From the NCBI GenBank assembly GCA_965222075.1, contig OZ244937.1, forward strand, positions 2,752,001 to 2,816,000: DNA of 64,000 bases, written 5' to 3'. The first letter of the stretch is position 1. Every line of letters begins with the position of its first letter. The notes beneath the pieces are model-generated. The model saw nothing but the letters and a program-made list of their open reading frames with translations. It had not been told where the DNA came from and made no database searches. The stretch is from Candidatus Latescibacterota bacterium (GTDB taxonomy: Bacteria; Latescibacterota; UBA2968; GCA-2709665). The position numbers and the translations under genes are program-made. Shown piece after piece: positions 1-64,000 of this stretch.

Positions 1-1
1 C

Positions 2-493
2 ACGGAAAGCTACCCCCCCGAAGGCTTTTCCGACCGCTATTCGCTACGCTACCCATTTGCGTTCGACCTGGGCATGGCCTGGTCCGGCCGGGGACTCACC
101 TTAGCGGGCGACCTTCAGTATGCCGACCTCCAGCAGGTCACCTACCGGGAACTGCCGGACGTGATCTCCCCCCACGTGGAAAGCTTCCAGAACCAGTACC
201 GAAACACCTTCCGCTACCACCTGGGCGCCGAATATCGAACCCCGCAGGGGGTGTTGGCCCTGCGGGCGGGCTACTACCGCGACCCGGTCCGCTATGTGGG
301 AGGGCAGGGCCAGCCCACGGTTCAGGTAGAGGAAGGCCGGGACGTTCTGACCTTTGGTCTGGGCACCCTCCTGGAAAAAACCGTCGCCCTCGACCTGGCC
401 GTCGCAGTGGGCGGCCACCGCCAGGTGGAAGGCAACCGCCAGGACCACATCCGCACGGTGCGGCTGTTCGCATCCATGGGATGCCGGTTCTGA
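2..493 (+). CDS. Outer-membrane transport protein, OmpP1/FadL-like (3' part, runs off window start)
   Basis: Frame is open from base 2 (TESYPPEGFSDRYSLRYPFAFDLGMAW...). Amphipathic beta strands, motif YHLGAEY...ALRAGYYRDP, C-terminal Phe. Confidence 0.65.
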   Translation, partial: TESYPPEGFSDRYSLRYPFAFDLGMAWSGRGLTLAGDLQYADLQQVTYRELPDVISPHVESFQNQYRNTFRYHLGAEYRTPQGVLALRAGYYRDPVRYVGGQGQPTVQVEEGRDVLTFGLGTLLEKTVALDLAVAVGGHRQVEGNRQDHIRTVRLFASMGCRF

Positions 494-690
494 AATACCG
501 GTCGAAAGTGTCGTATCCTATCCTTGAACAGGAGTTGTTGAGAATCGAGTCCTACATTTGCTGAATATCCAGGGTGATTTTGTTGAGGACCCAACAGGTT
601 TCCTCTACAAGAAGACCCAAAACGCAGGGCTTGTCCGTCGGCGATGTGCGATCTCCAGGGCAGGCCCCTCTGCGTAGTAGGAAAGAAACC

Positions 691-2298
691 ATGCGTAAGC
701 TGCTGCTTCATCTGGCCTGTTGGTTCGGCTCGGCACGTACCTCGATCTTCGCAATCCTGTCCATCGCCCTTTGGATTCACCCGCTGTCTCTTTCCTCAGT
801 CAATATTGCGCTGCAACCAGGTCCTTCTCCCGACTTTGACCGCGATGTGCTGGTGGCGCTGTACAATGCGACCGATGGGGACAATTGGACGAACAGGACA
901 AATTGGCTGACTGACAACGACCTTTCGACCTGGCATGGCGTCACGGTTTTAAACGGTCGGGTCACGTCCCTGAACCTGGAAGAAAACAATCTGACGGGCG
1001 AGATCCCGCCCCAATTGGGCAACCTGACCAGCCTTGACAGCCTGCGTCTTGTCAGGAATAAATTGAGTGGCACGATCCCGCCCCAATTGGGCAACCTGTC
1101 CAAACTTACGGTGCTGGATCTCTGGGGCAATCAGCTGCGTGGTCCGATTCCTGTGGAATTGGGCAACCTGGCCAACCTTGAGGTGCTGAAGCTCAGCGGC
1201 AATAGGTTGGGTGGGGGTATTCCGTCCTTCCTGGGCAACATGGCCAACCTCAGGGCGCTGAGTCTTGGCTACAATGGGTTGGGTGGGAGTATTCCGTCCT
1301 TCCTGGGCAACTTGACCAACCTTGAGTGGCTGGATCTTGCCAACAATGGGTTGGGTGGGAGTATTCCGTCCTTCCTGGGCAACTTGACCAACCTTAAGGG
1401 GCTGTTTCTTGGCTACAATGCGTTGAGCGGCAAGATCCTACCCGAATTGGGAAAACTATCCAACCTTGAGAAGCTGTTTCTTGGCTACAATGCGTTGAGT
1501 GGCAAGATCCCACCCGAATTGGGAAAACTATCCAACCTGACGTGGCTGTTTCTTAAAAGAAATAAGTTGAAGGGCGCAATTCCTGTGGAATTGGCCGAAC
1601 TATCCAACCTTGAATGGCTGTATCTTACCAGCAATCAGTTGAGTGGCAAAATCCCGGCCGAACTGGCCAAACTATCCAACCTGAAGCGGCTGGGTCTTAC
1701 CAACAATAAGTTGAAGGGCAAGATCCCGGCCGAATTGGCCAACCTGTCCAACCTGAAGCGGCTGGCTCTTGCCAACAATAAGTTGAGTGGTCCGATTCCC
1801 GTGGAATTGGCCGAACTATCCAACCTTGAGTGGCTGTTTCTTAACAGCAATAAGTTGAGTGGTCCGATTCCCGTGGAATTGGGAAAACTATCCAACCTGA
1901 AGTGGCTGACGCTTAACAACAATAGGTTGAGCGGCAAAATCCCGGCCGAACTGGCCAAACTATCCAACCTGACGCGGCTGGCTCTTCACGAGAATAAGTT
2001 GAAGGGCACGATCCCGGCCGAACTGGCCAAACTATCCAACCTGACGCGGCTGGCTCTTCACGAGAATAAGTTGAAGGGCACGATCCCGGCCGAACTGGCC
2101 AACCTGGCCAACCTCACTCACCTGTGGCTTGGCCAGAATCAGTTGAGTGGTACGCTTCCTCAGAGCCTGACAAGGCTGACGAAGCTGGAGAAATTTCACT
2201 TTGGGGGCAAGGGGGGGCTATGCGCGCCGCCTGATGCGGCCTTTCAGGCGTGGCTTCAGGGCATTAGAATTGTCCAGGGCCCGACTTGCTGGAGATAG
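691..2298 (+). CDS. Secreted leucine-rich repeat protein with plant-specific-type 24-aa LRRs
   Basis: ATG 691 follows a purine-rich RBS. Hydrophobic N-terminus, N-cap DRDVLVALYNATDGDNW...W.GVT, repeats LxxLxLxxNxLxGxIPxxLxxLxx, C-cap LCAP...WL...GPTC. Confidence 0.9.
   Translation: MRKLLLHLACWFGSARTSIFAILSIALWIHPLSLSSVNIALQPGPSPDFDRDVLVALYNATDGDNWTNRTNWLTDNDLSTWHGVTVLNGRVTSLNLEENNLTGEIPPQLGNLTSLDSLRLVRNKLSGTIPPQLGNLSKLTVLDLWGNQLRGPIPVELGNLANLEVLKLSGNRLGGGIPSFLGNMANLRALSLGYNGLGGSIPSFLGNLTNLEWLDLANNGLGGSIPSFLGNLTNLKGLFLGYNALSGKILPELGKLSNLEKLFLGYNALSGKIPPELGKLSNLTWLFLKRNKLKGAIPVELAELSNLEWLYLTSNQLSGKIPAELAKLSNLKRLGLTNNKLKGKIPAELANLSNLKRLALANNKLSGPIPVELAELSNLEWLFLNSNKLSGPIPVELGKLSNLKWLTLNNNRLSGKIPAELAKLSNLTRLALHENKLKGTIPAELAKLSNLTRLALHENKLKGTIPAELANLANLTHLWLGQNQLSGTLPQSLTRLTKLEKFHFGGKGGLCAPPDAAFQAWLQGIRIVQGPTCWR
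961..2184 (+). repeat. 17 tandem 72-bp LRR-coding units
   Basis: Counted from VTSLNL (961) to the end of the LTHLWL unit. The two LTRLALHENKLKGTIPAELA units are nearly identical in DNA. Confidence 0.9.
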
Positions 2299-2516
2299 GC
2301 GTCGCTCGGGCGGATTACAAACCGTTAGCCTGACTCCGCGTGTCAAACGGTCGGGTTCAGCTTCTATCTTTCTCAGCAGGGAACTGCATGAAGATATTTG
2401 ACCAAAAACCTGGAGACCGGATAAAAACTACAAAAAATATAGAAGGTGAAGAGTACCTCCTTCAGACGTCTATATCCATCAAAATCATAGTGGCCATCTA
2501 CTGGCCTTAAGAGGCA

Positions 2517-4904
2517 ATGATGCTGCGTAACTATCTGATTGTGGCGATTCGGAATCTGCTGAAGAATAGAGTCTTGTCCATGATCAACATTCTTGGGCTG
2601 GGAGCGAGCATGTCGATTTGCATGCTGATCATCTTGTTCGTGTCATACCAGCAGTCGTCGGACGCGTGGCACAAGAAGGCAGATCGTATCTACCGCATCA
2701 CCTGCGACTATAGTTCGCTTGCTGGTAGTATTCGCCCCTTCGCAACGACACCTGCGAGCCTTGCTCCGCTGCTGCAAGAGGCCTACCCGGAGGTGGAGGT
2801 GGCTACACGGGTACGCATCTTCCGCGGCTCGGCGGGCCCTCGCGGCGAGCAGATCGACGTGTCCGGCCTTTATGCCGAGCCGTCGTTTTTCGAGGTATTC
2901 GACTTCACGCTCGCGGAAGGGGATGCCGCCACCTCGCTTTCCGAGCCCAATTCCATCCTGCTTTCGCGGCACCAGGCGGTCGCATTCTTTGGCGATTCCA
3001 GTCCGCTGGGCAAGACAGTGACGATCGGACAAACGCCATACACGGTAAAGGGCGTCCTGGCCGATCAGGCAGGGCCCAGTTATCTGCGGTTTCAGGTTCT
3101 GGTGTCGTTCGCGACCCTGGCATCGTCCAACCGACGGGCCCCGTACTGGTACGAAGACATGAACGACACATACACCTTCCTGGTCCTGCGAGAGGGTAGC
3201 CGCCCCCCGGCTCTGGAAGCGCACCTGATGCAGATCATCCGTGACCACTATCCTCCCAGGATGAACTCACGGCTGGAGAGGGCGTATGTCCAATTGTTGA
3301 CCGACATCAGCCTGGGCGTCATGATGGTTAACCAGCTTAGCTGGATCGTTCCGGGCTCGGTTGTCTATTTTGTGAGTGTCCTGGCCATCCTGACACTGGC
3401 GGTGGCGTGCTACAATTACACCAACCTGACGGTGGCCAGGGCAATGGCACGGGCGCAAGAGGTGGCGATTCGGAAAGTGGTAGGTGCATATCGGGGACAG
3501 ATCGCCTGCCAGATCTTGATAGAGTCGATTCTAACGGCACTGCTGGGAATGGTCCTTGCCTCATTGCTGCTCTTATGGCTCATCCCCAGTTTCAATGCGT
3601 TGTTCTTTACATCGCTTTTTCCATCGGCCCGCATCAGGATCGGCGTTCTCGAACACGGGACGGTCTATCTCAAGCTCCTCGGCTTCAGCGCAGGGGTAGG
3701 ACTTCTCGCGGGCACCTACCCTGCACTTCGTCTTTCCCGATTCGTCCCAGCCCTGGTCTTGAAGGGAGGACGTTTCACGAAGGGTCGGGCCTGGTCATTC
3801 AAACAGGTGCTTGTGATGGGGCAGCTTGGATTGTCGCTATTCTTCGTCCTCTCGACCCTGTTCGTATACCAGCAGTTCCGCTACCTGGTGTCGTCCGACT
3901 ATGGATTCGATCACGAAAATATCGTGAACGTGAGGCTTCAGGGGGTGCGCTACGACGTGTTCCGGCAGGCGATGGAGCAGTCGCCTGCGGTGGAGCACAT
4001 TTCAGGCGCCTCGCAGCTCCTGATGCAGGGGGAGCAGGAGCCAGTCCTGGTGAAGGTCGGCGGGGGAAACCCTCAGACGATCAACCAGTTGAAGGTGGAC
4101 CGCAATTTTGTTACGAACCTGAAGCTCAAGTTGCTTGCAGGCCGCAATTTCGATCAGCCATCGGAGATCCACACCGGCGCGCTTCTGAATAGCACCGCTG
4201 CTCGGCGTCTGGGGCTTGGGGACGGGGAGCAGGCGATAGGCCGAATCCTGACCGTGGGGAAGAGCACTGAACTCACCGTCGTGGGGATTCTGGACGACTT
4301 CCAGACATACGGCATGGGCACGGACTTCGATCCGATCATCCTGCGCTGGGACCCGGCGGGCATAAATTGGGCGAACGTGCGAGTGTTACCAGGCCAGATG
4401 TCTCAGGCGGTTGCGGACCTCGAACGGATCTGGCCGAAGCTTGGAAGCCCATGGAAAGTGGAGCATGCTCCGTTCACGACGCAAATCCGTGCAGGAATGC
4501 TCGGCGGGTTCTATTCAGACGCATTGCGCATCATTGCTCTGATCGCCACTTTCGTGGTGCTCCTGGCCTTGCTCGGAGTCCTGGGAATGGCGATTCACAC
4601 GACGGAAACGCAGGTCAAAGAAGTCGCCATACGCAAGGTTCTGGGAGCGAGTCCCTGGCAGATCGCAGTGCTGCTATCAAAGGGCTTCTTGATAATGTTT
4701 GCCCTGGCGGCCCTGCTGTCGGCGCCCGCGGCATGGTTCGCAAACCACCTCTGGCTCAACCAGTTCCCCTTCCGGGTCACGATGAACCCGTGGCTGTTCG
4801 GCAGCGCTGTTGCCGCGATGATGGCGATTATTCTCGCGGTGGTTGGGTCGCAGACGCTTCGCGCGGCGACTTCGGACCCGGTAAAGGCGCTCAGGAACCA
4901 GTGA
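2517..4904 (+). CDS. ABC transporter permease, duplicated MacB-periplasmic/FtsX type
   Basis: MLRNYLIVAIRNLLKN start, two EVAIRKV(V/L)GA motifs, multiple TM segments, C-terminal DPVKALR. Confidence 0.9.
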   Translation: MMLRNYLIVAIRNLLKNRVLSMINILGLGASMSICMLIILFVSYQQSSDAWHKKADRIYRITCDYSSLAGSIRPFATTPASLAPLLQEAYPEVEVATRVRIFRGSAGPRGEQIDVSGLYAEPSFFEVFDFTLAEGDAATSLSEPNSILLSRHQAVAFFGDSSPLGKTVTIGQTPYTVKGVLADQAGPSYLRFQVLVSFATLASSNRRAPYWYEDMNDTYTFLVLREGSRPPALEAHLMQIIRDHYPPRMNSRLERAYVQLLTDISLGVMMVNQLSWIVPGSVVYFVSVLAILTLAVACYNYTNLTVARAMARAQEVAIRKVVGAYRGQIACQILIESILTALLGMVLASLLLLWLIPSFNALFFTSLFPSARIRIGVLEHGTVYLKLLGFSAGVGLLAGTYPALRLSRFVPALVLKGGRFTKGRAWSFKQVLVMGQLGLSLFFVLSTLFVYQQFRYLVSSDYGFDHENIVNVRLQGVRYDVFRQAMEQSPAVEHISGASQLLMQGEQEPVLVKVGGGNPQTINQLKVDRNFVTNLKLKLLAGRNFDQPSEIHTGALLNSTAARRLGLGDGEQAIGRILTVGKSTELTVVGILDDFQTYGMGTDFDPIILRWDPAGINWANVRVLPGQMSQAVADLERIWPKLGSPWKVEHAPFTTQIRAGMLGGFYSDALRIIALIATFVVLLALLGVLGMAIHTTETQVKEVAIRKVLGASPWQIAVLLSKGFLIMFALAALLSAPAAWFANHLWLNQFPFRVTMNPWLFGSAVAAMMAIILAVVGSQTLRAATSDPVKALRNQ

Positions 4905-5027
4905 ACTGCATAGCATCCTGTGAAATTCTCCAGTAACGAGCGTTTTCAGCGCATCATTGATCCTCCAGAAAAGCGAACGATCATGGCATGCTATTTCTGG
5001 GACAGAACACCAGGTCACCGGAGCATA

Positions 5028-5693
5028 ATGATGAAATTTACGCTTTTATTTTTGATCCTATATCTGGGTACAACACCTGTTTTTGCACAGGAAACGCAAG
5101 CGGATTCAACGCGGAGTGAACGGCCGACATTTTCGATGACGCCTACCTGAGTGGGCTGACCTGGGGAAGGCGCACCGCTTCGGGGAAGCGGCATTCATAC
5201 GAAATTTACACTTTCAGGGCGGTATGTAGATACGCCAATGGACCGCCCGCAGTGGCGGTTTACCGCCAATTACAGCCTCCATCAACGCTTGCAAGTTGGG
5301 GTTGAGGTGAATCCAAAAGCGAAAGAGGCAGGACCTCTTGTGACGCTGTTTCTGTTAACCGAGACCAGGACGCGTCCGGCGCTCTTTTTGGGCACGAGCT
5401 CAGATCGAATCGGTTCGCCGGCGGGCGAGCAGTCTTACTTCGCCACCATAAGCAAATATATACCCCGGTTGCGCACTTCTTTTTACGGCAGTTTGAATTA
5501 TTCGGAATGGGATGGGAAGTTCAATATTCCCTTTGGCGCGGGGGTTGAATTGGGTAAAGGCTTTTCACTTCGACCGATGTATGATGGCGACCGGGGGCAT
5601 GTGATGCTGAATTATTTCACCACGCACTACGGTGTCAGTTTGATGTATGTGTGGCTTGAAACCCCGGGTATTTCGTTTTCTCTCGGATTTTAA
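5028..5693 (+). CDS. Putative outer-membrane beta-barrel selenoprotein with UxxU motif (YjbH-like barrel)
   Basis: GGAG RBS and ATG 5028, signal peptide MMKFTLLFLILYLGTTPVFA. In-frame TGA at 5148-5150 and 5157-5159 (T-U-V-G-U-P); the frame stays open into ORF 5238..5693, which ends in the beta-signal-like GISFSLGF. Confidence 0.75.
5175..5191 (+). promoter_or_regulatory. Candidate bacterial SECIS hairpin
   Basis: Stem CCGCTT/AAGCGG with loop CGGGG. The loop starts about 21 nt after the second UGA and about 30 nt after the first. Confidence 0.5.
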
Positions 5694-5694
5694 T
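5667..5694 (+). repeat. 28-bp direct repeat, copy 1 (3' end of the barrel gene)
   Basis: GGTATTTCGTTTTCTCTCGGATTTTAAT, identical to 7453-7480. Confidence 0.95.
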
Positions 5695-5772
5695 TTGACA
5701 TTGTCAGATTTGGAAGGAGACCCCTGTCGAGAACAAAAATCCAATCCACCTTAAATTCGCCTCAAATTGGTC

Positions 5773-5803
5773 TTGACTTTGGGGTCCACTTCAAAGGTAG
5801 TTT
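5773..5803 (+). promoter_or_regulatory. Candidate MerR-family (ZntR/CadR-like) promoter-operator
   Basis: TTGACT, 19-nt spacer, TAGTTT, with the imperfect dyad CTTTGGGGT-CC-ACTTCAAAG (7/9) spanning the spacer. Confidence 0.45.
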
Positions 5804-5840
5804 ATCTTTGTATGTTCACTGCTGAGGGAGGATCGATTAA

Positions 5841-7208
5841 ATGCACGTCACCAGAAGGCAGTTTCTGAAGTCGGCGGCCGCCGTCACCGTGGGATTCCAA
5901 GGGCTGCAGCGCCACGTGGTCTGGGGGGAGGCCCCCAGGGAGGGGATCGCCGCGGGCTACGGCCCCATGCGACCGGACCCGGGCGGGATCGTCGACCTGC
6001 CCGCGGGCTTCACCTATCGGGTGATCTCCCGCACCGGCGTCGAGATGGACGATGGCCTCCGGGTGCCGGGGCTGCCCGACGCCATGGCCGCCTTTCCCGG
6101 AGCGGAGGGACGGACCCTGCTGGTCTGCAACCACGAGCTCACGGCGGGGGCCCGCAAGGTCGGCGCCTTCGGCGATGAGAACGAGCGTCTCGGCAAGCTG
6201 CCGCGGGAGCGGTTCTACGACTGGGGCCGTAGCGACCCGCCCCAGGGAGGGACGACGACCTTCGTGCTCGGCCCCGCCGGTGAGCTGGAGAAACATTACC
6301 TCAGCCTCGCCGGCACCGTGCGCAACTGCGCCGGCGGCCTCACCCCCTGGGGAAGCTGGATCACCTGCGAGGAGACGACCCAGCGCGCCGACGACAACCA
6401 CGAACAGGACCACGGGTACAACTTCGAGGTCCCGGTGGGCCCGGCCACGGGGCCGGTGGAGCCAGTGGCCCTGAAGGCGATGGGCCGCTTCAACCACGAG
6501 GCCGTCGCCGTCCATCCGGCGACGGGCATCGTCTATCAGACCGAGGACGCCGGCGACGGTCTCATCTACCGCTACCTGCCCGACGAGCCCGGACGTCTCG
6601 CGGCCGGTGGCCGGCTGCAGGCGCTCATGGCCCTCGACCGGCCGAGCCTGAACACGGACAACCACAAGTCGCAGACCGTCGCTCCCGGGGACCGCCTGGC
6701 CACGGCCTGGGTCGACATGGAGGACGTGGAGTCCCCGAACGATGACCTGCGCGCCCAGGGGTTCGACAAGGGCGCCGCCCGCTTCGCCCGCGGCGAGGGC
6801 ATGTGGTACGGCCGGGGGGCCGTCTACTTCGCATGCACCAGCGGCGGCAAGGAAAAGAAGGGGCAGGTGTGGCGCTACGAGCCGAGCCCCTATGAGGGGA
6901 CGCCCGACGAGACGGCCTCGCCCGGGACCCTGGAGCTGTTCATCGAGCCCAACGACGGCAACCTGGTGGAGAACTGCGACAACCTGACGGTGGCGCCCTG
7001 GGGCGACCTCGTGCTCTGCGAGGACGGCGGTGGGGACAACCACTTGGTGGGGGTCACGCCGGAGGGGCGGATCTACAAGCTCGGCCGCAACGCCTTCAAC
7101 GAGTCCGAGTTCGCCGGCGCCACGTTCTCGCCCGACGGCCGCACGCTTTACGCCAACATCCAGTCGCCCGGGATCACCCTGGCCATCACCGGGCCCTGGA
7201 CGGGCTGA
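5841..7208 (+). CDS. phoX: PhoX-family (DUF839) alkaline phosphatase, Tat-exported
   Basis: TRRQFLK Tat motif; LVCNHE, NCAGGLTPWGSWITCEE, MGRFNHEA, FARGEG, DNL...LCEDG and SEFAGATFSPDG motifs. Confidence 0.85.
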   Translation: MHVTRRQFLKSAAAVTVGFQGLQRHVVWGEAPREGIAAGYGPMRPDPGGIVDLPAGFTYRVISRTGVEMDDGLRVPGLPDAMAAFPGAEGRTLLVCNHELTAGARKVGAFGDENERLGKLPRERFYDWGRSDPPQGGTTTFVLGPAGELEKHYLSLAGTVRNCAGGLTPWGSWITCEETTQRADDNHEQDHGYNFEVPVGPATGPVEPVALKAMGRFNHEAVAVHPATGIVYQTEDAGDGLIYRYLPDEPGRLAAGGRLQALMALDRPSLNTDNHKSQTVAPGDRLATAWVDMEDVESPNDDLRAQGFDKGAARFARGEGMWYGRGAVYFACTSGGKEKKGQVWRYEPSPYEGTPDETASPGTLELFIEPNDGNLVENCDNLTVAPWGDLVLCEDGGGDNHLVGVTPEGRIYKLGRNAFNESEFAGATFSPDGRTLYANIQSPGITLAITGPWTG

Positions 7209-7452
7209 GCCGAGGCCTCAGTCGAGTCCCTGGCGCGGCTCGGCGCAGGTCACGGCTGATCGCGCTTGATCAGGTAGCGCAAACCGGCAGTTTGCAGCAC
7301 CCTCGCCGGGCTGTTGCGTTTTACGTACTAAGCGAGCCTTAACCCTTTAAAATCAAGCAAATGAAAGCCATGGCGGCCTGCAGAAATTGGGGCATGGTCA
7401 ACATCCAAATGCGCCATGTGAAGGTTGGGACCGTTCAATGATTTGCATCAAT

Positions 7453-7480
7453 GGTATTTCGTTTTCTCTCGGATTTTAAT
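7453..7480 (+). repeat. 28-bp direct repeat, copy 2
   Basis: Identical to 5667-5694 and followed directly by GTGGAGGGTCAC-ATG of the next gene. Confidence 0.95.
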
Positions 7481-7492
7481 GTGGAGGGTCAC

Positions 7493-8176
7493 ATGCGTTA
7501 TTGGACATTTTTATTCCTGATTGTTCTGGCAAGTCCGGCTGCGCTGACAGCTGAAACTCAGATTCCCGATAGGGCGCTTTGCAGTGTCTGTGCATTAAAG
7601 GGCGGCGAGACAGAGTTGGAAAAGGTCAAGGCCCACTCGGAATATGAGGGCAAGGCATACTACTTTTGTTCTGAAAACTGCAAAATGGAATTTGACTCAG
7701 ACCCCACGGCTTTTTTACCACCGGTATTTCCACGACCTGCACCAGCCTGCGTTGTTGAAACGCTGGAGGGCGGAGACAGGGCGTTGGGGGATTTTAAGGG
7801 CAAAGTTGTGCTCGTAGATTTCTGGGCAACCTGGTGCAAACCCTGTCTTGAAACAATGCCCCGGTTGCAAAAACTCTACAACGTTTATTCCGACAGGGGA
7901 TTGGACGTTTTGGGTGTGTCTATAGATGAAGACAAAGACCGGATTAAAAAGATCAAAAAGATGGTGGACAAAATGAATATTTCTTATCCCATCTTTGTAG
8001 ACGCGAAGCAGACGCCCGCCTGGCATCAGTTCAAAGTGAAAGCGATTCCTGCGATGTATCTTCTCAACAGAGAAAGCCAGATCGTAGCGCAGTGGACGGG
8101 AAAGATAGATTACGAGGAAGTGGAGAAGGAAGTTTTGAGACAGTTGAAAAAAAAGCTCGAAGTTGAAGGGCCATAA
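7493..8176 (+). CDS. Exported YHS-domain / TlpA-family thiol-disulfide oxidoreductase fusion
   Basis: Signal peptide; CSVC...YEGKAYYFCSENCKMEFDSDP (YHS/TRASH); DFKGKVVLVDFWATWCKPC...P and AIP cis-Pro loop (TlpA/ResA). Confidence 0.85.
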   Translation: MRYWTFLFLIVLASPAALTAETQIPDRALCSVCALKGGETELEKVKAHSEYEGKAYYFCSENCKMEFDSDPTAFLPPVFPRPAPACVVETLEGGDRALGDFKGKVVLVDFWATWCKPCLETMPRLQKLYNVYSDRGLDVLGVSIDEDKDRIKKIKKMVDKMNISYPIFVDAKQTPAWHQFKVKAIPAMYLLNRESQIVAQWTGKIDYEEVEKEVLRQLKKKLEVEGP

Positions 8177-8297
8177 GCGAATTTTGTTGCGAAGCATACT
8201 CAGACCCGTTGTGATCTGAGCTGGCTCGTACCCGAGTTTGGTTCCTACCCAACGTCAGCGTGGAAATCCACAAACCATTTGAGCTCATGGAATAAAA

Positions 8298-8867
8298 ATG
8301 GAACTACTATCCTTTATTTTGTTGCTGGTTATTCTGTTGGGGCCTTTCTGGCTGATTTTCCATGTTCGCAAGGAAAGTCGTCGGTGTCGTTACTGTTTGG
8401 TTGCGATAAAGAAGGTGCAGGATTTGCCCGAACGGGGGAAGATTAATTCCCTCATAAAAAACGAAAAGATGCCGGGGACAGCAGCCCATTATGAGCTGTG
8501 TTCGAAGTGCAAAAGACTGTACGATTGGAGATGGTTTGACGATGAACGAGCACACAGACGAGACTGGGATATGCATGATAGGCAGTGCGCCTGTGGGTTC
8601 AATTTGAAACCTCCGTGGAATGTAGCTCCGGAGATTTCTAAAGAGGTATTGCGCAAGATTCCCCTTGAAACGCTCGAGGCCTTATATCAAAAGTATGGAA
8701 AATCAACGTTGATTGAGAAACTCTACGACAATCTTGATGACGACAATATTTTTTTCTTATGCTCAAAATGCAGAAGAATTTATATGTGGCAGCCTCTAAA
8801 CGGATATCAAGTGCTACAGTGCATTTCACAAGATCATTCAAAATATGACCCGGACCCGTTTTTATGA
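8298..8867 (+). CDS. Membrane-anchored hypothetical protein with duplicated Cys-rich motifs
   Basis: N-terminal TM helix; CRYC, LCSKCKRLYDW, CACG, LCSKCRRIYMW; AT-rich DNA. Confidence 0.65.
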   Translation: MELLSFILLLVILLGPFWLIFHVRKESRRCRYCLVAIKKVQDLPERGKINSLIKNEKMPGTAAHYELCSKCKRLYDWRWFDDERAHRRDWDMHDRQCACGFNLKPPWNVAPEISKEVLRKIPLETLEALYQKYGKSTLIEKLYDNLDDDNIFFLCSKCRRIYMWQPLNGYQVLQCISQDHSKYDPDPFL

Positions 8868-9146
8868 GTCATTCTAACTTCATTTTGGCCAAAGTCCAGT
8901 TGGAAGGATGTTCTTCAGTCCAGACGTCATGGATACAATGAAGATTGACCAACACGCGGCTCTCAATCTCGTCGCGCCCTCGTCCTCCACGCCTGCGGAA
9001 CCTGAATCCGAAACGCCGAGATTGTCCTCGCCGGATGAGTCGTAGTTGATGTCGCCGTCGCATGCCAGCCGTTTGCGCGACTGCAGGCTTACGTCAGAAC
9101 AACACTTTAGGGGTCAGAAACAGCGTACAGGAGGCATCGATAAGCC

Positions 9147-9524
9147 ATGCAGAACACGTGCCCTGTCTGCCAGTCTGAGTTGCAGGATTTCACTAAGAGA
9201 CCGGAAGGCCACGACAAGAATCAATACTCCTGCCCCCGCTGTGGTGATTTTCTCTTCTCTCGGACACTGGTCCAAACACTCCTGTATAAGCCCCCCTCCG
9301 AACTTGCAAAAATCAGCCATGCCCTTCGGTTGATGCAAGCGAATAATCAAGTGGCTGAGATGTCTACGAACACTGTTGAGGAAGTGCTGAAGCGTCCATT
9401 GCCATCTCCAAGTGAGCAAGCCGATCTTCTCGTTCGCTGGATCGCCGAGAATGTCGATGGTCCTAAATGCCCTAAATATGGCCTTGTGGCAGCGTCGTCC
9501 CAAGGACGTGATCCATCATTCTGA
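9147..9524 (+). pseudogene. Zn-ribbon protein, probably truncated at about 9460 by an IS3 remnant
   Basis: GGAGG upstream; CPVC and CPRCG motifs; after ...WIAENVDG the sequence becomes IS3 integrase DNA in another frame. Confidence 0.55.
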
Positions 9525-9842
9525 CCGGAGATCGCAGTATACTTCTCTGGCCTTCGGCCTGCGCTGCAAGAAGGCCGGTGTCCGTCCCTCCACAGGATCC
9601 GTCGGAGACTGCTTTGACAACGCCATGTGCGCGAGTTTCTTCGCCACAGTAGAATGCGAACTGCTCGACCACCGCTGCTTCCGCACTTACCAGGAAGCGC
9701 AACAGGCACTCTTCGCGTATATTGAGGGGTGGTATAATCCACATCGCAGACATTCAGCTTTGGGATACGACTCACCCACAACCTACGAGGTAAGACACCA
9801 AACACGGGCTTGACACCCAAGCCTAAAACCGGGGTAGCTCCA
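9460..9842 (+). mobile_element. IS3-family remnant (C-terminal integrase core and right end)
   Basis: IHHSDRRSQYTS...GDCFDNAMCASFFATVECE...YIEGWYNPHRRHSALGYDSP; ends with AAAACCGGGGTAGCTCCA. Confidence 0.85.
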
Positions 9843-9889
9843 CCGGCTTTGCCGGAGGTCTCATAACATAAACAAAAGGACATACTCAA

Positions 9890-11959
9890 ATGAAAGAGTT
9901 ATACAGTTGGGTGCGGTGGTTTCGAGAATTGGCGGAAAAAATTTCGGAAGGTGACAAAGCATATCTGATTGAAAAAGCCAGAGAAGTGGAGTGGGGAAAG
10001 ACCCCCACCTTGCTTCGATATGGCGATGAGGCCATCAATCCGTTTTCTTTTTTTTATTTTTTGGCTTCAAAAAACACCAGTAAGCAACTCAAACCCGTGT
10101 TCCACAGCGTTAGTAGTGTATTTGAAATTGAACCGCTGCTATATATGGACGTAGATGAACGCTTTGTCTTTCCCGTTCCCAATTTCAATATACTTTTCTA
10201 TGATGAAACAAACTCCAATATGGATCTGCTCTGGCGTTTGTTCAGGCAGGCGGCAGTAAAGGACGAGCCAAAGATAGACCCGGATGAATTCAAGAAAGTT
10301 CTTGATATTAAGGGAGTTGGGATTGCAAAATTGACGCAAACCTTGTTTTTGACAAACCCCGAATACTTCCTGCCCATGGATAATGTAACCAAGGATTTGT
10401 GGAAAGTTCTGGACTTGCCGACGCTGTCAGAAATAGAAAATGATGGCTATGAGACATATCGATCGTTTCTTGAGAAGTTAAAGGAAGCATTTCCAGAGTG
10501 CCAGCCGTATGAAATCAATATGTTCTTATATCTGCAAAACTCCGGAAAAATAAAGGTGAACGATAATTTCTATCAAATTAGCACTCAGGTATATGGAGAC
10601 AAGAAGGGTGATCATTGGGACGACTTCAAGTACAACAATTGGGTTTATACCGGCGGACCGGGGGGTAAATCATGGGGGGAACCGGGAAAGTATCCTTTGG
10701 AAGAACCTGCACCGGGAGATATTATCCTGGTCAGAACAGGAATAACAAAAGGAAAGGCTATTGGCATCGTTCAGAAAAACGATTATGTCGAGTCGGGGAT
10801 AAACAAAGACAGCAGGATTCATGTCTTGTGGATAAACAAGGAGCAAACAGACTTATCCAGGAAAACGGAACAGGTTGGTTTTGCGAAGACTAAATCGGAC
10901 TCGAAGACATATTTGGCATTTGAGAATACGGATGCCTATAAGCCTTCCTTCGAGTTGATTGAAAAAATGAAAGGAAATTCGATTGGGAACGAACCAGAAA
11001 CCGATACCATGAAATATCTACAACCTTTGAATCAGATACTTAGATCCCGCGATCCGATCCAGGATACGGGCGAGGATCTCTTTCTGCGCGAGGGCGAAAT
11101 CGAGCGCCTGATCGCTCTGCTTCGGCGCAAGAAGAATCTGGTCCTCCAGGGGCCGCCGGGGACGGGAAAAACCTATTTGGCGCAGGGTTTGGCTCGGTTG
11201 GTGGTGGGAGAAAAGTCGAAAAACCGCATCGAGACCGTTCAGTTCCACCAGTCTTATGGTTACGAGGATTTCGTCCAGGGATATCGGCCCACCGGGGATG
11301 GCGGATTCGAGCTGAAGGATGGTCCTTTTCTGCGCTTCTGCGAACGCGCCCAGCCGAGCCCGGATTGCCCCTTCGTGCTGGTGATCGACGAGATCAACCG
11401 CGGCAACCTGAGCCGGATCTTCGGTGAGCTGTTGATGCTGATCGAGGCCGACAAGCGCAAGCCTGAGTGGGCAGTGCAGATGGCCTATTCGGACGAAGAC
11501 ACGACCCCGTTCCACATTCCGCCGAATCTGTACCTGATCGGAACCATGAACACCGCGGACCGTTCTCTGGCTCTGGTCGATTACGCTCTGCGCCGCCGAT
11601 TCGTTTTTCACACAGTCGAGCCCGCCTTCGGAAATGAGCGATTCGCCCGCCACCTGGAAGAGCGCGGCGTGCCGGAAGAGTTTCAGGAGCGCATCCGAAA
11701 CCGCCTGGGCGCTTTGAACGAGACCATTCGGGAAGATCCGAGGCTCGGCGAGGGGTTCCAGATCGGGCACAGCTATTTCTGCGATCCACCCGGGGAGCTG
11801 CACGAAGAGGAAGATTCAAGCGGGTGGGAGGAGTGGTACGAGGACGTGATCCGCTACGAGATCGAGCCCCTTCTCGCCGAGTACTGGTTCGACGATTCCG
11901 AAAAAGCCAAGACAGAAGTCAAGAAACTGCTTGCTACTCCTGCCGATAACGCTCCATGA
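9890..11959 (+). CDS. mcrB: McrB-family AAA+ GTPase (type IV restriction)
   Basis: GPPGTGKT, VQFHQSYGYEDFV, VIDEINRGN, GTMNTADRS, DYALRRRF, IGHSYF. Confidence 0.92.
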   Translation: MKELYSWVRWFRELAEKISEGDKAYLIEKAREVEWGKTPTLLRYGDEAINPFSFFYFLASKNTSKQLKPVFHSVSSVFEIEPLLYMDVDERFVFPVPNFNILFYDETNSNMDLLWRLFRQAAVKDEPKIDPDEFKKVLDIKGVGIAKLTQTLFLTNPEYFLPMDNVTKDLWKVLDLPTLSEIENDGYETYRSFLEKLKEAFPECQPYEINMFLYLQNSGKIKVNDNFYQISTQVYGDKKGDHWDDFKYNNWVYTGGPGGKSWGEPGKYPLEEPAPGDIILVRTGITKGKAIGIVQKNDYVESGINKDSRIHVLWINKEQTDLSRKTEQVGFAKTKSDSKTYLAFENTDAYKPSFELIEKMKGNSIGNEPETDTMKYLQPLNQILRSRDPIQDTGEDLFLREGEIERLIALLRRKKNLVLQGPPGTGKTYLAQGLARLVVGEKSKNRIETVQFHQSYGYEDFVQGYRPTGDGGFELKDGPFLRFCERAQPSPDCPFVLVIDEINRGNLSRIFGELLMLIEADKRKPEWAVQMAYSDEDTTPFHIPPNLYLIGTMNTADRSLALVDYALRRRFVFHTVEPAFGNERFARHLEERGVPEEFQERIRNRLGALNETIREDPRLGEGFQIGHSYFCDPPGELHEEEDSSGWEEWYEDVIRYEIEPLLAEYWFDDSEKAKTEVKKLLATPADNAP

Positions 11960-13035
11960 AGATTCCGCCCATGAATCTCTACTACCTGCTCTGCTATGCC
12001 TGGGACCGGCTGGAATCCCGAAACTATGTGGATGTGCGGGCCGTCGGTGAAGAGCTTCCTCAGGACCTCTTCGCACGCCTGCTCCGGGCGGGCTTCGAGC
12101 AACTTCTGAAACGCGGCCTTGATCGCGGTTACCGGGAGCACACCGAGGATACGCGCCGGCCGCGGGGCAAAATCGACTTCGCATCAACCGCCCGGCGCGC
12201 GTTACGGATCCGAGGTCAAGTGCATGTGCGCTACGAGAATCTGAGCCGCGACGTGCTCCACAATCGGATCATCAAGACGACGATGCGTCGCCTGGGGACC
12301 GACCCGGACCTGGATCGCGGCCTGAGCGGAGACCTCGAGCGCCTGGCGCGGCGCATTCCCGAAGTCGCCGAAGTGGAGTTGCGCGACGATCTGTTCGATC
12401 GCGTGCAGATTCACCGCAACAACGCCGGCTACGGCTTTCTGCTCAATCTTTGTCGGCTGGTGAGTCGCAACCTTATCCCGGAACACCGCTCCGGGAGATT
12501 CCGCTTTCGAGACTTCACTGGAAACGATATGGAGATGGGCCGGCTCTTCGAAGACTTCGTGCGCAATTTCCTGCGCATCGAGCGACGGGCTCTTGGAGTG
12601 CTCGGGAGGCACAAGCAGATCGAGTGGGACGCTTCCCTGGAGGGCAACGCAATCCGCCTCCCCGTCATGGAGGCGGATATCTTCGTTCCGAACGTCCGCG
12701 GGCGCAGCGCCATCCTCGAGACCAAGTGCGTATCCGTGCGTTTCTCTTCGAGGCAAGGTGGACCCGCTTCACTGAAGAGCGACCATCTCTATCAGCTCTT
12801 CGCCTACCTGGCAAATCACGCGCGCTGCTATCCGAACGAGCCGCCAGTCATCGGCGTGCTGCTCTATGCGACCGACGGCGAGAGTTTCGGTTATCGTTAC
12901 CGCATCCACGATCATCCACTGTGGGTGCGGTCCCTCGACCTCGCACAACCCTGGCAAGAGATCCGCGAGGAATTGCTCGGATTGGCAGCCGAGTTGGAGC
13001 AGCAGACATCCGTGACCGCGTCGGCTGTGACTTGA
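11956..13035 (+). CDS. mcrC: McrC-family nuclease subunit
   Basis: IP.MNLYYLLCYAW start, LFEDFVRNF, ADI...ILETK, HLYQLFAYL; ATGA overlap with mcrB. Confidence 0.9.
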   Translation: MKIPPMNLYYLLCYAWDRLESRNYVDVRAVGEELPQDLFARLLRAGFEQLLKRGLDRGYREHTEDTRRPRGKIDFASTARRALRIRGQVHVRYENLSRDVLHNRIIKTTMRRLGTDPDLDRGLSGDLERLARRIPEVAEVELRDDLFDRVQIHRNNAGYGFLLNLCRLVSRNLIPEHRSGRFRFRDFTGNDMEMGRLFEDFVRNFLRIERRALGVLGRHKQIEWDASLEGNAIRLPVMEADIFVPNVRGRSAILETKCVSVRFSSRQGGPASLKSDHLYQLFAYLANHARCYPNEPPVIGVLLYATDGESFGYRYRIHDHPLWVRSLDLAQPWQEIREELLGLAAELEQQTSVTASAVT

Positions 13036-13325
13036 AGCGAGGCCGCTCTGTCCGGTCTACCGAGTGCTCCACCAGCGCTGTGATGCAGACCGCGATTTAC
13101 GCACATCCAAAACCGTAAAACGAAGTCCTCGATTTTGGCCGAATTCCACGTTTTGTCCTATAAAACCAGCCATTATACACTGAATTTTCGGTCAGGATGC
13201 TGCTTTTGAGTAATCACGGTACTCCTCGATGACGTGATCCAGAGCGATGATGAGATATAGCACAGTGCCCTCCTGATCATCTTATCCAGTCCATCTATAT
13301 CCATCTCCACAAACCGTGCAATCTG

Positions 13326-16067
13326 TCAGTACCTATCTCCACCTTCAAACAGGTCCTTCTCCGTTAGATGAGAAAGCTGCCCGGAAACAGCGCACACGAA
13401 ATCCGACAAAATCTTCAGTATCTCCGGCGATAGCTTCCCCTGTTGGCCCTGCTCTGTCTGAAGGAATTCATCTACGGGAATGAGGTGATCGGCCATGAAG
13501 GTTTTCCTTGGATTCCTGCTTTTGCTCTGCAGACAGAGAACTTCGACCTTCTCTTTTGGTTTTCTGAGACAGTCTCTTTGCGCAACACACAGACCCGCAG
13601 AGCCCTGCCAGAGCAATTCCCCTTTCCGGATCTTCGTTCGACCGAGCACTTCCTTCAGTTGCGCCGGCTCAAACGCCTCATAGGTCTCTTGAAAGATCCG
13701 AATCGCATTTCCTCTTCTGATCAGAGTCTTCCACTTGGCCAGGTATTTCTGCCAGAACTGATCATCAGCATTGGGCAATATCCTGGTATGCGCAAGAAGC
13801 TTACGAATCTTGGGCAGAAGCTCCTCAGTTGAGTCCGTACGCCACAGCCAGCCAAAGCGGGCAATGGCCGATACCTGTATCAGGGTCAGTTGTGCATTCC
13901 TGGGGGAATCCGTAATTTCCTGAGTACCCAGCATCCACACAGCCATCGCGGCGGCGAAATCCACTGAGGCCAAAGCTTTGACAAACCCTTGCGGATCTTT
14001 CGACTCCTGATATAACTTGTCGATATACCCGTGATACGGCTTCTGAGAGTCGGATTCGGAATCTATGAGCTTGAAGAACGCGAGGTGCCACACCTTATAC
14101 GTCAGATTAAGGTACTCCGCTTCAGGCAACCAGTTCTCTTTTACAGCAGAGGCCATCAAAATGGCGACAATTGCCAGATCCTTCGAGATCAGTTCTGGAG
14201 ACCGTTTCCCAAGATATCCCTTGTCCGAGATCTTGGCTACTACGGACTCCAGGAGCCCGATCATTTTCTGGCGTTCCCTCTCGTCTATTTCCTCCGTTTT
14301 TATAGAAGGCCCCACGTAGGAGGACACAAGCCTTGGGGCCTCGATTTTGTCCTCATCGGTGTCCTCATCCACATCTTCTGGTTCCGGCATTTCCCCTTCG
14401 GATGAGGGCCTTTCGGAAATACGCCCAAAGCCGAAATACCGAAGCAAAAGCCCCCGCAGTCCATCTATCCTCCCCTGAGGGTAATAACCAGAGACGGGAG
14501 AGGGGTCAGATAGGAGACCAAAATCATCTGAGAACACATCCGCTCGGGTGAACCGAACCGTTGTCGATTCTTCACCCTCTCCGGCGCGCCACCCTCCGGG
14601 GAAGGAACCATCCCGAGGCGTCTGATAATCCAGGTGGTCCTGGAGGAGTCTGAGTATATCATTGAATGCGGGAAGCCCCCAGGTGCCTTCCCGTACGCTC
14701 TGGTGGATGGTATTCACAAGCGCACGCTCCTTGGAGGTTGCGCTGAGTTCGAATTCGTGGTCAATCCAGATGAGATTTGAATTTACCTTCTCGCCTGAGC
14801 ATACACCTTTGAGTTGTAGAGATAGGTTGCGCTGTGCGGCTGAAAACTCCGATGGCGGCGTCACGATAAGTTCTTCGTCACCACTCAACTGGAATTTAAC
14901 AGCCCGACCATTGACCAGGCATTCCTCGATCTGAACATCCCCCTGTTTTGTGAAGCCGACCCGAATCTCCTCGTCGTTCGATCTCGCAGCCAGCACCTTC
15001 AACACATAGGCTGGTCCATCCGACGGAGTTTCTTCCGGCTCAGGGTGCTCAAGGCGAGGCCGTTGGTTTGAGATCTTCAATTCAGCCAGAAAGTGCTTCC
15101 TGAATTCACTCCTGGACAGTTCCTGCACTGCAACCAACTCCGCATTTCCTCCAGCTCCTGAAATCGTCCAGGCAGCCCGGGAGCAGTTTGCGCTGCCCAG
15201 GACAGCGGTTACACGGTTTCCCCTTTCGATGCCGTAGAACTTTGCATGGAGAAACCTCAGGTTTCCATCGGGACCGACATATTTGACGGTTCTGAGAGCT
15301 ATACCTTCCGGCAAGTTCGAAACAACCTCTTCAGAGAGATTGGTCTTCCCCTCCTGCAGGAGCGCAACTACCTCACCGGCAGAGAAACGTTCCTTCATTT
15401 CCTCCAGGGCCTTCCCTTTTTCATCAAAATAGGGCGCGCAAACCCAGAGTCTGTCTACCCCCCCATTCGCGGTGACCGCGGTCAGTTGATCAATCAGGCT
15501 ATCACCCATCCCCGCTTTTCCCACAAGCATACCAGGCTGCCCCAGGTAACTAACCCACCGCTTTCGTTCCGACCCGAATGCATCCTCCACATCGTGCCGG
15601 ATAGCCTCCGCAATATGCACATGGTCGAGAATTCCAGTCAGGTAATCCCTGAAATAAGCAAATGCCGGTGCCTCATCCTGTGTTTCTTCGTTGAGCCCAA
15701 ACTCCGCCCAGACCTCGCCGTTTTCCCGCCATCCTCCAAACCCAGCATTTCCGCTACCGACAAAAAGTGTGGCCTGTTCTCTTGCGGAAAGCAGAACCGC
15801 TTTGGGATGAAACCGAAAGGGATGGGGCAACCCGATCGGAACCAACCGATACCGCCTCCCCAGGGCGCTGAGATAGCAGCGCTGGCGCTCATACATGTCA
15901 AACGCACAGCTCCCCTCTGCGAATACCGTGAGTGCAGGGCTCCCAACCCGCTGCAGGACGGGCAAAAGGATATGCTCCAGAAACACGCCGTCGATATTAT
16001 GTGTAAGCACAATGACGTTCTCAAGGTCCCTGTGACCCCTGATTTTCTGTATTAGATCCGCCCTCAT
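13326..16067 (-). CDS. Phospholipase D-superfamily (HKD, nuclease-type) protein with long C-terminal extension
   Basis: FHPKAVLL...FVGSGN and FLHAKFYGIE...LGSANCS, two HxK half-sites; CAPYFD. Confidence 0.8.
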   Translation of the reverse strand: MRADLIQKIRGHRDLENVIVLTHNIDGVFLEHILLPVLQRVGSPALTVFAEGSCAFDMYERQRCYLSALGRRYRLVPIGLPHPFRFHPKAVLLSAREQATLFVGSGNAGFGGWRENGEVWAEFGLNEETQDEAPAFAYFRDYLTGILDHVHIAEAIRHDVEDAFGSERKRWVSYLGQPGMLVGKAGMGDSLIDQLTAVTANGGVDRLWVCAPYFDEKGKALEEMKERFSAGEVVALLQEGKTNLSEEVVSNLPEGIALRTVKYVGPDGNLRFLHAKFYGIERGNRVTAVLGSANCSRAAWTISGAGGNAELVAVQELSRSEFRKHFLAELKISNQRPRLEHPEPEETPSDGPAYVLKVLAARSNDEEIRVGFTKQGDVQIEECLVNGRAVKFQLSGDEELIVTPPSEFSAAQRNLSLQLKGVCSGEKVNSNLIWIDHEFELSATSKERALVNTIHQSVREGTWGLPAFNDILRLLQDHLDYQTPRDGSFPGGWRAGEGEESTTVRFTRADVFSDDFGLLSDPSPVSGYYPQGRIDGLRGLLLRYFGFGRISERPSSEGEMPEPEDVDEDTDEDKIEAPRLVSSYVGPSIKTEEIDERERQKMIGLLESVVAKISDKGYLGKRSPELISKDLAIVAILMASAVKENWLPEAEYLNLTYKVWHLAFFKLIDSESDSQKPYHGYIDKLYQESKDPQGFVKALASVDFAAAMAVWMLGTQEITDSPRNAQLTLIQVSAIARFGWLWRTDSTEELLPKIRKLLAHTRILPNADDQFWQKYLAKWKTLIRRGNAIRIFQETYEAFEPAQLKEVLGRTKIRKGELLWQGSAGLCVAQRDCLRKPKEKVEVLCLQSKSRNPRKTFMADHLIPVDEFLQTEQGQQGKLSPEILKILSDFVCAVSGQLSHLTEKDLFEGGDRY

Positions 16068-17605
16068 ACCGCAGTCTCAAGCTGTTGAAGCATTTCCTGC
16101 CCGACGTCCGTTATGCCGTATCCACTGTTCTCAGCGCTTTCGACCAGCCCAAGGTCCTCCAGCATATTGACCACACTGCCAAGTCGCTCACCGCTGTACC
16201 CCGCTCTCGTCTGCGTTCCCGTTGAACGGAACACATCCCCGTCCCAGTAGAACCGAAGTGAACATTTTTGACCCTGACCCATCTTACGCCAGGTTGTATT
16301 CAGGTGCGGCGCGATCGTGCAATCTCCCACAATCTTCGCCAGCACATCCACCATCCGTTCCCCCGATGCCCGATCCAGGACCTCAAAGGCCATATCCAGC
16401 GGACTGTTCGGGTACTCTTTTATCAGCCCCTTGCGCCTCCAGGCCGAAATATGACGCCAGCAAGAGACAAGCAAAGACAATCCCAGGATCACCCTGGAAG
16501 CCGATATCAGATTCCGGGCTGCTGCTCTCGTCGGCGCTCCATCCAGAAACGCCTCAAATGGAACCGAGGCTGAGAAATCGTCCCATGTCAGCTCCCAAGG
16601 AGGCGACTGTAAATCCACGTATTTTGTCAATTCATCAGGGAAAGCATCTACTTCTGCCCATTCCCGGATGACCTCATGCAGCCTACCTGCCGTCCTGGAT
16701 GTCAGCTTATCACAGAAGGCAGAAAAGAGGATTTCGAGGCTGAAATGCCCCCGGCGGCGGAATTCGTAATTGACCCAGGCCTTCTGCACCTCTTCAGGAT
16801 AGACTGATTCGTCCTCCAGACACCGTTTGTATTCCTGAACGATCAACGCCCCTGCATCTACACCAGAGTCCTTCACATTCCTCAGAATCCACTGCAAGGT
16901 GCTGCGAAAGCGGCTGTAGTACTCTGCTTGTGGGGAATAGGGTGTAGTAAAATGGCTCGTGAGCAGTTCCCTTTCCTCCCGTGCCGTATCTGAAAGCAAC
17001 CCCTGTAAAGAAAAATGATCCTGCCACTCCAGAACCTGTTCTACTGAGATCTGGCTGCCCTCAAAAAGATGTGGAACAAGTGGACAGCGCTCAAGCTGCT
17101 GTTTCTTAAGTTCGTAAAACGCCTTTCCTCGCGGCGTGACATGGATGGGATCTCCGCCCTGAAGAATGCCAAATCCCTGGCAAGGCATAATATAGACCCC
17201 AACGATAGATCCCCCGCCTTCGGGCTCCAGATCAACTGATCCAGATTCCTGTAACTCCTGGATGAGGCTACGGTGCGTGTCGCTCCCCAGCGCGCCGTAT
17301 ATCGAGGCAGGGGGTTCATCCGGCCTCGTAAGCTCCGAAGCAGCCACAATAATCGTTTCCAGACGGCTCAGGAAGAGACGGAGTTCTTGAGGCTCATATT
17401 CGCCTTCCCAACGGCCATTTCCCATCTTCTGTTTGTAAAACTCCGCAAGAGCCCAGGGGAGCAAGGAAAGATACCTGGCCCTCAGAGAGATCGTGGTAAT
17501 GCCCGCTACCCACGCCTTCTCAATGGCCTGGTCAATACGCCGGATTTCAAGGATATCCAGCCCCTGTATTTTCTTCCGTTCACCGGAGTTCCAAAAGATC
17601 TTCAT
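16064..17605 (-). CDS. Hypothetical protein, DUF6361-like N-terminus, partner of the PLD protein
   Basis: GLDILEIR...GITTISLRARYLSLLPW motif; C-terminal R..SVVNMLEDLGLV...ITDVG winged-helix-like end; 4-nt overlap with the PLD gene. Confidence 0.65.
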   Translation of the reverse strand: MKIFWNSGERKKIQGLDILEIRRIDQAIEKAWVAGITTISLRARYLSLLPWALAEFYKQKMGNGRWEGEYEPQELRLFLSRLETIIVAASELTRPDEPPASIYGALGSDTHRSLIQELQESGSVDLEPEGGGSIVGVYIMPCQGFGILQGGDPIHVTPRGKAFYELKKQQLERCPLVPHLFEGSQISVEQVLEWQDHFSLQGLLSDTAREERELLTSHFTTPYSPQAEYYSRFRSTLQWILRNVKDSGVDAGALIVQEYKRCLEDESVYPEEVQKAWVNYEFRRRGHFSLEILFSAFCDKLTSRTAGRLHEVIREWAEVDAFPDELTKYVDLQSPPWELTWDDFSASVPFEAFLDGAPTRAAARNLISASRVILGLSLLVSCWRHISAWRRKGLIKEYPNSPLDMAFEVLDRASGERMVDVLAKIVGDCTIAPHLNTTWRKMGQGQKCSLRFYWDGDVFRSTGTQTRAGYSGERLGSVVNMLEDLGLVESAENSGYGITDVGQEMLQQLETAV

Positions 17606-17623
17606 GATCAAGCCAAACGGATT

Positions 17624-20600
17624 CAGTAGTAAAAAATTGTCGAATCGGACAATTCTCGGCCAAAAACCGAGGCTTTTCTCCTGATTCGTGGCTCCGCCAC
17701 CGCGATTTCTAAAGCCTTACACCGCCCGCATTTATCCCCGTCCACAAGACGGACATTCTGCGAGATTTTCGTAAACATACAAGAACTAACATCTATGAAT
17801 CGTCTTTGCAATGATCCTTTATATATGGTCTTTTCATTACACTATTCCTCAGTTTTTGAGTTGCCGCTTTCTTGTCAGCCGGGGTAAAAGAGATCGCCCT
17901 TAATTGCCTTCGGCGGTTTGCGCATTTCGGCTGAGGCGGAGGGCATCTCGTCGGCTCGGAAGCAGTCGCTTGCGACGACGGCTTCGAGTAGCCGCGCCTG
18001 TTCGGGATAGGACTTCACCGTCGCCTCCAGAACCCAGAGCAAATCGAGTAGTTCCGTGGTGAACTGGCTGGTCCAGCGCACGGGGCGGATGTCGTCGAGG
18101 GGCGAGGATTTCCTGCCGGCCCCTTTTTTCATGCGGTACTTGAGCCAGGACTGCACGACCTTGAGGCCTGAAACATCGAACTCGTAGACCTCAGGTGCGA
18201 CGGGTGCAAACTCGCCCTCGCCGACGCGGAGTGTCTGGGGCGCGTCGCTGTAGTAGAACGCTTTGGGGTAGCTGTCGGCATCGCCGAGGACGGCCTTGAT
18301 ACACTTGGCCGCACCGGGCGGAACACGACCGCGCGTCTGTCCCGTGGGGACGAAACGCTCGCCGTAGGTATGCAGCCACAGCAACCGCGCACCCGCCTTA
18401 CGGACCTGCTCGAACAGCGTCGCGTCCTTTGTGAGGGGCACGCGCAGTTGGCGTGTTTCCAGCTCAGTCTCAAACCGCGCAGTGAAGTCCGGTTGCGCCA
18501 ACACGCCGTAGATGTAGGCGAGCAAATCTTCGGGCGTGACGTCGCGCTGGTAGGCCGCGCCAAGGACTTCGAGCAGGCCAGGGGTAATGTTCGCTTGCGA
18601 GATGTCGGCGGTGCGGTAGAGGGGAATCGTGTCTTTTGCACCGCGGCCTGAAAAATAGTGAAGATCGGGGATCGTCGCACAAGTTGTAAGCGCTGGCCCG
18701 ATACCCAGAGCTTGAGAGAACAAGCTTGTCAGATACACCTGCTGTTCGCCGTGGGCGCGCCAGAGGTCGGGGCGCGGACGGGACATTAAGCGACCGTCCA
18801 CGATGATGTAGTGGCGGTCAAAAGATCGATAAGCATATCGTTGCACTTCTGGTATGGGAGTGTTTTTTGGCAGTTTGGAAATCGGTGTCGAATCGTTCTT
18901 CTTGTCAGTCAAGACAACCCGATATGTGCCATGAACCTCACGGTCACCCGTTCCACGAAATGCCTCTGATCTATCCCCGGCATTTAGCAGACTGCGCCAA
19001 CGATGCTCCAGTGTTTCCGTATCCGGTGCAATCGGCCACGTTCGTTTCAACTGAACACCCGAGTGCTGCCACGGCATCAGATCAGTCAGTAACGGCCAGA
19101 CGAAGTAATCTCCTTCGCCCGCCGGGCGAAACGGAGCTTGCCATTTATCCGGGCAATCCTGCCATTCCACTTCCGCAAAGCCACCGACAGCGTCGAGCAC
19201 GGAGAGCTTCTTTTCCCGTGTCCCCTCAACCCGGGCATGGTGGACTTGTGCGGGCTTGTCTCTCGCCGCCTTCTTCGAGCGGAAAGCCACGGCAATGGCG
19301 ACAGGTGTCTGGATCGCGAAGACGTTGTCGCTTTTGCGCGTGCCGCGTCCCTCGCCGCCGAGGTCGAGGATCCAGATTTCGTCGCAGACGCGGCGCATGT
19401 GTTCACGCATCCCGGCGAAAGCGTCGCCGTCGAGGTAGCTCGACGCACTGATGAAACTGACGATGCCGGGGCCTTTGGCTGTGTCGTGCTCGAAGACTTT
19501 CCACAGCGCCCAGCGCCAGAAATAGACGTAGAGGTTGTAAAGGTTCTTGACGTGGACACCGTGCCCGGCGGCGGTGGCGGGATTGAGGAAATCCTTCAGA
19601 ATGGCGAGTTGCTGTCTTCTTTCAAGTCTGGCCTTGGGAGTCTTGAGTTCCCTGTACCTGCCCTTTCTATTCTTGACCATATTGCTGGACAAAGGGTCAC
19701 CGAATCGAACCCATCCACCGTACTGAGAAAGATTGGCCTCGTTTTCCGTATCCACCGCATCGTGCCGGTCGTATGGGGGATTGCCCAGACAGACGATGAC
19801 CGGGACCGCGCTCTTGACTTTAAGCGCCCTGGCGTGCTGCTCGGCGATAGGTCGCAGAATGAACGGCAAGTGCGGAGGTTCGGCGTGGGGGCTTTCGAGG
19901 GTGTCGGTCAGGTAGATATGCGTACCATCAGCCGGCAGTATTGCGCCGTTATCGCGCAGGGCACGGCTGACGCGCAGTTCGCTCACCGCGTAAGGGCCGA
20001 CCAGCAGCTCGAAGCCGTACATATTTTGAGCCAGCGCGGTGGCCTGGCCGGCGACCGCTCCCGGCCCCTGCTCTGCTCTGACGCGGCCAAGGGCGTGTTC
20101 GATAACGCCGAGCAGATAGGTTCCGGTTCCCACGGCGGGATCGAGCGTGACGACGCCGGGGTCGGCGAAACCGAGCGGCTTCCCGAGACGGCGGACGAGC
20201 AAATCGTCGATCAGGCGCACCTGGGCACGGACGACCTCGACCGGGGTGTAGTAGGCCCCGGCGTCCTTGCGCAGCCCGGGATCGTAGACGGTAAGAAAGT
20301 CTTCGTAGAAATAGAGCCAGGGATCTTCGGGACCGGTGAGCGTGGTGGACGGCACGACATCGATCACGCGCAGCAGCAAGTCGAGGGAAGCGGCTATCTC
20401 GGCATACGCATTTGCATCCGTCAGAACTTGCAGCGCGCGCGACAGCAAGCTGTGCTGTGCGGCGAGGGCCTTTTGCGCGCTTTCAAGGGTGAGGGGATCG
20501 GCCCCCTCGCTGCGGCCCAGCAGCAGCGCGAAGGCCACGGTCTGAGCGTACGCGTCGGCGAACTGCTCGTCCGAGGCATCCGGGAAGAGCAGTTGCCGCC

Positions 20601-21478
20601 AGTCTCCCGCAAGCTGCACGAGAGGCGAAGCCAGATTTTTAAGCGCGTCCGTCACATCGTCGCGCAACATCCGGCACAGCGGAGCCAGCAGCACGGCGAA
20701 TCCCCTGAGGTCGATCTTGCCGTTGCGGTCCCTGGGAATGTCCGGTTCCCACGATAGGAAATTGCGCAACAGGCGTTCGACATCGTGGGCATCCTGGGAC
20801 GCGGCGGCCTTCCTGCCGTCAGCAGCTACATCGCCTGCCAGGCGAACGACCCTGTCTATCAGTTTGCCGTCACGGTAGAGCGCCCACTCGTTGCCGTCGG
20901 TGTAGAGGATATTGGGAATAGCCGAGAAGCGCTTGAACTGATCTCGGTTGTGGCCTCTGAAACGAGTGGCCGTTGCGCCGACGCCAGGGGCTTTGAGCTC
21001 AACATATCCGGCGAGCAGTTGGTTGAGATGAACGGCGTAATCCGGGCGGCCGAGATGGTCGGGCAGGGGTGTTTCGCCCGTGCAGACGACGTTCCAGCCA
21101 AGCGCACGGGCTGCATCGGTCATGAAGGTCTCGAACGGACTGCGCACCTGGTCTTCTGACTCGCCGGTGGTGATTTGCGTCATTTTGGCTGTCACCGAGG
21201 CGGCGAAGTGTTGCAACGCCGCGTAGATCGAGATGCTCTGGCTCATTTCATAAGCCCCTTCGACAGTTCCTGCCCTTGTGTCATAGACCTGGACCTTGTA
21301 CAGCTAACGCCTCGCATCATTGGAGCAAGGTAGAGTACTGCCGCTTCTGATTGCGCTTGCTTTTCCGGGAGTTTGATGCTATTTTTCCCATCACGGGCTC
21401 TTGGTCAAGTGGGTGAGAATTTTCGGGTAACCCAATTTAACCGGGTGCCCTTTTTCGTGCAACTCTTTTCTACTACTG
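17624..21478. repeat. Imperfect inverted repeats bounding the R-M gene
   Basis: CAGTAGTAAAAAA at 17624 and TTTTCTACTACTG ending at 21478 (12/13), each flanked externally by ATT. Confidence 0.4.
17875..21246 (-). CDS. Single-chain restriction-modification enzyme: nuclease, N6-adenine MTase and Type ISP-like C-terminal TRD, no helicase
   Basis: RPDYAV...GYVELK (PD-(D/E)xK), GAYYTPVEVV, LDPAVGTGTYL (motif I), GNPPY (motif IV), YAYRSFDR and RVPLT C-terminal motifs. Confidence 0.85.
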   Translation of the reverse strand: MSQSISIYAALQHFAASVTAKMTQITTGESEDQVRSPFETFMTDAARALGWNVVCTGETPLPDHLGRPDYAVHLNQLLAGYVELKAPGVGATATRFRGHNRDQFKRFSAIPNILYTDGNEWALYRDGKLIDRVVRLAGDVAADGRKAAASQDAHDVERLLRNFLSWEPDIPRDRNGKIDLRGFAVLLAPLCRMLRDDVTDALKNLASPLVQLAGDWRQLLFPDASDEQFADAYAQTVAFALLLGRSEGADPLTLESAQKALAAQHSLLSRALQVLTDANAYAEIAASLDLLLRVIDVVPSTTLTGPEDPWLYFYEDFLTVYDPGLRKDAGAYYTPVEVVRAQVRLIDDLLVRRLGKPLGFADPGVVTLDPAVGTGTYLLGVIEHALGRVRAEQGPGAVAGQATALAQNMYGFELLVGPYAVSELRVSRALRDNGAILPADGTHIYLTDTLESPHAEPPHLPFILRPIAEQHARALKVKSAVPVIVCLGNPPYDRHDAVDTENEANLSQYGGWVRFGDPLSSNMVKNRKGRYRELKTPKARLERRQQLAILKDFLNPATAAGHGVHVKNLYNLYVYFWRWALWKVFEHDTAKGPGIVSFISASSYLDGDAFAGMREHMRRVCDEIWILDLGGEGRGTRKSDNVFAIQTPVAIAVAFRSKKAARDKPAQVHHARVEGTREKKLSVLDAVGGFAEVEWQDCPDKWQAPFRPAGEGDYFVWPLLTDLMPWQHSGVQLKRTWPIAPDTETLEHRWRSLLNAGDRSEAFRGTGDREVHGTYRVVLTDKKNDSTPISKLPKNTPIPEVQRYAYRSFDRHYIIVDGRLMSRPRPDLWRAHGEQQVYLTSLFSQALGIGPALTTCATIPDLHYFSGRGAKDTIPLYRTADISQANITPGLLEVLGAAYQRDVTPEDLLAYIYGVLAQPDFTARFETELETRQLRVPLTKDATLFEQVRKAGARLLWLHTYGERFVPTGQTRGRVPPGAAKCIKAVLGDADSYPKAFYYSDAPQTLRVGEGEFAPVAPEVYEFDVSGLKVVQSWLKYRMKKGAGRKSSPLDDIRPVRWTSQFTTELLDLLWVLEATVKSYPEQARLLEAVVASDCFRADEMPSASAEMRKPPKAIKGDLFYPG

Positions 21479-21523
21479 ATTCGTGCAACAAAGCCACCAT
21501 TAACGCTCAAACTCAGGTTTGAC

Positions 21524-22267
21524 ATGAAAATCGCACACATCTCCGACTTTCACCTGCGCCACCACCTCCCCGGCACCTCCGAACTTCCCCAGCGCCTCAG
21601 CCGGCAGATGCCCGACCTCCTCGTCGAGGCCGTCGAACACATCCGCGCCGGGTCTCCCGACCTCGTCGCCGTCACCGGCGACCTGGTCGACTACCCGCTT
21701 GACTGCCTGCACGCCCCCGACACCGTCGCCCTGGGTGAAAAGGACCTGAGCCTCGTCCGGGAGATCTTCAGCCCCCTCTCGGTTCCGGTCGCCTTCCTCT
21801 ACGGCAACCACGACCACCCCGACGCCTTCCGAAAAATCTTCGGACGTCTTCCCTTAGACTTCGACGTGGCCGGCCACCGCATCCTCCTCTTCTTCGACAA
21901 CGAAGCCCAGGACCACTTCCCCGAGCGTATCGGGGAGGAACGGGAACGCTTCCTCGCCGCGCTTTCAGACGACGACCCCAGGCCCCAGATCCACCTTCAG
22001 CACTACCTGATCGCCCCCGAGCACAACGGGGGCTACCCCTACGCCTACCGGGACGCCGGAAGCCTCAAAGCGGTCCTGCTGAAAGATCCCCGCGTGCGGC
22101 TCGTCCTCAGCGGACACTACCACAGGGGGGAGCCCCTCTTCAGGGAGGGCGGCGTCTACTTCAGCACCGCGTCCGCCTTTGGCGAACCCCCTCATCCCTA
22201 CCGGGTCTACACCCTCACAGCGGAAAGCATCGCCCAGACCGAACGGAGCCTGCGCCCCCCGGCGTAG
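21524..22267 (+). CDS. Metallophosphoesterase (Icc/CpdA-like)
   Basis: ISDFH, TGDLVD, GNHD and SGHYH motifs. Confidence 0.85.
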   Translation: MKIAHISDFHLRHHLPGTSELPQRLSRQMPDLLVEAVEHIRAGSPDLVAVTGDLVDYPLDCLHAPDTVALGEKDLSLVREIFSPLSVPVAFLYGNHDHPDAFRKIFGRLPLDFDVAGHRILLFFDNEAQDHFPERIGEERERFLAALSDDDPRPQIHLQHYLIAPEHNGGYPYAYRDAGSLKAVLLKDPRVRLVLSGHYHRGEPLFREGGVYFSTASAFGEPPHPYRVYTLTAESIAQTERSLRPPA

Positions 22268-22280
22268 AAAGGAGACCTCT

Positions 22281-22967
22281 TTGGACCGTCCGCGTCTCCC
22301 CCGACCGACGCTCAAGCGCAGCCCCCGCTTCACCCGGGGGCGCGTCACCCTTCTCCTCGCGGTCGCCGGGACCTTATCTGTCTTCCTCAGCCTGGTCCTG
22401 CTGCGCCTTTCCGGCGACCTCGACCGGGCGCTGGCGCCGTCCCCGGAAGACCTGCCCATGTCCGCCTTTTCCCCAGCCCTCCCGCAGGCCCTGAACGCCT
22501 TTGAAGATTCCCGATTTAGCCGTGCAGCGTCCGCCGTTGGCCTGGCGCAGGCCCTCGCCTCCCAACTCGTTCCAAACCAGAGGGGTGCAGCCGCAGCCTT
22601 CAGACGAACGGCCTTTGCGTTCCTCCTTAAGATTCGGTACTCCAGGGATGAAATCGTAACCCACTACCTCAACAGGGCCTGTCTGAGCAGCGCAGGCAAT
22701 ACGCCCATCTGCGGTTTCCAAAAAGCCGCTGACCTCTACTTCGGGACTCCGGTTGAAAATCTGAACCTGGGAGAAGCCCTCCTCCTTTGCGACCTCGCCT
22801 GGTTCCCAAAAAAGCCCGCCCTCCTGGGCGACCTCCCCGCCGCCCTGAAAACCCGCAACCGGCTCCTCGCCCGTCTGCGGGACATCGGACGCCTCTCCCG
22901 GGCAGAATATGAAACCGAGGTCGCCCGCCCCCTGTCCCCGGCTTCGGATCACCGGCCGATATGGTAG
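22281..22967 (+). CDS. Divergent monofunctional peptidoglycan transglycosylase (GT51)-like protein
   Basis: AAAGGAG then TTG 22281; TM anchor; AFEDSRF, YSRDEIVTHYLN, GFQKAADLYFG, LNLGEALLL. Confidence 0.6.
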   Translation: MDRPRLPRPTLKRSPRFTRGRVTLLLAVAGTLSVFLSLVLLRLSGDLDRALAPSPEDLPMSAFSPALPQALNAFEDSRFSRAASAVGLAQALASQLVPNQRGAAAAFRRTAFAFLLKIRYSRDEIVTHYLNRACLSSAGNTPICGFQKAADLYFGTPVENLNLGEALLLCDLAWFPKKPALLGDLPAALKTRNRLLARLRDIGRLSRAEYETEVARPLSPASDHRPIW

Positions 22968-23079
22968 GCGGAAAACCATCCCTACATCCGAAACAGGCAA
23001 CCCGCGGTCTCCCTGCCATACACACCCGCTCACGCATCTCGCCTCTGCGATCCCCCCACCGCATCAGCCGTCGCCTGGT

Positions 23080-23145
23080 GGGCAACCACAAGGGTTGCCC
23101 CTACAAATGCAACGGCGTGGACATCCACGAGGGGTGCCCACGCAA
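23080..23145. repeat. GTAG-type REP-like palindromes (one clear copy, one degenerate)
   Basis: GGGCAACC-ACAAG-GGTTGCCC-CTACA followed by GGACATCC-ACGAG-GGGTGCCC. Confidence 0.6.
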
Positions 23146-23196
23146 ATGCTGCGGGGGTGAAGGGGCTTTTCCGCGCGGTTCCGTCCAGCGCCACCG

Positions 23197-24236
23197 TCAT
23201 CTTGAAAACCTCACCCCCAGCTTCACGCACCGTTCCGGATGCTCGTCGATCATCCGGTAAGCCTCTGCCGAGTCTTCAAACGGCACGATCGGCGTCACCA
23301 GACCTTCCACGCTCACCCGCTTCGCCCGGAGCAACTCGAAAGCCACCTGCTTGATCCGCGCGCTGTCCCACATCGGGTGGTCCCGGTTGGGATCGGAAAT
23401 CGACCGGCTCGACCGCATCGTGATGCGGTTGATGTGCCACTCCTCACCCAGCCGCAGCCCCTCTGCCTCGCCCTGGTAGAACCCCAGGGGCACCACCAGC
23501 CCCCCCAGGTGCGTTGCCCGGATGGCCTGGTGCAGCGCCCGGTAGGATCCGCTCGCCTCGATCGCCACATCCACACCCTTCCCCGTCATCCGCTTGATTT
23601 CCAGCCCGGCGTCCACTGCCGTCGGATCAAGCGCATCGTCCGCGCCGTGCTGCAGGGCCAGTTCTCTCCGATTCGCAAGAGGGTCCACTGCAATCGCCTG
23701 AACCGCCCCCGACAGCTTAGCCATCTGCAGCACCATAAACCCGATCGCCCCCAGCCCGAAAAGCGCCACCACCTCTCCCAGGCGCACGTTCGCATCCCGA
23801 ACCGCTCCCAGCGCGAACTCCGCCGGATCCCAGTAGACCACCTGTTCTGGCGTCATCTCCTCCGGCATCGGATGCAGGCGTCCTTCTGGCACCGTATGTG
23901 TTTCCCGGATCGGCATATGCCCGAACACCCGGTCGCCTACCTTGAACTTTTCCACCTCCGGCCCAACTCCGGTCACCGTGCCCACGCTCATATTCCCAAG
24001 CCGCACCGGAAAGCCCTGGTGCTCGCCCTGGTGCAGGCAGGCACAAAAACCTGCAACTCCGGATCATACCGCCTCCCGCTGAAGGGCGACACCCCCCGAT
24101 AGCTTCCCGACTCTGTCCCGTGTTTGGGCGCGCTGAACTCGGTCACCACCCGCACCTCATTCCTGCCCAATGACGGCTCATCGTATTCTCGAATCACCGG
24201 CTGCCTCGGGCCAACCGCCACCAGTTCCCTCGGCAT
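23197..24236 (-). pseudogene. Medium-chain (zinc-binding family) dehydrogenase split by a frameshift near 24030
   Basis: N-part MPRELVAVGP...SAPKHGTE (24236-23988 frame) and C-part GNMSVG...GLGAIG (24006-23197 frame) are consecutive halves of one MDR. Confidence 0.75.
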
Positions 24237-24261
24237 CTTGTACCCCCTCCTTCCCTACACC

Positions 24262-24287
24262 GGGGCGCATCGCAATGCGCCCCTACA
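24262..24287. repeat. GTAG-type REP-like palindrome
   Basis: GGGGCGCAT-CGCA-ATGCGCCCC-TACA; overlaps the GNAT stop codon. Confidence 0.6.
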
Positions 24288-24798
24288 GGTATTTATAATA
24301 CGTAACATGCTCCCTGACAATGTCAAACCCCGCCTTCTCATACGCCCGCCGGGCGGGCGCGTGACCCTCGTCCATCCCGGTGGACACGGACGCATACGAA
24401 AGCCCCGCCTGCCGGAACAGATCCAGGACGTAGCCATACATCGCCGTTCCGATCCCCTTCCCCGCCAGCTGTGGCGCAACCCCATTGTTGCCAATGGTCC
24501 CCATCGCCCTCTCCTGATCGATCCGGAATGTAATAAAGGCAACCGCCTCGCCCGTCTCGACCGCCTCCACCACGCGGAACCAGTCCGGATGGCGCTCCCA
24601 GTGGCCGCACACCTGGGCCTCCTTGTCCGCCTCCCAGTTGGCGCAGAGCACGCCGTGCAGTTCCTCGCCCAGAATTTTCACAGCACTCTCATGAATTCGC
24701 ACCCACGCCTGCCGGGCGATCCGGCCCACCCGGTCCATATCGCGCCCGGTCGCCCGGCGGATGCGATAACCGGGAGCGATTGTTGGGTCCAACCCCAC
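24283..24798 (-). CDS. GNAT acetyltransferase
   Basis: GGAGG then GTG 24798; VAPQLAGKGIGT motif A, PARRAYEKAGF motif B. Confidence 0.85.
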   Translation of the reverse strand: MGLDPTIAPGYRIRRATGRDMDRVGRIARQAWVRIHESAVKILGEELHGVLCANWEADKEAQVCGHWERHPDWFRVVEAVETGEAVAFITFRIDQERAMGTIGNNGVAPQLAGKGIGTAMYGYVLDLFRQAGLSYASVSTGMDEGHAPARRAYEKAGFDIVREHVTYYKYL

Positions 24799-24913
24799 TT
24801 TATCAGCCCTCCAAATCCCAAAAGAAAAGGATTGACATTTCGAACAGAGTGAATATCTTAGCCGGAAATCAGACCGTTCATATCCATCGCCGGTTCGGAA
24901 GGAGCGCACCTCT

Positions 24914-25678
24914 ATGAAACTTGGAATCGTCACCTACCAGATCGCCAAAGACTGGGACGTGCCCACCCTCATCGACATGTGTCAGAAGATCGGCCTGCAG
25001 GGCGTTGAGCTCCGCACCACCCACGCCCACGGCGTCGAAATCGACCTCACCGCCGACCAGCGCCAGGGCGTCAAACAGCAGTTCGCCGACGCCGGAGTCG
25101 AAATCGTCGGACTTGGCAGCGCCTTTGAATACCACGCCGTCGAACCCGAAGTCGTCAAACAAAACGTCGACGGCACGGTCGAATACGCCAGGCTCGCCGC
25201 AGACCTGGGCTGTCCCGGCGTCAAAGTCCGCCCCAACGGCCTCCAGGTGGACAAGGGCGTCCCCGCTGAGAAAACCCTGGAACAGATCGGCCTGGCCTTA
25301 CGCGAGTGCGGGCAGACCGCCGCAGACTTAGGCGTTGAAATCCGCCTGGAAGTCCACGGCCGGGAAACCAGCAATCCCAAAAACATGCGCACCATTATCG
25401 ACCACGCCGACCACGACAACGTCTATATCTGCTGGAACTCCAACCCGGGAGAGACTATCGACGGCTCCGTCAAAGAGAACTTCGACCTCCTCAAACACAA
25501 ACTCAGCCTCGTTCACATCAACGAACTCCACAGGGCCGAATACCCCTGGCGGGAACTCTTCTCCCTCCTCAAGGCCGAAAACTACACCGGCTACACCCTT
25601 GCCGAAATCCCGGACAGCCCCGAACCCGAACGCCTGCTGCGCTACTACAAGGCCCTCTGGGAGGCCTACACGGCGTAG
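24914..25678 (+). CDS. Sugar phosphate isomerase/epimerase (xylose isomerase-like TIM barrel)
   Basis: GVELR, IRLEVHG, VHINE, YTGYTLAE; AAGGAG RBS. Confidence 0.85.
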   Translation: MKLGIVTYQIAKDWDVPTLIDMCQKIGLQGVELRTTHAHGVEIDLTADQRQGVKQQFADAGVEIVGLGSAFEYHAVEPEVVKQNVDGTVEYARLAADLGCPGVKVRPNGLQVDKGVPAEKTLEQIGLALRECGQTAADLGVEIRLEVHGRETSNPKNMRTIIDHADHDNVYICWNSNPGETIDGSVKENFDLLKHKLSLVHINELHRAEYPWRELFSLLKAENYTGYTLAEIPDSPEPERLLRYYKALWEAYTA

Positions 25679-25685
25679 CGCGTAA

Positions 25686-25873
25686 GAAGCTGTCTTAAAA
25701 CCCCCAGCGGTCTTCGCACGGCTGCAAAAGCGCCGGTCGGCGTTGGTCAAACCCACCCGTATCTTGAGGTCGAGGCTGCGCGCCCCTCGCCTCTCATAGG
25801 CGGGTTCTCCCGCCTGGACCGACACCTTTTCGCTCGCGCTCGGGAACCCCACCAGGAATTTTAAAACAGCTTC
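25686..25873. mobile_element. 188-bp MITE-like element
   Basis: TIRs GAAGCTGTCTTAAAA / TTTTAAAACAGCTTC (14/15) with TAA on both sides (25683-85, 25874-76); no ORF. Confidence 0.7.
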
Positions 25874-26004
25874 TAAGGTAATAGATGTGAGGGTGTAGAT
25901 CAAGCGTTCTTAAACCCGTTGTATTTCTTCCCATCCTTTCGTATGTTTTTCCTCTCAATCCGTCCGTATCCTTCCGTGTGCTTTGATCCACCAGAACCGA
26001 ACCT

Positions 26005-27381
26005 ATGCCCCGCAAAGCCCTCGTCGGCCTCATCCTCGCCATGCTCCTTCCTCTGGCCGTTCTCCTCTGCCCGGGCGACCTTTCCCTGCTATCCCGGCTG
26101 GCCCTTGCCATCTCCGCCTTCACCATTCTCTTTTGGACCTTCGAACCTGTACCCATCGAATACACCTCGCTCCTTATGCTCCTCCTCTTCCCCCTCCTCG
26201 GCGTCATCTCCTTCGAAACCACCTTCGCCGCCTTTTCCGGCAAAGCCGTCTGGCTGGTCTTCTCCGGCATGGCCTTAAGCCTGGCCATCACGGAGACCCC
26301 CCTGGGCGCCCGGCTTGCCCGTCTCGTCCTGGTCCGCATCGGGAGCTACGGCAAACTCCTCCTCAGCATCCACCTCCTCGGCGTCCTCTCGGCTCTCCTC
26401 ATCCCTTCGGGCGTCGTCCGCATCCTCATCCTCATGCCCATGATCATCAGCCTCCTCAAGGCCCTGGGGGAAAAACCCGGATCTCGCACCAGCGCAGCCC
26501 TGATCCTCTCCCTGGTGTGCTCGACCTACTACGGCGGCACGGGCGTCCTCACCGCCTCGGTCCCCAACATGGTCGTCTTCGGCGTAATGGAATCCCGCAA
26601 CATTCCCATCTTCTGGGGGGAATGGGGCCTCTACCTCTTCCCTGTTATCGGCCTCCTCCGTGTCGGCTGCTGCTATCTCCTGATCCGTCTCCTCCTGCCC
26701 GTCCGTCCACCTCCCGTGCTCGCAGCCATCCCGACAGATACACCCCAGATCCCGGCAGCCGTCACCCCTGCCGAAAAGAAAACCGTCGGCATCCTCCTGC
26801 TGGGCACCCTCTGCTGGGCGTCCGACGCCTTCCACGGCATTCATCCCGCCACCATCGGCCTCGCCCTGGTTCTCCTGTGCTACCTGCCCGGCTGGGGGCC
26901 CCTCTCGCCCGACCGGTTGAAGGGGGTCAACTTCCCCATCCTCATCTATATCGCCGCCGTCTTCGCCATGGGGTATGCCCTTGAAAAGACCGGCTTCAAC
27001 GCCCACCTGGCCGGCATCCTCACCGGTTGGCTCGATCTCTCAGAAGCCAACACCCTCTTCAAACTGGGCGCCATCACCTGCCTGACCGTCCCCTTCGACT
27101 TCCTGGCGGATACCGCAGCCATTGCCGGCGTCCTCACCCCCTTCCTCCTCGACTTCGGCGCCAGCATCGGCCTGCCGCCCCTGCCCACCGCCCTTAGCGT
27201 CGCGATCGGCACAAGCCTCGTCTGCATCCCCTACCAATCCGCCCCCTGGGTGCTCGCCTACAGTTTCCGCTACGTCCGCATGGGGCAGTTTATCCTCACC
27301 ATGACCCTCATCTCCACCCTCACACTTCTCCTCCTGCTCCCTCTCAACCTCCTCTACTGGCGCCTCATCGGCCTCTTCTAA
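26005..27381 (+). CDS. SLC13/DASS family anion:sodium symporter
   Basis: More than 11 TM segments; LLIPSGVVR, GVLTASVPN and IPYQSAP hairpin motifs. Confidence 0.85.
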   Translation: MPRKALVGLILAMLLPLAVLLCPGDLSLLSRLALAISAFTILFWTFEPVPIEYTSLLMLLLFPLLGVISFETTFAAFSGKAVWLVFSGMALSLAITETPLGARLARLVLVRIGSYGKLLLSIHLLGVLSALLIPSGVVRILILMPMIISLLKALGEKPGSRTSAALILSLVCSTYYGGTGVLTASVPNMVVFGVMESRNIPIFWGEWGLYLFPVIGLLRVGCCYLLIRLLLPVRPPPVLAAIPTDTPQIPAAVTPAEKKTVGILLLGTLCWASDAFHGIHPATIGLALVLLCYLPGWGPLSPDRLKGVNFPILIYIAAVFAMGYALEKTGFNAHLAGILTGWLDLSEANTLFKLGAITCLTVPFDFLADTAAIAGVLTPFLLDFGASIGLPPLPTALSVAIGTSLVCIPYQSAPWVLAYSFRYVRMGQFILTMTLISTLTLLLLLPLNLLYWRLIGLF

Positions 27382-27392
27382 AAGCTTAACCC

Positions 27393-27421
27393 TTGACAAT
27401 ATCGAACCGGCAGAGTACCAT
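27393..27421 (+). promoter_or_regulatory. Sigma70-type promoter
   Basis: TTGACA, 17 nt, TACCAT upstream of the IorA-like gene. Confidence 0.55.
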
Positions 27422-27482
27422 CTCATACCAGTACAAAATTGACGCTTGAGATAGAAACGCGACATCCAACAGGAGACCCCCC

Positions 27483-29099
27483 GTGGCCGCGCAAAAAATC
27501 AACGGAGACCGCTCCCTCGCCTGGGGCGCCATCGAAGCCGGTATCAGCATGGTCACCGGCTATCCCGGTTCCCCCGGCACCGGGACTTTCAATGCCCTGG
27601 CCGAAACCGCATGGGACTACGGCCACCACGCCGAATGGTGCATCAACGAACGCATCGCCCTCGACGTGGCCGCCGGCGCCTCCCAGGGGGGAAAACGGGC
27701 GCTCGTCTGCATCAAAAGCGTCGGCATGAACGTCGCCTTAGACACTTTGATGGTCCTCAACATGACCGGCGTCTACGCCGGCCTTGTCATCCTCATGGGC
27801 GACGACCCGGGCGCCTGGGGGTCTCAGAACGAGCAGGACACCCGTGCCCTGGGTCCCCTGGCCGAACTCCCCATGCTCGAACCGGCAACCCCGGGTGAGG
27901 GTCGTCAGATGGTGCGCTTCGCCTTCGACCTCTCCGAATCCCTCCGCACCGTTGTCATCATCCGCATTACCCGCAGCTTCAGCACGCGCGAGGAAGACCT
28001 CTCCCCACCCTCGCCCCCCCAGACCAGACCCACCCTCCCGCCGGACAGGCAACCGATGCGCTGGGTATCTTCCCTGCGCAACTGCATCCCCAACCACCAC
28101 CGCCTCCACCAGACCGTCCGGAAGCTCGCAGACCGGTTCGGCAGCCTGCCGTTCAACCGGCTCGAAGGCCCGGGCCCCAGGGGCATCCTTGCCGGCGGCT
28201 TCGTGTATACCAAACTAAAGGAGGCCCTCGCCGGCGCCGATACCTCCAACCTCTGCATCCTCAAACTCAGCGCCCTGTATCCGCTGCCCGGGGACCTCAT
28301 CGCCCAATTCCTGAAAACATGCCATGAGGTCCTGGTCCTCGAAGAAGTGGACCCCTACCTCGAAGACGCGGTCAAAACGGTCGGCTACGACATTGGCGCA
28401 ACCCCCGGAATCCTCGGCAAGCGGACCGGCCACGTCAACTGGGAGGGCGAACTCTTCCGCTGGCACATCCAGAAGGCCTTAGACGCCTTCATCCCGGGCT
28501 TTTCTCCCGCCCGGCGCTACACCCAAGCCGAATGGGAAAAGGAAAAGCCCTACCGCAAAGCTTACTGCGCGGGGTGCCCCTACCTTGAAATCCTCACCGC
28601 CTTCCGGGAAGAGGCCGTGGCCCTGGGCCAGAATCCCTTCCTCGCCGGCGACCCTGGCTGCGTCGTCGTCGCCGTCCGACACCTGGACACCAAGCTCTGC
28701 ATGGGATCCTCCATCGGCGTGGCCGCCGGTCTTGAAAAGGCCGGCGTCTCGGAACGCACGGTAGCCGTCATCGGGGACTCTTCATTTTACCACACCAGCA
28801 TAAACGCCCTCATCCACGCCCGGGCCACCGGCGCAAACCTCCTGCTGCTCGTCCTCGACAACGGAGGATCGCTCACCACCGGCGGCCAGCCCACCCCCGA
28901 CAGGGGACTCCCCCTGCCCGAAAAAACCGGCCCCCCCGTGGGCATCCGCGACTTGGCAGCGGCCTGCGGCGTCGAATCCATCTGGACCGTAGAAGAAGAA
29001 GACCCCGAAGACCGGATGCGGGCCGTCTTCCGTGAGGCCCTCACCACAGACCACCTCGCCCTGGTCATCGTCCGCAAACCCTGCAAAAATGTAGAATAA
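27483..29099 (+). CDS. iorA: Indolepyruvate:ferredoxin oxidoreductase alpha-like TPP enzyme, lacking the ferredoxin domain
   Basis: GYPGSPGT, NERIALDVAAGAS, KSVGMNVALD, SQNEQD, CAGCP, GDPGC, GDSSFYH...DN...TGGQP. Confidence 0.8.
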   Translation: MAAQKINGDRSLAWGAIEAGISMVTGYPGSPGTGTFNALAETAWDYGHHAEWCINERIALDVAAGASQGGKRALVCIKSVGMNVALDTLMVLNMTGVYAGLVILMGDDPGAWGSQNEQDTRALGPLAELPMLEPATPGEGRQMVRFAFDLSESLRTVVIIRITRSFSTREEDLSPPSPPQTRPTLPPDRQPMRWVSSLRNCIPNHHRLHQTVRKLADRFGSLPFNRLEGPGPRGILAGGFVYTKLKEALAGADTSNLCILKLSALYPLPGDLIAQFLKTCHEVLVLEEVDPYLEDAVKTVGYDIGATPGILGKRTGHVNWEGELFRWHIQKALDAFIPGFSPARRYTQAEWEKEKPYRKAYCAGCPYLEILTAFREEAVALGQNPFLAGDPGCVVVAVRHLDTKLCMGSSIGVAAGLEKAGVSERTVAVIGDSSFYHTSINALIHARATGANLLLLVLDNGGSLTTGGQPTPDRGLPLPEKTGPPVGIRDLAAACGVESIWTVEEEDPEDRMRAVFREALTTDHLALVIVRKPCKNVE

Positions 29100-29140
29100 A
29101 AAAAAGGCCCTCCGGGTCGCGGAACCCGAAAGAGCCTTGT
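29096..29140. terminator. Intrinsic terminator between convergent genes
   Basis: A-run followed by the AAGGC.CT.CGGGT/ACCCG..AG.GCCTT stem-loop. Confidence 0.55.
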
Positions 29141-29177
29141 TGACATCCCGATCCACCTGTCTGCGTCGAGTACTCGA

Positions 29178-29771
29178 CTAGCGCAGGAATTTCATGCTCG
29201 AAATAATCCCCCTGTATTCCTCCAGAGGGAAGTGAACGCGAATGCCGCTGCCCAGCATCACATACACCTGCTGCCTGTGCACCACCACCGCGGCCAGAAA
29301 CCGGCTGCCATATCCCCGGAAGGAAGCCGTCCGGAAGACCCACTCCACCCCTTCAGCAGCATCTATCTGCAGCGTCCGTTTCTCCTCTGCACCGTACCCG
29401 ATAAATCTGGCCCTGAGCTCTTCTTCCAGGGAAGCCACAAACGTCTCTATGGTATTCCCCCGAGGCAGCGCCCGGGGATCTACGACCAGCGTGGGCCGAA
29501 ACCGGGTTCCCTGCAGTGGAAACTTTGAAATCTGCACATTCACTTTGGGCAGGCCGTTGGACTCGCGGTCCTGGAAAAGGGTCTGGGCGTTCAAGCTCCA
29601 GGTCGAATCGTCTGGAACGGTAAGCTGAAACCCCCACTCCTCGTTGACGTAGACCGTGCCCTCTGAAGAGGAAGTTTCGCTGTCGGGATCGGTCGGAATC
29701 GGACCACAGCCCAGCGTTAACTGCGCCAACAAGGTGAGAAAGACCGGAATCCACCGCTGATTTCGACACAT
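29178..29771 (-). CDS. Putative lipoprotein (PsbP-like fold possible)
   Basis: Lipobox-like LTLGC; YVNEEWGFQLTVP; C-terminal IISSMKF. Confidence 0.6.
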   Translation of the reverse strand: MCRNQRWIPVFLTLLAQLTLGCGPIPTDPDSETSSSEGTVYVNEEWGFQLTVPDDSTWSLNAQTLFQDRESNGLPKVNVQISKFPLQGTRFRPTLVVDPRALPRGNTIETFVASLEEELRARFIGYGAEEKRTLQIDAAEGVEWVFRTASFRGYGSRFLAAVVVHRQQVYVMLGSGIRVHFPLEEYRGIISSMKFLR

Positions 29772-29985
29772 AGGTAAGCCTCTTTGGTGAGGAGGTTTCC
29801 CCGGCTCTTTCAGTCAAATACGGCAGGGTTCACGGTTCAAATTACCAAATTTAACGCCCCCGGTCAATATCCACCTCCACCCTCTCCTGGAAAATCGCAA
29901 CATCCCATGCCGTTTTCCTGAGCGCAGCAGCCATCCCCCTGCCTTCCAATCGCTCAAGTCTGTAACGCGTAAACATCGCGGTCCT

Positions 29986-30663
29986 TCAATTCACCGGCCC
30001 CAGCCTGCGCCACCGAATCCTTTCAAACAGGTTCCAAAACGACGCGCTGGTGTCTTGGGAGAAGTAGATCAGCAGCGGATGCGCCTTGATCTTTTCCAGC
30101 GAAACCGTCCCCCAAAACCGGCTGTCGTAGCTGTTGTCCCGGTTGTCTCCCATCACAAAAATGTGCCCCGGAGGCACCGTATAAGGACCGAAGTTGTCCC
30201 GCGCGCTGTACCGCCGGGGCTGCTCCTGGCGGTCCATATACTTGACCCCGGGAGGGTCCCGAAACGGCTGCCCATCCACGTAAACCACCTTATTCTTGAC
30301 CTCAACCGTCTGGCCCTCTACGGCGATACACCGTTTGATAAAATCCCGGGACGGATCGTCCGGAAATTCAGCGATCACAAGATCGCCCGGCCTGGGGCCG
30401 CGAAATCCGGGCATCCGAAACGAGGGCAGCTTCAGGTTCAGGATCGGCAGGCGGTCGGGAATCTGCGTCCCAAACGTCAGCTTATCGCCCAGCACATAAT
30501 CCCCCGCCAGAAGCGTATCCTCCATCGATCCTGAAGGAATATGATACGCCTGCACCAGCGTTGCCCGAATTAAAATAAACAGAACAGCGGCAAAAAGAAG
30601 GCCCTTTGCATAGGCTTTTGCAATCTGAAGCCCAAATGGCTTCCCCACCCAACGTCCATCCAT
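29986..30663 (-). CDS. lepB: Signal peptidase I, copy 2
   Basis: IPSGSMEDTL, FIKRC, MGDNRDNSYDSR. Confidence 0.92.
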   Translation of the reverse strand: MDGRWVGKPFGLQIAKAYAKGLLFAAVLFILIRATLVQAYHIPSGSMEDTLLAGDYVLGDKLTFGTQIPDRLPILNLKLPSFRMPGFRGPRPGDLVIAEFPDDPSRDFIKRCIAVEGQTVEVKNKVVYVDGQPFRDPPGVKYMDRQEQPRRYSARDNFGPYTVPPGHIFVMGDNRDNSYDSRFWGTVSLEKIKAHPLLIYFSQDTSASFWNLFERIRWRRLGPVN

Positions 30664-30718
30664 ACACAGGCCTCCCTATTGGAGCTACCCTACATCACTT
30701 GGAAGTCTTCCAAATCCT

Positions 30719-31375
30719 TCAATTCACCGGCCCCAGCCTGCGCCATCGAATCTTTTCAAACAGGTTCCAAAACGGCGCGTCGGCGTTCCAGGAGAAGTAG
30801 ATCAGCAGCGGATGCGCCTTGACCTTTTCCAGCGAAACCGCCCTCCAGACGCGGCTGTCGGAGCTGTTGTCCCGGTTGTCTCCCATCACAAAAATGTGCC
30901 CCGGAGGCACCGTATAAGGACCAAAATTGCCCCGCTGCCGGTAATCCGTATACTTGACCCCGGGAGGGTCCCGAAACGGCTGCCCATCCACATAAACCAC
31001 CCTGTTCTTGACCTCAACCGTCTGGCCCTCTACGGCGATACACCGCTTGATAAAATCCCGGGACGGATCATTCGGGAATTCGAAGATGACGATATCGCCC
31101 GGCCCGGGATCGCGAAACCCGGGCATCCGAAACGAGGGCAGCTTCAGGTTCAGGATCGGCAGGCGGTCGGGAATCTGCGTCCCAAACGTCAGCTTATCGC
31201 CCAGCACATAATCCCCCACCAGAAGCGTATCTTCCATCGATCCTGAGGGAATATGATACGCCTGCACCAGCGTTGCCCGAATTAAAATGGCCAGAAAAAT
31301 CGCAAAACAGATCGACTTTGCATAATCTTTCACAGCCTGTTTTCCGGGCTGTCTCCCGGTCCGAGGTTTATTCAT
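30719..31375 (-). CDS. lepB: Signal peptidase I, copy 1
   Basis: IPSGSMEDTL, FIKRC, MGDNRDNSSDSR. Confidence 0.92.
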   Translation of the reverse strand: MNKPRTGRQPGKQAVKDYAKSICFAIFLAILIRATLVQAYHIPSGSMEDTLLVGDYVLGDKLTFGTQIPDRLPILNLKLPSFRMPGFRDPGPGDIVIFEFPNDPSRDFIKRCIAVEGQTVEVKNRVVYVDGQPFRDPPGVKYTDYRQRGNFGPYTVPPGHIFVMGDNRDNSSDSRVWRAVSLEKVKAHPLLIYFSWNADAPFWNLFEKIRWRRLGPVN

Positions 31376-31552
31376 AGAAATCGCGGCGTGGCAACCACCG
31401 CCTCCTTTCTGTGGATAAGATGGTGTTCCTCATCAGGGCCGCCAAGATCAAAAGAGATCAAAAAATGCCCCTGTACACGACCAATGGTGGCGTAAAATAC
31501 CCCTCCCACCACAGGCTGTCAAGCAAATTTCCGCACACCCTTGCCAAACCGC

Positions 31553-31581
31553 TTGACGCCTGCCTGAGATCGACTTAAATT
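31553..31581 (+). promoter_or_regulatory. Sigma70-type promoter
   Basis: TTGACG, 17 nt, TAAATT upstream of the creatininase-family gene. Confidence 0.45.
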
Positions 31582-31721
31582 GCCTTGCCTGCGGAAAATC
31601 CTCCACCAGAATAGGGGCGAGTGGCAAGTGGTGGGCAGCGAGTTGCAATCAGGATGTCTTACTCGCCACTCACTCCTGCCTTCACGCGACGATCTCTATG
31701 GTTTTTAAAAGGAGCACTGCC

Positions 31722-32618
31722 ATGCGAGAAGTCCGATGGGAGCGCATGTTCCCTGACCAGCTGGAAAAGGCATTTGCAGACTGTCCCGTAGTCTATTTCA
31801 CCTACGGCCTCTGTGAGCCTCACGGTCCCCAAAACGCGGTGGGGCTGGATGCCCTCAAGGCCCACGGCATTGCCTGTAAGACCGCCCGCGCGCACGGCGG
31901 CATCGTGGCCCCACCCGACTACTGGCACATCCACGAACTGGGCGGCTACGCCCTCTGGTGCGAACGCACCGTGGGCCAGGTCGAACGCGCCTGGCTCACC
32001 TGCATGCCCCCCTGGCAGCACTTCAAAAACATCTGCTACCACATCCGAACCGCCGACACCCTCGGCTTCCACGCGGCCATCTTCCTTACCGGCCACTACG
32101 GCCCCAACTGGCAGGACCTCAAAACCCTCTGCGACCTGGTCCAGCCCCACGTGGGCACCCGGCTCTACAGCCTGCCCGACCACGAGGCCAACCAGCCCGG
32201 CTTCGACAGCGACGGCAAAAGCGGCGGAGACCACGCGGGCAAGGTCGAAACCTCGCTCCTCTGGGCGCTCCACCCCGAATGCGTGGACCTCTCCCGCCTC
32301 CCCCCCCAGGAGGAGCCCGGCCCCCACTTTGCCATGGGCCCCACCGTCCGCCTGTCCAACCGCAAAACGGGCGAACGTATGGTTGCCGACGAAGTCCGTT
32401 GGCTGGGCGCCAAGGCGCAGGAACGCTTAACCGCCTACGACCGGGAAAAGCCCGAGCACAAACTCCGTACCTTTGAAGACGTCGAGACCCTGTGGGAAAA
32501 AGTCGTACACCCCGCGCTAAAAGACTTCCAGACCATGCAGGACGCCTGGCAGGACGGCGAATCCCTGCCCGAAACCTCGGTCTGGTACCCCAACTGGCGT
32601 ATCCCCGACCGGGGGTAG
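31722..32618 (+). CDS. Creatininase / creatinine amidohydrolase family protein
   Basis: GLCEPHG...GLD, TGHYGPN, DHAGKVETS; AAGGAG RBS. Confidence 0.85.
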   Translation: MREVRWERMFPDQLEKAFADCPVVYFTYGLCEPHGPQNAVGLDALKAHGIACKTARAHGGIVAPPDYWHIHELGGYALWCERTVGQVERAWLTCMPPWQHFKNICYHIRTADTLGFHAAIFLTGHYGPNWQDLKTLCDLVQPHVGTRLYSLPDHEANQPGFDSDGKSGGDHAGKVETSLLWALHPECVDLSRLPPQEEPGPHFAMGPTVRLSNRKTGERMVADEVRWLGAKAQERLTAYDREKPEHKLRTFEDVETLWEKVVHPALKDFQTMQDAWQDGESLPETSVWYPNWRIPDRG

Positions 32619-32719
32619 CTGTGGACCTTCCGGAGATTTGATGAGAAAACAAATTTCCGATAATCTCATCAGAAGAAAACCGGCTTTTGCCTTTTCTTCC
32701 GGATTCCGACTTCTGTTAT

Positions 32720-33106
32720 TCAGGCGTCCGGGCGTTCCAGCAGCTCAATCTCATACCCATCCGGATCGTCCACAAACGCCATCTTCCGCCCGGACACGAA
32801 CGTTTCGCGCCACCCGTCCGGCCAGATCTCGATGCCCTTCTTCTCCAATTCGTCGCATTTTGCAATCAGGTCTGGAACCCCGACCGCAAAATGCATCAGA
32901 TCTTCCGGTACGTTGAGATCGTACTCATCAGAATAGGTCAACTCCAGCGTATGTGCGCTCCCCGGCATCTCTAAGTTCACAATCTGGTTCCCGGCCGGGG
33001 ACTTGTCCGACCTGCTTTTCACTTGAAATCCGAAGTTTTCGCAATAAAACCGGGCCGACCGGTCCAGACTGCTCACCCGGATGCGGGTATGCAGAAAAAC
33101 AGGCAT
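32720..33106 (-). CDS. VOC/glyoxalase I family protein
   Basis: FLHTRIRVSSLDRSARFY, LELTY, HFAVGV, AFVDDPDGYEIEL. Confidence 0.88.
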   Translation of the reverse strand: MPVFLHTRIRVSSLDRSARFYCENFGFQVKSRSDKSPAGNQIVNLEMPGSAHTLELTYSDEYDLNVPEDLMHFAVGVPDLIAKCDELEKKGIEIWPDGWRETFVSGRKMAFVDDPDGYEIELLERPDA

Positions 33107-33286
33107 AACGTGCTCCTTTCTCTGTTAACCGTAGAAATAGGATCTCTCTTCGGTCTCAAAGATACACGCTAAGATGACAAACACAAACAGAAAAAACGCT
33201 CGGGGTACACCTGCCTGGACAAATGCAGGAATCGCGCCGGATCTCAGAAAGCGTTTGACAAACGAGCTTTTGAAAAGGAACTTACA

Positions 33287-34075
33287 ATGGAAAAGACCCT
33301 GCTCAAAATCCAGGACCTCACCTGTGGCTACGGCGGGCAGCCGGTGCTCCGGGAAGTCACCTTCGACCTCTGCACCGGCGACTTTGTGGGCGTGATCGGC
33401 CCCAACGGTTGTGGCAAGAGTACCCTCATCCGGGCCCTCACCGGTATCCTCAAACCCGCCGCGGGTCAGGTCCGCTTGAAGGGCCGGAAAATCGGTGCCT
33501 TCTCCCGCCGGGAGGTCGCCCGACAGGTCGCCGTCATCCCTCAGGACACGGCCCTCCTCTTCGAATTTTCGGTCCTCGAAATGGTGCTGATGGGCCGCAC
33601 CCCCCACCTGAGACGCCTGCAACGTTCCGGAGAAAGGGATCTTGACCTGGCAGAGGAAGCCCTGCGGCAGACCGATATGCTCCACCTGAAAGACCGGAAG
33701 GTGACCGAGCTCTCCGGCGGAGAACGCCAGCGCGCCGTCATTGCCCGCGCCCTGGCTCAGGAACCGCCCCTTCTCCTCCTGGACGAGCCCGACAGCCACT
33801 TAGACATCGGCCATCAGATCGAAATCTTCGGTCTTCTTCAGGACCTCAACCGCACCCGGAGCCTCACCCTCCTGTGCGTTTCCCACGACCTCAACCTCGC
33901 CTCGACCTACTGCAGGCGGCTGATGCTGATGCAGGCCGGGCGCCTCGTAGCCACCGGCCCCCCGGAGGAAATCATCACCCCCGAACACATCCGGGCCGTC
34001 TACGGCGTCAACGCCGTTGTACAGCCCAGCCCGGTCAATGGCACCCCCCAGATCACGCCCTACACTCAGAATTGA
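33287..34075 (+). CDS. Cobalamin/Fe-siderophore ABC transporter ATPase
   Basis: GPNGCGKST, LSGGERQR, LLLDEP, SHDLNLA. Confidence 0.9.
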   Translation: MEKTLLKIQDLTCGYGGQPVLREVTFDLCTGDFVGVIGPNGCGKSTLIRALTGILKPAAGQVRLKGRKIGAFSRREVARQVAVIPQDTALLFEFSVLEMVLMGRTPHLRRLQRSGERDLDLAEEALRQTDMLHLKDRKVTELSGGERQRAVIARALAQEPPLLLLDEPDSHLDIGHQIEIFGLLQDLNRTRSLTLLCVSHDLNLASTYCRRLMLMQAGRLVATGPPEEIITPEHIRAVYGVNAVVQPSPVNGTPQITPYTQN

Positions 34076-34138
34076 AAATTGCCAGGATTGACCTTATCTT
34101 CAAACAGCAATCTTCAATTTCCAAGAAAGGATCTCCTA

Positions 34139-35047
34139 TTGAAACCCTTGCCCCACCTCGTCCTGTCCATCCTCCTCCTCTTTGTTACACCATCCCAGGC
34201 GCAGGACTTTCCCCTCAAGCTCGCCGACGCCCTGGGCGACACCCTTACCCTCCACGCCTATCCGAAGCGCATCATCTCTCTGGCCCCCAGCAACACCGAA
34301 CTCCTCTTCGCCGTGGGCGCCGGCAGCCGGGTCGTGGGCGTCACAGACTACTGCAACTACCCCCCCCAGGCGGCTTGGAAACCCAAAATCGGCGGGTTTT
34401 CGGACGCTAGCCTGGAATTGATCGTCTCCAAGCAGCCCGATCTTGTTCTGGGCGCGCGTTTCAATCCCCAAGAAAGCCTGGATGGACTCCGGCGGTTTAA
34501 CATACCGGTCTTTGTACTGGCCCCATCGACCGTGGATGAAACCCTCTCTGCCCTCCTGCAGGTCGGGCGGATCACAGGCCAGGACGAGGCCGCCGCCCGC
34601 TTAGAGGCCGCCCTGGTGGTCCGGGTGCAGGCTATTAAAGAGGCCGTGGATGAAATCCCGGTACACGCCCGGCCCCGGGTCCTCTGGGGAAAGCTGAGCG
34701 CTCCGATGTACACAGCCGGTCCCGGCAGCTTTATCGACGACCTTATCCGCCTGGCCGGGGGGGGAAGCATCGTGCACGACGCGAGCGCAAACTGGCCCCG
34801 GGTGGGGCTGGAAACCATCGTGGACAGAAACCCCCAGGTCATCGTGGTTTCCAGCACACCCCCCCCAAAAATAGGGGAAGCCCTCAACCGGCTCCGGAAG
34901 ACGCCCGGATGGAAAAAAATCGACGCCGTGATCAGCGGCCGCATCTACCACATCAACCTGGACCTCCTGGGACGCCCGGGCCCCCGGCTGGTTGACGGCC
35001 TGGAACGTCTGGCGCACGCCTTCCATCCCGATCGGTTCCCCCAATGA
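34139..35047 (+). CDS. Cobalamin/Fe-siderophore binding protein (BtuF-like)
   Basis: Signal peptide; PKRIISLAPSNTELLFAVG, VTDYCNYP, RPGPRLVDG. Confidence 0.85.
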   Translation: MKPLPHLVLSILLLFVTPSQAQDFPLKLADALGDTLTLHAYPKRIISLAPSNTELLFAVGAGSRVVGVTDYCNYPPQAAWKPKIGGFSDASLELIVSKQPDLVLGARFNPQESLDGLRRFNIPVFVLAPSTVDETLSALLQVGRITGQDEAAARLEAALVVRVQAIKEAVDEIPVHARPRVLWGKLSAPMYTAGPGSFIDDLIRLAGGGSIVHDASANWPRVGLETIVDRNPQVIVVSSTPPPKIGEALNRLRKTPGWKKIDAVISGRIYHINLDLLGRPGPRLVDGLERLAHAFHPDRFPQ

Positions 35048-36057
35048 GCGCCCGATGGCGGAAACCCGGCCTGCTGGTCCCTCCTCTCTGCCTCCTGCTC
35101 CTGGGATCGGGGATCGTTTCCCTGGGCATCGGGACCGCGCGCATCCCCCCGCACGATGTGCTAAGCGTTTTGATCGGAAAACCGGTTCAGGGGCCGGCCG
35201 AGGCCATCGTGCGGGACATCCGCCTTCCCCGCCTGATCCTGGCCGTGCTGGTCGGCGCGGCCCTGGCCGTTGCCGGAACGGCAATGCAGGGATTCTTTCA
35301 AAACCCCATGGCCGATCCTTACGTCGTGGGAGTCTCTTCGGGCGCGGCCCTGGGGGCCACCCTGGGGATGGTCCTCCACATCGACTTCTGGATCGCCGGC
35401 CTCAGCGCAACCCCCGTCTTCGCCTTTGCCGGAGCGCTGGGCACCACCTTCCTGGTCTACGCCCTCTCCCTGCGGGGTGGGCGTGTGCCCGTGGGGCTCC
35501 TCCTCCTCATCGGCGTTGCCGTGGGTGCCCTGGCGGCCGCAGCCACTTCCTTCCTGATGATCATCGGGGACAAAGACCTCCGCCTGATCCTCTTCTGGCT
35601 CCTGGGCAGCCTCTCGTCCAGGCGGTGGGACCACGTCCAGATGATCCTCCCCTACGTCATTTTGGGAATCACCCTCATCTGGGCCTATGCCCGGGACCTC
35701 AACCTCTTTCTCCTGGGCGAAGAGACCGCCCAGCATACCGGCGTGGAGGTTGAACAGGTCAAACGAATCGTGCTGAGCGCCGCCGCCCTGCTGGCCGCCG
35801 CCGCCGTTTCCGTCAGCGGCATTATCGGCTTCGTCGGCCTCATCGTACCCCACCTGATGCGTCTCATCGTGGGTCCCGATCACCGCCGGCTCATCCCCAT
35901 CTCCGCCCTGTCGGGCGCCCTCCTGATGGTCCAGGCCGATGTGCTCGCCCGCACCCTCGCCGCACCTTCCGAAATCCCCATCGGCATTATCACTTCGGCG
36001 CTGGGATGCCCCTTCTTCCTCCTCCTCATCGCCCGCCGGAAAGACATCGTGTTTTAG
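35044..36057 (+). CDS. FecCD/BtuC-type permease
   Basis: IRLPR, FQNPMADPYVVGVSSGA, GIIGFVGLIVPH, EIPIGIIT. Confidence 0.9.
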   Translation: MSARWRKPGLLVPPLCLLLLGSGIVSLGIGTARIPPHDVLSVLIGKPVQGPAEAIVRDIRLPRLILAVLVGAALAVAGTAMQGFFQNPMADPYVVGVSSGAALGATLGMVLHIDFWIAGLSATPVFAFAGALGTTFLVYALSLRGGRVPVGLLLLIGVAVGALAAAATSFLMIIGDKDLRLILFWLLGSLSSRRWDHVQMILPYVILGITLIWAYARDLNLFLLGEETAQHTGVEVEQVKRIVLSAAALLAAAAVSVSGIIGFVGLIVPHLMRLIVGPDHRRLIPISALSGALLMVQADVLARTLAAPSEIPIGIITSALGCPFFLLLIARRKDIVF

Positions 36058-36080
36058 ACCACACGGATGGAACCCCAAAA

Positions 36081-36106
36081 ATAAAAAAGACAGCCAAAAA
36101 GCTGTC
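36081..36106 (-). terminator. Intrinsic terminator of the HTH gene
   Basis: GACAGC/GCTGTC stem followed by a T-run on the minus strand. Confidence 0.6.
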
Positions 36107-36132
36107 GTCCGTGGTCTATCGTCCGTCGTCGC

Positions 36133-36624
36133 TTAAACGGTGAGAGGTTCAGCAGGGGTTTCTCTGGGAGGATTGGCCGAAGATTTGGAACGTTGAGGCT
36201 CAACCCCCAGGGCCTGGCGGACCTGGCGAACCCCCTGGCGGTAGTAGCTTTGAACAGTGCTCTTTGAGATCGAAAGAATCAGCGCGATCTCCGACATGGA
36301 CTTGCCCTGAGAACGGAGGAGCAGCACCTCGTATTTTCGGCCGGTTACGGCAGTTTCAATCACCTCCTTCACCCGGTCCAGGGAGTCGGCATTCGGACCA
36401 TTCCGGACAAAATGGGGGGATTGCAGGACGTTCTGGCAGATAAAAGACAGAACGATCGTTTCAGTGGAGGGATAACACTGCTCCCGAACGGTATCGTAAC
36501 GTGGCCAAGCCATGTCTAATTGATTCTCCCAGAAAGAGATAACCCTGGTTAAGCGGAAACGCAGGTCCGTTAAACCCTTGATGAATTTAGCATTTTCTAC
36601 GGTTTCAAGCAAGGGAAAACTCAT
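36133..36624 (-). CDS. Protein with C-terminal sigma70 region 4 / LuxR-type HTH
   Basis: RKYEVLLLRSQGKSMSEIALILSISKSTVQSY. Confidence 0.65.
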   Translation of the reverse strand: MSFPLLETVENAKFIKGLTDLRFRLTRVISFWENQLDMAWPRYDTVREQCYPSTETIVLSFICQNVLQSPHFVRNGPNADSLDRVKEVIETAVTGRKYEVLLLRSQGKSMSEIALILSISKSTVQSYYRQGVRQVRQALGVEPQRSKSSANPPRETPAEPLTV

Positions 36625-36863
36625 CCAGCAGGTCCAGCTGATCCAAGGGGTTGCCCACGCAACCCCAGGTCTTCCACAAGCCGGAGCGCCCGCCGGGAAA
36701 TGTCACGGCCTCCGTCTGCCTCTGGTATTTTTCCGGAAATTTGGCTATATTATAAATATGATTGGACGCTCCACCTGTGCTGTTGTTACTCCCCTGAACC
36801 GTTCTTGAATCCCAGCACAAACGACCAAACTGCTGCCCCTGAAATCCCCCATAGGAGGTCGGC

Positions 36864-39065
36864 GTGGCGACGCCAACAGACGTGTCCAAATCTCCTCCGG
36901 ACGCCGAGGCCATCATCGCCCGGGAATCGAATTACCCCAAACTCCAGGACCTGCTCCAAAAAGCCCTCCAGGTCCGCCCCACCCACGACATTGAACTGAT
37001 ATCAAAAGCCTACCACTGTGCCGAACTGGCCCACAGGAACCAGTACCGGAAATCGGGCCAGCTCACCATCCATCACGCTACGGAAGTCGCGCAAATCCTC
37101 ATCGACCTGAGCTTAGACACCACCACGATTGCCGCGGGCCTGCTCCACGATGTGGTCGAAGACACCGGCATTCCGCTCTCCCGGATCAACGCGGAGTTCG
37201 GGGATAAAATCGCCGGGCTTGTGGACGGGGTCACCAAGATCAAGGACCTCACCTTCCAGACCCCCGCAGCCGAACAGGCCGAAAACTTCCGCAAGATGCT
37301 CCTCTCCATGGCCCAGGATATCCGGGTGGTCCTCGTCAAGTTCGCCGACCGGCTCCACAACCTGCGCACGCTCAAATACCTCAAACCGGAAATCCGCCGC
37401 CAGATGGCCTTAGAAAGCCGGGACATCTACGCCCCCCTTGCCCACCGGCTCGGAATGGCCCGCATCCGTTCCGAACTGGAAGACCTCAGCCTGAAATGGC
37501 TGGAGCCGGAAGCCTACCGCGACATCCAGAAAAAGATCAACCTGACCCGGAAAGAGCGGGAGGCTTACATCGAGCAGGTCCACGCCTCCCTGCAGGGGGC
37601 GCTTCAAAAAGGCGGCATCCAGGCCGACATCAAGGGCCGCCCCAAAAACTTCCACAGCGTTTACCGAAAGATCGCCACCCAGGGCAAAGCTTTTGAGGAG
37701 ATCTTCGACCTCCTGGCCATCCGCATCCTGGTCAATACCGTGCCCGAGTGTTACAACGCCCTCGGCCTGGTCCACGCCATGTACACACCGGCCATGGCCC
37801 GGTTCAAGGACTTCATCGCCACCCCCAAGAGCAACATGTACCAGTCGCTGCACACCACCGTCGTCGGTCCCGGGGGGGTAATGGTGGAGATCCAGATCCG
37901 GACCTGGGAGATGCACCAGACCGCCGAAGTCGGCATCGCGGCCCACTGGCGCTACAAAGAGGGGAAACGCGGCCCCTCGGACCTGGACCGGCACATGGCC
38001 TGGCTGCGCAGCCTCTTAGAGTGGCAGCGGGAAACCACAGACCCGCACGAATTCATGGAAGAGTTGAAGATCGACCTCTTTCCCAACGAAATCTACGTCT
38101 TCACCCCCAGGGGCGACCTCATCCAGCTCCCCGAAGGCGCCACTCCGATCGACTTCGCCTTTGCGGTGCACACCGATGTGGGCTTCCACTGCATGGGCGC
38201 CAGAGTCGACGGCCAGATGGTCCCCCTCTCCACCCCCCTGCAAACCGGCAAAACCGTGGAAGTGATCACCTCCCCGCACCAGCATCCCAGCCGGGACTGG
38301 CTCACCTATGTCAAAAGCACCAAGGCCCGCAGCCGCATCCGGCGCTGGCTGAAAGATGAAGAACACGCGCACAGCGTCCGGCTCGGCCAGGAAATCCTGG
38401 AGCGCGAACTCAAACGGCGCAGAAAACGGGCCGCGGACAAAAAGCTTGAGGAAGTCGCAGCCGACTTTGGCGTCACCGACGTCGAACACCTCTATGCGGG
38501 CATGGGAAACGGCGATTTCTCATTAAACAGGGTCATCCACAAACTCTTCCCCACCGCCCGCCCCACACCCAAGAAAACCCGCCCGGAGCCCCCGCGCAGG
38601 CGCGGGAAGAGTCCCCTCAAAATCCAGGGCCTGAACAACCTGATGATCCACTTTGCCCGCTGCTGCCGTCCCATCTCCGGAGATTCGATCTTAGGCGTCA
38701 TCACCCGGGGCCAGGGGGTGTCGGTGCACCGCAGGGACTGTCCCAATATCCTCGCTCTCACTCAAGACCCGGAACGCATCCTGGAACTGGACTGGGACGT
38801 CGAAGAAGAAGAGACCTTTGTCGTCCGCATCCAGGTCATCGGCACCGACCGTCCCAATTTCCTGCGCGACGTCACCCAGGCCATTGCCGACCGGGGGGTT
38901 CCGATCGTCGGCGGCGAACTCACGACCGCGCACGGACAGGTTGGCGACCGGTTTCTGGTCGAGGTAAAAGACAGGCACCAGCTCAACGCACTCTTCAAAA
39001 AGATTTTGGCAGTGTCGGACGTTGCCGACGTGCAGCGGGTGGACGAGGCGGAAGAGGAAGAATGA
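36864..39065 (+). CDS. rel: Bifunctional (p)ppGpp synthetase/hydrolase Rel
   Basis: LLHDVVEDT hydrolase, RPK...S and EIQIRT synthetase, TGS (FTPRGD...DFAFAVHT), CC zinc finger, ACT domain. Confidence 0.95.
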   Translation: MATPTDVSKSPPDAEAIIARESNYPKLQDLLQKALQVRPTHDIELISKAYHCAELAHRNQYRKSGQLTIHHATEVAQILIDLSLDTTTIAAGLLHDVVEDTGIPLSRINAEFGDKIAGLVDGVTKIKDLTFQTPAAEQAENFRKMLLSMAQDIRVVLVKFADRLHNLRTLKYLKPEIRRQMALESRDIYAPLAHRLGMARIRSELEDLSLKWLEPEAYRDIQKKINLTRKEREAYIEQVHASLQGALQKGGIQADIKGRPKNFHSVYRKIATQGKAFEEIFDLLAIRILVNTVPECYNALGLVHAMYTPAMARFKDFIATPKSNMYQSLHTTVVGPGGVMVEIQIRTWEMHQTAEVGIAAHWRYKEGKRGPSDLDRHMAWLRSLLEWQRETTDPHEFMEELKIDLFPNEIYVFTPRGDLIQLPEGATPIDFAFAVHTDVGFHCMGARVDGQMVPLSTPLQTGKTVEVITSPHQHPSRDWLTYVKSTKARSRIRRWLKDEEHAHSVRLGQEILERELKRRRKRAADKKLEEVAADFGVTDVEHLYAGMGNGDFSLNRVIHKLFPTARPTPKKTRPEPPRRRGKSPLKIQGLNNLMIHFARCCRPISGDSILGVITRGQGVSVHRRDCPNILALTQDPERILELDWDVEEEETFVVRIQVIGTDRPNFLRDVTQAIADRGVPIVGGELTTAHGQVGDRFLVEVKDRHQLNALFKKILAVSDVADVQRVDEAEEEE

Positions 39066-39191
39066 AAATTCGTGAAATGTAGAATCGCTCGCGTTCTACC
39101 CCCCTTCCACGGCGTATTGCAAACGCAGCCGATTTTCCGGGCCGGGTGCACAAAGAGCCCGGCTTATCACCAGACTTTGCGTACGCTACCT

Positions 39192-41858
39192 CTACACCCC
39201 ACCCTCGGCCCTGGAAGCCTCCGACGATTCCACCTGCCGCTTCAGCGCCTCTAACTTCGTCAGCGCCTCCAGCGGCGTCGTGCGCTCGATATCCACCCCG
39301 CGCAGTTCGTTCAAAACCGGATGCTCCGGTGGCGCTGGGGCCTGCTTTGGAACGAAAAGGGAGATCTGCTCCTCGTCCGTCAGCCCCTTCCGCTTCCGGG
39401 ATAGCCGCACTGCGGACCGGGTTAGCGTCAGGTCGTTCTGCTCCAGCCGCCCCAGTACCTCTTTTGCGCGCGCAATCAGCTCCGGGGGCATCCCGGCCAG
39501 CTGGGCCACCTCGATGCCGTAGCTGTGGTCGCATCCCCCGGGCACCAGCCGGTACAGGAAAACGACCGTATCTCTCGTCTTCCGAACGGACACGCTGTAG
39601 TTCTTAACCCGGGGCAACATCTCCTCCAGCTCCGTCAACTCGTGGTAGTGGGTTGCAAATAAGGTACGCGGCCGGATGCCTCCTGAATTGTGCAGGTACT
39701 CCGTCATCGCCCAGGCAATGCTGAGGCCGTCGAACGTGCTCGTCCCCCGCCCGATCTCGTCCAAAAGGACCAGGCTCTTAGGCGTCGCATTGTTCAGGAT
39801 ATTGGCCGCCTCGTTCATCTCCACTAAAAATGTGCTCTCCCCCCGCGCTAAGTTGTCCGACGCCCCCACCCGGGTAAAAATCCGGTCCACCGCGCCCACG
39901 CGGGCCGACCGGGCAGGCACAAAGCTGCCCACCTGTGCCAGCAGCACAATCAGCCCCACCTGCCGCAAAACCGTCGACTTCCCGGCCATATTCGGCCCCG
40001 TAACAATCAGGATCTGCTCCTGACCGCCATCCAGGAACACGTCGTTCGGGACGAATTTTCCGCTCGGCAGAAGCCGTTCCACCACCGGATGGCGCCCCTC
40101 CCGGACCTCGATTACCGTGCTCTCGTCCACATCGGGACGGACGTAATCGCTGCCGGCGGCGACCTCCGCTAAGGAGGCCAGCACATCCACCACCCCCACC
40201 GTCTGTGCTGTCCGCTGCACCGGATCCACCCATCCGGCCACTTGCTCCCGCAGCCGGTGAAACAGCTCCTTCTCTAATGCCTTGGCCCGCTCGTCCGCCC
40301 CCAGGATCTTCGCCTCCCACTCCTTCAACGCCGGCGTGATAAACCGCTCGGCATTCACCAGCGTCTGCTTCCGGATATAATCCTCTTCCGGCACCTTGTC
40401 TAAGTTGGCCCTGGTCACCTCAATATAGTACCCGAACGCCTTGTTGTACCCCACCTTCAAAGACGCGATGCCGGTCCGCTCCCGCTCCTTGCTCTGCAGC
40501 TCCGCCACCCAGCTCCGTCCTCCGGAAGCCACATCGCGCAGTTCGTCTAATTCGGCGTGATGGCCAGACCGGATCATTCCCCCCTCGCTCAACACCACCG
40601 GAGGCTCATCTTCAATTGTGCGATCGATCAGGTCGGCCAACTCGCTCAAATCGGGCATTCCCTTATCCCGCGCCCGCCCCAGCAAACCAGCGCCCACTTC
40701 CCCAAGCGCATCCCGCAGGGGCGGCACGGCTCGCAGAGAAAGCTTCAGTCCGACCAAATCCCGGGGATTGGCGCGGCCGCAGCAGATCCTGGACATCAAC
40801 CGCTCTAAGTCTCCCACCCCCCGCAACGCAGACCGCACCGCTTCCCGCAGCGTTGGGGACCAGACCAGCGCGTCCACCGCATCCAGCCTCGCTTCGATCC
40901 GGGAAATATCCAGCAGTGGCTGGGCAAGCCAAGTCCGCAGGGTGCGCGCGCCCAAGGCCGTACACGTGCAGTCCAGCACCGAGAACAGGGAGCCCTCCCG
41001 GCGTCCCTCCTGCAGGGTCGTGACCAGCTCCAGGTTTCGCTGGGTCACCAGATCCAGCGCCATATACGAACCCGTATGCTCGCGGGACAGCCGGGTAATA
41101 TGCGAAATCGCCCCCTTCTGATTCTGCCGGAGGTAGCACAAAAGCCCGCCCGCAGCGCAGATTCCGGTCTTGAGGTCCTCGCAGCCGAACCCCTTCAGCG
41201 AAGACACCTGGAACTGTTCCAGCAGGGCATCGTAGGCGTAGGTATACCCGAAATACCAGTCCTCCTGACGGGTCAGCAGCACGCCCGGCAGGCGCTCCTG
41301 GCACGCCGCCTCGTTGGCCTCCGCCCAGGACTCGGGCGCCAGGATCTCCGCAGGCCCGATCCCCTCCAACGCCTCCCAGAGATCCCCTGCGCCCCGCTCT
41401 AAGGCCCGGAAGGTGCCCGTTGAAAGATCGGTCACGGCCAGCCCCGCCCGATCATCCTCAACATAGACGCCCACCAGGTAGTTGTTCCGCTTCTGATCCA
41501 GCAGATTGTCCGTAAGCGCCGTTCCCGGAGACACCACCTGCACCACCTCCCGGCGCACAATCTGCTTCCCCTTCTGCGGCGGCTCCATCTGTTCGCAGAT
41601 CGCCACCTTCTTCCCCGCCTTGATCAGCCGCGCCAGGTAGGTATCCAGGGCATGGTGGGGAACCCCCGCTAAAGGAATATCCTCGGCCCGGCCGTTGTTG
41701 CGCGCCGTCAGCGTCAGCCCGAGCAGCTGGGACATCTCCACCGCGTCTTCGTAGAATGTCTCATAAAAATCGCCCATCCGAAAGAGCAGAATCGCGTCGG
41801 CGTGCTCCTCCTTAAACCGCATATACTGCTCCATCATCGGAGTCATCTCTCTAACCAT
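39192..41858 (-). CDS. mutS: DNA mismatch repair protein MutS
   Basis: TPMMEQY, FRMGDFYE, TGPNMAGKST, DEIGRGTST, FATHYHEL. Confidence 0.97.
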   Translation of the reverse strand: MVREMTPMMEQYMRFKEEHADAILLFRMGDFYETFYEDAVEMSQLLGLTLTARNNGRAEDIPLAGVPHHALDTYLARLIKAGKKVAICEQMEPPQKGKQIVRREVVQVVSPGTALTDNLLDQKRNNYLVGVYVEDDRAGLAVTDLSTGTFRALERGAGDLWEALEGIGPAEILAPESWAEANEAACQERLPGVLLTRQEDWYFGYTYAYDALLEQFQVSSLKGFGCEDLKTGICAAGGLLCYLRQNQKGAISHITRLSREHTGSYMALDLVTQRNLELVTTLQEGRREGSLFSVLDCTCTALGARTLRTWLAQPLLDISRIEARLDAVDALVWSPTLREAVRSALRGVGDLERLMSRICCGRANPRDLVGLKLSLRAVPPLRDALGEVGAGLLGRARDKGMPDLSELADLIDRTIEDEPPVVLSEGGMIRSGHHAELDELRDVASGGRSWVAELQSKERERTGIASLKVGYNKAFGYYIEVTRANLDKVPEEDYIRKQTLVNAERFITPALKEWEAKILGADERAKALEKELFHRLREQVAGWVDPVQRTAQTVGVVDVLASLAEVAAGSDYVRPDVDESTVIEVREGRHPVVERLLPSGKFVPNDVFLDGGQEQILIVTGPNMAGKSTVLRQVGLIVLLAQVGSFVPARSARVGAVDRIFTRVGASDNLARGESTFLVEMNEAANILNNATPKSLVLLDEIGRGTSTFDGLSIAWAMTEYLHNSGGIRPRTLFATHYHELTELEEMLPRVKNYSVSVRKTRDTVVFLYRLVPGGCDHSYGIEVAQLAGMPPELIARAKEVLGRLEQNDLTLTRSAVRLSRKRKGLTDEEQISLFVPKQAPAPPEHPVLNELRGVDIERTTPLEALTKLEALKRQVESSEASRAEGGV

Positions 41859-41862
41859 CGCC

Positions 41863-42789
41863 CTATTCCTCTGCTCGCTTCTTCACCTGGCACGTAAGCT
41901 TTTCTGCCGTTTCAATCTGCTTGCGCGCCGCCTCTGCCGCCTCCCGATCCGCAAAAGGTCCCGTCAGCAGGAGGCGCAGCGCGCTTTCCCCAACGGCCTC
42001 CTCCCGGACCTGCAACCCCGCCTCCACCAAACGCGCGGACAGCCTCCCCAGGTTATCCCTATTCCCGAAAGCCCCCACCTGCACCCAAAAACGGCCCCCT
42101 TTCTGCGTCTCCTCACGCCTGCCTTCGCCGGATGTCCGGCCCACCTGCTTCCTCAACGCCGCAACCCGCTCCAGCATGGCTGCCTTCACCGGCCCTGCAT
42201 CGCCCTCCAGCAGCGCCTCTGCCACCCGCAACGCCTCGGACGCATCCCCCTGCTGCGCCTTTGCCTCCACGATCCCCAGGCGAACGTAGGGCGTAGTCTC
42301 CGAATCCGGAAACCGGCTCAGCGCCTCTTGTAAAGCCACGGAGGCGGAATCGGGCTGCCGCATCACCAGATAGGTCATCCCTATCCTGTAGAGCGCCCGG
42401 GGGGCCAGGGGGCTGTCCGGATAGGACGCCAGAAGCTGCCGGTAGCGGCGCCGGGCCGTCATATAAAGCCCTGCCGGATCCGCATAATCCGCCTCTGCCA
42501 GTTCAAAAAGCGCATCGTCGGCCAGGGCGTGCGCCGGGTGGGCCGCCAGCAGCCGCGCAAAGTAGCCCCGTGATTTCCCCCCCTCAGCCGTCAGCCGTCC
42601 CAGGTAGTAAAGCGCCTCGGCATCCCCCGGCTGGGCCGCCAGCCGCTTGAGAAACGCCGTCCGCGCCTCATCGAAACGACCCGCTTCAAACAGCGCGACC
42701 GGATCTTCTGCCCAAAGTGAACTTCCCTGCAGGGTCAGGACGGCGAAAGCGCACGTCCAGAGTATCGATGATTTAAAGGTCGCCCTCAT
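41863..42789 (-). CDS. TPR and SPOR domain periplasmic protein
   Basis: Signal peptide, TPR helices, C-terminal FWVQVGAF...GPF SPOR motif. Confidence 0.8.
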   Translation of the reverse strand: MRATFKSSILWTCAFAVLTLQGSSLWAEDPVALFEAGRFDEARTAFLKRLAAQPGDAEALYYLGRLTAEGGKSRGYFARLLAAHPAHALADDALFELAEADYADPAGLYMTARRRYRQLLASYPDSPLAPRALYRIGMTYLVMRQPDSASVALQEALSRFPDSETTPYVRLGIVEAKAQQGDASEALRVAEALLEGDAGPVKAAMLERVAALRKQVGRTSGEGRREETQKGGRFWVQVGAFGNRDNLGRLSARLVEAGLQVREEAVGESALRLLLTGPFADREAAEAARKQIETAEKLTCQVKKRAEE

Positions 42790-43291
42790 CAGCTCCCAAT
42801 GCTTTCTCTTTCCTGCGGGTCAAAACGAACCGATCTTCCTGTTTCCGATAATATCCCGAAACAAACTCACGCTCTGTAAACCCCCAGCCCTCATAGAGCC
42901 GGATGGCGCTCTTGTTAGCCGGATCGACCGTCAGAAAACAGTCCACACCCAGCGCATCCACCTCGACAAACAGCGCCTCCATCAGCCGGGTGCCGACCCC
43001 TTTCCCCCTCTGCGCCTCACCCACAAACACCTTGTGCAAACAATAAGATCCGGATACCGTAGGAAATGCAACCAGCGCCCCCAGAACCTCCCCGTCTTCC
43101 TTCGCGCAGAAAACCAGCGCGTGCTCAATCCAGATCCGCCACACGTGCTCCCCGTCCGGAATATACTCAGAATGCCGGGTCTTTGTCCAGGCCATTCGAT
43201 CCAACCGGGCAATCTCAAGAAAATCCTGCGTCTTTGCACGTTCGATGCGAACCACTACGGAATCCCCTCCTCCCGAACCTTCAGGTACCAT
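42773..43291 (-). CDS. GNAT acetyltransferase
   Basis: QRGKGVGT, NKSAIRLYEGWGF. Confidence 0.82.
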   Translation of the reverse strand: MVPEGSGGGDSVVVRIERAKTQDFLEIARLDRMAWTKTRHSEYIPDGEHVWRIWIEHALVFCAKEDGEVLGALVAFPTVSGSYCLHKVFVGEAQRGKGVGTRLMEALFVEVDALGVDCFLTVDPANKSAIRLYEGWGFTEREFVSGYYRKQEDRFVLTRRKEKALGADEGDL

Positions 43292-43367
43292 TTAACAAAC
43301 CACGACTCGTTCCCCACGGGACAGCAGCCGTTCAACCAGGTGGAATCCGATAAATCCGGCCCCCCCC

Positions 43368-44696
43368 TTATTTTGGATTTCGGAATGCGGAACCTAAAAT
43401 CTCGCCCACCACACGATCGCCTTCAATCCGCCTCAGACACACGCGCCGAACCTGGTTCATCGCAGAATCCGGTCCGGGCGCAAATACCCGGATGTAGTTG
43501 TCCGACACCCCCTGCAGGTACCCCATCTCGGACGTCCGACGGTTTTCAAAAAGCACCTCAAGGGACCTGCCCAGAAACTGCCGGTAGAAGGCCTCGGCCT
43601 TCTGCCGGCCCAAAGCGCGCAGGTCGGTCCCCCGTCGCTTCTTTACCGCCGCATCCACCTGCCCCCCCATCCGGGCGGCCGGCGTCTTCTTTCGGGGAGA
43701 GTAAGGGAAGACGTGGAGGTAGGCCATGGGGCTTTGCTCGATCAAATCGGTGGTATTCCGAAAAGCCGCCTCGGTCTCGCCCGGGAAACCGACCATCACA
43801 TCGCCTCCAATGCCGATGCCCGGAATCCGGTCCGCCAGCTTGTCGACCAGCGCCCGATACTGCGACCGGGTATAGGGGCGGCGCATCGCCTCCAGAATAC
43901 CGTCGTCCCCGCTTTGAAGTGGAATGTGAAGGTGGCGGCAGAACTTTCTCGAAGCCGCAAAGAAGTCGATCACAGGATCGGTAACATACGTCGCTTCAAT
44001 CGAACTAACCCGAAAGCGCCGGAGGCCCCCGATCCCGTCTACTGCCTCTAACACGTCGATCAGGTGCAGGCCCTCTAAATCGGTCCCGTAGTCGCCGATA
44101 TGCACCCCGGTCAGCACCACCTCCTGGTGACCCGCGTCGACCAGCCGCCTCACCTGGGTTGCTGTACTCTCCAGCGTGCGACTGCGGCTCCGCCCCCGGG
44201 CAAAGGGAATAATGCAGAAAGAACAGAATGCGTTGCACCCTTCCTGGATTTTCACAAAGGCCCGGGCCCGGCCGCCGAAATTGAAAATATCCATATCCTG
44301 GAAATCGGCCGTGCGGCTCGACGTCACAAAACTCCGCCCCAGAGAGCAGGTATCGTTCACCAGATCCAGCAGCCGGGTCTTCTCCGCCGTGCCCACCACC
44401 AGATCCACCTCGGGCATCTCGACCAGGGCATCCGGATCGGTCTGCGCGTAACAGCCAACGGCCACAACCGTCCCCCCCGGCGAGATGCGGTGCGCCCGGC
44501 GCAGCATCTGCCGCGACTGCGCGTCCCCCTGGCCGGTGACCGTGCAGGTATTCACCACCGTTACGTCTGCCGGCTCACCAAAGGAAACCACGCGGTATCC
44601 CTGTCCCTCGAACTGCTCGCGGTACCATTCCGTATCGTACGCGTTCAATTTGCAGCCGAGGGTGTAGAATGCAACGGTCTTTCCGGTTGTCTTCAT
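43368..44696 (-). CDS. mtaB: tRNA t6A37 methylthiotransferase
   Basis: TLGCKLN, NTCTVT, GCYAQ, KIQEGCNAFCSFCIIP radical-SAM motif, LHVFPYS, TRAM-like end. Confidence 0.9.
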   Translation of the reverse strand: MKTTGKTVAFYTLGCKLNAYDTEWYREQFEGQGYRVVSFGEPADVTVVNTCTVTGQGDAQSRQMLRRAHRISPGGTVVAVGCYAQTDPDALVEMPEVDLVVGTAEKTRLLDLVNDTCSLGRSFVTSSRTADFQDMDIFNFGGRARAFVKIQEGCNAFCSFCIIPFARGRSRSRTLESTATQVRRLVDAGHQEVVLTGVHIGDYGTDLEGLHLIDVLEAVDGIGGLRRFRVSSIEATYVTDPVIDFFAASRKFCRHLHIPLQSGDDGILEAMRRPYTRSQYRALVDKLADRIPGIGIGGDVMVGFPGETEAAFRNTTDLIEQSPMAYLHVFPYSPRKKTPAARMGGQVDAAVKKRRGTDLRALGRQKAEAFYRQFLGRSLEVLFENRRTSEMGYLQGVSDNYIRVFAPGPDSAMNQVRRVCLRRIEGDRVVGEILGSAFRNPK

Positions 44697-44728
44697 AAAC
44701 CCCTTTCCAGGGTAATACAACACATACA

Positions 44729-44762
44729 GCAAAGAGTTGAGGAAAATTCCTCAACTCTTTGC
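44729..44762 (-). terminator. Hairpin downstream of rpsA
   Basis: GCAAAGAGTTGAGG-AAAATT-CCTCAACTCTTTGC perfect stem. Confidence 0.7.
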
Positions 44763-44790
44763 CTTATCGTTCGATATCGTCAAAAAAGCA

Positions 44791-46704
44791 TCACGATTCC
44801 GACTCCGGCTTCTTCTCCGATTCCTCTTTTTCTCCTGAATCTGAATCCTCAGACGCCCCGGGTGCTGCCTCCGCCCGAGGCCCGGTTTTGCCTTCTGTTC
44901 CGGCAGCTTTTGCCTCTGCGGCCCCGGCTTTCCGTTCCTTTTCCACCACATCGCCAACCGTAACCGGACGGGTCTGGTGGCTTTCCAGGTAGGCGTCAAT
45001 TTCGGCCTGTTCGGCGTCGCGCAAATACTCTTTCACGCTCAGCACGATCTTCCGCTGTTCCTCGTCGAACTCCACCACCTTCAACGGCAGCTCATCCCCT
45101 TCGGAAAAATGGTCCTGCGGGCGTTTCAGGTCTTCCACGCCCAGCTGCGATGCCGGGATAAACCCCTCCACATCGCCCTCTAAGTCAACCACCAGACCCC
45201 GCTCTAAGATCCGGGAGATCTTACCCGGGGTCTGGTTGCCCACGGCATATTGTACGGCCAGATTGCCCCAGGGGTTCTCCACCGTCTGCTTGTGCCCTAA
45301 GGAAATCCGGCGCCGCTTCTTGTCGATACTGAGAACCACCACATCGATCTCCTGGCCCTTCTTGACCACCTCGCTTGGATGCCGCACCCGCCGGGTCCAG
45401 GACATATCCGAGATGTGGACCAGGCCGTCAATGCCCTCTTCGATCTCCACAAAGGCCCCAAAATTGACCAGGTTGCGCACCCTGCCCACCAACCGGGTGC
45501 CAGGCGGGTACTTTTCGTCCAGCGTGAGCCAGGGATCGGACGTCACCTGCTTGAGGCCCAGCGAAATCTTCTGCCCATCCTTATCCACGTTGAGAATCAC
45601 AACGTCTACATCATCGCCGATGGAGAGCAGCTTGGAAGGGTGCCGGATGTGCTGCGTCCAGGACATCTCCGAGATGTGGACCAGGCCCTCTACGCCCTGC
45701 TCCAGCTCCACGAAAGCCCCGTAATCGGTGATGCTCACCACCCGCCCCCGTACCCGGGCCCCCACGGGATACTTCTCTTCGATATTCTCCCAGGGATGGG
45801 GCGTAAGTTGCTTCAGGCCAAGTGAGATCCGCTCCCGCTCTTCGTCGTAATTGAGCACCTTCACCTGCACCCGATCGCCAATGGACAGGGCCTCCGAAGG
45901 GTGCCCCACCCGCCCCCAGGAGATATCGGTAATGTGAAGCAAGCCGTCTAAGCCACCCAGGTCGATAAACGCCCCGAAATCGGTGATGTTCTTGACCACC
46001 CCCTCGCGCACCTGACCCACCTCTAAGGTCTGCAGGATCTGTTTGCGCAGACGCTCCCGCTCTTCCTCTAACACCACGCGCCGTGAAACAACAATATTGC
46101 GCCGATTCTTGTTGAGCTTGATGATGTGGAACGGAAAGACCTCGCCGATAAACTGGTCGAAATTCTTCACCTGCTTAATATCGATCTGGGAACCCGGAAG
46201 GAAGGCATCCACCCCGAACAGGTCAACCACAATCCCACCCTTGATGCGGCGCACCAGGCGCCCTTCAACGATCTGATCGCTGTCGTAGGCGTCCTTGATC
46301 CGGTCCCAGACGCGCATAAAGTCGGCCTTCTGCTTGGAAAGGACGATCTGGCCTTCCTGATCTTCCACATTTTCTAAGTAGACCTCGATCTCCTGTCCAA
46401 CCTCAACATCAGAGAGACCGCCGAACTCCGAAAGGGGGATGGCCCCTTCAGACTTAAATCCGATATCCACGACAACGGTGTTTTCATCAACGGCCAGAAC
46501 GGTACCACTGACGATTTCGCCTTCGGCGATGTTGTTCATCGTATCTTCGTAAAGGCTCATCATCTTGGCAAATTCTTCTTCCGAATATTCGCTTTCATCC
46601 AGAGCCTTCAGCGCGTCTTCCGGAGGGGCGGCCACAGCAGCGGGCGCTTTCCCTTCTATGGTCTGATCGGCACCGGGTTCTTTGTTATTCTCTTCCTCAA
46701 ACAT
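44791..46704 (-). CDS. rpsA: 30S ribosomal protein S1
   Basis: Six S1 repeats (DFGAFIDLGG, DYGAFVEL, NFGAFVEI); AAGGAGG RBS before ATG 46704. Confidence 0.96.
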   Translation of the reverse strand: MFEEENNKEPGADQTIEGKAPAAVAAPPEDALKALDESEYSEEEFAKMMSLYEDTMNNIAEGEIVSGTVLAVDENTVVVDIGFKSEGAIPLSEFGGLSDVEVGQEIEVYLENVEDQEGQIVLSKQKADFMRVWDRIKDAYDSDQIVEGRLVRRIKGGIVVDLFGVDAFLPGSQIDIKQVKNFDQFIGEVFPFHIIKLNKNRRNIVVSRRVVLEEERERLRKQILQTLEVGQVREGVVKNITDFGAFIDLGGLDGLLHITDISWGRVGHPSEALSIGDRVQVKVLNYDEERERISLGLKQLTPHPWENIEEKYPVGARVRGRVVSITDYGAFVELEQGVEGLVHISEMSWTQHIRHPSKLLSIGDDVDVVILNVDKDGQKISLGLKQVTSDPWLTLDEKYPPGTRLVGRVRNLVNFGAFVEIEEGIDGLVHISDMSWTRRVRHPSEVVKKGQEIDVVVLSIDKKRRRISLGHKQTVENPWGNLAVQYAVGNQTPGKISRILERGLVVDLEGDVEGFIPASQLGVEDLKRPQDHFSEGDELPLKVVEFDEEQRKIVLSVKEYLRDAEQAEIDAYLESHQTRPVTVGDVVEKERKAGAAEAKAAGTEGKTGPRAEAAPGASEDSDSGEKEESEKKPESES

Positions 46705-46826
46705 TCGACAACAACCTCCTTGTCCATACCTCGAAACTTGGGCAGGTCCCATTCAAGAGGCACAGAACAGGTCCGGAAATAAAGGGTAAAACAGGGACTG
46801 AATCCCCGTTGAAAACAGGCCGGCAT

Positions 46827-47474
46827 CTATGAGAGAACACACGGTGCAGGAGCGGCCGTGCCGGCGTTCCGTCCCCCCCGCTTCAGTTCACTGATCTTGC
46901 GCATCACCTCGCTGCTGATGGATTGATAAGCCTCTTTTCGCCTTGAGGACAACCCGTCTGAATGAAACAGAACCGGCTCGCCGAACTTCACAACCACACG
47001 GCTCAAACCGATCAGACTCTTCCAGACATTGACCGTGCCCGAAATATAGGCCGGTACCACCGGAACCCGGGTACGATAGACCATCATGCCGATGCCCGCC
47101 TTGGGTTCGAGAAAACGGTCCGTTTTGTTCCGGGTCCCTTCTGGGGAGAGGAAGATGGCCCTGCCGGCCTTCAACCGTTTTTCAATGGTCCTCAAGGCGT
47201 TCCGATCGCCCCGAGATCGGTCGATTGGCATGGCGTTCAATTTTTCGACCAATCGTCCAAAAAACGGTACGGAAAAAAACTCCTGCTTAGTAACATACAA
47301 AAGTTCCCGGCTGGCCGCAACCCCGATCAGAACGGGATCGACATAGGAGCAGTGATTGCTGGCTAAGATCAGCCCGCCGTTTGCCGGAATGCGCTCATTT
47401 CCCTCCACCTGAAGCCGAAAGAAGAGCCTGGACAAGCCATACGCAATCCACCAGCAGGCCTGATAAAAACGCAT
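46827..47474 (-). CDS. plsC: 1-acyl-sn-glycerol-3-phosphate acyltransferase
   Basis: NHCSYVD, PEGTR. Confidence 0.88.
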   Translation of the reverse strand: MRFYQACWWIAYGLSRLFFRLQVEGNERIPANGGLILASNHCSYVDPVLIGVAASRELLYVTKQEFFSVPFFGRLVEKLNAMPIDRSRGDRNALRTIEKRLKAGRAIFLSPEGTRNKTDRFLEPKAGIGMMVYRTRVPVVPAYISGTVNVWKSLIGLSRVVVKFGEPVLFHSDGLSSRRKEAYQSISSEVMRKISELKRGGRNAGTAAPAPCVLS

Positions 47475-47495
47475 ATACGACCTCCCCAACAGGTG

Positions 47496-48224
47496 TCAGG
47501 CCGGGCCGGCCGTGTGCTCCCCTCGGCCCCCCTCTGAGACAGAGCCTCCTCCCCGCTCCAGCGCCAGGCGGACCACACGGTCCACCTGTTCCTCAATCGA
47601 AAGGCCTGTCGTATCCAGACGCACGGCATCGGAAGTCGGCCATTCCCCCATCTTCAACTGTGTGGCTTCGTCCCGGGCATCCCGGGCGCGAATCTGTTCG
47701 ATCAGCGTGGAGAAATCCGCCTCCTCCCCCCACCTGGCCATCTCCACAGAGCGCCGCCGGGCCCGCTCGGCAACGTCAGTAACCAGGAAGATCTTAAGTT
47801 CGGCGTCGGGAAATACCACCGTACCGGTATCCCGGCCCTCCAGCACAATCCCGCCGTCCCACCCGATCTCCTGCTGGAGCCCCACCAGCACCTCCCGAAC
47901 CTCCGGATGGGCCGCAACCCGAGACGCCGCATCCGAGGCCTCCGGCGTCCGGATGGCCCCCGACACATCCTCCCCATCCAGGAGCGTCTGCTGGCCCCTG
48001 GGGTGCAAACGCAGATCGATGCGCACCTGCCGGGCCAGCCGGGCGGCGGTCTCCCCGTCGTCTGGACTGATACCGGCCCGGAGCAACTCCAGACCCAGCG
48101 CCCGGTACATCGCCCCGGTATCCAGATAAAGATACCCCAAACGGCGGGCAACCCCCCGCGCCGTGGTGCTCTTGCCCGATCCGGCCGGACCGTCAATCGC
48201 AATGACGATGCCCTTCTTCCGCAT
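47496..48224 (-). CDS. cmk: Cytidylate kinase
   Basis: IAIDGPAGSGKST, DTGAMYR, EGRDTGTVVFPDA. Confidence 0.95.
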   Translation of the reverse strand: MRKKGIVIAIDGPAGSGKSTTARGVARRLGYLYLDTGAMYRALGLELLRAGISPDDGETAARLARQVRIDLRLHPRGQQTLLDGEDVSGAIRTPEASDAASRVAAHPEVREVLVGLQQEIGWDGGIVLEGRDTGTVVFPDAELKIFLVTDVAERARRRSVEMARWGEEADFSTLIEQIRARDARDEATQLKMGEWPTSDAVRLDTTGLSIEEQVDRVVRLALERGGGSVSEGGRGEHTAGPA

Positions 48225-48975
48225 CGATTGCCCACACACAGGCCGCCTCCAGCCCAACCAGCTGCTTCAAATGCGCGACCTCCCCCCGGCTCAGGCGCCG
48301 CCAGTGACCCGGTTCGAGCCCCTCGGTCGTAATCCCGGCAAAGGCGATCCGTTCCAGCCCACGCACCGGGTGCCCCACTTCCCCACACATCCGTTTGACC
48401 TGCCGCTTCCGCCCCTCGTGCAGCGTCAACTCAAGCACGCCGTTGCCCCCGGCAGTTTCCACCAGCCGGACCTCTGCAGGGGCCGTAAGCCTTCCTTCCA
48501 GCGGGACGCCTTCGCAAAGCCTTCTCAAGACATCTGGAGAGGCAACCCCCTCAACGTGCGCCCGATAGGTCTTCTTCACGCCGTACCTGGGGTGCATCAA
48601 CCGGTAGCTCAAATCTCCATCGTCGGTCAGCAGCAGAACGCCTCGCGTATCCAGGTCGAGCCGTCCCACAGGAAAGACCCGCGCTTTTATCCCCTCTAAG
48701 AGGTCGTATACCGTGCGGCGGTGGTGCGGATCGCCCGAAGAGACGAGGTAGCCGGGCGGCTTGTTCAACACCAGATAGGTACACACCGCAGGCAACCGAA
48801 TCCACCGTCCGTTGTAGACCACCCGGTCGGCCTCAGGATCGATCAGAATGCCGGGATGATCCACCCGCAGCCCGTTAACCTGGACCTGTCCCGCCTGAAT
48901 CAGCCGGTCACTCGCCCTCCGGGAGGCGACACCCGCCCGGGCCAGAAATCGATTCAGACGCTCCCTCTGACCCAT
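48193..48975 (-). CDS. rluB: rRNA pseudouridine synthase (RluB/RsuA family)
   Basis: S4 domain RLNRFLARAGVASRR, PVGRLD, EGRKRQVKRM; next to scpAB. Confidence 0.85.
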   Translation of the reverse strand: MGQRERLNRFLARAGVASRRASDRLIQAGQVQVNGLRVDHPGILIDPEADRVVYNGRWIRLPAVCTYLVLNKPPGYLVSSGDPHHRRTVYDLLEGIKARVFPVGRLDLDTRGVLLLTDDGDLSYRLMHPRYGVKKTYRAHVEGVASPDVLRRLCEGVPLEGRLTAPAEVRLVETAGGNGVLELTLHEGRKRQVKRMCGEVGHPVRGLERIAFAGITTEGLEPGHWRRLSRGEVAHLKQLVGLEAACVWAIDAEEGHRHCD

Positions 48976-49672
48976 CGCCACCGTCTGATTCCCCTTCGTA
49001 AGCGCCATCTGCATCGCCTGCCCCCCTGTCTGGCGTCTCACCGCCCGGCCCGGCCGCTTTGAAAAGATCCTCTAAGACGCCTCCTTCGGAAGCGCGCTCT
49101 TCCCCCTCCTGAAACAGCTCCTCCACTTCCCTCAGCTTTGGCAGGTCCGATAGGGTCTTCAACCCAAAATGCTTCAGAAAATCGCGTGTTGTCCCGTAAA
49201 GCAAAGGGCGCCCCGGCCCGTCGGCACGCCCGGAAATCCGGATCAGCCCCTTCTCCAACAGGTGCCGGAGAACGCCGTCTACCGTCACCCCCCGGATGTG
49301 TTCCACTTCGGCCTTGGTGAGGGGCTGCCTGAAAGCAATCATAGCGAGGGTCTCCAGGGCCGCCTGGGAAAGCCGGGCAGGCGCCTTCTCCCGCAACAGC
49401 CGCCTCGCCCAGGAGGCGTACTCGGGGTGGACCATCAGCTGAAAGCCTCCTGCCACCTCCGTAACCTTAAAGCTGCGGCCGGTGCTGAGGTACTCGTTGT
49501 TCAGGTCATCAACATAGGTGCGGATCTCCCGCGCCTCAACACCGGAAAGCACCGAGGCAATTTTCCCAACACCAATCGGCACATCCGAGGCAATCAGCAG
49601 GGCCTCAATAATGCTGCGGTTGCGGGCATGTTCATCGGGCGCCAGATCTTCTGAATGCGCGTTATCAGACAT
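48908..49672 (-). CDS. scpB: SMC-ScpAB subunit ScpB
   Basis: IIEALL, LSQAALETLAMIAFRQP, IRGV, GRPLLYGTT..FL..FGL. Confidence 0.92.
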   Translation of the reverse strand: MSDNAHSEDLAPDEHARNRSIIEALLIASDVPIGVGKIASVLSGVEAREIRTYVDDLNNEYLSTGRSFKVTEVAGGFQLMVHPEYASWARRLLREKAPARLSQAALETLAMIAFRQPLTKAEVEHIRGVTVDGVLRHLLEKGLIRISGRADGPGRPLLYGTTRDFLKHFGLKTLSDLPKLREVEELFQEGEERASEGGVLEDLFKAAGPGGETPDRGAGDADGAYEGESDGGDGSEGASESISGPGGCRLPEGE

Positions 49673-50471
49673 CGCGTTGGGATCCCGGTGGTGTTTTTGC
49701 CTCCTGCGCCTCTGTTTCGGCTTCCTGTTTATAGATCCAGATGTCGCTGTTCAAATCGACCTGTCGGGCCACCACCTGCCCTGTCCGGATCAGTTCAAGG
49801 AGGGCGATAAAAGTCACAATCAACACAATGCGCGGCAGCCCCGAAACCAGCTCAACAAAGGAGGCACGCTCCTTCTGTGCAAGAACATCCAGGATAACCT
49901 CAGCACACTCCTCTGTGTTAACCTCCACCCGCTCAACCTCGTGGAAGTCGACCTTGGGAGCAGCGGCTAAAGCCTGTTTAAAAGCGGCTAAAAGGTCGAA
50001 GAGACCCACCGACCGGCAGGCTTCTAACGCATCCTCCTCAAGCCCCACCATATCCAATGCGGCCCCCCGGTAAAAGCGATCGCGACAGGCCGCCTGCTGG
50101 TCCTCCATCCAGGAAGCCACCTCCTTGAACTGCTGGTATTCCAGCAAGCGCCGGACCAGGTCTTCCCTCGGATCCCCGGCCTCCTCCTCGTCCTCCGGGT
50201 CGGACGGCAGGAGCATCCGGGATTTGATCTTCATCAGGGTGGCCGCCATCAACACAAAGTCTCCGGCCTGTTCCAGGTTGAGGCTTTGAATGACTTCCAC
50301 GTATGCTAAGAACTGCCGGGTGATCTCCGCAATCGGGATATCGTAAATATCGATTTCGTTCTTCCGGATCAGGAAGAGGAGAAGGTCCAGAGGCCCTTCA
50401 AAGATATCGATCTTAATTCCGTAGGGGCCAAAACCGGCATCGACCTGAAAAGCCAGGGAATTTGCGACCAT
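49665..50471 (-). CDS. scpA: Segregation/condensation protein ScpA
   Basis: FEGPLDLLLFLI, IKSRMLLP, TFIALLEL; start codon uncertain. Confidence 0.92.
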   Translation of the reverse strand: MVANSLAFQVDAGFGPYGIKIDIFEGPLDLLLFLIRKNEIDIYDIPIAEITRQFLAYVEVIQSLNLEQAGDFVLMAATLMKIKSRMLLPSDPEDEEEAGDPREDLVRRLLEYQQFKEVASWMEDQQAACRDRFYRGAALDMVGLEEDALEACRSVGLFDLLAAFKQALAAAPKVDFHEVERVEVNTEECAEVILDVLAQKERASFVELVSGLPRIVLIVTFIALLELIRTGQVVARQVDLNSDIWIYKQEAETEAQEAKTPPGSQRDV

Positions 50472-50537
50472 TCGGAAACCCCTTGCGTATTGAAGATCGC
50501 CGGAATTGAATATTGAAAAACATCCAATCTTCAATCT

Positions 50538-51065
50538 TCAATCCATAAATAGATAGGGGCGCCAGCGCCAGTCTGGCACCCCGATGAAATGACTGATAAA
50601 GGTGACGTTGTTGGGCTGACGCGGCTTGCGCAGGAGGGCAAGACCGACCTGATCGGGCGACCGATTTCCCTTTCGGTTGTTGCAGCGCAAACAGGCGCAA
50701 ACCAGATTGTGCCAGGACTCCCTCCCCCCCTGTGTCCTGGGGATCACGTGGTCCACCGTCATCGGCCCCCGCCTGGTGCCGCAGTACTGGCACTGGTGCC
50801 CATCCCGCTTCAGAATATTCCGTTTGGATAGGGCGAGTTGCTTGGGAGAGATCCGTACATAGATGGCCAGGCGCACCACGCTGGGGACGGGAAATTGCTG
50901 TGAAACCGACCGGATACAGGTATCGAGCGACTCGATAACTTCCGCCCGCCCCCGAAAGACCAGCACAATCGCCCGCCGGACGCTGCAAACGTGGATCGGT
51001 TCGTAGCTCTGGTTGAGCACCAGAACAGATCGATTGAGCAGTGGCACACCTGCGGTTTTTATCAT
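50538..51065 (-). CDS. HNH endonuclease family protein
   Basis: VLVLNQSYEP, RDGHQCQYCG, TVDHVIP..GG..W.NLVCAC..CN..K. Confidence 0.9.
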   Translation of the reverse strand: MIKTAGVPLLNRSVLVLNQSYEPIHVCSVRRAIVLVFRGRAEVIESLDTCIRSVSQQFPVPSVVRLAIYVRISPKQLALSKRNILKRDGHQCQYCGTRRGPMTVDHVIPRTQGGRESWHNLVCACLRCNNRKGNRSPDQVGLALLRKPRQPNNVTFISHFIGVPDWRWRPYLFMD

Positions 51066-51257
51066 GGCGAAATGGCTCTACAGATACAGGTATTCAAATT
51101 GCTCAGAATCTTTATAAGCTTTTATAGAATAAAGCCTTTATCCTGCAAAGTCAAGTCTTTTAATGATTGTTTATGTCAGTTCCTCTCGTTATGGAAATAA
51201 ATTCCCACGCTACAAAATCAGGAAGTCTGGACAAGCCGGATGATAAAAAACAAACCC

Positions 51258-51647
51258 TCATTCCTCCTCAATAAGCCTCGCATACGCCTCCGCGCTCAAC
51301 AGCGCCTCCAGATCGGTGGCATCCTGAATCCGCAGCTTGATCATCCAGCCTTCACCGTAGGGATCTTCGTTAATCTGCACAGCGTCCTCGGTAAGGGCGG
51401 TATTGACGTCCACGACCTCCCCCGACACGGGCGCATAGAGATCCTCCACCGTCTTTACGGCCTCCACCGTTCCAAAGGCCTTTCCATGTTCCACCGTATC
51501 TCCCACATCGGGGAGTTCCACAAAAACAATATCGCCCAGTTCTCCCTGTGCGTAGTCGGTAATCCCGACCACACCCTGATCGCCTTCCAGGCGCAACCAC
51601 TCGTGTTCCGAGGTATACAAAAGCTCTTCCGGAATTTCTGATGACAT
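51258..51647 (-). CDS. gcvH: Glycine cleavage system H protein
   Basis: HEW, GITDYAQGELGDIVFVELP, VEAVKT lipoyl Lys, INEDPYGEGW. Confidence 0.95.
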   Translation of the reverse strand: MSSEIPEELLYTSEHEWLRLEGDQGVVGITDYAQGELGDIVFVELPDVGDTVEHGKAFGTVEAVKTVEDLYAPVSGEVVDVNTALTEDAVQINEDPYGEGWMIKLRIQDATDLEALLSAEAYARLIEEE

Positions 51648-51674
51648 AATGGAAAACTCCTTAAACGTAGTTCT

Positions 51675-53033
51675 TTACCTCTCGTAGCCGAGATTCTGGA
51701 CAAAATCCGTCGCGATCCGTCCGTTTTGAAAATCGGGATGGCGCAGGATCTTGAGGTGGAAAGGAATGGTGGTTGGTACCCCTTCGATCACAAACTCCTG
51801 GAGGGCCCGAACCATCCGCCCAACCGCTTCCTCCCGGTTCTCCCCATAGGCGATCAACTTGGCCAGAAGCGAGTCGTACTGCGCTGGAATCCGATAGCCC
51901 GAATAGGCATGTGAATCGATCCGGATACCGGGCCCTCCCGGCATGTGAAAGGTGGTAACCGTGCCCGGAGAAGGCCGAAAGTTGTGATCGGGGTCTTCGG
52001 CGTTGATCCTGCACTCGATCGCATGCCCGGTGGGGATAACCGCCTCCTGATCAAATCCCAGAGGTGCTTCCGCTGCAATGCGAATCTGGGCCTTCACCAG
52101 GTCGATTCCGGTCACCATTTCGGTCACCGGATGCTCTACCTGAATCCGGGTATTCATTTCCAGAAAATAGAAATCGCCCGACGCATCTAAGAGGAATTCC
52201 ACGGTACCGGCGCTGAAATACCCCACGGACCGCGCCCCGGCAATGGCGGCCTCCCCCATCTGGCGGCGCAAATCGGCATCCACGGCCAGCGAAGGAGACT
52301 CTTCCACCAGTTTCTGGTGCCGCCGCTGGATGGAGCATTCCCGCTCCCCCAGGTGCACAAGGGTGCCCGATTGATCCCCCAGGACCTGAATCTCCACGTG
52401 CCGGGGGCCTTCAACCTCCTTCTCTAAGTACAGCGCACCCGAGGTAAAGGCGGCCTCGGCTTCGGCATGCGCCATCTGCCAGGCCCGCTCCAGTTCCTCC
52501 TCGGAATGAACGGTGCGCATGCCCCGACCACCCCCTCCCACAACCGCCTTGAGCCGAACCGGATACCCGATGCGCGAAACAGCCTCACGCGCTTCTTCCA
52601 GATCCTGCAGCATACCCGTCCCGGGTGAGACGGGCACGCCTGCCTCCACCATGATCTGGCGTGCCACCGCCTTATCGCCCATCTTTCGGATGGATTCGGG
52701 CGAAGGGCCGATAAAGGTGACTCCACAGGACGTGCAGATCTCGGCAAATTCGGCGTATTCCGCCAGCGGCCCGTACCCGGGGTGGATCGCATCGGCGTCG
52801 GTCACCTCAGCAGCACTTAAGATACGCGGGATGTTCCGATAGCTCTGATCTCCGGGAGGAGGTCCTATACAGACATCCTCATCTGCGAATCCGATGTGCA
52901 AAGAGTTGGCGTCGGCCTCGGAGTGGACGGCAACGGTCTGGATGCCGAGTTCCTTACAGGCCCGGATAACCCTCAGGGCGATCTCACCTCGATCGGCCAC
53001 AAGGATCTTTCTGAACAAATGCGTTCGCGACAC
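51675..53033 (-). CDS. accC: Biotin carboxylase
   Basis: RGEIALRV, GGGGRGM, ECSIQRRHQK, FLEMNTRIQVEHPVTE, ECRINAED. Confidence 0.93.
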   Translation of the reverse strand: MSRTHLFRKILVADRGEIALRVIRACKELGIQTVAVHSEADANSLHIGFADEDVCIGPPPGDQSYRNIPRILSAAEVTDADAIHPGYGPLAEYAEFAEICTSCGVTFIGPSPESIRKMGDKAVARQIMVEAGVPVSPGTGMLQDLEEAREAVSRIGYPVRLKAVVGGGGRGMRTVHSEEELERAWQMAHAEAEAAFTSGALYLEKEVEGPRHVEIQVLGDQSGTLVHLGERECSIQRRHQKLVEESPSLAVDADLRRQMGEAAIAGARSVGYFSAGTVEFLLDASGDFYFLEMNTRIQVEHPVTEMVTGIDLVKAQIRIAAEAPLGFDQEAVIPTGHAIECRINAEDPDHNFRPSPGTVTTFHMPGGPGIRIDSHAYSGYRIPAQYDSLLAKLIAYGENREEAVGRMVRALQEFVIEGVPTTIPFHLKILRHPDFQNGRIATDFVQNLGYER

Positions 53034-53072
53034 GGGAATAAACGGGGGTAGGACGTTGTAATGGTGTGGGCT

Positions 53073-53525
53073 CTAAAGCGGTTCTAAGAGGAAAAGGGGC
53101 GTGTTATACTCAACAGGGTTGCCGCTTTCAACCAGGATACGGGCCACCCGGCCTTTGATATCCGAGTCGATTTCATTCATGATTTTCATCGCCTCAATAA
53201 TACAGAGCGTCTGGCCGGAAGAGACAATATCGCCCTCTTCAACATAGGGAGGCACATCGGGACTGGGGGCGCTGTAAAACATCCCGACCATCGGAGACAG
53301 GACCGGGTGCAGCCCATCGGTCTCATTTGGCTGTACCGGCTCTGCCTCAGCAGCCGTCTGCGTCTCGGGCTGAGGCGCAAAGACCTGGGCGTCTCCGCCT
53401 GTTTTCACAATCCGAATTCTCCCCCCCAGGAACTTGCGTTCAACCTCAATCTCCTTGATGTGATCTTCCCCAACCAGGTCGATCAATTCCTGGAGGACCT
53501 CCCGAAAACGTCTGGAAAGTCTCAC
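53073..53525 (-). CDS. accB: Biotin carboxyl carrier protein
   Basis: SPMVG.FY..PSP, IEAMKIMNEI. Confidence 0.92.
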   Translation of the reverse strand: MRLSRRFREVLQELIDLVGEDHIKEIEVERKFLGGRIRIVKTGGDAQVFAPQPETQTAAEAEPVQPNETDGLHPVLSPMVGMFYSAPSPDVPPYVEEGDIVSSGQTLCIIEAMKIMNEIDSDIKGRVARILVESGNPVEYNTPLFLLEPL

Positions 53526-53537
53526 CTGTGCTCCCTA

Positions 53538-54095
53538 TTAAACACGCTCAACATACACATCGGTCCGCGTGTCAACCTTCAGCACATCGCCGGGCTCCAC
53601 AAACAGGGGCACCTGAATCGAAGCGCCGGTCTCTAAAACGGCCGGCTTGGTTGCCCCGCTGACCGTATCTCCCCGGACGCCCGGGTCGGCCTTCGTAACG
53701 GTCAGTTCGACAAAAATCGGGAGCTCAACGCCAATCGCGCTATTTTCGGCCACCAGTACGTTGACAACCTCGTTTTCCTTGAGATACTTCAGGGCATTGC
53801 CAACGGTCTCGGCCATCAATTCAAACTGGTCGTAGGTCTCATTATCCATAAAAAAGTAGATGTCATCCGATTTGTAGAGATATTGCATTTCTCGCCGTTC
53901 AAGGCGTACATCATCAACCTTATCGCCAGACCGGAAGGTCCGATCGATAACGGCGCCCGTCTTGACATTTTTCAGGCGGGTACGGACCACCGCAGCGCCC
54001 TTACCCGGTTTAAAAGGCTCAAATTCCACCATAGCGAAGAGGTCGCCGTCTAAGCGCAAAACCATACCGTTCCGAAATTCAGACGTCGAGACCAT
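53538..54095 (-). CDS. efp: Elongation factor P
   Basis: KPGKGAA loop, PGVRGDT, KPAVLETG, VPLFV. Confidence 0.95.
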   Translation of the reverse strand: MVSTSEFRNGMVLRLDGDLFAMVEFEPFKPGKGAAVVRTRLKNVKTGAVIDRTFRSGDKVDDVRLERREMQYLYKSDDIYFFMDNETYDQFELMAETVGNALKYLKENEVVNVLVAENSAIGVELPIFVELTVTKADPGVRGDTVSGATKPAVLETGASIQVPLFVEPGDVLKVDTRTDVYVERV

Positions 54096-54900
54096 ACTCG
54101 GAAAATCCTCCACCCTTATTGGGACACTGGCCCGGGACGTCATCCATCGCCTGAAGTTCCTCAAGGCGCTGTTTCACCTGCTGGTTGCCCGGGTCGCGCT
54201 TTAAGACCCGTTCCAGAACCTCAAGGGCCTGCTGGATAAGCCCCTGAGTCGCATAAAGTTCAGCCAATGTAGAGGTTGCAATAGGATCCGTGCCCTCCAA
54301 TGTGCGGTCTCCAGACACCGCCGGTGCTCCAGACACCGAATCCCGGTTCCCGCCAACCTCCCGGACCAGAGCGTCCAGGTCCCCATCCCCCACCGCATCG
54401 AACCCGGCTTCCACCCTTGCCCCCGCACCCGATTCTGGAGCCTGTTCAAGGACGGCCGATTCCCCATCCGGGAAGGCATCCAGAGTCTGTTCCGGCGCAG
54501 GAGGTGCCTGTTGAAAGGATTCGATCTTTGCCAAGAGATCCCGGTTGAAGGGATCCAGAGTATAGGCCCATCCAAAATGCCGACGGGCCAACGCCTCCCA
54601 CCCCACCTCGAGGTCGATTTGCCCAAGGTGCCAGAATGCCGCCAGATTGTCTTGATCCAGCTGAAGAACCCTGTGAAACTCCTGACGGGCCTCTTCAAGC
54701 CGCCCGGCGGCTATGTGGCATTTCCCCATCACCAGATGGCCGGTCACATAGGAAGGCCGGTACCTGAGGCCTCGGCGGCAGATCTCCGACGCCCGCTTCA
54801 CATCGCCCTGACGGAGAACCCCATCGGCTAAGCGCGCAAACAGAATAGAGGTCGGATTCTTGGCACAGATCTCTTCGAGCTTCCCATGGGATACCGGCAT
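54079..54900 (-). CDS. TPR protein
   Basis: N-terminal TPRs, acidic linker, TSTLAELYATQG C-terminal TPR. Confidence 0.75.
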   Translation of the reverse strand: MPVSHGKLEEICAKNPTSILFARLADGVLRQGDVKRASEICRRGLRYRPSYVTGHLVMGKCHIAAGRLEEARQEFHRVLQLDQDNLAAFWHLGQIDLEVGWEALARRHFGWAYTLDPFNRDLLAKIESFQQAPPAPEQTLDAFPDGESAVLEQAPESGAGARVEAGFDAVGDGDLDALVREVGGNRDSVSGAPAVSGDRTLEGTDPIATSTLAELYATQGLIQQALEVLERVLKRDPGNQQVKQRLEELQAMDDVPGQCPNKGGGFSEYGLDV

Positions 54901-55140
54901 AGGGCCTCCACGACTGACAGAACCGGACGAAGTATAGAGAAAAGCCCCCCTCTTGTCAATGACAAACTCACACCGCCGTTATTGATGTAACCCATCTGGA
55001 CAAAAAATCTACTGCAAAATAAAGGGGGCCGTCAGAAGCCCCTTCCTTCCCGGGAATTGCCTTGTCTGAAAGTGGGAGATATGCTATATTTTGTTTCACT
55101 TTTATGCCGGTTTTTACGTCCTTGAAAGGGATGACAGGGT

Positions 55141-57270
55141 ATGAGCTACGATCGTGCGGCGGTACGGGCAGTGCTGGATCAGGTGCAAATGGAGGGGCGC
55201 ACGTCCCTCACCGCCCCGGAAGGGGTGCGGGTCTGCGAGGCCTACGGTATTGGGGTGCCTCAGGGTGGACTGGCCACCTCGGCAGAATCTGCCGCGCGTC
55301 TGGCCCAGGAGATCGGCTACCCGGTGGTGTTGAAGATCGCCTCCACCGACATCCTCCACAAAACAGAAGCCGGCGGTGTCCTCACCGGCCTGACCGGCGC
55401 GGCGGACGTGGAGGGGGCATACACCGCCATTCTGGACAATGCCAGGGCCCACAAGCCAGACGCCGATATACTCGGCGTACAGGTGCAGCCCATGCTGTTG
55501 GCCGGTCAGGAGGTCATCGTGGGTGCGACCACCGATCCCAGTTTTGGCAAGTTGGTGGCGTTCGGCCTTGGCGGTGTGCTGGTGGAAATTCTGCAGGACG
55601 TCACCTTCCGCCTGGCCCCTACCACACGCCAGGAAGCCCTTTCCATGCTCGATGACATTCGTGGCGCTGCAATACTGCGTGGCGCCCGCGGGGGGGCCGG
55701 TGTCGATTGCAGCGCTCTGGCCGGGCTCATCGAAAACGTCTCCCACCTCGCACATGACTTCCCGGAAATCAGTGAAATAGACCTCAACCCGGTCTTTGCC
55801 ACCAGCGAGGGCGCCACAGCCGTGGACGTGCGCATCCTGGTGGACTTCACACCGGCACCACCGCGCTATCGGCCCTCGCATGAGGAGATCCTGCGGGCTA
55901 TGCGGCGCATCATGCAGCCGGACGCCGTCGCCGTGATCGGCGCCTCTTCCGAAGAGGGAAAAATCGGCAATTCGGTGATGCTGAACCTCATCAACGGCGG
56001 GTACCAGGGCGCGATCTATCCCGTCCACCCGCGCGCCGAGGAGATCCTCGGGCTGCGCTGCTACAAAAGTGTCCTGGACATCCCGGGGGAAGTAGACATC
56101 GCCATCTTCTGCATTCCCGCCCGCTTTGTCGCCCAGGTGCTCTTGGAAGTGGGGCAGAAACAGATACCCGGAGCCATCCTGATCCCCTCCGGCTTTGCCG
56201 AGGTGGGTGAGGATGGCTTGCAGCAGGACGTGGTACGCGTGGCCCGGGAACACAACGTCCGCCTCATGGGCCCAAACATCTACGGCTTCTACTACACCCC
56301 CAAGCACCTCTGCGCCACTTTCTGCACGCCCTATAACGAAAAGGGCGAGGTCGCCCTGTCATCCCAAAGCGGCGGTGTGGGCATGGCCATCATCGGCTTT
56401 AGCCGCTCGGCGAAAATGGGCGTATCGGCAATCGTGGGCCTGGGGAACAAGTCGGATATCGACGAGGACGACCTGCTCACCTTCTTCGAGCAGGATGACA
56501 ACACCCGGGTCATCGCCATGCACGTAGAAGACCTCAAAGACGGGCGGGCCTTTGCCCAGGTCGCCAAGCGCGTGTCCAAACAGAAGCCGGTCGTCATGCT
56601 CAAGGCCGGGCGCACCCCGATGGGCGCACGCGCCGCTAAGTCGCACACCGGCGCCCTGGCCGGAGACGACAAAATCTACGACGCCGTACTGCGGCAGAGC
56701 GGGGTGATTCGCGCCTTCAGCCTCAACGATATGCTCGAATTTGCCCGCGGCCTTTCCATCCTGTCCACTCCCAAAGGGGAGAACGTGCTGATCATCACCG
56801 GCGCGGGTGGCTCCGGGGTGCTGCTCTCCGACGCCTGTGTGGAAAATGGCCTGAAGCTCATGGACATGCCAGAGGACCTCGATGCGGCCTTCAAGGAACT
56901 CATTCCGCCCTTTGGCGCCTCCGGGAACCCGGTCGATATCACCGGCGGCGAACCCCCGACGACCTATCGCAACGCCATTAAATTGGCGCTGGACGACGAC
57001 CGCGTGCATGCCCTTATCCTGGGCTACTGGCACACCATTATTACCCCGCCCATGGTATTCGCTACCCTGTTGAGCGAAGAGATCGAATCTGCCCGGCAAC
57101 GGGGCATCGACAAGCCCGTGGTCGCTTCTCTGGTCGGCGATGTAGAGGTCGAGGATGCCTGCCGTCATCTGGTAGAGCACAACATCCTGGCCTACCCTTA
57201 CACCACAGAAAAACCGGTGGCCGTGCTCGGCGCCAAATACCGCTGGGCGCGCACCGCCGGCCGGCTGTAA
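55141..57270 (+). CDS. ADP-forming acyl-CoA synthetase (acetate-CoA ligase family, ATP-grasp first)
   Basis: GYPVVLKI.S.DILHKTEAGGV, EIDLNP, AVIGAS, GPN, SQSGG, SHTGALAG phospho-His, NPVDITG. Confidence 0.9.
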   Translation: MSYDRAAVRAVLDQVQMEGRTSLTAPEGVRVCEAYGIGVPQGGLATSAESAARLAQEIGYPVVLKIASTDILHKTEAGGVLTGLTGAADVEGAYTAILDNARAHKPDADILGVQVQPMLLAGQEVIVGATTDPSFGKLVAFGLGGVLVEILQDVTFRLAPTTRQEALSMLDDIRGAAILRGARGGAGVDCSALAGLIENVSHLAHDFPEISEIDLNPVFATSEGATAVDVRILVDFTPAPPRYRPSHEEILRAMRRIMQPDAVAVIGASSEEGKIGNSVMLNLINGGYQGAIYPVHPRAEEILGLRCYKSVLDIPGEVDIAIFCIPARFVAQVLLEVGQKQIPGAILIPSGFAEVGEDGLQQDVVRVAREHNVRLMGPNIYGFYYTPKHLCATFCTPYNEKGEVALSSQSGGVGMAIIGFSRSAKMGVSAIVGLGNKSDIDEDDLLTFFEQDDNTRVIAMHVEDLKDGRAFAQVAKRVSKQKPVVMLKAGRTPMGARAAKSHTGALAGDDKIYDAVLRQSGVIRAFSLNDMLEFARGLSILSTPKGENVLIITGAGGSGVLLSDACVENGLKLMDMPEDLDAAFKELIPPFGASGNPVDITGGEPPTTYRNAIKLALDDDRVHALILGYWHTIITPPMVFATLLSEEIESARQRGIDKPVVASLVGDVEVEDACRHLVEHNILAYPYTTEKPVAVLGAKYRWARTAGRL

Positions 57271-57301
57271 CGCTGTCCTAAATGATGAGGAGAAAGCGGT
57301 T

Positions 57302-58792
57302 TTGTCTACCCTGATGGAATTATTATCCCCCGACCATGCGAAGAAAAAAGCGGTTGTAATTCCCAACGGCGGTCCAGCGCTGACGTATGCGGAGTTGGGA
57401 GAGCAGATTGCCCTGCTTGTGAACAGGCTGAAGCGGGGGGGTATTGGAACCGGCAACCCAGTGTCTATCGTCCTGCCCAACGGGTTGGAGTTTCTGACGA
57501 CCTTTCTGGCGGTAACGTGGGCCCGCGCGGTTGCCGCTCCGCTGAACCCGGCGTACACGGTCGAAGAGTTTCAGTTCTACATGGAAGACACCCGGACACA
57601 GGCGGTCATCCTTCCCCCCGGCGAACACCCTGCGCGGGATGCAGCGGCCGCGTTGAACCTGCCGGTCTGGGCAGTCCGCCTCGACGGGAATGGAAACGTG
57701 CAACTGGAGCCTCCCTCTGCGGCGTCCCAATCAGTGAGCGACGACGCGCCCCAGCCGGACGATGTCGCCCTCTTCCTGCACACCAGCGGGACAACGAGCC
57801 GCCCGAAAGGCGTGCCGCTTACGCACGGCAACCTGATCACCTCCCTTCGCAATATCGTCAGCACCTACAAGCTCACGCCTGAAGACACCGGCCTGATTGT
57901 CATGCCCCTCTTCCACGTACACGGCCTGATGGGCGCCACGCTCTCCACGCTGAATTCCGGTGGCACGGTGGTTGTTCCGCCCCGTTTTTCGGCGAGCAGT
58001 TTTTGGCCGCACGTCCTGGAGCACGGCGTCAACTGGTATTCGGCGGTACCCACGATCCACCAGATTCTGCTCGCACGCGACGCCGACCAGGCCCCGGGCG
58101 GCACGTTCCGCATCATCCGTTCCTGCAGTGCCGCGCTTGCGCCTGCCGTGCTGTCACAGCTGGAAAACCGGTTCGACGCCCCCGTTCTGGAAGCCTACGC
58201 CATGACCGAAGCCTCGCACCAGATGTCTTCCAATCCGCTGCCGCCGGGGATCCACAAACCGGGCACGGTGGGCATGGGCACAGGCGTGGAAATCACCATC
58301 TTAGACGAGCAGGGCAGCGAACTCCCCAACGGAAAACAGGGCGAGGTCTCCATTCGAGGCGGCAACGTCACCAGAGGCTACCACAACAACCCCGGTGCGA
58401 ACGCCGAGGCCTTCACCAACGGCTGGTTCCGAACCGGAGATCAGGGGTTCTTCGACAGCGACAACTACCTGACGCTAACCGGGCGTCTCAAGGAACTCAT
58501 CAATCGAGGCGGCGAGAAGATTTCACCCCTTGAAGTGGATGCGGTCCTGCTGGAACATCCCGCTGTGGCCGAGGCGGTCTGCTTTGGTATGCCCGACGAA
58601 AAATACGGCGAGGAAGTCCACGCCGCCGTCGTGCTCAAACATGAGGCCACCAAGGGTGATATCATCGCCTTCTGCCGTGACCGTCTGGCGGACTTCAAAA
58701 CGCCCAAGATGCTCCACATTACCGATGCGGTCCCCAAAACGGCCACGGGCAAGATCCAACGGCGGCACGTGGCGACGCATTTCAGTGCGTAA
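57302..58792 (+). CDS. Oxalate-CoA ligase-like AMP-forming acyl-CoA synthetase (AAE3/Pcs60 type)
   Basis: ALFLHTSGTTSRPKGVPLT, PLFHVHGL, IRSCSAALAP, LEAYAMTEASHQMSSNPLP, KELINRGGEKISP, PKTATGKIQRR. Confidence 0.8.
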   Translation: MSTLMELLSPDHAKKKAVVIPNGGPALTYAELGEQIALLVNRLKRGGIGTGNPVSIVLPNGLEFLTTFLAVTWARAVAAPLNPAYTVEEFQFYMEDTRTQAVILPPGEHPARDAAAALNLPVWAVRLDGNGNVQLEPPSAASQSVSDDAPQPDDVALFLHTSGTTSRPKGVPLTHGNLITSLRNIVSTYKLTPEDTGLIVMPLFHVHGLMGATLSTLNSGGTVVVPPRFSASSFWPHVLEHGVNWYSAVPTIHQILLARDADQAPGGTFRIIRSCSAALAPAVLSQLENRFDAPVLEAYAMTEASHQMSSNPLPPGIHKPGTVGMGTGVEITILDEQGSELPNGKQGEVSIRGGNVTRGYHNNPGANAEAFTNGWFRTGDQGFFDSDNYLTLTGRLKELINRGGEKISPLEVDAVLLEHPAVAEAVCFGMPDEKYGEEVHAAVVLKHEATKGDIIAFCRDRLADFKTPKMLHITDAVPKTATGKIQRRHVATHFSA

Positions 58793-58807
58793 CCAGGAGC
58801 GGTTCCA

Positions 58808-60454
58808 ATGGCAAAAATCAGCGGCGGGCATCTGACCGCACGCGCCCTTAAACAGGAAGGCGTCGGCGCGATATTCACACTCTGCGGCGGGCACATCATC
58901 GACATCTACGAGGGGTGCATGGACGAGGGCATCCAGATCGTTGACATCCGACACGAGCAAACCGCCGCCCACGCCGCAGACGGCTGGACCCGGATGACGG
59001 GTGTGCCGGGCGTGGCTGTCGTCACGGCAGGGCCGGGCACGACGGACACGGTAACGGGCATCGCCAATGCCTTCCGCGCCCAGTCGCCCATGCTCCTCAT
59101 CGGCGGGCAGGCCGCACGCAAACAGTATCACATGGGAGGGCTGCAAGAACTCGACCACGTATCGCTGATGAAACCGATCACCAAGTTCGCAACGGCCGTT
59201 CTGGACACCGAGCGCATCCCCGAACTGATCGGCATGGCCTTCCGCGAAGCCTACAACGGCCGGCCCGGTCCGTCCTTTCTGGAAATTCCACGCGACATCC
59301 TGGACGCAGAAGTGGACGAGGAGGCCGTAACGTTTCCAACGCACTACCGCTCACCCGGGCGCGTACACGGCGACCCCAAACTCGTCCAGCAGGCCGCAGA
59401 CTGGTTGAGCGGCGCAGAGCGTCCCGCTCTGTTGGCCGGAAGCCAGATCTGGCACTGCCGTGCGGCGGGGCAATTGCTCGAATTCTCCGAACACGCAGAG
59501 GTCCCGATCTACCTGAACGGCGCCGCCCGCGGCTGTCTCCCGGTCGACTGCCCCACCTTCATGAACTACTCGCGGCGGCACGCCTTATCTCAGGCCGACG
59601 TGGTGCTCGTCATTGGCACGCCATTCGACTTTCGCCTCGGCTACGGGAATCGAATCGCCCCTGATGCTGTGGTCATTCAGGTCGACCTGGACTACGGAGA
59701 ACTGGGGCACAACCGCGACGTGGACATCGGCATCGTCGCCGACGCGGGCGCCCTGCTGGAACAGCTTACCGCCGCCATCACGCCGGAAGGAAAAAGCAAG
59801 GCGTGGCTCAAACAACTGCGCCGACTCGAAGAAAAGGGATACGAGGAGGCCAAACCGTTCCTGTATTCCGATGCAGTGCCCATCCACCCCCTGCGCGTCG
59901 CCCGTGAGATCAACGAGTTTCTAACCGACGACACCATCTTTATCGGCGACGGCGGCGATGTGGTCACCATGTCCGCCAGGGCGATTCAACCCCGCCGGCC
60001 GGGGCACTGGATGGACCCCGGGCCGCTTGGCACCCTCGGTGTGGGCACCCCCTTTGCCATTGCCGCGAAGGTGGCCCGTCCCGAAAAAGAGGTGGTCGTC
60101 CTCTTCGGCGACGGCGCCTTCGGCTGCACCGGGTTCGACTACGACACGCTCATCCGGTTCAACCTGCCCGTCATCGGGGTGGTGGGCAACAACGCCGCCT
60201 GGAATCAGATCCGGTTCGGACAGATTCAGAAATACGGCCCCGAACGGGGCAACGTTGCCAACCTGCTTGCCCCCACCCGCTACGACCGGATTGTGAGTGC
60301 GATGGGGGGACACGGAGAGCACGTCACAAAGCCTCAGCTGATCCGGCCAGCGCTGGAACGCGCCCGTGAATCCGGAAAGCCCGCCTGCATCAACGTCATG
60401 ATCGACCCGGACGTCTTCAGCAGCGGCACCCGGAATCAAACGATGTATAAGTGA
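58808..60454 (+). CDS. TPP-dependent acyl-CoA lyase/decarboxylase (Oxc/HACL-like)
   Basis: FTLCGGHI, IRHEQTAAHAADG, DPGPLGTLGVG, GDGAFG...NN TPP motif. Confidence 0.78.
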   Translation: MAKISGGHLTARALKQEGVGAIFTLCGGHIIDIYEGCMDEGIQIVDIRHEQTAAHAADGWTRMTGVPGVAVVTAGPGTTDTVTGIANAFRAQSPMLLIGGQAARKQYHMGGLQELDHVSLMKPITKFATAVLDTERIPELIGMAFREAYNGRPGPSFLEIPRDILDAEVDEEAVTFPTHYRSPGRVHGDPKLVQQAADWLSGAERPALLAGSQIWHCRAAGQLLEFSEHAEVPIYLNGAARGCLPVDCPTFMNYSRRHALSQADVVLVIGTPFDFRLGYGNRIAPDAVVIQVDLDYGELGHNRDVDIGIVADAGALLEQLTAAITPEGKSKAWLKQLRRLEEKGYEEAKPFLYSDAVPIHPLRVAREINEFLTDDTIFIGDGGDVVTMSARAIQPRRPGHWMDPGPLGTLGVGTPFAIAAKVARPEKEVVVLFGDGAFGCTGFDYDTLIRFNLPVIGVVGNNAAWNQIRFGQIQKYGPERGNVANLLAPTRYDRIVSAMGGHGEHVTKPQLIRPALERARESGKPACINVMIDPDVFSSGTRNQTMYK

Positions 60455-60462
60455 GGATAGAA

Positions 60463-61473
60463 ATGGATTATACAAAACTGGCAGAGGTAGCCCTGGAAGG
60501 CCGCCTTTTAACGCCGGAAGAGATGCATGCGGTCCTCACCGCGCCCGAGCACGACCTCCTCCCTATGCTCCAGGCTGCCTTTCAGGTCCGGGAACATTAC
60601 TTTGGGCGCCGGGTGCACCTCCACGTCCTCATCAACGCCAAAAGCGGCCTCTGCCCCGAAGACTGCGCCTACTGCTCCCAGTCTGCCGTCTCCAGCGCCG
60701 CCATCGACAAATACCCCCTCCTGCCCAGAGAGCAGATCGTGGGTGGCGCCGTTGCGGCCAAAGCGGGCGGGGCCTTCCGCTACTGCATTGTCACCAGCGG
60801 ACGGGCCCCCACCGACCGGGAAGTGGAAACCGTTGCCGAGGTTGTCCGGGAAATCAAACGAACCGTTGACATCGACATCTGCTGCTGCCTGGGGCTCCTG
60901 AACAAAAAGAAGGCGAAAATCCTGAAAGCGGCCGGCGTGGGGCGGATCAACCACAACCTGAACACCAGCCAGCGCCACCATCCGGAAATCTGCAGCACGC
61001 ATACCTACGATAACCGCGTGGAAACCGTCCAGAACGTCCAGAAGGCGGGGCTCTCCACCTGCTGCGGCGGCATCGTCGGCATGGGCGAAAAAGCGCAGGA
61101 CGTCATCGACCTCGCCCTGGCCCTGCGGGAACTGGGCGTCGACTCCATCCCGGTCAACTTCCTCCACCCCATCCACGGCACGCCGCTGGAGGGCAGGGAC
61201 GACCTGCACCCTCAGTACTGCCTCAAGGTCCTCTGCCTCTTCCGCTTCCTCAATCCAGACAAGGAGATCCGCGTGGCCGGTGGGCGGGAACGCAGCCTCC
61301 GGTCTCTCCAGCCCCTCGCCCTCTACCCGGCCAACTCCATCTTTATGGAGGGCTACCTCACCACCGGTGGACAGGGCGTCTCCGAGGCCCACCGCATGAT
61401 CGAGGATCTGGGATTCGAAATCGAAGCATACGGTGAATCCGTAGGGTCACAGCATGCCGCTCCCCTACGGTAG
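60463..61473 (+). CDS. bioB: Biotin synthase
   Basis: KSGLCPEDCAYCSQS, NHNLNT, CCGGIVGMGE, SIPVNFL, IRVAGGRE, ANSIF..GYLTT. Confidence 0.95.
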   Translation: MDYTKLAEVALEGRLLTPEEMHAVLTAPEHDLLPMLQAAFQVREHYFGRRVHLHVLINAKSGLCPEDCAYCSQSAVSSAAIDKYPLLPREQIVGGAVAAKAGGAFRYCIVTSGRAPTDREVETVAEVVREIKRTVDIDICCCLGLLNKKKAKILKAAGVGRINHNLNTSQRHHPEICSTHTYDNRVETVQNVQKAGLSTCCGGIVGMGEKAQDVIDLALALRELGVDSIPVNFLHPIHGTPLEGRDDLHPQYCLKVLCLFRFLNPDKEIRVAGGRERSLRSLQPLALYPANSIFMEGYLTTGGQGVSEAHRMIEDLGFEIEAYGESVGSQHAAPLR

Positions 61474-61498
61474 GCCCTTATGTGTATGTAGATAACCC

Positions 61499-63385
61499 AT
61501 GTGGACCTACGACAAACTCTACCACGTCATTGTCGTCGGCGCCGGGCACGCGGGCGCCGAGGCGGCCCTGGCCAGTGCGCGGATGGGGTGTGAAACCCTT
61601 CTGCTTACCATGAACCTGGACACCGTCGCCCAGATGTCCTGTAATCCGGCCGTTGGAGGTATTGCCAAAGGCCACATGGTGCGCGAGATTGACGCCCTGG
61701 GTGGAGAGATGGCCCTCAACATCGATGCAGCCGGGCTCCAGTTCCGGATGCTCAACAGGCGCAAAGGCCCGGCCGTGCAGGCACCCCGGGCGCAGGCCGA
61801 CAAAAAGGCCTATCAGTTCCGGATGAAACAGGTGGTGGAAAAACAGCCCAGGTTGGACCTGAAACAGGGAATGCTTGAAGAACTGCTCGTAGACGGCGGC
61901 CGGGTGCAGGGCATCATCACCAAGTCCAAAACCGTCTTCCTCGGAAAAACCGTAGTGATGACCACGGGCACCTTTCTGAAAGGCCTCCTCCACATCGGCG
62001 ATTTTTCCTACAGCGCCGGACGGGCCGGAGAGCAGTCGGCCGAGCGGGCCTCCGAAGGGCTTTTGCGCCTCGGCTTTGAACTGGGCCGGCTCAAAACGGG
62101 CACCCCCCCCCGGGTGAACGCCCGCAGCATCGGCTACGGCGCCACCCAGATCCAGCCGGGCGACGAGCGCCCCCGGCCCTTCTCATACCGCACCGAAAAA
62201 ATCACGCAGAAGCAACTCCCTTGTCACCTGACACACACCACCCCGGTGACCCACGACATTATCCGGCAGAACCTGAGCCGGTCTGCCATGTACAGCGGCC
62301 GCATCCAGTCTGTGGGGCCCCGCTACTGCCCATCCGTAGAAGACAAAATCGTCAAATTCCCCGAAAAGGAGCAGCATCAGGTCTTCCTGGAACCGGAGGG
62401 CTACAACACCCTCGAAGTCTACCTCAACGGCCTGTCCATGAGCCTGCCCGAAGAGGTCCAGATTGAAGTGGTGCGCAGCATCCCGGGGCTGGAAAAGGCC
62501 CAGGTGATGCGCCCGGCCTACGCAGTAGAGTACGACTATGTGCCCCCCACGCAGATCCTGCCCACCCTGGAGACCAAGCCCATCCGGGGCCTCTTTTTCG
62601 CCGGCCAGATCAACGGAACCACCGGATACGAAGAGGCTGCTGCGCAGGGGGTTATGGCCGGTATCAACGCCGCTTTGCAGGTCAAAGGCGAGCACGCCCT
62701 CCTCCTCGATCGGTCCCAGGCTTACATCGGCGTGCTCATCGACGACCTGGTCACCAAGGGCACGGACGAGCCCTACCGGATGTTTACCTCCCTGGCCGAA
62801 TACCGCCTGCTTTTAAGGCAGGACAACGCCGACCTCCGGCTGACCGAACTGGGGCGCAGGGTCGGTCTCGTCCCGGACGGTCTCTACGCCCGCTTCAAGG
62901 CCCGCAAAGCGGCGGTTGAGGCGGAACGCCGCCGCCTGCAGCAGGTGAAAATCACCCCTTCGGAGCACGTTCAGGAACACCTCCGACAGGCGGACTCGTC
63001 GGCATTGAACAAACCCATGCCCTTAGCCGACCTCCTCCGGCGGCCGGAACTCGACTACCGGTTCGTGGAGGCGGTCTCCCCCCCGTCGCAGGACTTGCCG
63101 GAAGACGTGCGGGAATCGGTAGAAATCGAAATAAAATATGAAGGCTACATCCAGCGGCAGAAGGCCCAGGTCGCCCGCTTCCGGGATCTGGAAAAAAAAG
63201 CAATCCCCGAAGATATCGACTACACGACGCTGCGGGTCATCTCCCGGGAAGCCGCCGAAAAACTCCGCAGGGTGCGCCCCCGGTCTCTGGGGCAGGCATC
63301 GCGCATCCCGGGGGTCTCCCCTGCCGACATCTCGGCCCTGATGGTACTCTTGAAAGCGCGTCAGGGCGCCAGAGGCGCTGCATGA
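61499..63385 (+). CDS. mnmG: tRNA uridine-5-carboxymethylaminomethyl modification enzyme MnmG
   Basis: [57 protein letters not shown]. Confidence 0.97.
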
Positions 63386-64000
63386 AACTGAACGCGTCCC
63401 AGATCCGGGCGATCCTGTCCCTCCTCTCGGAAAGCGATAAAGAAATTGTGGCGCAGATCCGAAAAAAACTCTTTGAAATGGGAGAAGGCGCCGTCCGGGA
63501 AGTCCTGCAGGCATCCGGAGCCGGAACCCGGGCAAGGCGGGAAATGGAACGGGTGCTTTACCGACTTGGAGAGCCCCCCCTGGAGGAACAATTTCGAAAC
63601 CTCCCGGAAACGCCCGACGGGGACATCGACCTGGAAGCGGGGGCCTTTACCCTCGCCAAACTTGGATATCCCGATATCGAGATCGGCCACTACAGGGCTC
63701 GTCTGGACCGGATGGCCTCAGACCTGGCCCCCAACATCGCCTCCGACGACCATCCCCTTCGGGCCATCCACACGCTAAACGGCTACCTCTTTGGTGAACA
63801 GGGATTTCACGGACACCGTACGCTCAACCCCGACAACTCCTACCTGAACCGCGTAATCGAGCGGAAGCGGGGCTTGCCCATCGCCCTCTCAGCCATCTAT
63901 ATCCTGCTCGCACGGCGCCTCGAACTGCCCATCGTAGGCATTGACATGCAGGCCCACTTTATTGTGAAATACAAAGCATCCGAGGAAATGGAAATCCTGA
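63382..64000 (+). CDS. SirB1 / transglutaminase-like family protein (partial, runs off window end)
   Basis: ATGA overlap with mnmG; [35 protein letters not shown]; absent from the ORF track because it has no stop in the window. Confidence 0.8.

Follow-up and report, generated by a model that had tools for sequence, protein, structure and literature searches.

Organisation of the locus

The forward strand of the window, the term used here for the entire 64-kb stretch of DNA analysed, carries two genes for predicted envelope proteins that are held apart by an intervening phosphatase gene. The first (5028-5693; 221 codons and a stop) encodes a 12-strand beta-barrel (codons 60-220) preceded by a signal peptide (about codons 1-21) and an N-terminal tail (22-59), ends on a Phe codon, and is interrupted by two in-frame TGA triplets that we read as selenocysteine (Sec), at codon 41 (5148-5150) and codon 44 (5157-5159). 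The second, hereafter the partner gene (7493-8176; 227 codons and a stop), encodes a putative signal peptide of about codons 1-20, a YHS/TRASH domain of the metal-binding type (Cys30, Cys33, Cys59 and Cys63) and, beyond a Pro-rich linker, a thioredoxin domain resembling TlpA/ResA (82-212), whose active-site motif WCKPC (Cys115 and Cys118) is specified by positions 7832-7846.

The segment between them (5695-7452; 1758 nt, or 1.76 kb, and 70% GC) consists of a left arm of low GC content (5695-5840), the alkaline phosphatase gene phoX (5841-7208; about 70% GC; Pfam PhoX, 5.9e-81) and a right arm (7209-7452). The phoX product bears a twin-arginine signal, which scores 20.8 bits against Pfam TAT_signal, under the cut-off of 22.7. 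The segment is bounded by a direct repeat of 31 nt and 97% identity (5667-5697 and 7453-7483), the first 28 nt of which are exact (5667-5694 and 7453-7480); by simple arithmetic, about 3e-8 recurrences of such a 28-mer would be expected by chance within 64 kb. Copy 1 comprises the last eight codons of the barrel gene, its stop and one further nucleotide, so that the end of the frame, GGA TTT TAA, falls within the repeat, and at copy 2 there follow a T and 12 nt (7481-7492) in which the partner gene has its ribosome-binding site, GGAGG, and then the ATG at 7493. Collapsing the repeat therefore leaves the barrel stop 13 nt before the partner start.

This reconstructed junction is found in nature. 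In four relatives without phoX (L002, L003, L005 and L008), a single sequence matches the left copy of the window up to the 28-mer and the right copy thereafter; the barrel stop of L002 lies at 6664-6666 and its partner ATG at 6678, and in the other three the GGAGG spacer of the window stands directly 3' of the barrel stop. Relatives without the phosphatase thus read barrel stop, 11-12 nt including GGAGG, partner ATG, and a further relative (L001) has the left arm in common with the window up to about 5803. The first-pass annotation of this DNA had noted the 13-nt junction with its GGAGG and a similar moderate GC content for both genes, and had implied their adjacency in relatives lacking phoX. 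All three were borne out, the GC content by values of 0.44-0.56 in the flanking genes vs 0.69-0.73 over 5851-7200. The phoX insertion split a two-gene module in this genome, and phoX itself is insertion cargo that stands outside the module.

A barrel selenoprotein with two closely spaced UGA codons

Of 80 related loci fetched, 79 could be assessed for the TGA codons (L026 is without the 5' part), and both codons are kept in every one of them as in the window. In all 79, the frame upstream of the TGAs is open and its translation, signal peptide included, is conserved, and an invariant motif, P-T-Sec-x-G/A-Sec-P-G-E-G, spans the two codons. None of the 79 loci of this Sec clade has Cys in place of Sec; Cys forms occur only in relatives of about 25-29% identity, where C-x-x-C stands at the aligned site in 12 of the 19 distant representatives fetched. 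Elsewhere in the window TGA serves as a stop, for instance at 4902-4904 and 7206-7208.

Just downstream lies a candidate bacterial SECIS hairpin (5175-5191) with a 7-bp stem and an apical GGG loop, for which the family as a whole has GKG. It is separated from the first TGA by 24 nt and from the second by 15 nt, the usual distance from UGA to loop in bacterial elements being 16-37 nt, and would allow both UGAs to be decoded with one hairpin. In the alignment, 98.7% of its cells are paired, a value that none of 500 shuffles reached and that compares with 31-69% in slid controls. Pair 42/48 covaries, being C-G in 25 sequences, U-A in seven and broken in none, and the compensatory changes fall at synonymous third positions, where Leu CTY pairs with Gly GGR. 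A search of Rfam gave no match, and selA, selB, selC (tRNA-Sec) and selD are all absent from the 64-kb window.

Public annotation suggests another reading, in which translation really ends at the TGAs, what lies upstream is either non-coding or a small ORF of its own, and the whole gene is represented by the ORF annotated at 5238-5693 (151 aa), which is the 3' part of the barrel gene only. In nearly all among the 120 matches listed, gene calls do begin 3' of the TGAs and give proteins of 121-166 aa. A barrel shortened in this way would lack its signal peptide and could not be exported, however, and the conserved upstream frame with its invariant motif, the covariation of the hairpin and the Cys homologues, which read straight through the site, all speak against it. 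Moreover, one database protein (P0052) is the same protein as that of L048 with W written at both TGAs, which indicates that some gene callers read through under another code. The sequence evidence already contradicts the true-stop reading, which is scarcely credible. Given the conserved TGAs, the covarying hairpin and the Cys-x-x-Cys of distant homologues at the same site, the product is, as judged from sequence, a U-x-x-U selenoprotein. The protein matches no curated selenoprotein model in NCBIfam, and we found no publication or curated model of the family.

Fold and relatives of the barrel

An AlphaFold2 model (mean pLDDT 81, pTM 0.74) places 12 strands over residues 60-220 and the U-x-x-U dyad in the tail before strand 1, the tail being modelled at a pLDDT of 67-70 only. 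The top structural matches in the PDB are all outer-membrane barrels. The best are small 12-strand porins or secretion barrels, namely KdgM/NanC (KdgM 4fqe, TM 0.50 normalised to the query and 0.63 to the target, rmsd 4.3) and FapF (5o68, E 6e-5), although these matches are moderate, with a TM normalised to the query of at most 0.50 and sequence identities of 9-14%. Unlike the barrel studied here, these proteins have neither a Sec or Cys dyad nor a reductase partner, and they show no family match with it. The barrel protein matches nothing in Pfam (E up to 0.01) or NCBIfam, and a profile built on it has no match among PDB sequences at E up to 10. As modelled, then, the product is a small 12-strand outer-membrane beta-barrel, which upholds the outer-membrane-type barrel with U-x-x-U first proposed from the bare sequence. 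Since the usual topology of such barrels puts an N-terminal tail of this kind on the periplasmic side, the dyad is presumed to be periplasmic. The barrel loops hold many invariant Asp, Glu and His residues.

In architecture, the model resembles the copper protein PcoB, which is described as a 12-strand barrel with a disordered N-terminal tail rich in metal ligands; PcoB/CopB has both termini in the periplasm, short loops and a flexible tail needed for function (PMC9210255, PMC12509749). The likeness is one of architecture only, that is, 12 strands and a roughly 40-residue tail of low model confidence. Membership of the PcoB/CopB family was considered and rejected on the null Pfam and PDB-sequence searches, and PcoB is not among the listed structural matches. 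The tail ligands also differ, being two selenocysteines rather than His and Met, as does the neighbour, which is a YHS-TlpA protein here and the multicopper oxidase PcoA there.

Two Sec residues set two positions apart are likewise reported for SelL/Prx-like proteins, for a 'metal-binding protein' (NF041115, putative mercuric reductase) and for the FmdB family (PMC13188914, PMC9312934), and SelL, from marine bacteria, has been reported with a diselenide (PMC2397514). In all of these the motif belongs to a thioredoxin/peroxiredoxin fold or to a small metal-binding domain, whereas the window protein has it in the tail of its membrane barrel; as the motif precedes barrel strand 1 and no Prx or Trx match was obtained in Pfam or NCBIfam, assignment to the SelL/Prx-like group was also rejected. 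A single SECIS reportedly serves both Sec residues of SelL.

A further comparison is offered by the Cys clade, uncharacterised barrels of Fimbriimonadaceae and others that are annotated as 'YHS domain-containing protein'. Their barrel is a homologue of that of the window (25-29% identity), and the dyad stands at the same place, as P-T-C-A-G-C-A-G-E. It is made of Cys instead of Sec, and the YHS domain, single or double, forms one polypeptide with the barrel where the Sec clade has it on a second protein; thioredoxin domains are absent from these fusions. Such fusions, with YHS at the barrel N-terminus, were seen in five of ten distant homologues scanned, and among the relatives of the database protein P0145, 43 of 63 cover at least 92% of its length and carry PF04945. 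A clade that combines Cys-x-x-Cys with a YHS-barrel fusion ties the YHS domain to the dyad.

The YHS-TlpA partner protein

The partner scores 40.1 bits against Pfam YHS (cut-off 30.3) and also matches AhpC-TSA (7.5e-21), Redoxin and Thioredoxin_8; matches to YHS and to AhpC-TSA/Redoxin/Thioredoxin_8 recur in all 51 partners. Its nearest solved structures are ResA (4nmu, 3.5e-21) and TlpA (1jfu, 1e-12), and its translation contains CSVC, FCSENC and WCKPC, so that the domain calls made in the first-pass annotation, YHS/TRASH plus a TlpA-like domain, were right. All six Cys residues of these motifs (Cys30, Cys33, Cys59, Cys63, Cys115 and Cys118) are invariant in 51 of 51 partners. The YHS cysteines follow the pattern C-x2-C ... 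C-x3-C with a spacer of 25 residues, the TRASH consensus spacer being 19-22. Against the curated NCBIfam models the protein remains below the cut-offs (ResA, 101.3 vs 170 bits; TlpA, 65.5 vs 230 bits), and by these scores it is a relative of the ResA and TlpA families of thiol-disulfide oxidoreductases and an equivalog of neither. The N-terminus reads as a signal peptide with a basic residue, a hydrophobic run and A-L-T-A before E-T, and the protein would be exported to the periplasm.

Conservation of the gene pair

The partner lies directly downstream of the barrel gene on the same strand in 50 of the 80 loci, and a remnant of it does so in one more (L035), where a single deletion removed both genes; partner or remnant is thus adjacent in 51 of the 75 loci that could be assessed, and these carry the labels of at least eight lineages. 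The record titles name Latescibacterota, Gemmatimonadota, Planctomycetota, Calditrichia, Thermoanaerobaculia/Acidobacteriota/Holophagales, Eisenbacteria, Multivoradales and Deltaproteobacteria. The genes that flank the pair are unrelated among the five loci scanned. That the two genes form an ancestral, conserved pair is strongly supported by these comparisons and by the junction in the phoX-less relatives, in line with the operon-like arrangement originally proposed.

The proposed co-occurrence of barrel and partner was nevertheless upheld in part only. The remaining 24 of the 75 assessable loci, 20 of them labelled Poribacteria, have no gene coding for WCxPC within about 6 kb on either strand, an absence confirmed by ORF listing in two (L030 and L060), so that the barrel can exist without an adjacent partner. 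YHS fused to the barrel was found in the Cys clade. Genes for MerR, P-type ATPases, multicopper oxidases or CcdA/DsbD were absent from the five neighbourhoods scanned, and these surroundings point to no particular metal or source of electrons.

It might be argued that shared descent alone keeps the two genes side by side and that their products have separate targets, the partner for example in general cytochrome or cuproenzyme maturation. The loci with the barrel alone would agree with this, as would the greater number of partner-like proteins (2286 matches at 1e-10, as against 696 for the barrel at 1e-3, thresholds that differ). Still, a tight same-strand adjacency held across these lineages while all other neighbours change, the loss of both genes by one deletion in L035 and the existence of YHS-barrel fusions make mere neighbourhood a slim prospect.

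A proposed model for metal and redox handling at the outer membrane

Taken as the whole explanation, a self-contained two-gene envelope module in which a Sec-tailed, metal-passing barrel works with a YHS-reductase partner has, in our estimate, a probability of about 0.5. By analogy with known systems, the module probably handles a metal such as copper; its localisation, redox relay, metal identity and transport are what we infer. The reductase domain would keep the tail selenols, and perhaps the YHS cysteines, reduced and metal-competent in the oxidising periplasm; the YHS domain and the Sec-x-x-Sec site would exchange a thiophilic metal, for which copper is the likeliest candidate; and the barrel would pass the metal across the outer membrane, whether for uptake or for efflux. 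Its tail would then be where the metal is bound or gated on the periplasmic side, and in this it would be comparable to the His/Met-rich tail in PcoB.

This scheme of reduction and metal hand-over is drawn by analogy from PcoB and from TlpA with its clients ScoI and CoxB in Bradyrhizobium. TlpA, a periplasmic thioredoxin-like reductase, is reported to keep the cysteines of CoxB and ScoI reduced ahead of copper binding, and the partner resembles it in its CxxC reductase domain of TlpA/ResA-like type and in a presumed extracytoplasmic location; the TlpA client is a vicinal pair that must be reduced for metal binding, as is proposed here for the barrel dyad (PMC6669012). The partner differs from TlpA in its N-terminal YHS/TRASH domain, in its scores below the curated cut-offs, in appearing soluble where TlpA is membrane-anchored, and in its presumed client, a Sec pair on an outer-membrane barrel instead of Sco/CoxB. 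A YHS domain has been described as a probable copper sensor (PMC4626032). Diselenides are reported to have very low redox potentials and to be hard to reduce (PMC2397514), and simple diselenide reduction by a TlpA-type protein is consequently not a given; such a reductant may be insufficient without a driving force from metal binding or from a selenenylsulfide intermediate.

The same pieces could be assembled into a redox relay that transports no metal. The Sec-x-x-Sec tail would then act in catalysis at the outer membrane, as a selenol/diselenide or selenenylsulfide centre that the TlpA-like domain recycles, for instance in a redox-gated pore or in an enzyme reducing peroxides or disulfides. 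YHS would be either a zinc ribbon with a structural role or a sensor, of redox state or of metal, through which the reductase is regulated. Redox proteins with UxxC, CxxU or UxxU are described as the majority of the prokaryotic selenoproteins catalogued (PMC9312934, PMC13188914), the thioredoxin domain of the partner scores as ResA/TlpA/peroxiredoxin-like, and a Sec that is never Cys in 79 of 79 loci would fit a need for selenium chemistry. However, the Cys clade fuses YHS and not thioredoxin to the barrel, which is unexpected for a mere regulator, the dyad is modelled in a poorly structured tail and not in a thioredoxin-type fold, and the invariant Asp, Glu and His of the barrel loops suggest a cation path. 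We therefore regard a purely redox function as unlikely.

A further possibility is that the dyad captures selenium or sulfur, be it as selenide, polysulfide or elemental Se, by forming Se-Se-X adducts; the barrel would then let these species through, and the partner reductase would release them. In favour of this, selenium has to be acquired by any organism with the Sec form, in general chemistry a Sec pair readily forms mixed chalcogen adducts, and the partner is a reductase. The fused YHS of the Cys clade points, however, to metal handling and not to selenium, and no sel, rhodanese or YedE/YeeE-type gene lies beside the pair in five loci or in the window, all of which leaves chalcogen trafficking improbable.

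Returning to the metal-passing module, a bolder version of it, which we advance tentatively, would make it the first outer-membrane transporter to depend on selenium: a porin gated on the periplasmic side by a metal site of two obligate selenocysteines, never Cys within the clade, with one SECIS hairpin for two UGAs nine bases apart and a dedicated periplasmic YHS metallochaperone and TlpA-like reductase. If true, selenium would be part of the envelope traffic of a trace metal, probably copper, in several uncultured marine and symbiont phyla.

Significance

The barrel appears to belong to an uncatalogued selenoprotein family that is widespread in Latescibacterota, Gemmatimonadota, Poribacteria, Acidobacteriota-related lineages, Eisenbacteria and Calditrichia, and whose members are shortened by public annotation in nearly all among the 120 homologues listed. 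Search methods for selenoproteins have been based on Sec/Cys pairs among close matches (PMC12013277) and may have missed the family, because its Cys forms are confined to such distant relatives. Its predicted placement of selenocysteine in the tail of an outer-membrane protein lies outside the usual thioredoxin-type folds. The partner, together with the YHS-barrel fusions, offers a concrete hypothesis for the function of the poorly understood YHS domains and suggests a reductase-plus-chaperone route to an outer-membrane metal site. The barrel gene also provides a natural case of two closely spaced UGAs apparently served by one bacterial SECIS.

The barrel gene as a candidate selenoprotein

Central to the reading of the barrel gene are two in-frame TGAs, at codon 41 (5148-5150) and codon 44 (5157-5159), and on read-through of both the reading frame that opens at 5028 reaches a TAA at 5691-5693. 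Both TGAs are kept in the window, in 39/39 and again 39/39 barrel loci from the genome collection and in the decayed locus L035, that is in 79/79 assessable loci, a set that leaves out L026, in which the 5' part of the gene is missing. With TGA rendered as X in the translations, the invariant motif across the two codons reads P-T-X-x-G/A-X-P-G-E-G-(A/S/G)-(P/S)-L-R-G-(S/G)-G, and in the assessable loci a signal-peptide-like N-terminus always lies upstream of it. The extra X residues of L051 (5869-6060) were considered as further TGAs and rejected, as they correspond to scattered N bases in the record.

When 32 diverse members were aligned at the DNA level, a 7-bp hairpin capped by a G-K-G loop (window 5175-5191) became apparent; it begins 15 nt past the second TGA and is also recovered by RNAalifold. 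The proposed pairs form in 98.7% of cells, a count reached by 0/500 shuffles, and registers slid along the alignment give 31-69%. Moreover, the pair 42/48 is C-G in 25 sequences, U-A in 7 and broken in none, and its columns are synonymous third positions of one Leu and one Gly codon; the constraint therefore acts on the RNA rather than the protein.

A profile search over 1.84 billion representative sequences brought in more remote relatives of the barrel, and 12 of the 19 examined have Cys-x-x-Cys at the aligned site of the dyad, typically as P-T-C-A-G-C-A-G-E. The other seven comprise P0131, with Cys followed by Trp, P0214, with Trp at both sites, P0132, which begins after the motif, and four barrels without the dyad motif (P0148, P0162, P0251 and P0254). 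The dyad of P0131 reads C-V-G-W, which could be a Cys...Sec form miswritten with Trp by the gene caller or a true Trp. Two full-length database proteins, P0014 and P0052, also have Trp at both TGA sites. Trp in P0052 was rejected as evidence against Sec, given that P0052 is the protein of locus L048, the DNA of which has TGA twice; for P0052, and for this protein only, the Trp is a gene-caller artefact arising from TGA being read under another code.

The rival reading is that the TGAs are true stops. Among the 120 homologues listed, public gene calls nearly all begin downstream of the TGAs, and the proteins are mostly 151-166 aa long, spanning 68-75% of the read-through protein. Within the 64-kb window no selenocysteine machinery was found, the tRNA scan returned 0 genes and Rfam gave 0 matches. 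Other genes of the window do terminate with TGA, and a genome-wide reassignment of the codon was rejected, as phoX and the MacB-like gene both end in TGA and the family spans many phyla. Given the conserved TGAs, the covarying hairpin, the Cys homologues and the other genes stopping at TGA, the barrel gene qualifies, on the standard sequence criteria, as a predicted Sec-x-x-Sec selenoprotein.

Fold of the barrel and position of the dyad

Neither Pfam nor NCBIfam has a family matching the barrel (0 in both), and a barrel profile run against PDB sequences gave 0 matches at E up to 10. An AlphaFold2 model built on a 59-sequence alignment (mean pLDDT 81, pTM 0.74) has 12 strands over residues 60-220, preceded by a tail, residues 30-59, that is modelled less confidently (pLDDT 67-70). 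The top Foldseek matches in the PDB are all outer-membrane barrels, namely FapF, designed transmembrane barrels, OEP21, NanC and KdgM, with TM scores of at most 0.50 when normalised to the query and 0.63 when normalised to KdgM. Outer-membrane barrels usually have a C-terminal Phe, and Phe is the C-terminal residue of this protein. An even number of strands puts both termini in the periplasm, as is stated for PcoB (PMC9210255), and the Sec pair in the modelled tail should thus be periplasmic or at the pore mouth.

Linkage to a YHS-TlpA partner

A small alignment of barrel homologues, used to scan the genome collection, yielded 80 loci, and in 50 of them the barrel end is followed, about 340-580 nt further on and on the same strand, by a W-C-x-P-C pattern; all 50 of these downstream genes encode YHS-TlpA proteins. 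Five of the 80 loci, which end less than 260 nt from the barrel, were excluded, leaving 75 assessable. A further locus, L035 (5998-6620), is a decayed module that keeps both TGAs, carries an additional TAG around codon 76 and has lost the intervening DNA in a single deletion that joins barrel codon ~160 to the final ~25 codons of the partner. With this remnant, the pair is present in 51/75 assessable loci from at least eight lineages by record title. No W-C-x-P-C gene lies within about 6 kb in the remaining 24, of which 20 carry the label Poribacteria, and ORF listings at L030 and L060 confirmed the absence of the partner.

The partner in the window combines an apparent signal peptide, a YHS domain (Pfam, 40.1 bits against a cut-off of 30.3) and a thioredoxin-fold domain (AhpC-TSA, 7.5e-21). 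It is ResA/TlpA-like, yet under the curated cut-offs, and its closest solved structures are ResA 4nmu and TlpA 1jfu. The YHS and redoxin families are both matched by 51/51 partners, and aligning the window partner with 50 others shows six invariant cysteines: C-x2-C, followed after 25 residues by C-x3-C, and the pair of W-C-x-P-C. Public names of such proteins are generic, such as 'redoxin domain-containing protein' or 'peroxiredoxin/YHS domain-containing protein'.

That the two genes are mere neighbours is a rival explanation against which their flanks count. Among L002, L012, L024, L029 and L076, the flanks of the pair are entirely different, and across these five neighbourhoods there is neither a third conserved gene nor any gene for MerR, a P-type ATPase or CcdA/DsbD. 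The first-pass annotation had suggested examining barrel homologues for adjacent or fused YHS/TlpA, MerR or P-type ATPase genes; YHS proteins are adjacent in 51/75 loci and YHS domains fused in 5/10 homologues, and MerR and P-type ATPase genes number 0 in the five neighbourhoods. By gene order, the barrel and its partner have a conserved operon structure.

The fusions come from the distant homologues, five of the ten scanned having one or two YHS domains ahead of a Cys-x-x-Cys barrel. A search with one fusion protein found the full-length YHS-barrel architecture in 43/63 relatives, and those that are named are called 'YHS domain-containing protein' or hypothetical proteins of Fimbriimonadaceae. 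Judged from domain architecture, this fusion is the strongest independent link between YHS and the dyad barrel. A set of Fimbriimonadales proteins of ~560 aa (P0316-P0322), one of them named 'FixH family protein', combines YHS with PF13115 and matches the YHS portion of the fusion barrels, which hints weakly at a link with oxidase copper supply.

The phoX insertion

In the window the two genes are separated by an insert between direct repeats at 5667-5697 and 7453-7483, the first 28 nt of which are identical. Copy 1 includes the final eight barrel codons and the stop, and downstream of copy 2 lie 12 nt with GGAGG and then the ATG (7493) of the 227-codon partner gene. Within the 1758 nt that separate the copies lies a gene for a PhoX phosphatase (5841-7208; Pfam PhoX, 5.9e-81) with a GC content of ~70% versus 44-56% in the flanking genes. 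The repeat and the collapse that joins the two genes had been described in the first-pass annotation, and sequence, ORFs, GC and Pfam agree with it in every detail. It had further predicted that relatives lacking phoX would have the two genes adjacent, as is the case in L002, L003, L005 and L008, Latescibacterota loci with barrels 87-93% identical to that of the window. As far as the 28-mer these loci match the left copy of the window, and beyond it the right copy; the barrel of L002 stops at 6664-6666, with the partner's ATG at 6678. Repeat collapse is the real history of the locus.

The insertion is not an artefact of the window's assembly, since L001, a separate record (96-97% identical), shares the left junction over some 110 nt, after which it diverges and its contig ends. 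An assembly chimera is also disfavoured by the exact 28-nt duplication, which leaves both flanking genes intact, and is an unlikely origin of the insert. Given that L001 matches the left junction and then diverges, the cargo at the site may vary between populations. Window 5695-5803 and L001 6667-6785 share the left arm of the insert, which contains a terminator-like hairpin at window 5777-5796. No integrase, transposase or other recombinase was found inside the insert, nor a second copy of its left arm within the window, and a promoter and terminator scan of 4850-8350 gave sites no more numerous than in shuffles.

Proposed mechanism and its rivals

Given the Sec pair in the tail, a partner that joins a Cys4 domain to a reductase, the conserved operon and the YHS-barrel fusions of the sulfur version, the best-fitting model for the pair would be a metal relay. 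The reductase domain would hold the dyad, and perhaps also the YHS cysteines, in the reduced state; a soft metal would be exchanged between the YHS domain and the dyad, and the barrel would carry it across the outer membrane. TlpA is reported to maintain the cysteines that ligate copper in ScoI and CoxB in reduced form ahead of metallation (PMC6669012), a YHS domain is described as behaving as a copper sensor (PMC4626032), and PcoB is a 12-strand copper barrel, the function of which is reported to require a disordered, ligand-rich periplasmic tail (PMC9210255; PMC12509749). Copper would be the most likely metal, from these TlpA, YHS and PcoB precedents only.

Diselenides are described as resisting reduction (PMC2397514), and this poor reducibility counts against a simple metal-relay picture, as do the partner missing nearby in a third of the assessable loci and the five neighbourhoods scanned, the genes of which give no indication of a metal or of an electron donor. 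The other rivals are a pure redox function of the pair and chalcogen trafficking.

Relation to known systems

By sequence the barrel belongs to no described family. In the parts seen of two reviews of prokaryotic selenoproteins (PMC9312934, PMC13188914), UxxU occurs in Prx-like proteins and the small 'metal-binding protein' NF041115, with the FmdB family added in the later review only (PMC13188914), and the one outer-membrane barrel is the MtrB/PioB-like GSU2204 family. The BSepDB text contains none of the terms looked for, and the article texts searched gave no description of the family and have 'YHS' and 'TlpA' together only in a table of PMC13188914; supplementary lists may hold more candidates. 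The system is not categorically new, and combines the Sec-x-x-Sec motif of UxxU selenoproteins, found in the barrel tail, the preparation of metal sites known from TlpA and proposed here for the partner, and a barrel with a ligand-bearing tail as in PcoB. The pair is of clear interest for selenoprotein research and for work on metal traffic across the envelope.

Surroundings of the module

Upstream, a MacB/FtsX-type permease gene (2517-4904) separates the barrel from an LRR-repeat gene. The LRR-repeat ORF of L001 (3067-5913) stops 88 nt before the barrel (6001) with no permease between them, and the window therefore differs from its closest relative upstream of the barrel too. Directly after the partner, a 189-aa ORF (8298-8867) has several C-x-x-C pairs and a weak Mut7-C match only, and is a different gene from the one found after the partner in L002. 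Further downstream, 1.2 kb from the partner, a transposase fragment (9412-9813; Pfam rve, rve_2 and rve_3 integrase core) points to mobile-element activity in this part of the window. A defence-gene cluster at 9890-21246 comprises a McrB-like AAA_5 ATPase, McrC, a PLD-like protein of 913 aa and a Type ISP restriction-modification enzyme, and GC content is patchy, at 0.40-0.64, over 9900-13000.

Follow-up and report, generated by a model that had tools for sequence, protein, structure and literature searches.

Does the segment 5028-5693 (+ strand) of the window, the 64,000-nucleotide stretch of a Candidatus Latescibacterota genome analysed here, encode two short products, or a single protein whose translation passes two UGA codons? 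Under the standard code (table 11) the locus falls into two open reading frames, 4920..5150 and 5238..5693. A sequence-only reading of the DNA had claimed that these are one and the same frame, split by two TGA codons, and translation confirmed the claim.

Two UGA codons in one conserved frame

With TGA read as U, the coding sequence at 5028..5693 (+) comprises 221 codons plus TAA and yields 221 residues. The only in-frame stops before the TAA are the two TGA, at codon 41 (U41, 5148..5150, +) and codon 44 (U44, 5157..5159, +), in the context ACC TGA GTG GGC TGA CCT, or T-U-V-G-U-P. A Shine-Dalgarno-like GGAG was read from the sequence at 5020..5023 (+), 4 nt before ATG 5028 and 7 nt before ATG 5031. 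The first codons (5028..5087, +) encode a predicted Sec-type signal peptide, MMKFTLLFLILYLGTTPVFA, which was recognised by eye and by a hydrophobicity heuristic, and cleavage is guessed to fall after VFA. The heuristic, used with no dedicated predictor, calls for an 11-residue window with a Kyte-Doolittle mean of at least 1.9 and a start codon no more than 14 codons before that window; 71 of 77 distinct upstream regions passed it.

When four public sequencing runs were compared with the window, neither TGA was among the best-supported differences listed. One contig from these runs (X3 record 22) spans 5135-5398 with 0 differences among the best-supported ones listed. Because only best-supported differences were shown, this check is weaker than the comparison across genomes. 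As a separate observation, contigs from one RNA library of a relative with about 92% identity span 5012-5156 and 5161-5692, none of them bridging the second TGA; DNA carry-over is possible in this library and we did not count it as evidence.

Across genomes, 80 loci were compared, taken from species genomes that represent about ten lineages; 78 keep both TGA codons, and the remaining two lack the region through a contig edge or a deletion. Within the phylum, all 30 matches that span both sites carry both TGA, as do all 32 site-spanning matches in a 401-genome sample of Acidobacteriota, including a subfamily that matches at only 116-166 bits. Such retention exceeds chance by a wide margin. The two-TGA frame is thus common to all site-spanning relatives, in which the motif [TA]P[TS]-U-x-[GA]-U-PGEGAPLRGSG is also kept. 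Among the 12 codons after the second TGA, letters departing from the majority number 28, 2 and 297 at the first, second and third codon position, a bias to third positions. Conservation on both sides of the TGA pair, which the sequence-only reading had predicted, is therefore present, and it sets in well before ATG 5238. The family is widely spread: 183 species genomes match the search pattern, and its proteins form 696 clusters at 90% identity.

That the locus is a broken gene or makes two products (a small secreted peptide that stops at 5150, and part of the barrel from 5238 on) is exactly what table-11 ORF calling gives, and nearly all database entries are C-terminal pieces of 151-166 aa, but we regard it as next to negligible, since a pseudogene would not hold the same two stops, under purifying selection to either side, in about ten lineages, the segment from the second TGA to the ATG (5160-5237) is conserved as protein, a fragment starting at 5238 would have no signal peptide, and truly decayed copies look different, one (G144) having an additional TAA and an impaired hairpin, another (G142) a deletion.

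In the main family no Cys form was found among about 110 genes read. One weak match in the phylum is without stops (G139, residues 1-45, E 1.4e-4). More distant homologues read PTCAGCAGEAR or VPSCALCPS, their Cys residues aligning with U41 and U44; the alignment places CxxC at these sites in P0149, P0153, P0161, P0158, P0181 and P0204, and TGY codons were confirmed in 19 Cys-form loci. The expectation that homologues should show TGA or Cys at both positions thus holds, with TGA in near relatives and Cys in distant ones. Two homologues lack the pair, P0163 having A and S and P0251 having T and W, which indicates that the barrel can exist without UxxU or CxxC. A word-indexed protein search with residues 28-80 returned no matches; as it also missed P0052, which shares the motif, this search is uninformative on Cys forms.

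The downstream hairpin and the selenocysteine machinery

Downstream of the TGA pair lies a SECIS-like hairpin at 5175..5191 (+; letters CCGCTT-CGGGG-AAGCGG), with a stem of 5175-5181 : 5185-5191 that reaches 7 bp around a GGG loop (5182-5184) if C5181 pairs with G5185. The sequence-only reading had picked it out as a candidate SECIS, and both covariation and folding energy support that view. Over 77 sequences, 98.9% of the hairpin cells are paired. In 51 sequences that include the divergent subfamily the figure is 96.4%, with compensatory changes in five of the seven pairs; sliding the 3′ partner by 1-3 columns as a control left 30-66% paired, compared with 96.4% in the true register. Compensatory changes are seen in columns 40:56 (CG 40, GC 8), 43:53 (CG 41, GC 10), 42:54 (GC 28, GU 12, AU 6) and 45:51 (CG 37, UA 11). 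The loop follows the pattern C-G-(G/U)-G-G, being CGGGG in 64, CGUGG in 12 and CGGGA in 1 of the 77 sequences.

The bSECIS model has a loop of 3-9 nt with G in its first two positions, a stem of 4-16 bp, a minimum free energy (MFE) of -7.5 kcal/mol or lower and a distance of 16-37 nt from UGA to loop (PMC13188914, Fig. 2 legend). The family hairpin agrees with this model: its stem is 6-7 bp long, its spacing from the two UGA codons is 30-31 and 21-22 nt, and 75 of 77 sequences reach an MFE of -7.5 kcal/mol or lower. The same columns in the 19 Cys-form genes, taken as a negative control, are 56.4% paired, and 1 of the 19 reaches -7.5 kcal/mol. Taken singly, sequences give energy z-scores from 0.01 to -3.3, and the 63-66 nt of the window itself fold, at minimum energy, into another and longer structure. 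The hairpin is not kept in the aligned columns of the divergent genes L130 and L132. An Rfam scan of 5000-5400 at E <= 10 returned no SECIS family and three chance-level matches only.

The earlier suggestion of a second, weaker hairpin just upstream, one for each UGA, fared less well. Its letters are present (5160-5162 with 5168-5170), but the pairing is not conserved: of 77 sequences, 23 have CG and 18 have UA at 5162:5168, and 35 have no pair there, and we rejected the idea. An alternative small helix that RNAalifold placed around the second TGA shows no compensatory change. The single conserved hairpin of this locus lies 30 nt after the first and 21 nt after the second TGA, and by this spacing one SECIS would serve both. 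In the mechanism we propose, SelB with Sec-tRNA(Sec) would be held by the 5175-5191 hairpin at UGA 5148 and at UGA 5157, selenocysteine would be inserted twice, and translation would continue to the TAA at 5691-5693.

The sequence-only reading implied that selA, selB, selC and selD should occur in the genome, and all four were found. SelA of the source genome scores 485 bits, a SelB wing domain lies in a 653-aa ORF, a tRNA-Sec gene is present, and selD carries an in-frame TGA of its own (Sec-containing); the selB, selD and tRNA-Sec genes adjoin one another. Of the genomes that bear the gene, 34 of 35 within the phylum and 9 of 10 from other lineages also have SelA; it was not found in two gene-bearing MAGs, G094 (81% completeness) and G169. 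Its co-occurrence with the gene discriminates little, because SelA is also present in 131 of 168 phylum genomes overall and in five of five Cys-form genomes.

Could the two UGA codons be read through without selenocysteine, by a near-cognate tRNA-Trp or a suppressor, with the hairpin as a stimulator of read-through? In favour of this, Rfam yields no SECIS, and three database translations (P0014, P0052 and P0214) have Trp at both sites. The Trp entries, however, are gene-caller artefacts, since L085, whose N-terminus is identical to that of P0052, has TGA at both sites in its DNA, and TGG occurs at neither site in any locus read. Trp at these positions had been named among the results that would speak against selenocysteine, and the apparent cases are TGA at the DNA level. 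Moreover, homologues carry Cys, the standard counterpart of Sec, at the aligned sites, the hairpin meets the bSECIS criteria including the G(G/U) loop and the spacing, and the genome holds the complete Sec machinery. We therefore consider read-through without Sec very unlikely. Genome-wide reassignment of TGA was ruled out as well: 35 of 78 family genes themselves end in TGA, which points to recoding at these sites only, under an unaltered genetic code. Together, these results make it very probable that 5028-5693 is a single gene for a secreted double-selenocysteine protein, with predicted insertion of Sec at U41 and U44.

A predicted outer-membrane barrel and its probable TlpA-type partner

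Residues 60-221 (5205..5690, +) are predicted to form a beta-barrel domain of about 12 strands with a C-terminal Phe. An AlphaFold2 model built on a 63-sequence alignment has a pLDDT of 79.9 and a pTM of 0.77, with strands between model residues 34 and 194; DSSP assigns 13 elements, two of which are probably one bent strand. The leading Foldseek matches of the model are all outer-membrane barrels, among them KdgM (TM 0.56/0.62, rmsd 4.2 Å over 184 columns) and FapF (E 4.6e-5). Of 78 genes, 74 end in F, one in W, two in I and one in L, and a C-terminal aromatic residue is the beta-signal of outer-membrane barrels. The fold prediction and the terminal residue thus bear out the barrel ending in Phe that had been read from the letters. 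From the model we consider it likely that the mature protein is an outer-membrane beta-barrel of about 12 strands.

Starting at ATG 5028 or 5031, translation would first make a signal peptide that is cleaved off and then a short linker, and the mature protein of about 200 residues would consist of the barrel and a flexible stretch of about 30 N-terminal residues that carries U-x-x-U. This tail has a pLDDT below 50 in the model. An even number of strands would place it on the periplasmic side; this orientation, like the siting of the barrel in the outer membrane, is a prediction.

The small 12-stranded outer-membrane channels KdgM (4fqe), NanC (2wjr), FapF (5o68) and OEP21 (7bgh) share the predicted fold. 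However, identity to them is 8-14%, the barrel described here is shorter (about 160 residues), and they have no C/UxxC/U tail. The read-through protein (P0001) matched no Pfam family at E <= 1 and gave 0 NCBIfam matches, and a family-profile search of PDB sequences at E <= 10 gave 0 matches. Membership of the KdgM/NanC porin family finds no support in the Pfam and PDB results. The same holds for an identity with DUF3570 or YjbH, suggested by ESM Atlas for the 151-aa table-11 part (0.98 / 0.95), as the Pfam scan gave 0 families, and for the known UxxU families NF041115, TIGR02605 and Prx-like PF00578, with 0 NCBIfam and 0 Pfam matches.

Gene order and domain matches point to a partner gene at 7493..8176 (+), which encodes a signal peptide, a Cys-rich YHS domain and a TlpA/ResA-like thioredoxin domain (WATWCKPC). 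Its table-11 ORF opens at 7451, and relatives start at the position of ATG 7493. The Pfam matches are AhpC-TSA (8.5e-21), Thioredoxin_8, Redoxin and YHS (3.9e-10); against the NCBIfam ResA subfamily the protein scores 101 bits, which is below the cut-off. A YHS-TlpA gene immediately follows the barrel gene on the same strand in 60 of 76 loci; in this window a PhoX gene stands between the two. About 16 of the 76 loci, mostly titled Poribacteria, have no thioredoxin neighbour within 3 kb, and five of these end within 800 nt.

The same modules also occur fused to the barrel. Five of ten divergent Acidobacteriota genes are in-frame fusions of the order Redoxin/AhpC-TSA, linker, UxxU and barrel. 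Three of these fusions (L126, L128 and L133) have His-rich linkers directly before UxxU, and the YHS matches in the Acidobacteriota fusions stay below the Pfam cut-off (E 2.7e-4 to 2e-3). Among the Cys forms we found fusions of two to three YHS domains (47-65 bits), CxxC and barrel, and 14 of 20 Cys-form loci are followed by a thioredoxin gene. Judged from these sequence associations, the barrel protein is probably coupled in function to TlpA/YHS modules. No copper enzyme is encoded nearby.

Proposed metal or redox chemistry at the outer membrane

The sequence-only reading had suggested a diselenide or a metal-binding site, a choice on which the neighbouring genes and the fusions now have a bearing. 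We propose that the UxxU pair works with the periplasmic YHS-TlpA-like thiol:disulfide oxidoreductase. The TlpA-like module would keep both selenols reduced in the oxidising periplasm, and the selenolate pair together with YHS/TRASH or His-rich modules would bind a thiophilic metal at the mouth of the barrel, with Cu(I) as a first guess. Both the metal binding and the reduction by the TlpA module are inferred. That Sec appears obligatory in the main family may point to a chemistry beyond that of thiols in the oxidising periplasm.

A comparable arrangement is that of TlpA with ScoI and CoxB, in which a periplasmic reductase reportedly keeps its partner's metal-binding Cys pair reduced for copper uptake. 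The likeness lies in a TlpA-like domain that occurs together with YHS domains and is either a neighbour of a C/UxxC/U pair or fused to it; the difference is that the partner here would be an outer-membrane barrel with selenols, whereas there it is an inner-membrane chaperone or an oxidase subunit.

The same double-Sec barrel could instead use UxxU as a catalytic redox centre that cycles against the TlpA-like reductase, through a selenenylsulfide or diselenide, for instance in the reduction of peroxide, disulfides or oxidised substrates at the outer membrane. Consistent with this, a thiol:disulfide oxidoreductase domain is the constant companion in all three architectures, the main family has no His-rich stretch beside the motif, and a review table shows redox proteins with a UxxC or CxxU motif to be the majority of known bacterial selenoproteins. 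Against it, YHS/TRASH is fused directly before the motif in the Cys forms, and weakly in some Sec forms, the His-rich linkers sit immediately ahead of UxxU in the three genes named above, and the partner itself has a Cys-rich YHS domain. A catalytic redox centre would also be unusual on the disordered tail of a barrel, and reductases of the TlpA type are known to make Cys pairs ready for metal binding. Taken as a whole, a purely catalytic centre seems rather doubtful to us, and for metal handling as opposed to pure redox chemistry we would put the chances at roughly even. The double-Sec secreted barrel with a UxxU tail and a TlpA-type partner is, with good confidence, the best overall explanation of the locus.

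Known bacterial UxxU proteins likewise have two Sec three codons apart and a predicted redox or soft-metal site, and from the distance between their Sec codons one downstream SECIS would serve two UGAs. They belong to different folds and families, while here the pair sits on a disordered tail before an outer-membrane barrel and, unlike in those proteins, Sec is found in every main-family member read. Sec in an outer-membrane beta-barrel is shared with the GSU2204 family (MtrB/PioB barrel, NF041027) and with the FCYXU-motif TonB-dependent receptor (NF049945); these have a single Sec in much larger, unrelated barrels and give no sequence match here. SelL is said to be a eukaryotic UxxU selenoprotein with a diselenide, a thioredoxin-like fold and a 3′-UTR SECIS. 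It resembles the present protein in a UxxU able to form a diselenide and differs from it in that the latter is a bacterial barrel with an in-frame SECIS.

The two-Sec family is absent from the 119-family catalogue of 2026, from Pfam and from NCBIfam. A literature search, whose scope ends before the supplementary tables of the surveys cited in PMC13188914 (refs 59-65), found no record of it. Bacterial selenoproteins are mostly discovered through known domains and close Sec/Cys pairs, and the combination of no known domain with no close Cys form may explain why the gene has been annotated as a stub and a headless barrel. It needs re-annotation in genomes of Latescibacterota, Poribacteria, Acidobacteriota and relatives, and Trp at both sites in a database entry is best read as a translation artefact.

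The locus places a Sec pair on a predicted outer-membrane protein and offers a natural case of one SECIS for two UGAs 9 nt apart. It belongs to a widespread, so far undescribed family that probably has a metal- or redox-related role at the outer membrane of bacteria, and the three interchangeable architectures (neighbour, TlpA fusion and YHS fusion) turn this into a concrete, testable hypothesis of function. More tentatively, the protein may be the founding member of an unrecognised outer-membrane system of many uncultured marine and soil lineages, in which selenolates at the periplasmic mouth, a TlpA-type reductase and YHS/TRASH metallochaperones would capture or gate a thiophilic metal crossing the outer membrane, copper first and then mercury, silver or cadmium.

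Conservation of the reading frame across two in-frame TGA codons

With translation table 11 the locus is split into two ORFs, 4920..5150 and 5238..5693, which lie in the same frame. When TGA was translated as U, the stretch 5028-5693 (+) gave a read-through protein of 221 residues (P0001), ending in ...ISFSLGF and followed by TAA. Before that TAA the frame is broken only by two TGAs, at codons 41 (5148-5150) and 44 (5157-5159). The sequence-only reading had described this split frame, the TGA pair and a hairpin CCGCTT-CGGGG-AAGCGG, which lies at 5175-5191, and its description of the locus is accurate.

To collect relatives, ~5.8 billion protein clusters were searched at E <= 0.01, which resulted in 696 relatives, 120 of them listed. 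All but two of those listed are pieces of 121-166 aa that start 3′ of the second TGA, which indicates that gene callers truncate the family everywhere. The two long database entries, P0014 and P0052, carry Trp at both sites, an outcome that the sequence-only reading had named as speaking against Sec. Yet the DNA of locus L085, whose encoded N-terminus matches that of P0052 exactly, reads TGA at each site. Trp was thus rejected, as the product of a gene caller translating TGA as Trp. Metagenome gene callers may go over to table 4 on short contigs. Full-length public translations with Trp at both sites (P0014, P0052 and P0214) are translation artefacts.

Scanning a single genome per species yielded 183 relatives, and 80 loci were kept. 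TGA is present at both sites in 78 of these (75 by script, L088 by eye, and L096 and L115); in the remaining two the region is missing through a contig edge or a deletion. Neither TGG nor TGY was found at either site in the main-family loci read. Matches came from 35 of the 168 genomes of the window's phylum, with two TGAs in all 30 match rows covering both sites. An Acidobacteriota sample of 401 genomes gave 32 matches, with two TGAs in 32/32 rows covering the site; one genome among them, G226, is marked as unpublished, and no result relies on it. The record titles of the loci name Latescibacterota, Poribacteria, Acidobacteriota (Thermoanaerobaculia, Holophagales), Eisenbacteria, Calditrichia, Krumholzibacteriia, Gemmatimonadota, Planctomycetota, Fibrobacteraceae and one Deltaproteobacteria MAG, although such MAG labels are possibly imprecise.

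Around the motif the peptide reads [TA]P[TS]-U-x-[GA]-U-PGEGAPLRGSG; farther upstream, the region of the signal peptide varies freely. Among 77 distinct 93-nt segments, non-majority letters at codon positions 1/2/3 number 28/2/297 in the 12 codons 3′ of the second TGA and 63/42/153 in the four codons 5′ of the first. This third-position bias shows purifying selection on the frame around the TGAs, well 5′ of the ATG at 5238. Of 78 distinct family genes, 35 end with TGA directly 3′ of the C-terminal Phe codon; TGA thus acts as a stop in those organisms, and recoding of the internal TGA pair is local. When four public runs were mapped on the stretch, the differences listed included none at either TGA.

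Two decaying copies illustrate what real pseudogenes of the family look like. One (genome G144, L014/L047) has an extra TAA upstream and hairpin-breaking changes (GAG AGT AGC); in the other (G142, L035/L072) a deletion has fused the barrel gene with the last part of the thioredoxin gene. In metagenome contigs of three DNA runs, the summed depth rises several-fold exactly over the TGA-to-hairpin stretch (5139-5192), a nucleotide segment common to many different organisms in those samples. Loose contig ends before 5157 read ...ACCTGAAGCGCG, the TGA-bearing form of loci titled Poribacteria, and among the runs that contain the stretch are sponge, marine and coral-reef metagenomes.

A SECIS-like hairpin that accompanies TGA

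A hairpin at alignment columns 40-46/50-56 (5175-5181/5185-5191 in the window) emerged both from RNAalifold and from explicit pair counts, with 98.9% of stem cells paired in 77 sequences. In the same set, covariation was observed at synonymous third positions for pair 42:54 (GC 50, AU 12, GU 12, other 3) and pair 45:51 (CG 52, UA 24, other 1). The divergent Acidobacteriota subfamily encodes PGEG[MR][AG]V[RS]G at the hairpin, versus PGEGAPLRG in the main family. When it was added, double changes kept the stem at 40:56 (CG 40, GC 8) and 43:53 (CG 41, GC 10). Compensatory change thus reached five of seven stem pairs in 51 sequences, 96.4% of whose cells are paired versus 30–66% with the 3′ partner shifted by 1–3 columns.

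The bacterial SECIS model, as outlined in a 2026 review, has a loop of 3–9 nt, a stem of 4–16 bp, MFE <= -7.5 kcal/mol, the loop N1-G-[G|U]-N-N2 with N1:N2 paired, and 16–37 nt from UGA to loop (PMC13188914). Here the loop is C-G-G-G-G in 64, C-G-U-G-G in 12 and C-G-G-G-A in one of the 77 sequences, and the 21-mer reaches -7.5 kcal/mol or below in 75 (median -12.2). The spacing is 30–31 nt from the first TGA and 21–22 nt from the second, which places a single hairpin in range of both UGAs. A weaker upstream hairpin, suggested earlier as a possible second element, found no support. Against a SECIS, Rfam gave no match at the hairpin region, the window's 66-nt stretch has another structure as its minimum-energy fold, and two loci lack the aligned stem. 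These are divergent fusion genes with the peptide PGEGRAVSGAG (L130:1975-2067 (-) and L132:1969-2061 (-)), in which RNAfold pairs CCGCUU between the two TGAs with a downstream GAGCGG, enclosing the second TGA. This modelled pairing may be an alternative SECIS geometry, seen in two sequences only.

Homologues with Cys at both sites, anticipated in the sequence-only reading, were found with a profile of 63 mature sequences searched against 1.84 billion representatives (227 at E <= 0.001; 18 fetched). Of the fetched homologues six follow the layout signal peptide-'APTCAGCAGEAR'-barrel, five have two or three YHS/TRASH domains before the same CxxC (YHS 47–65 bits in four of them) and one reads VPSCALCPS. 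The Cys pair aligns to U41 and U44; it is missing in two homologues (A/S and T/W). P0132, with P-A-C-V-G-W-PGEG at the motif, may be a mixed Cys/Sec (CxxU) form with TGA translated as Trp under table 4. The DNA of 20 Armatimonadota Cys-form loci has TGY codons at the sites. In Cys-form genes only 56.4% of cells in the equivalent columns are paired (75/133) and -7.5 kcal/mol was reached in 1 of 19, indicating that the hairpin is absent. Thus, the hairpin follows TGA rather than the protein family.

The proposed Sec decoding was also checked against the genome, where selA, selB, selD and tRNA-Sec were all found. SelA scored 485 bits (C1:4481721-4482818, outside the window). The tRNA-Sec gene, a selD with one in-frame TGA of its own and a selB ORF of 653 aa adjoin near C1:3.96 Mb (G000:C1:3959745-3962700, also outside the window). 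Among gene-bearing genomes, 34 of 35 in the phylum and 9 of 10 from other lineages encode SelA, those missing it being fragmentary MAGs. As SelA is common in the phylum (131 of 168 genomes) and present in all five Cys-form genomes, its co-occurrence is only weakly consistent with the Sec reading.

The predicted barrel and its probable thioredoxin and YHS partners

P0001 has no Pfam or NCBIfam match at E <= 1, and the family profile has no PDB sequence match. The AlphaFold2 model (63-row alignment; pLDDT 79.9, pTM 0.77) contains ~12 strands between model residues 34 and 194; its first 30 residues, UxxU included, are of low confidence. All Foldseek matches are transmembrane barrels, namely FapF, a designed 10-strand barrel, KdgM (TM 0.56/0.62, rmsd 4.2 A), NanC, OEP21 and Omp33. 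Of 78 genes, 74 encode a C-terminal Phe, and a start codon followed by a hydrophobic leader was detected in 71 of 77 by a hydrophobicity heuristic.

In 60 of 76 loci the next same-strand gene starts ~15 nt 3′ of the stop; its product combines a signal peptide with a Cys-rich YHS domain and a TlpA/ResA-like thioredoxin domain containing WATWCxPC. The window's copy of this partner gene spans 7493-8176 (+), and a gene for a PhoX alkaline phosphatase bearing a TAT signal (5841-7208, +) lies between it and the barrel gene. The PhoX gene has a G+C of ~0.70 versus ~0.52 in its neighbours. Since barrel and thioredoxin genes are adjacent in those other loci, it looks like a recent insertion into the barrel-partner operon. 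Upstream of the barrel gene lie genes for a leucine-rich-repeat protein (574-2298) and a MacB/FtsX-type ABC permease (2517-4904); at 9890-13035 (+) a gene for an AAA_5 ATPase precedes a McrBC-family gene, a pair resembling a McrBC-type restriction system. None of these genes is a conserved neighbour of the barrel gene elsewhere.

The divergent Acidobacteriota subfamily has the modules joined in one frame. Five of ten genes encode Redoxin/AhpC-TSA-linker-UxxU-barrel, three with a His-rich linker directly before the motif, and three of ten a weak YHS-like domain followed by the UxxU-barrel. The Cys forms carry YHS domains fused ahead of the motif, and 14 of 20 of their loci have a thioredoxin gene downstream. 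The recurrence of the same three modules in three arrangements (neighbour gene, TlpA-type fusion and YHS fusion) is the main evidence for a putative function.

Proposed role and novelty of the family

We conclude that the gene product is a secreted barrel of the outer membrane whose diselenol tail lies in the periplasm, both location and Sec being predicted. Both UGAs would be decoded as Sec through one SECIS, and the diselenol-tailed barrel would act together with a reductase of the TlpA type and metal modules of the YHS type. In ScoI and CoxB, copper-binding Cys pairs are prepared by TlpA. By analogy we place metal handling first as the putative role of the tail, at about even odds; a purely redox role of the diselenol pair ranks second and appears rather less probable.

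Table 1 of the 2026 review, the part on which this comparison draws, contains 119 selenoprotein families (PMC13188914). There, UxxU is listed only for a Prx-like protein, an HMA-type metal-binding protein and an FmdB-family protein, and the only outer-membrane entries are the GSU2204/MtrB-PioB barrel and the FCYXU TonB-dependent receptor (PMC13188914). No model of these UxxU and outer-membrane families matches P0001. The family was not found in full-text literature on bacterial UxxU motifs, outer-membrane barrels with SECIS and Poribacteria selenoproteins, which yielded only two reviews and papers on other subjects, and whose supplementary tables could list a candidate without a name. Within these sources the double-Sec barrel family appears undescribed. 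It would represent a new selenoprotein family and a new architecture, with a Sec mechanism that is standard bacterial.
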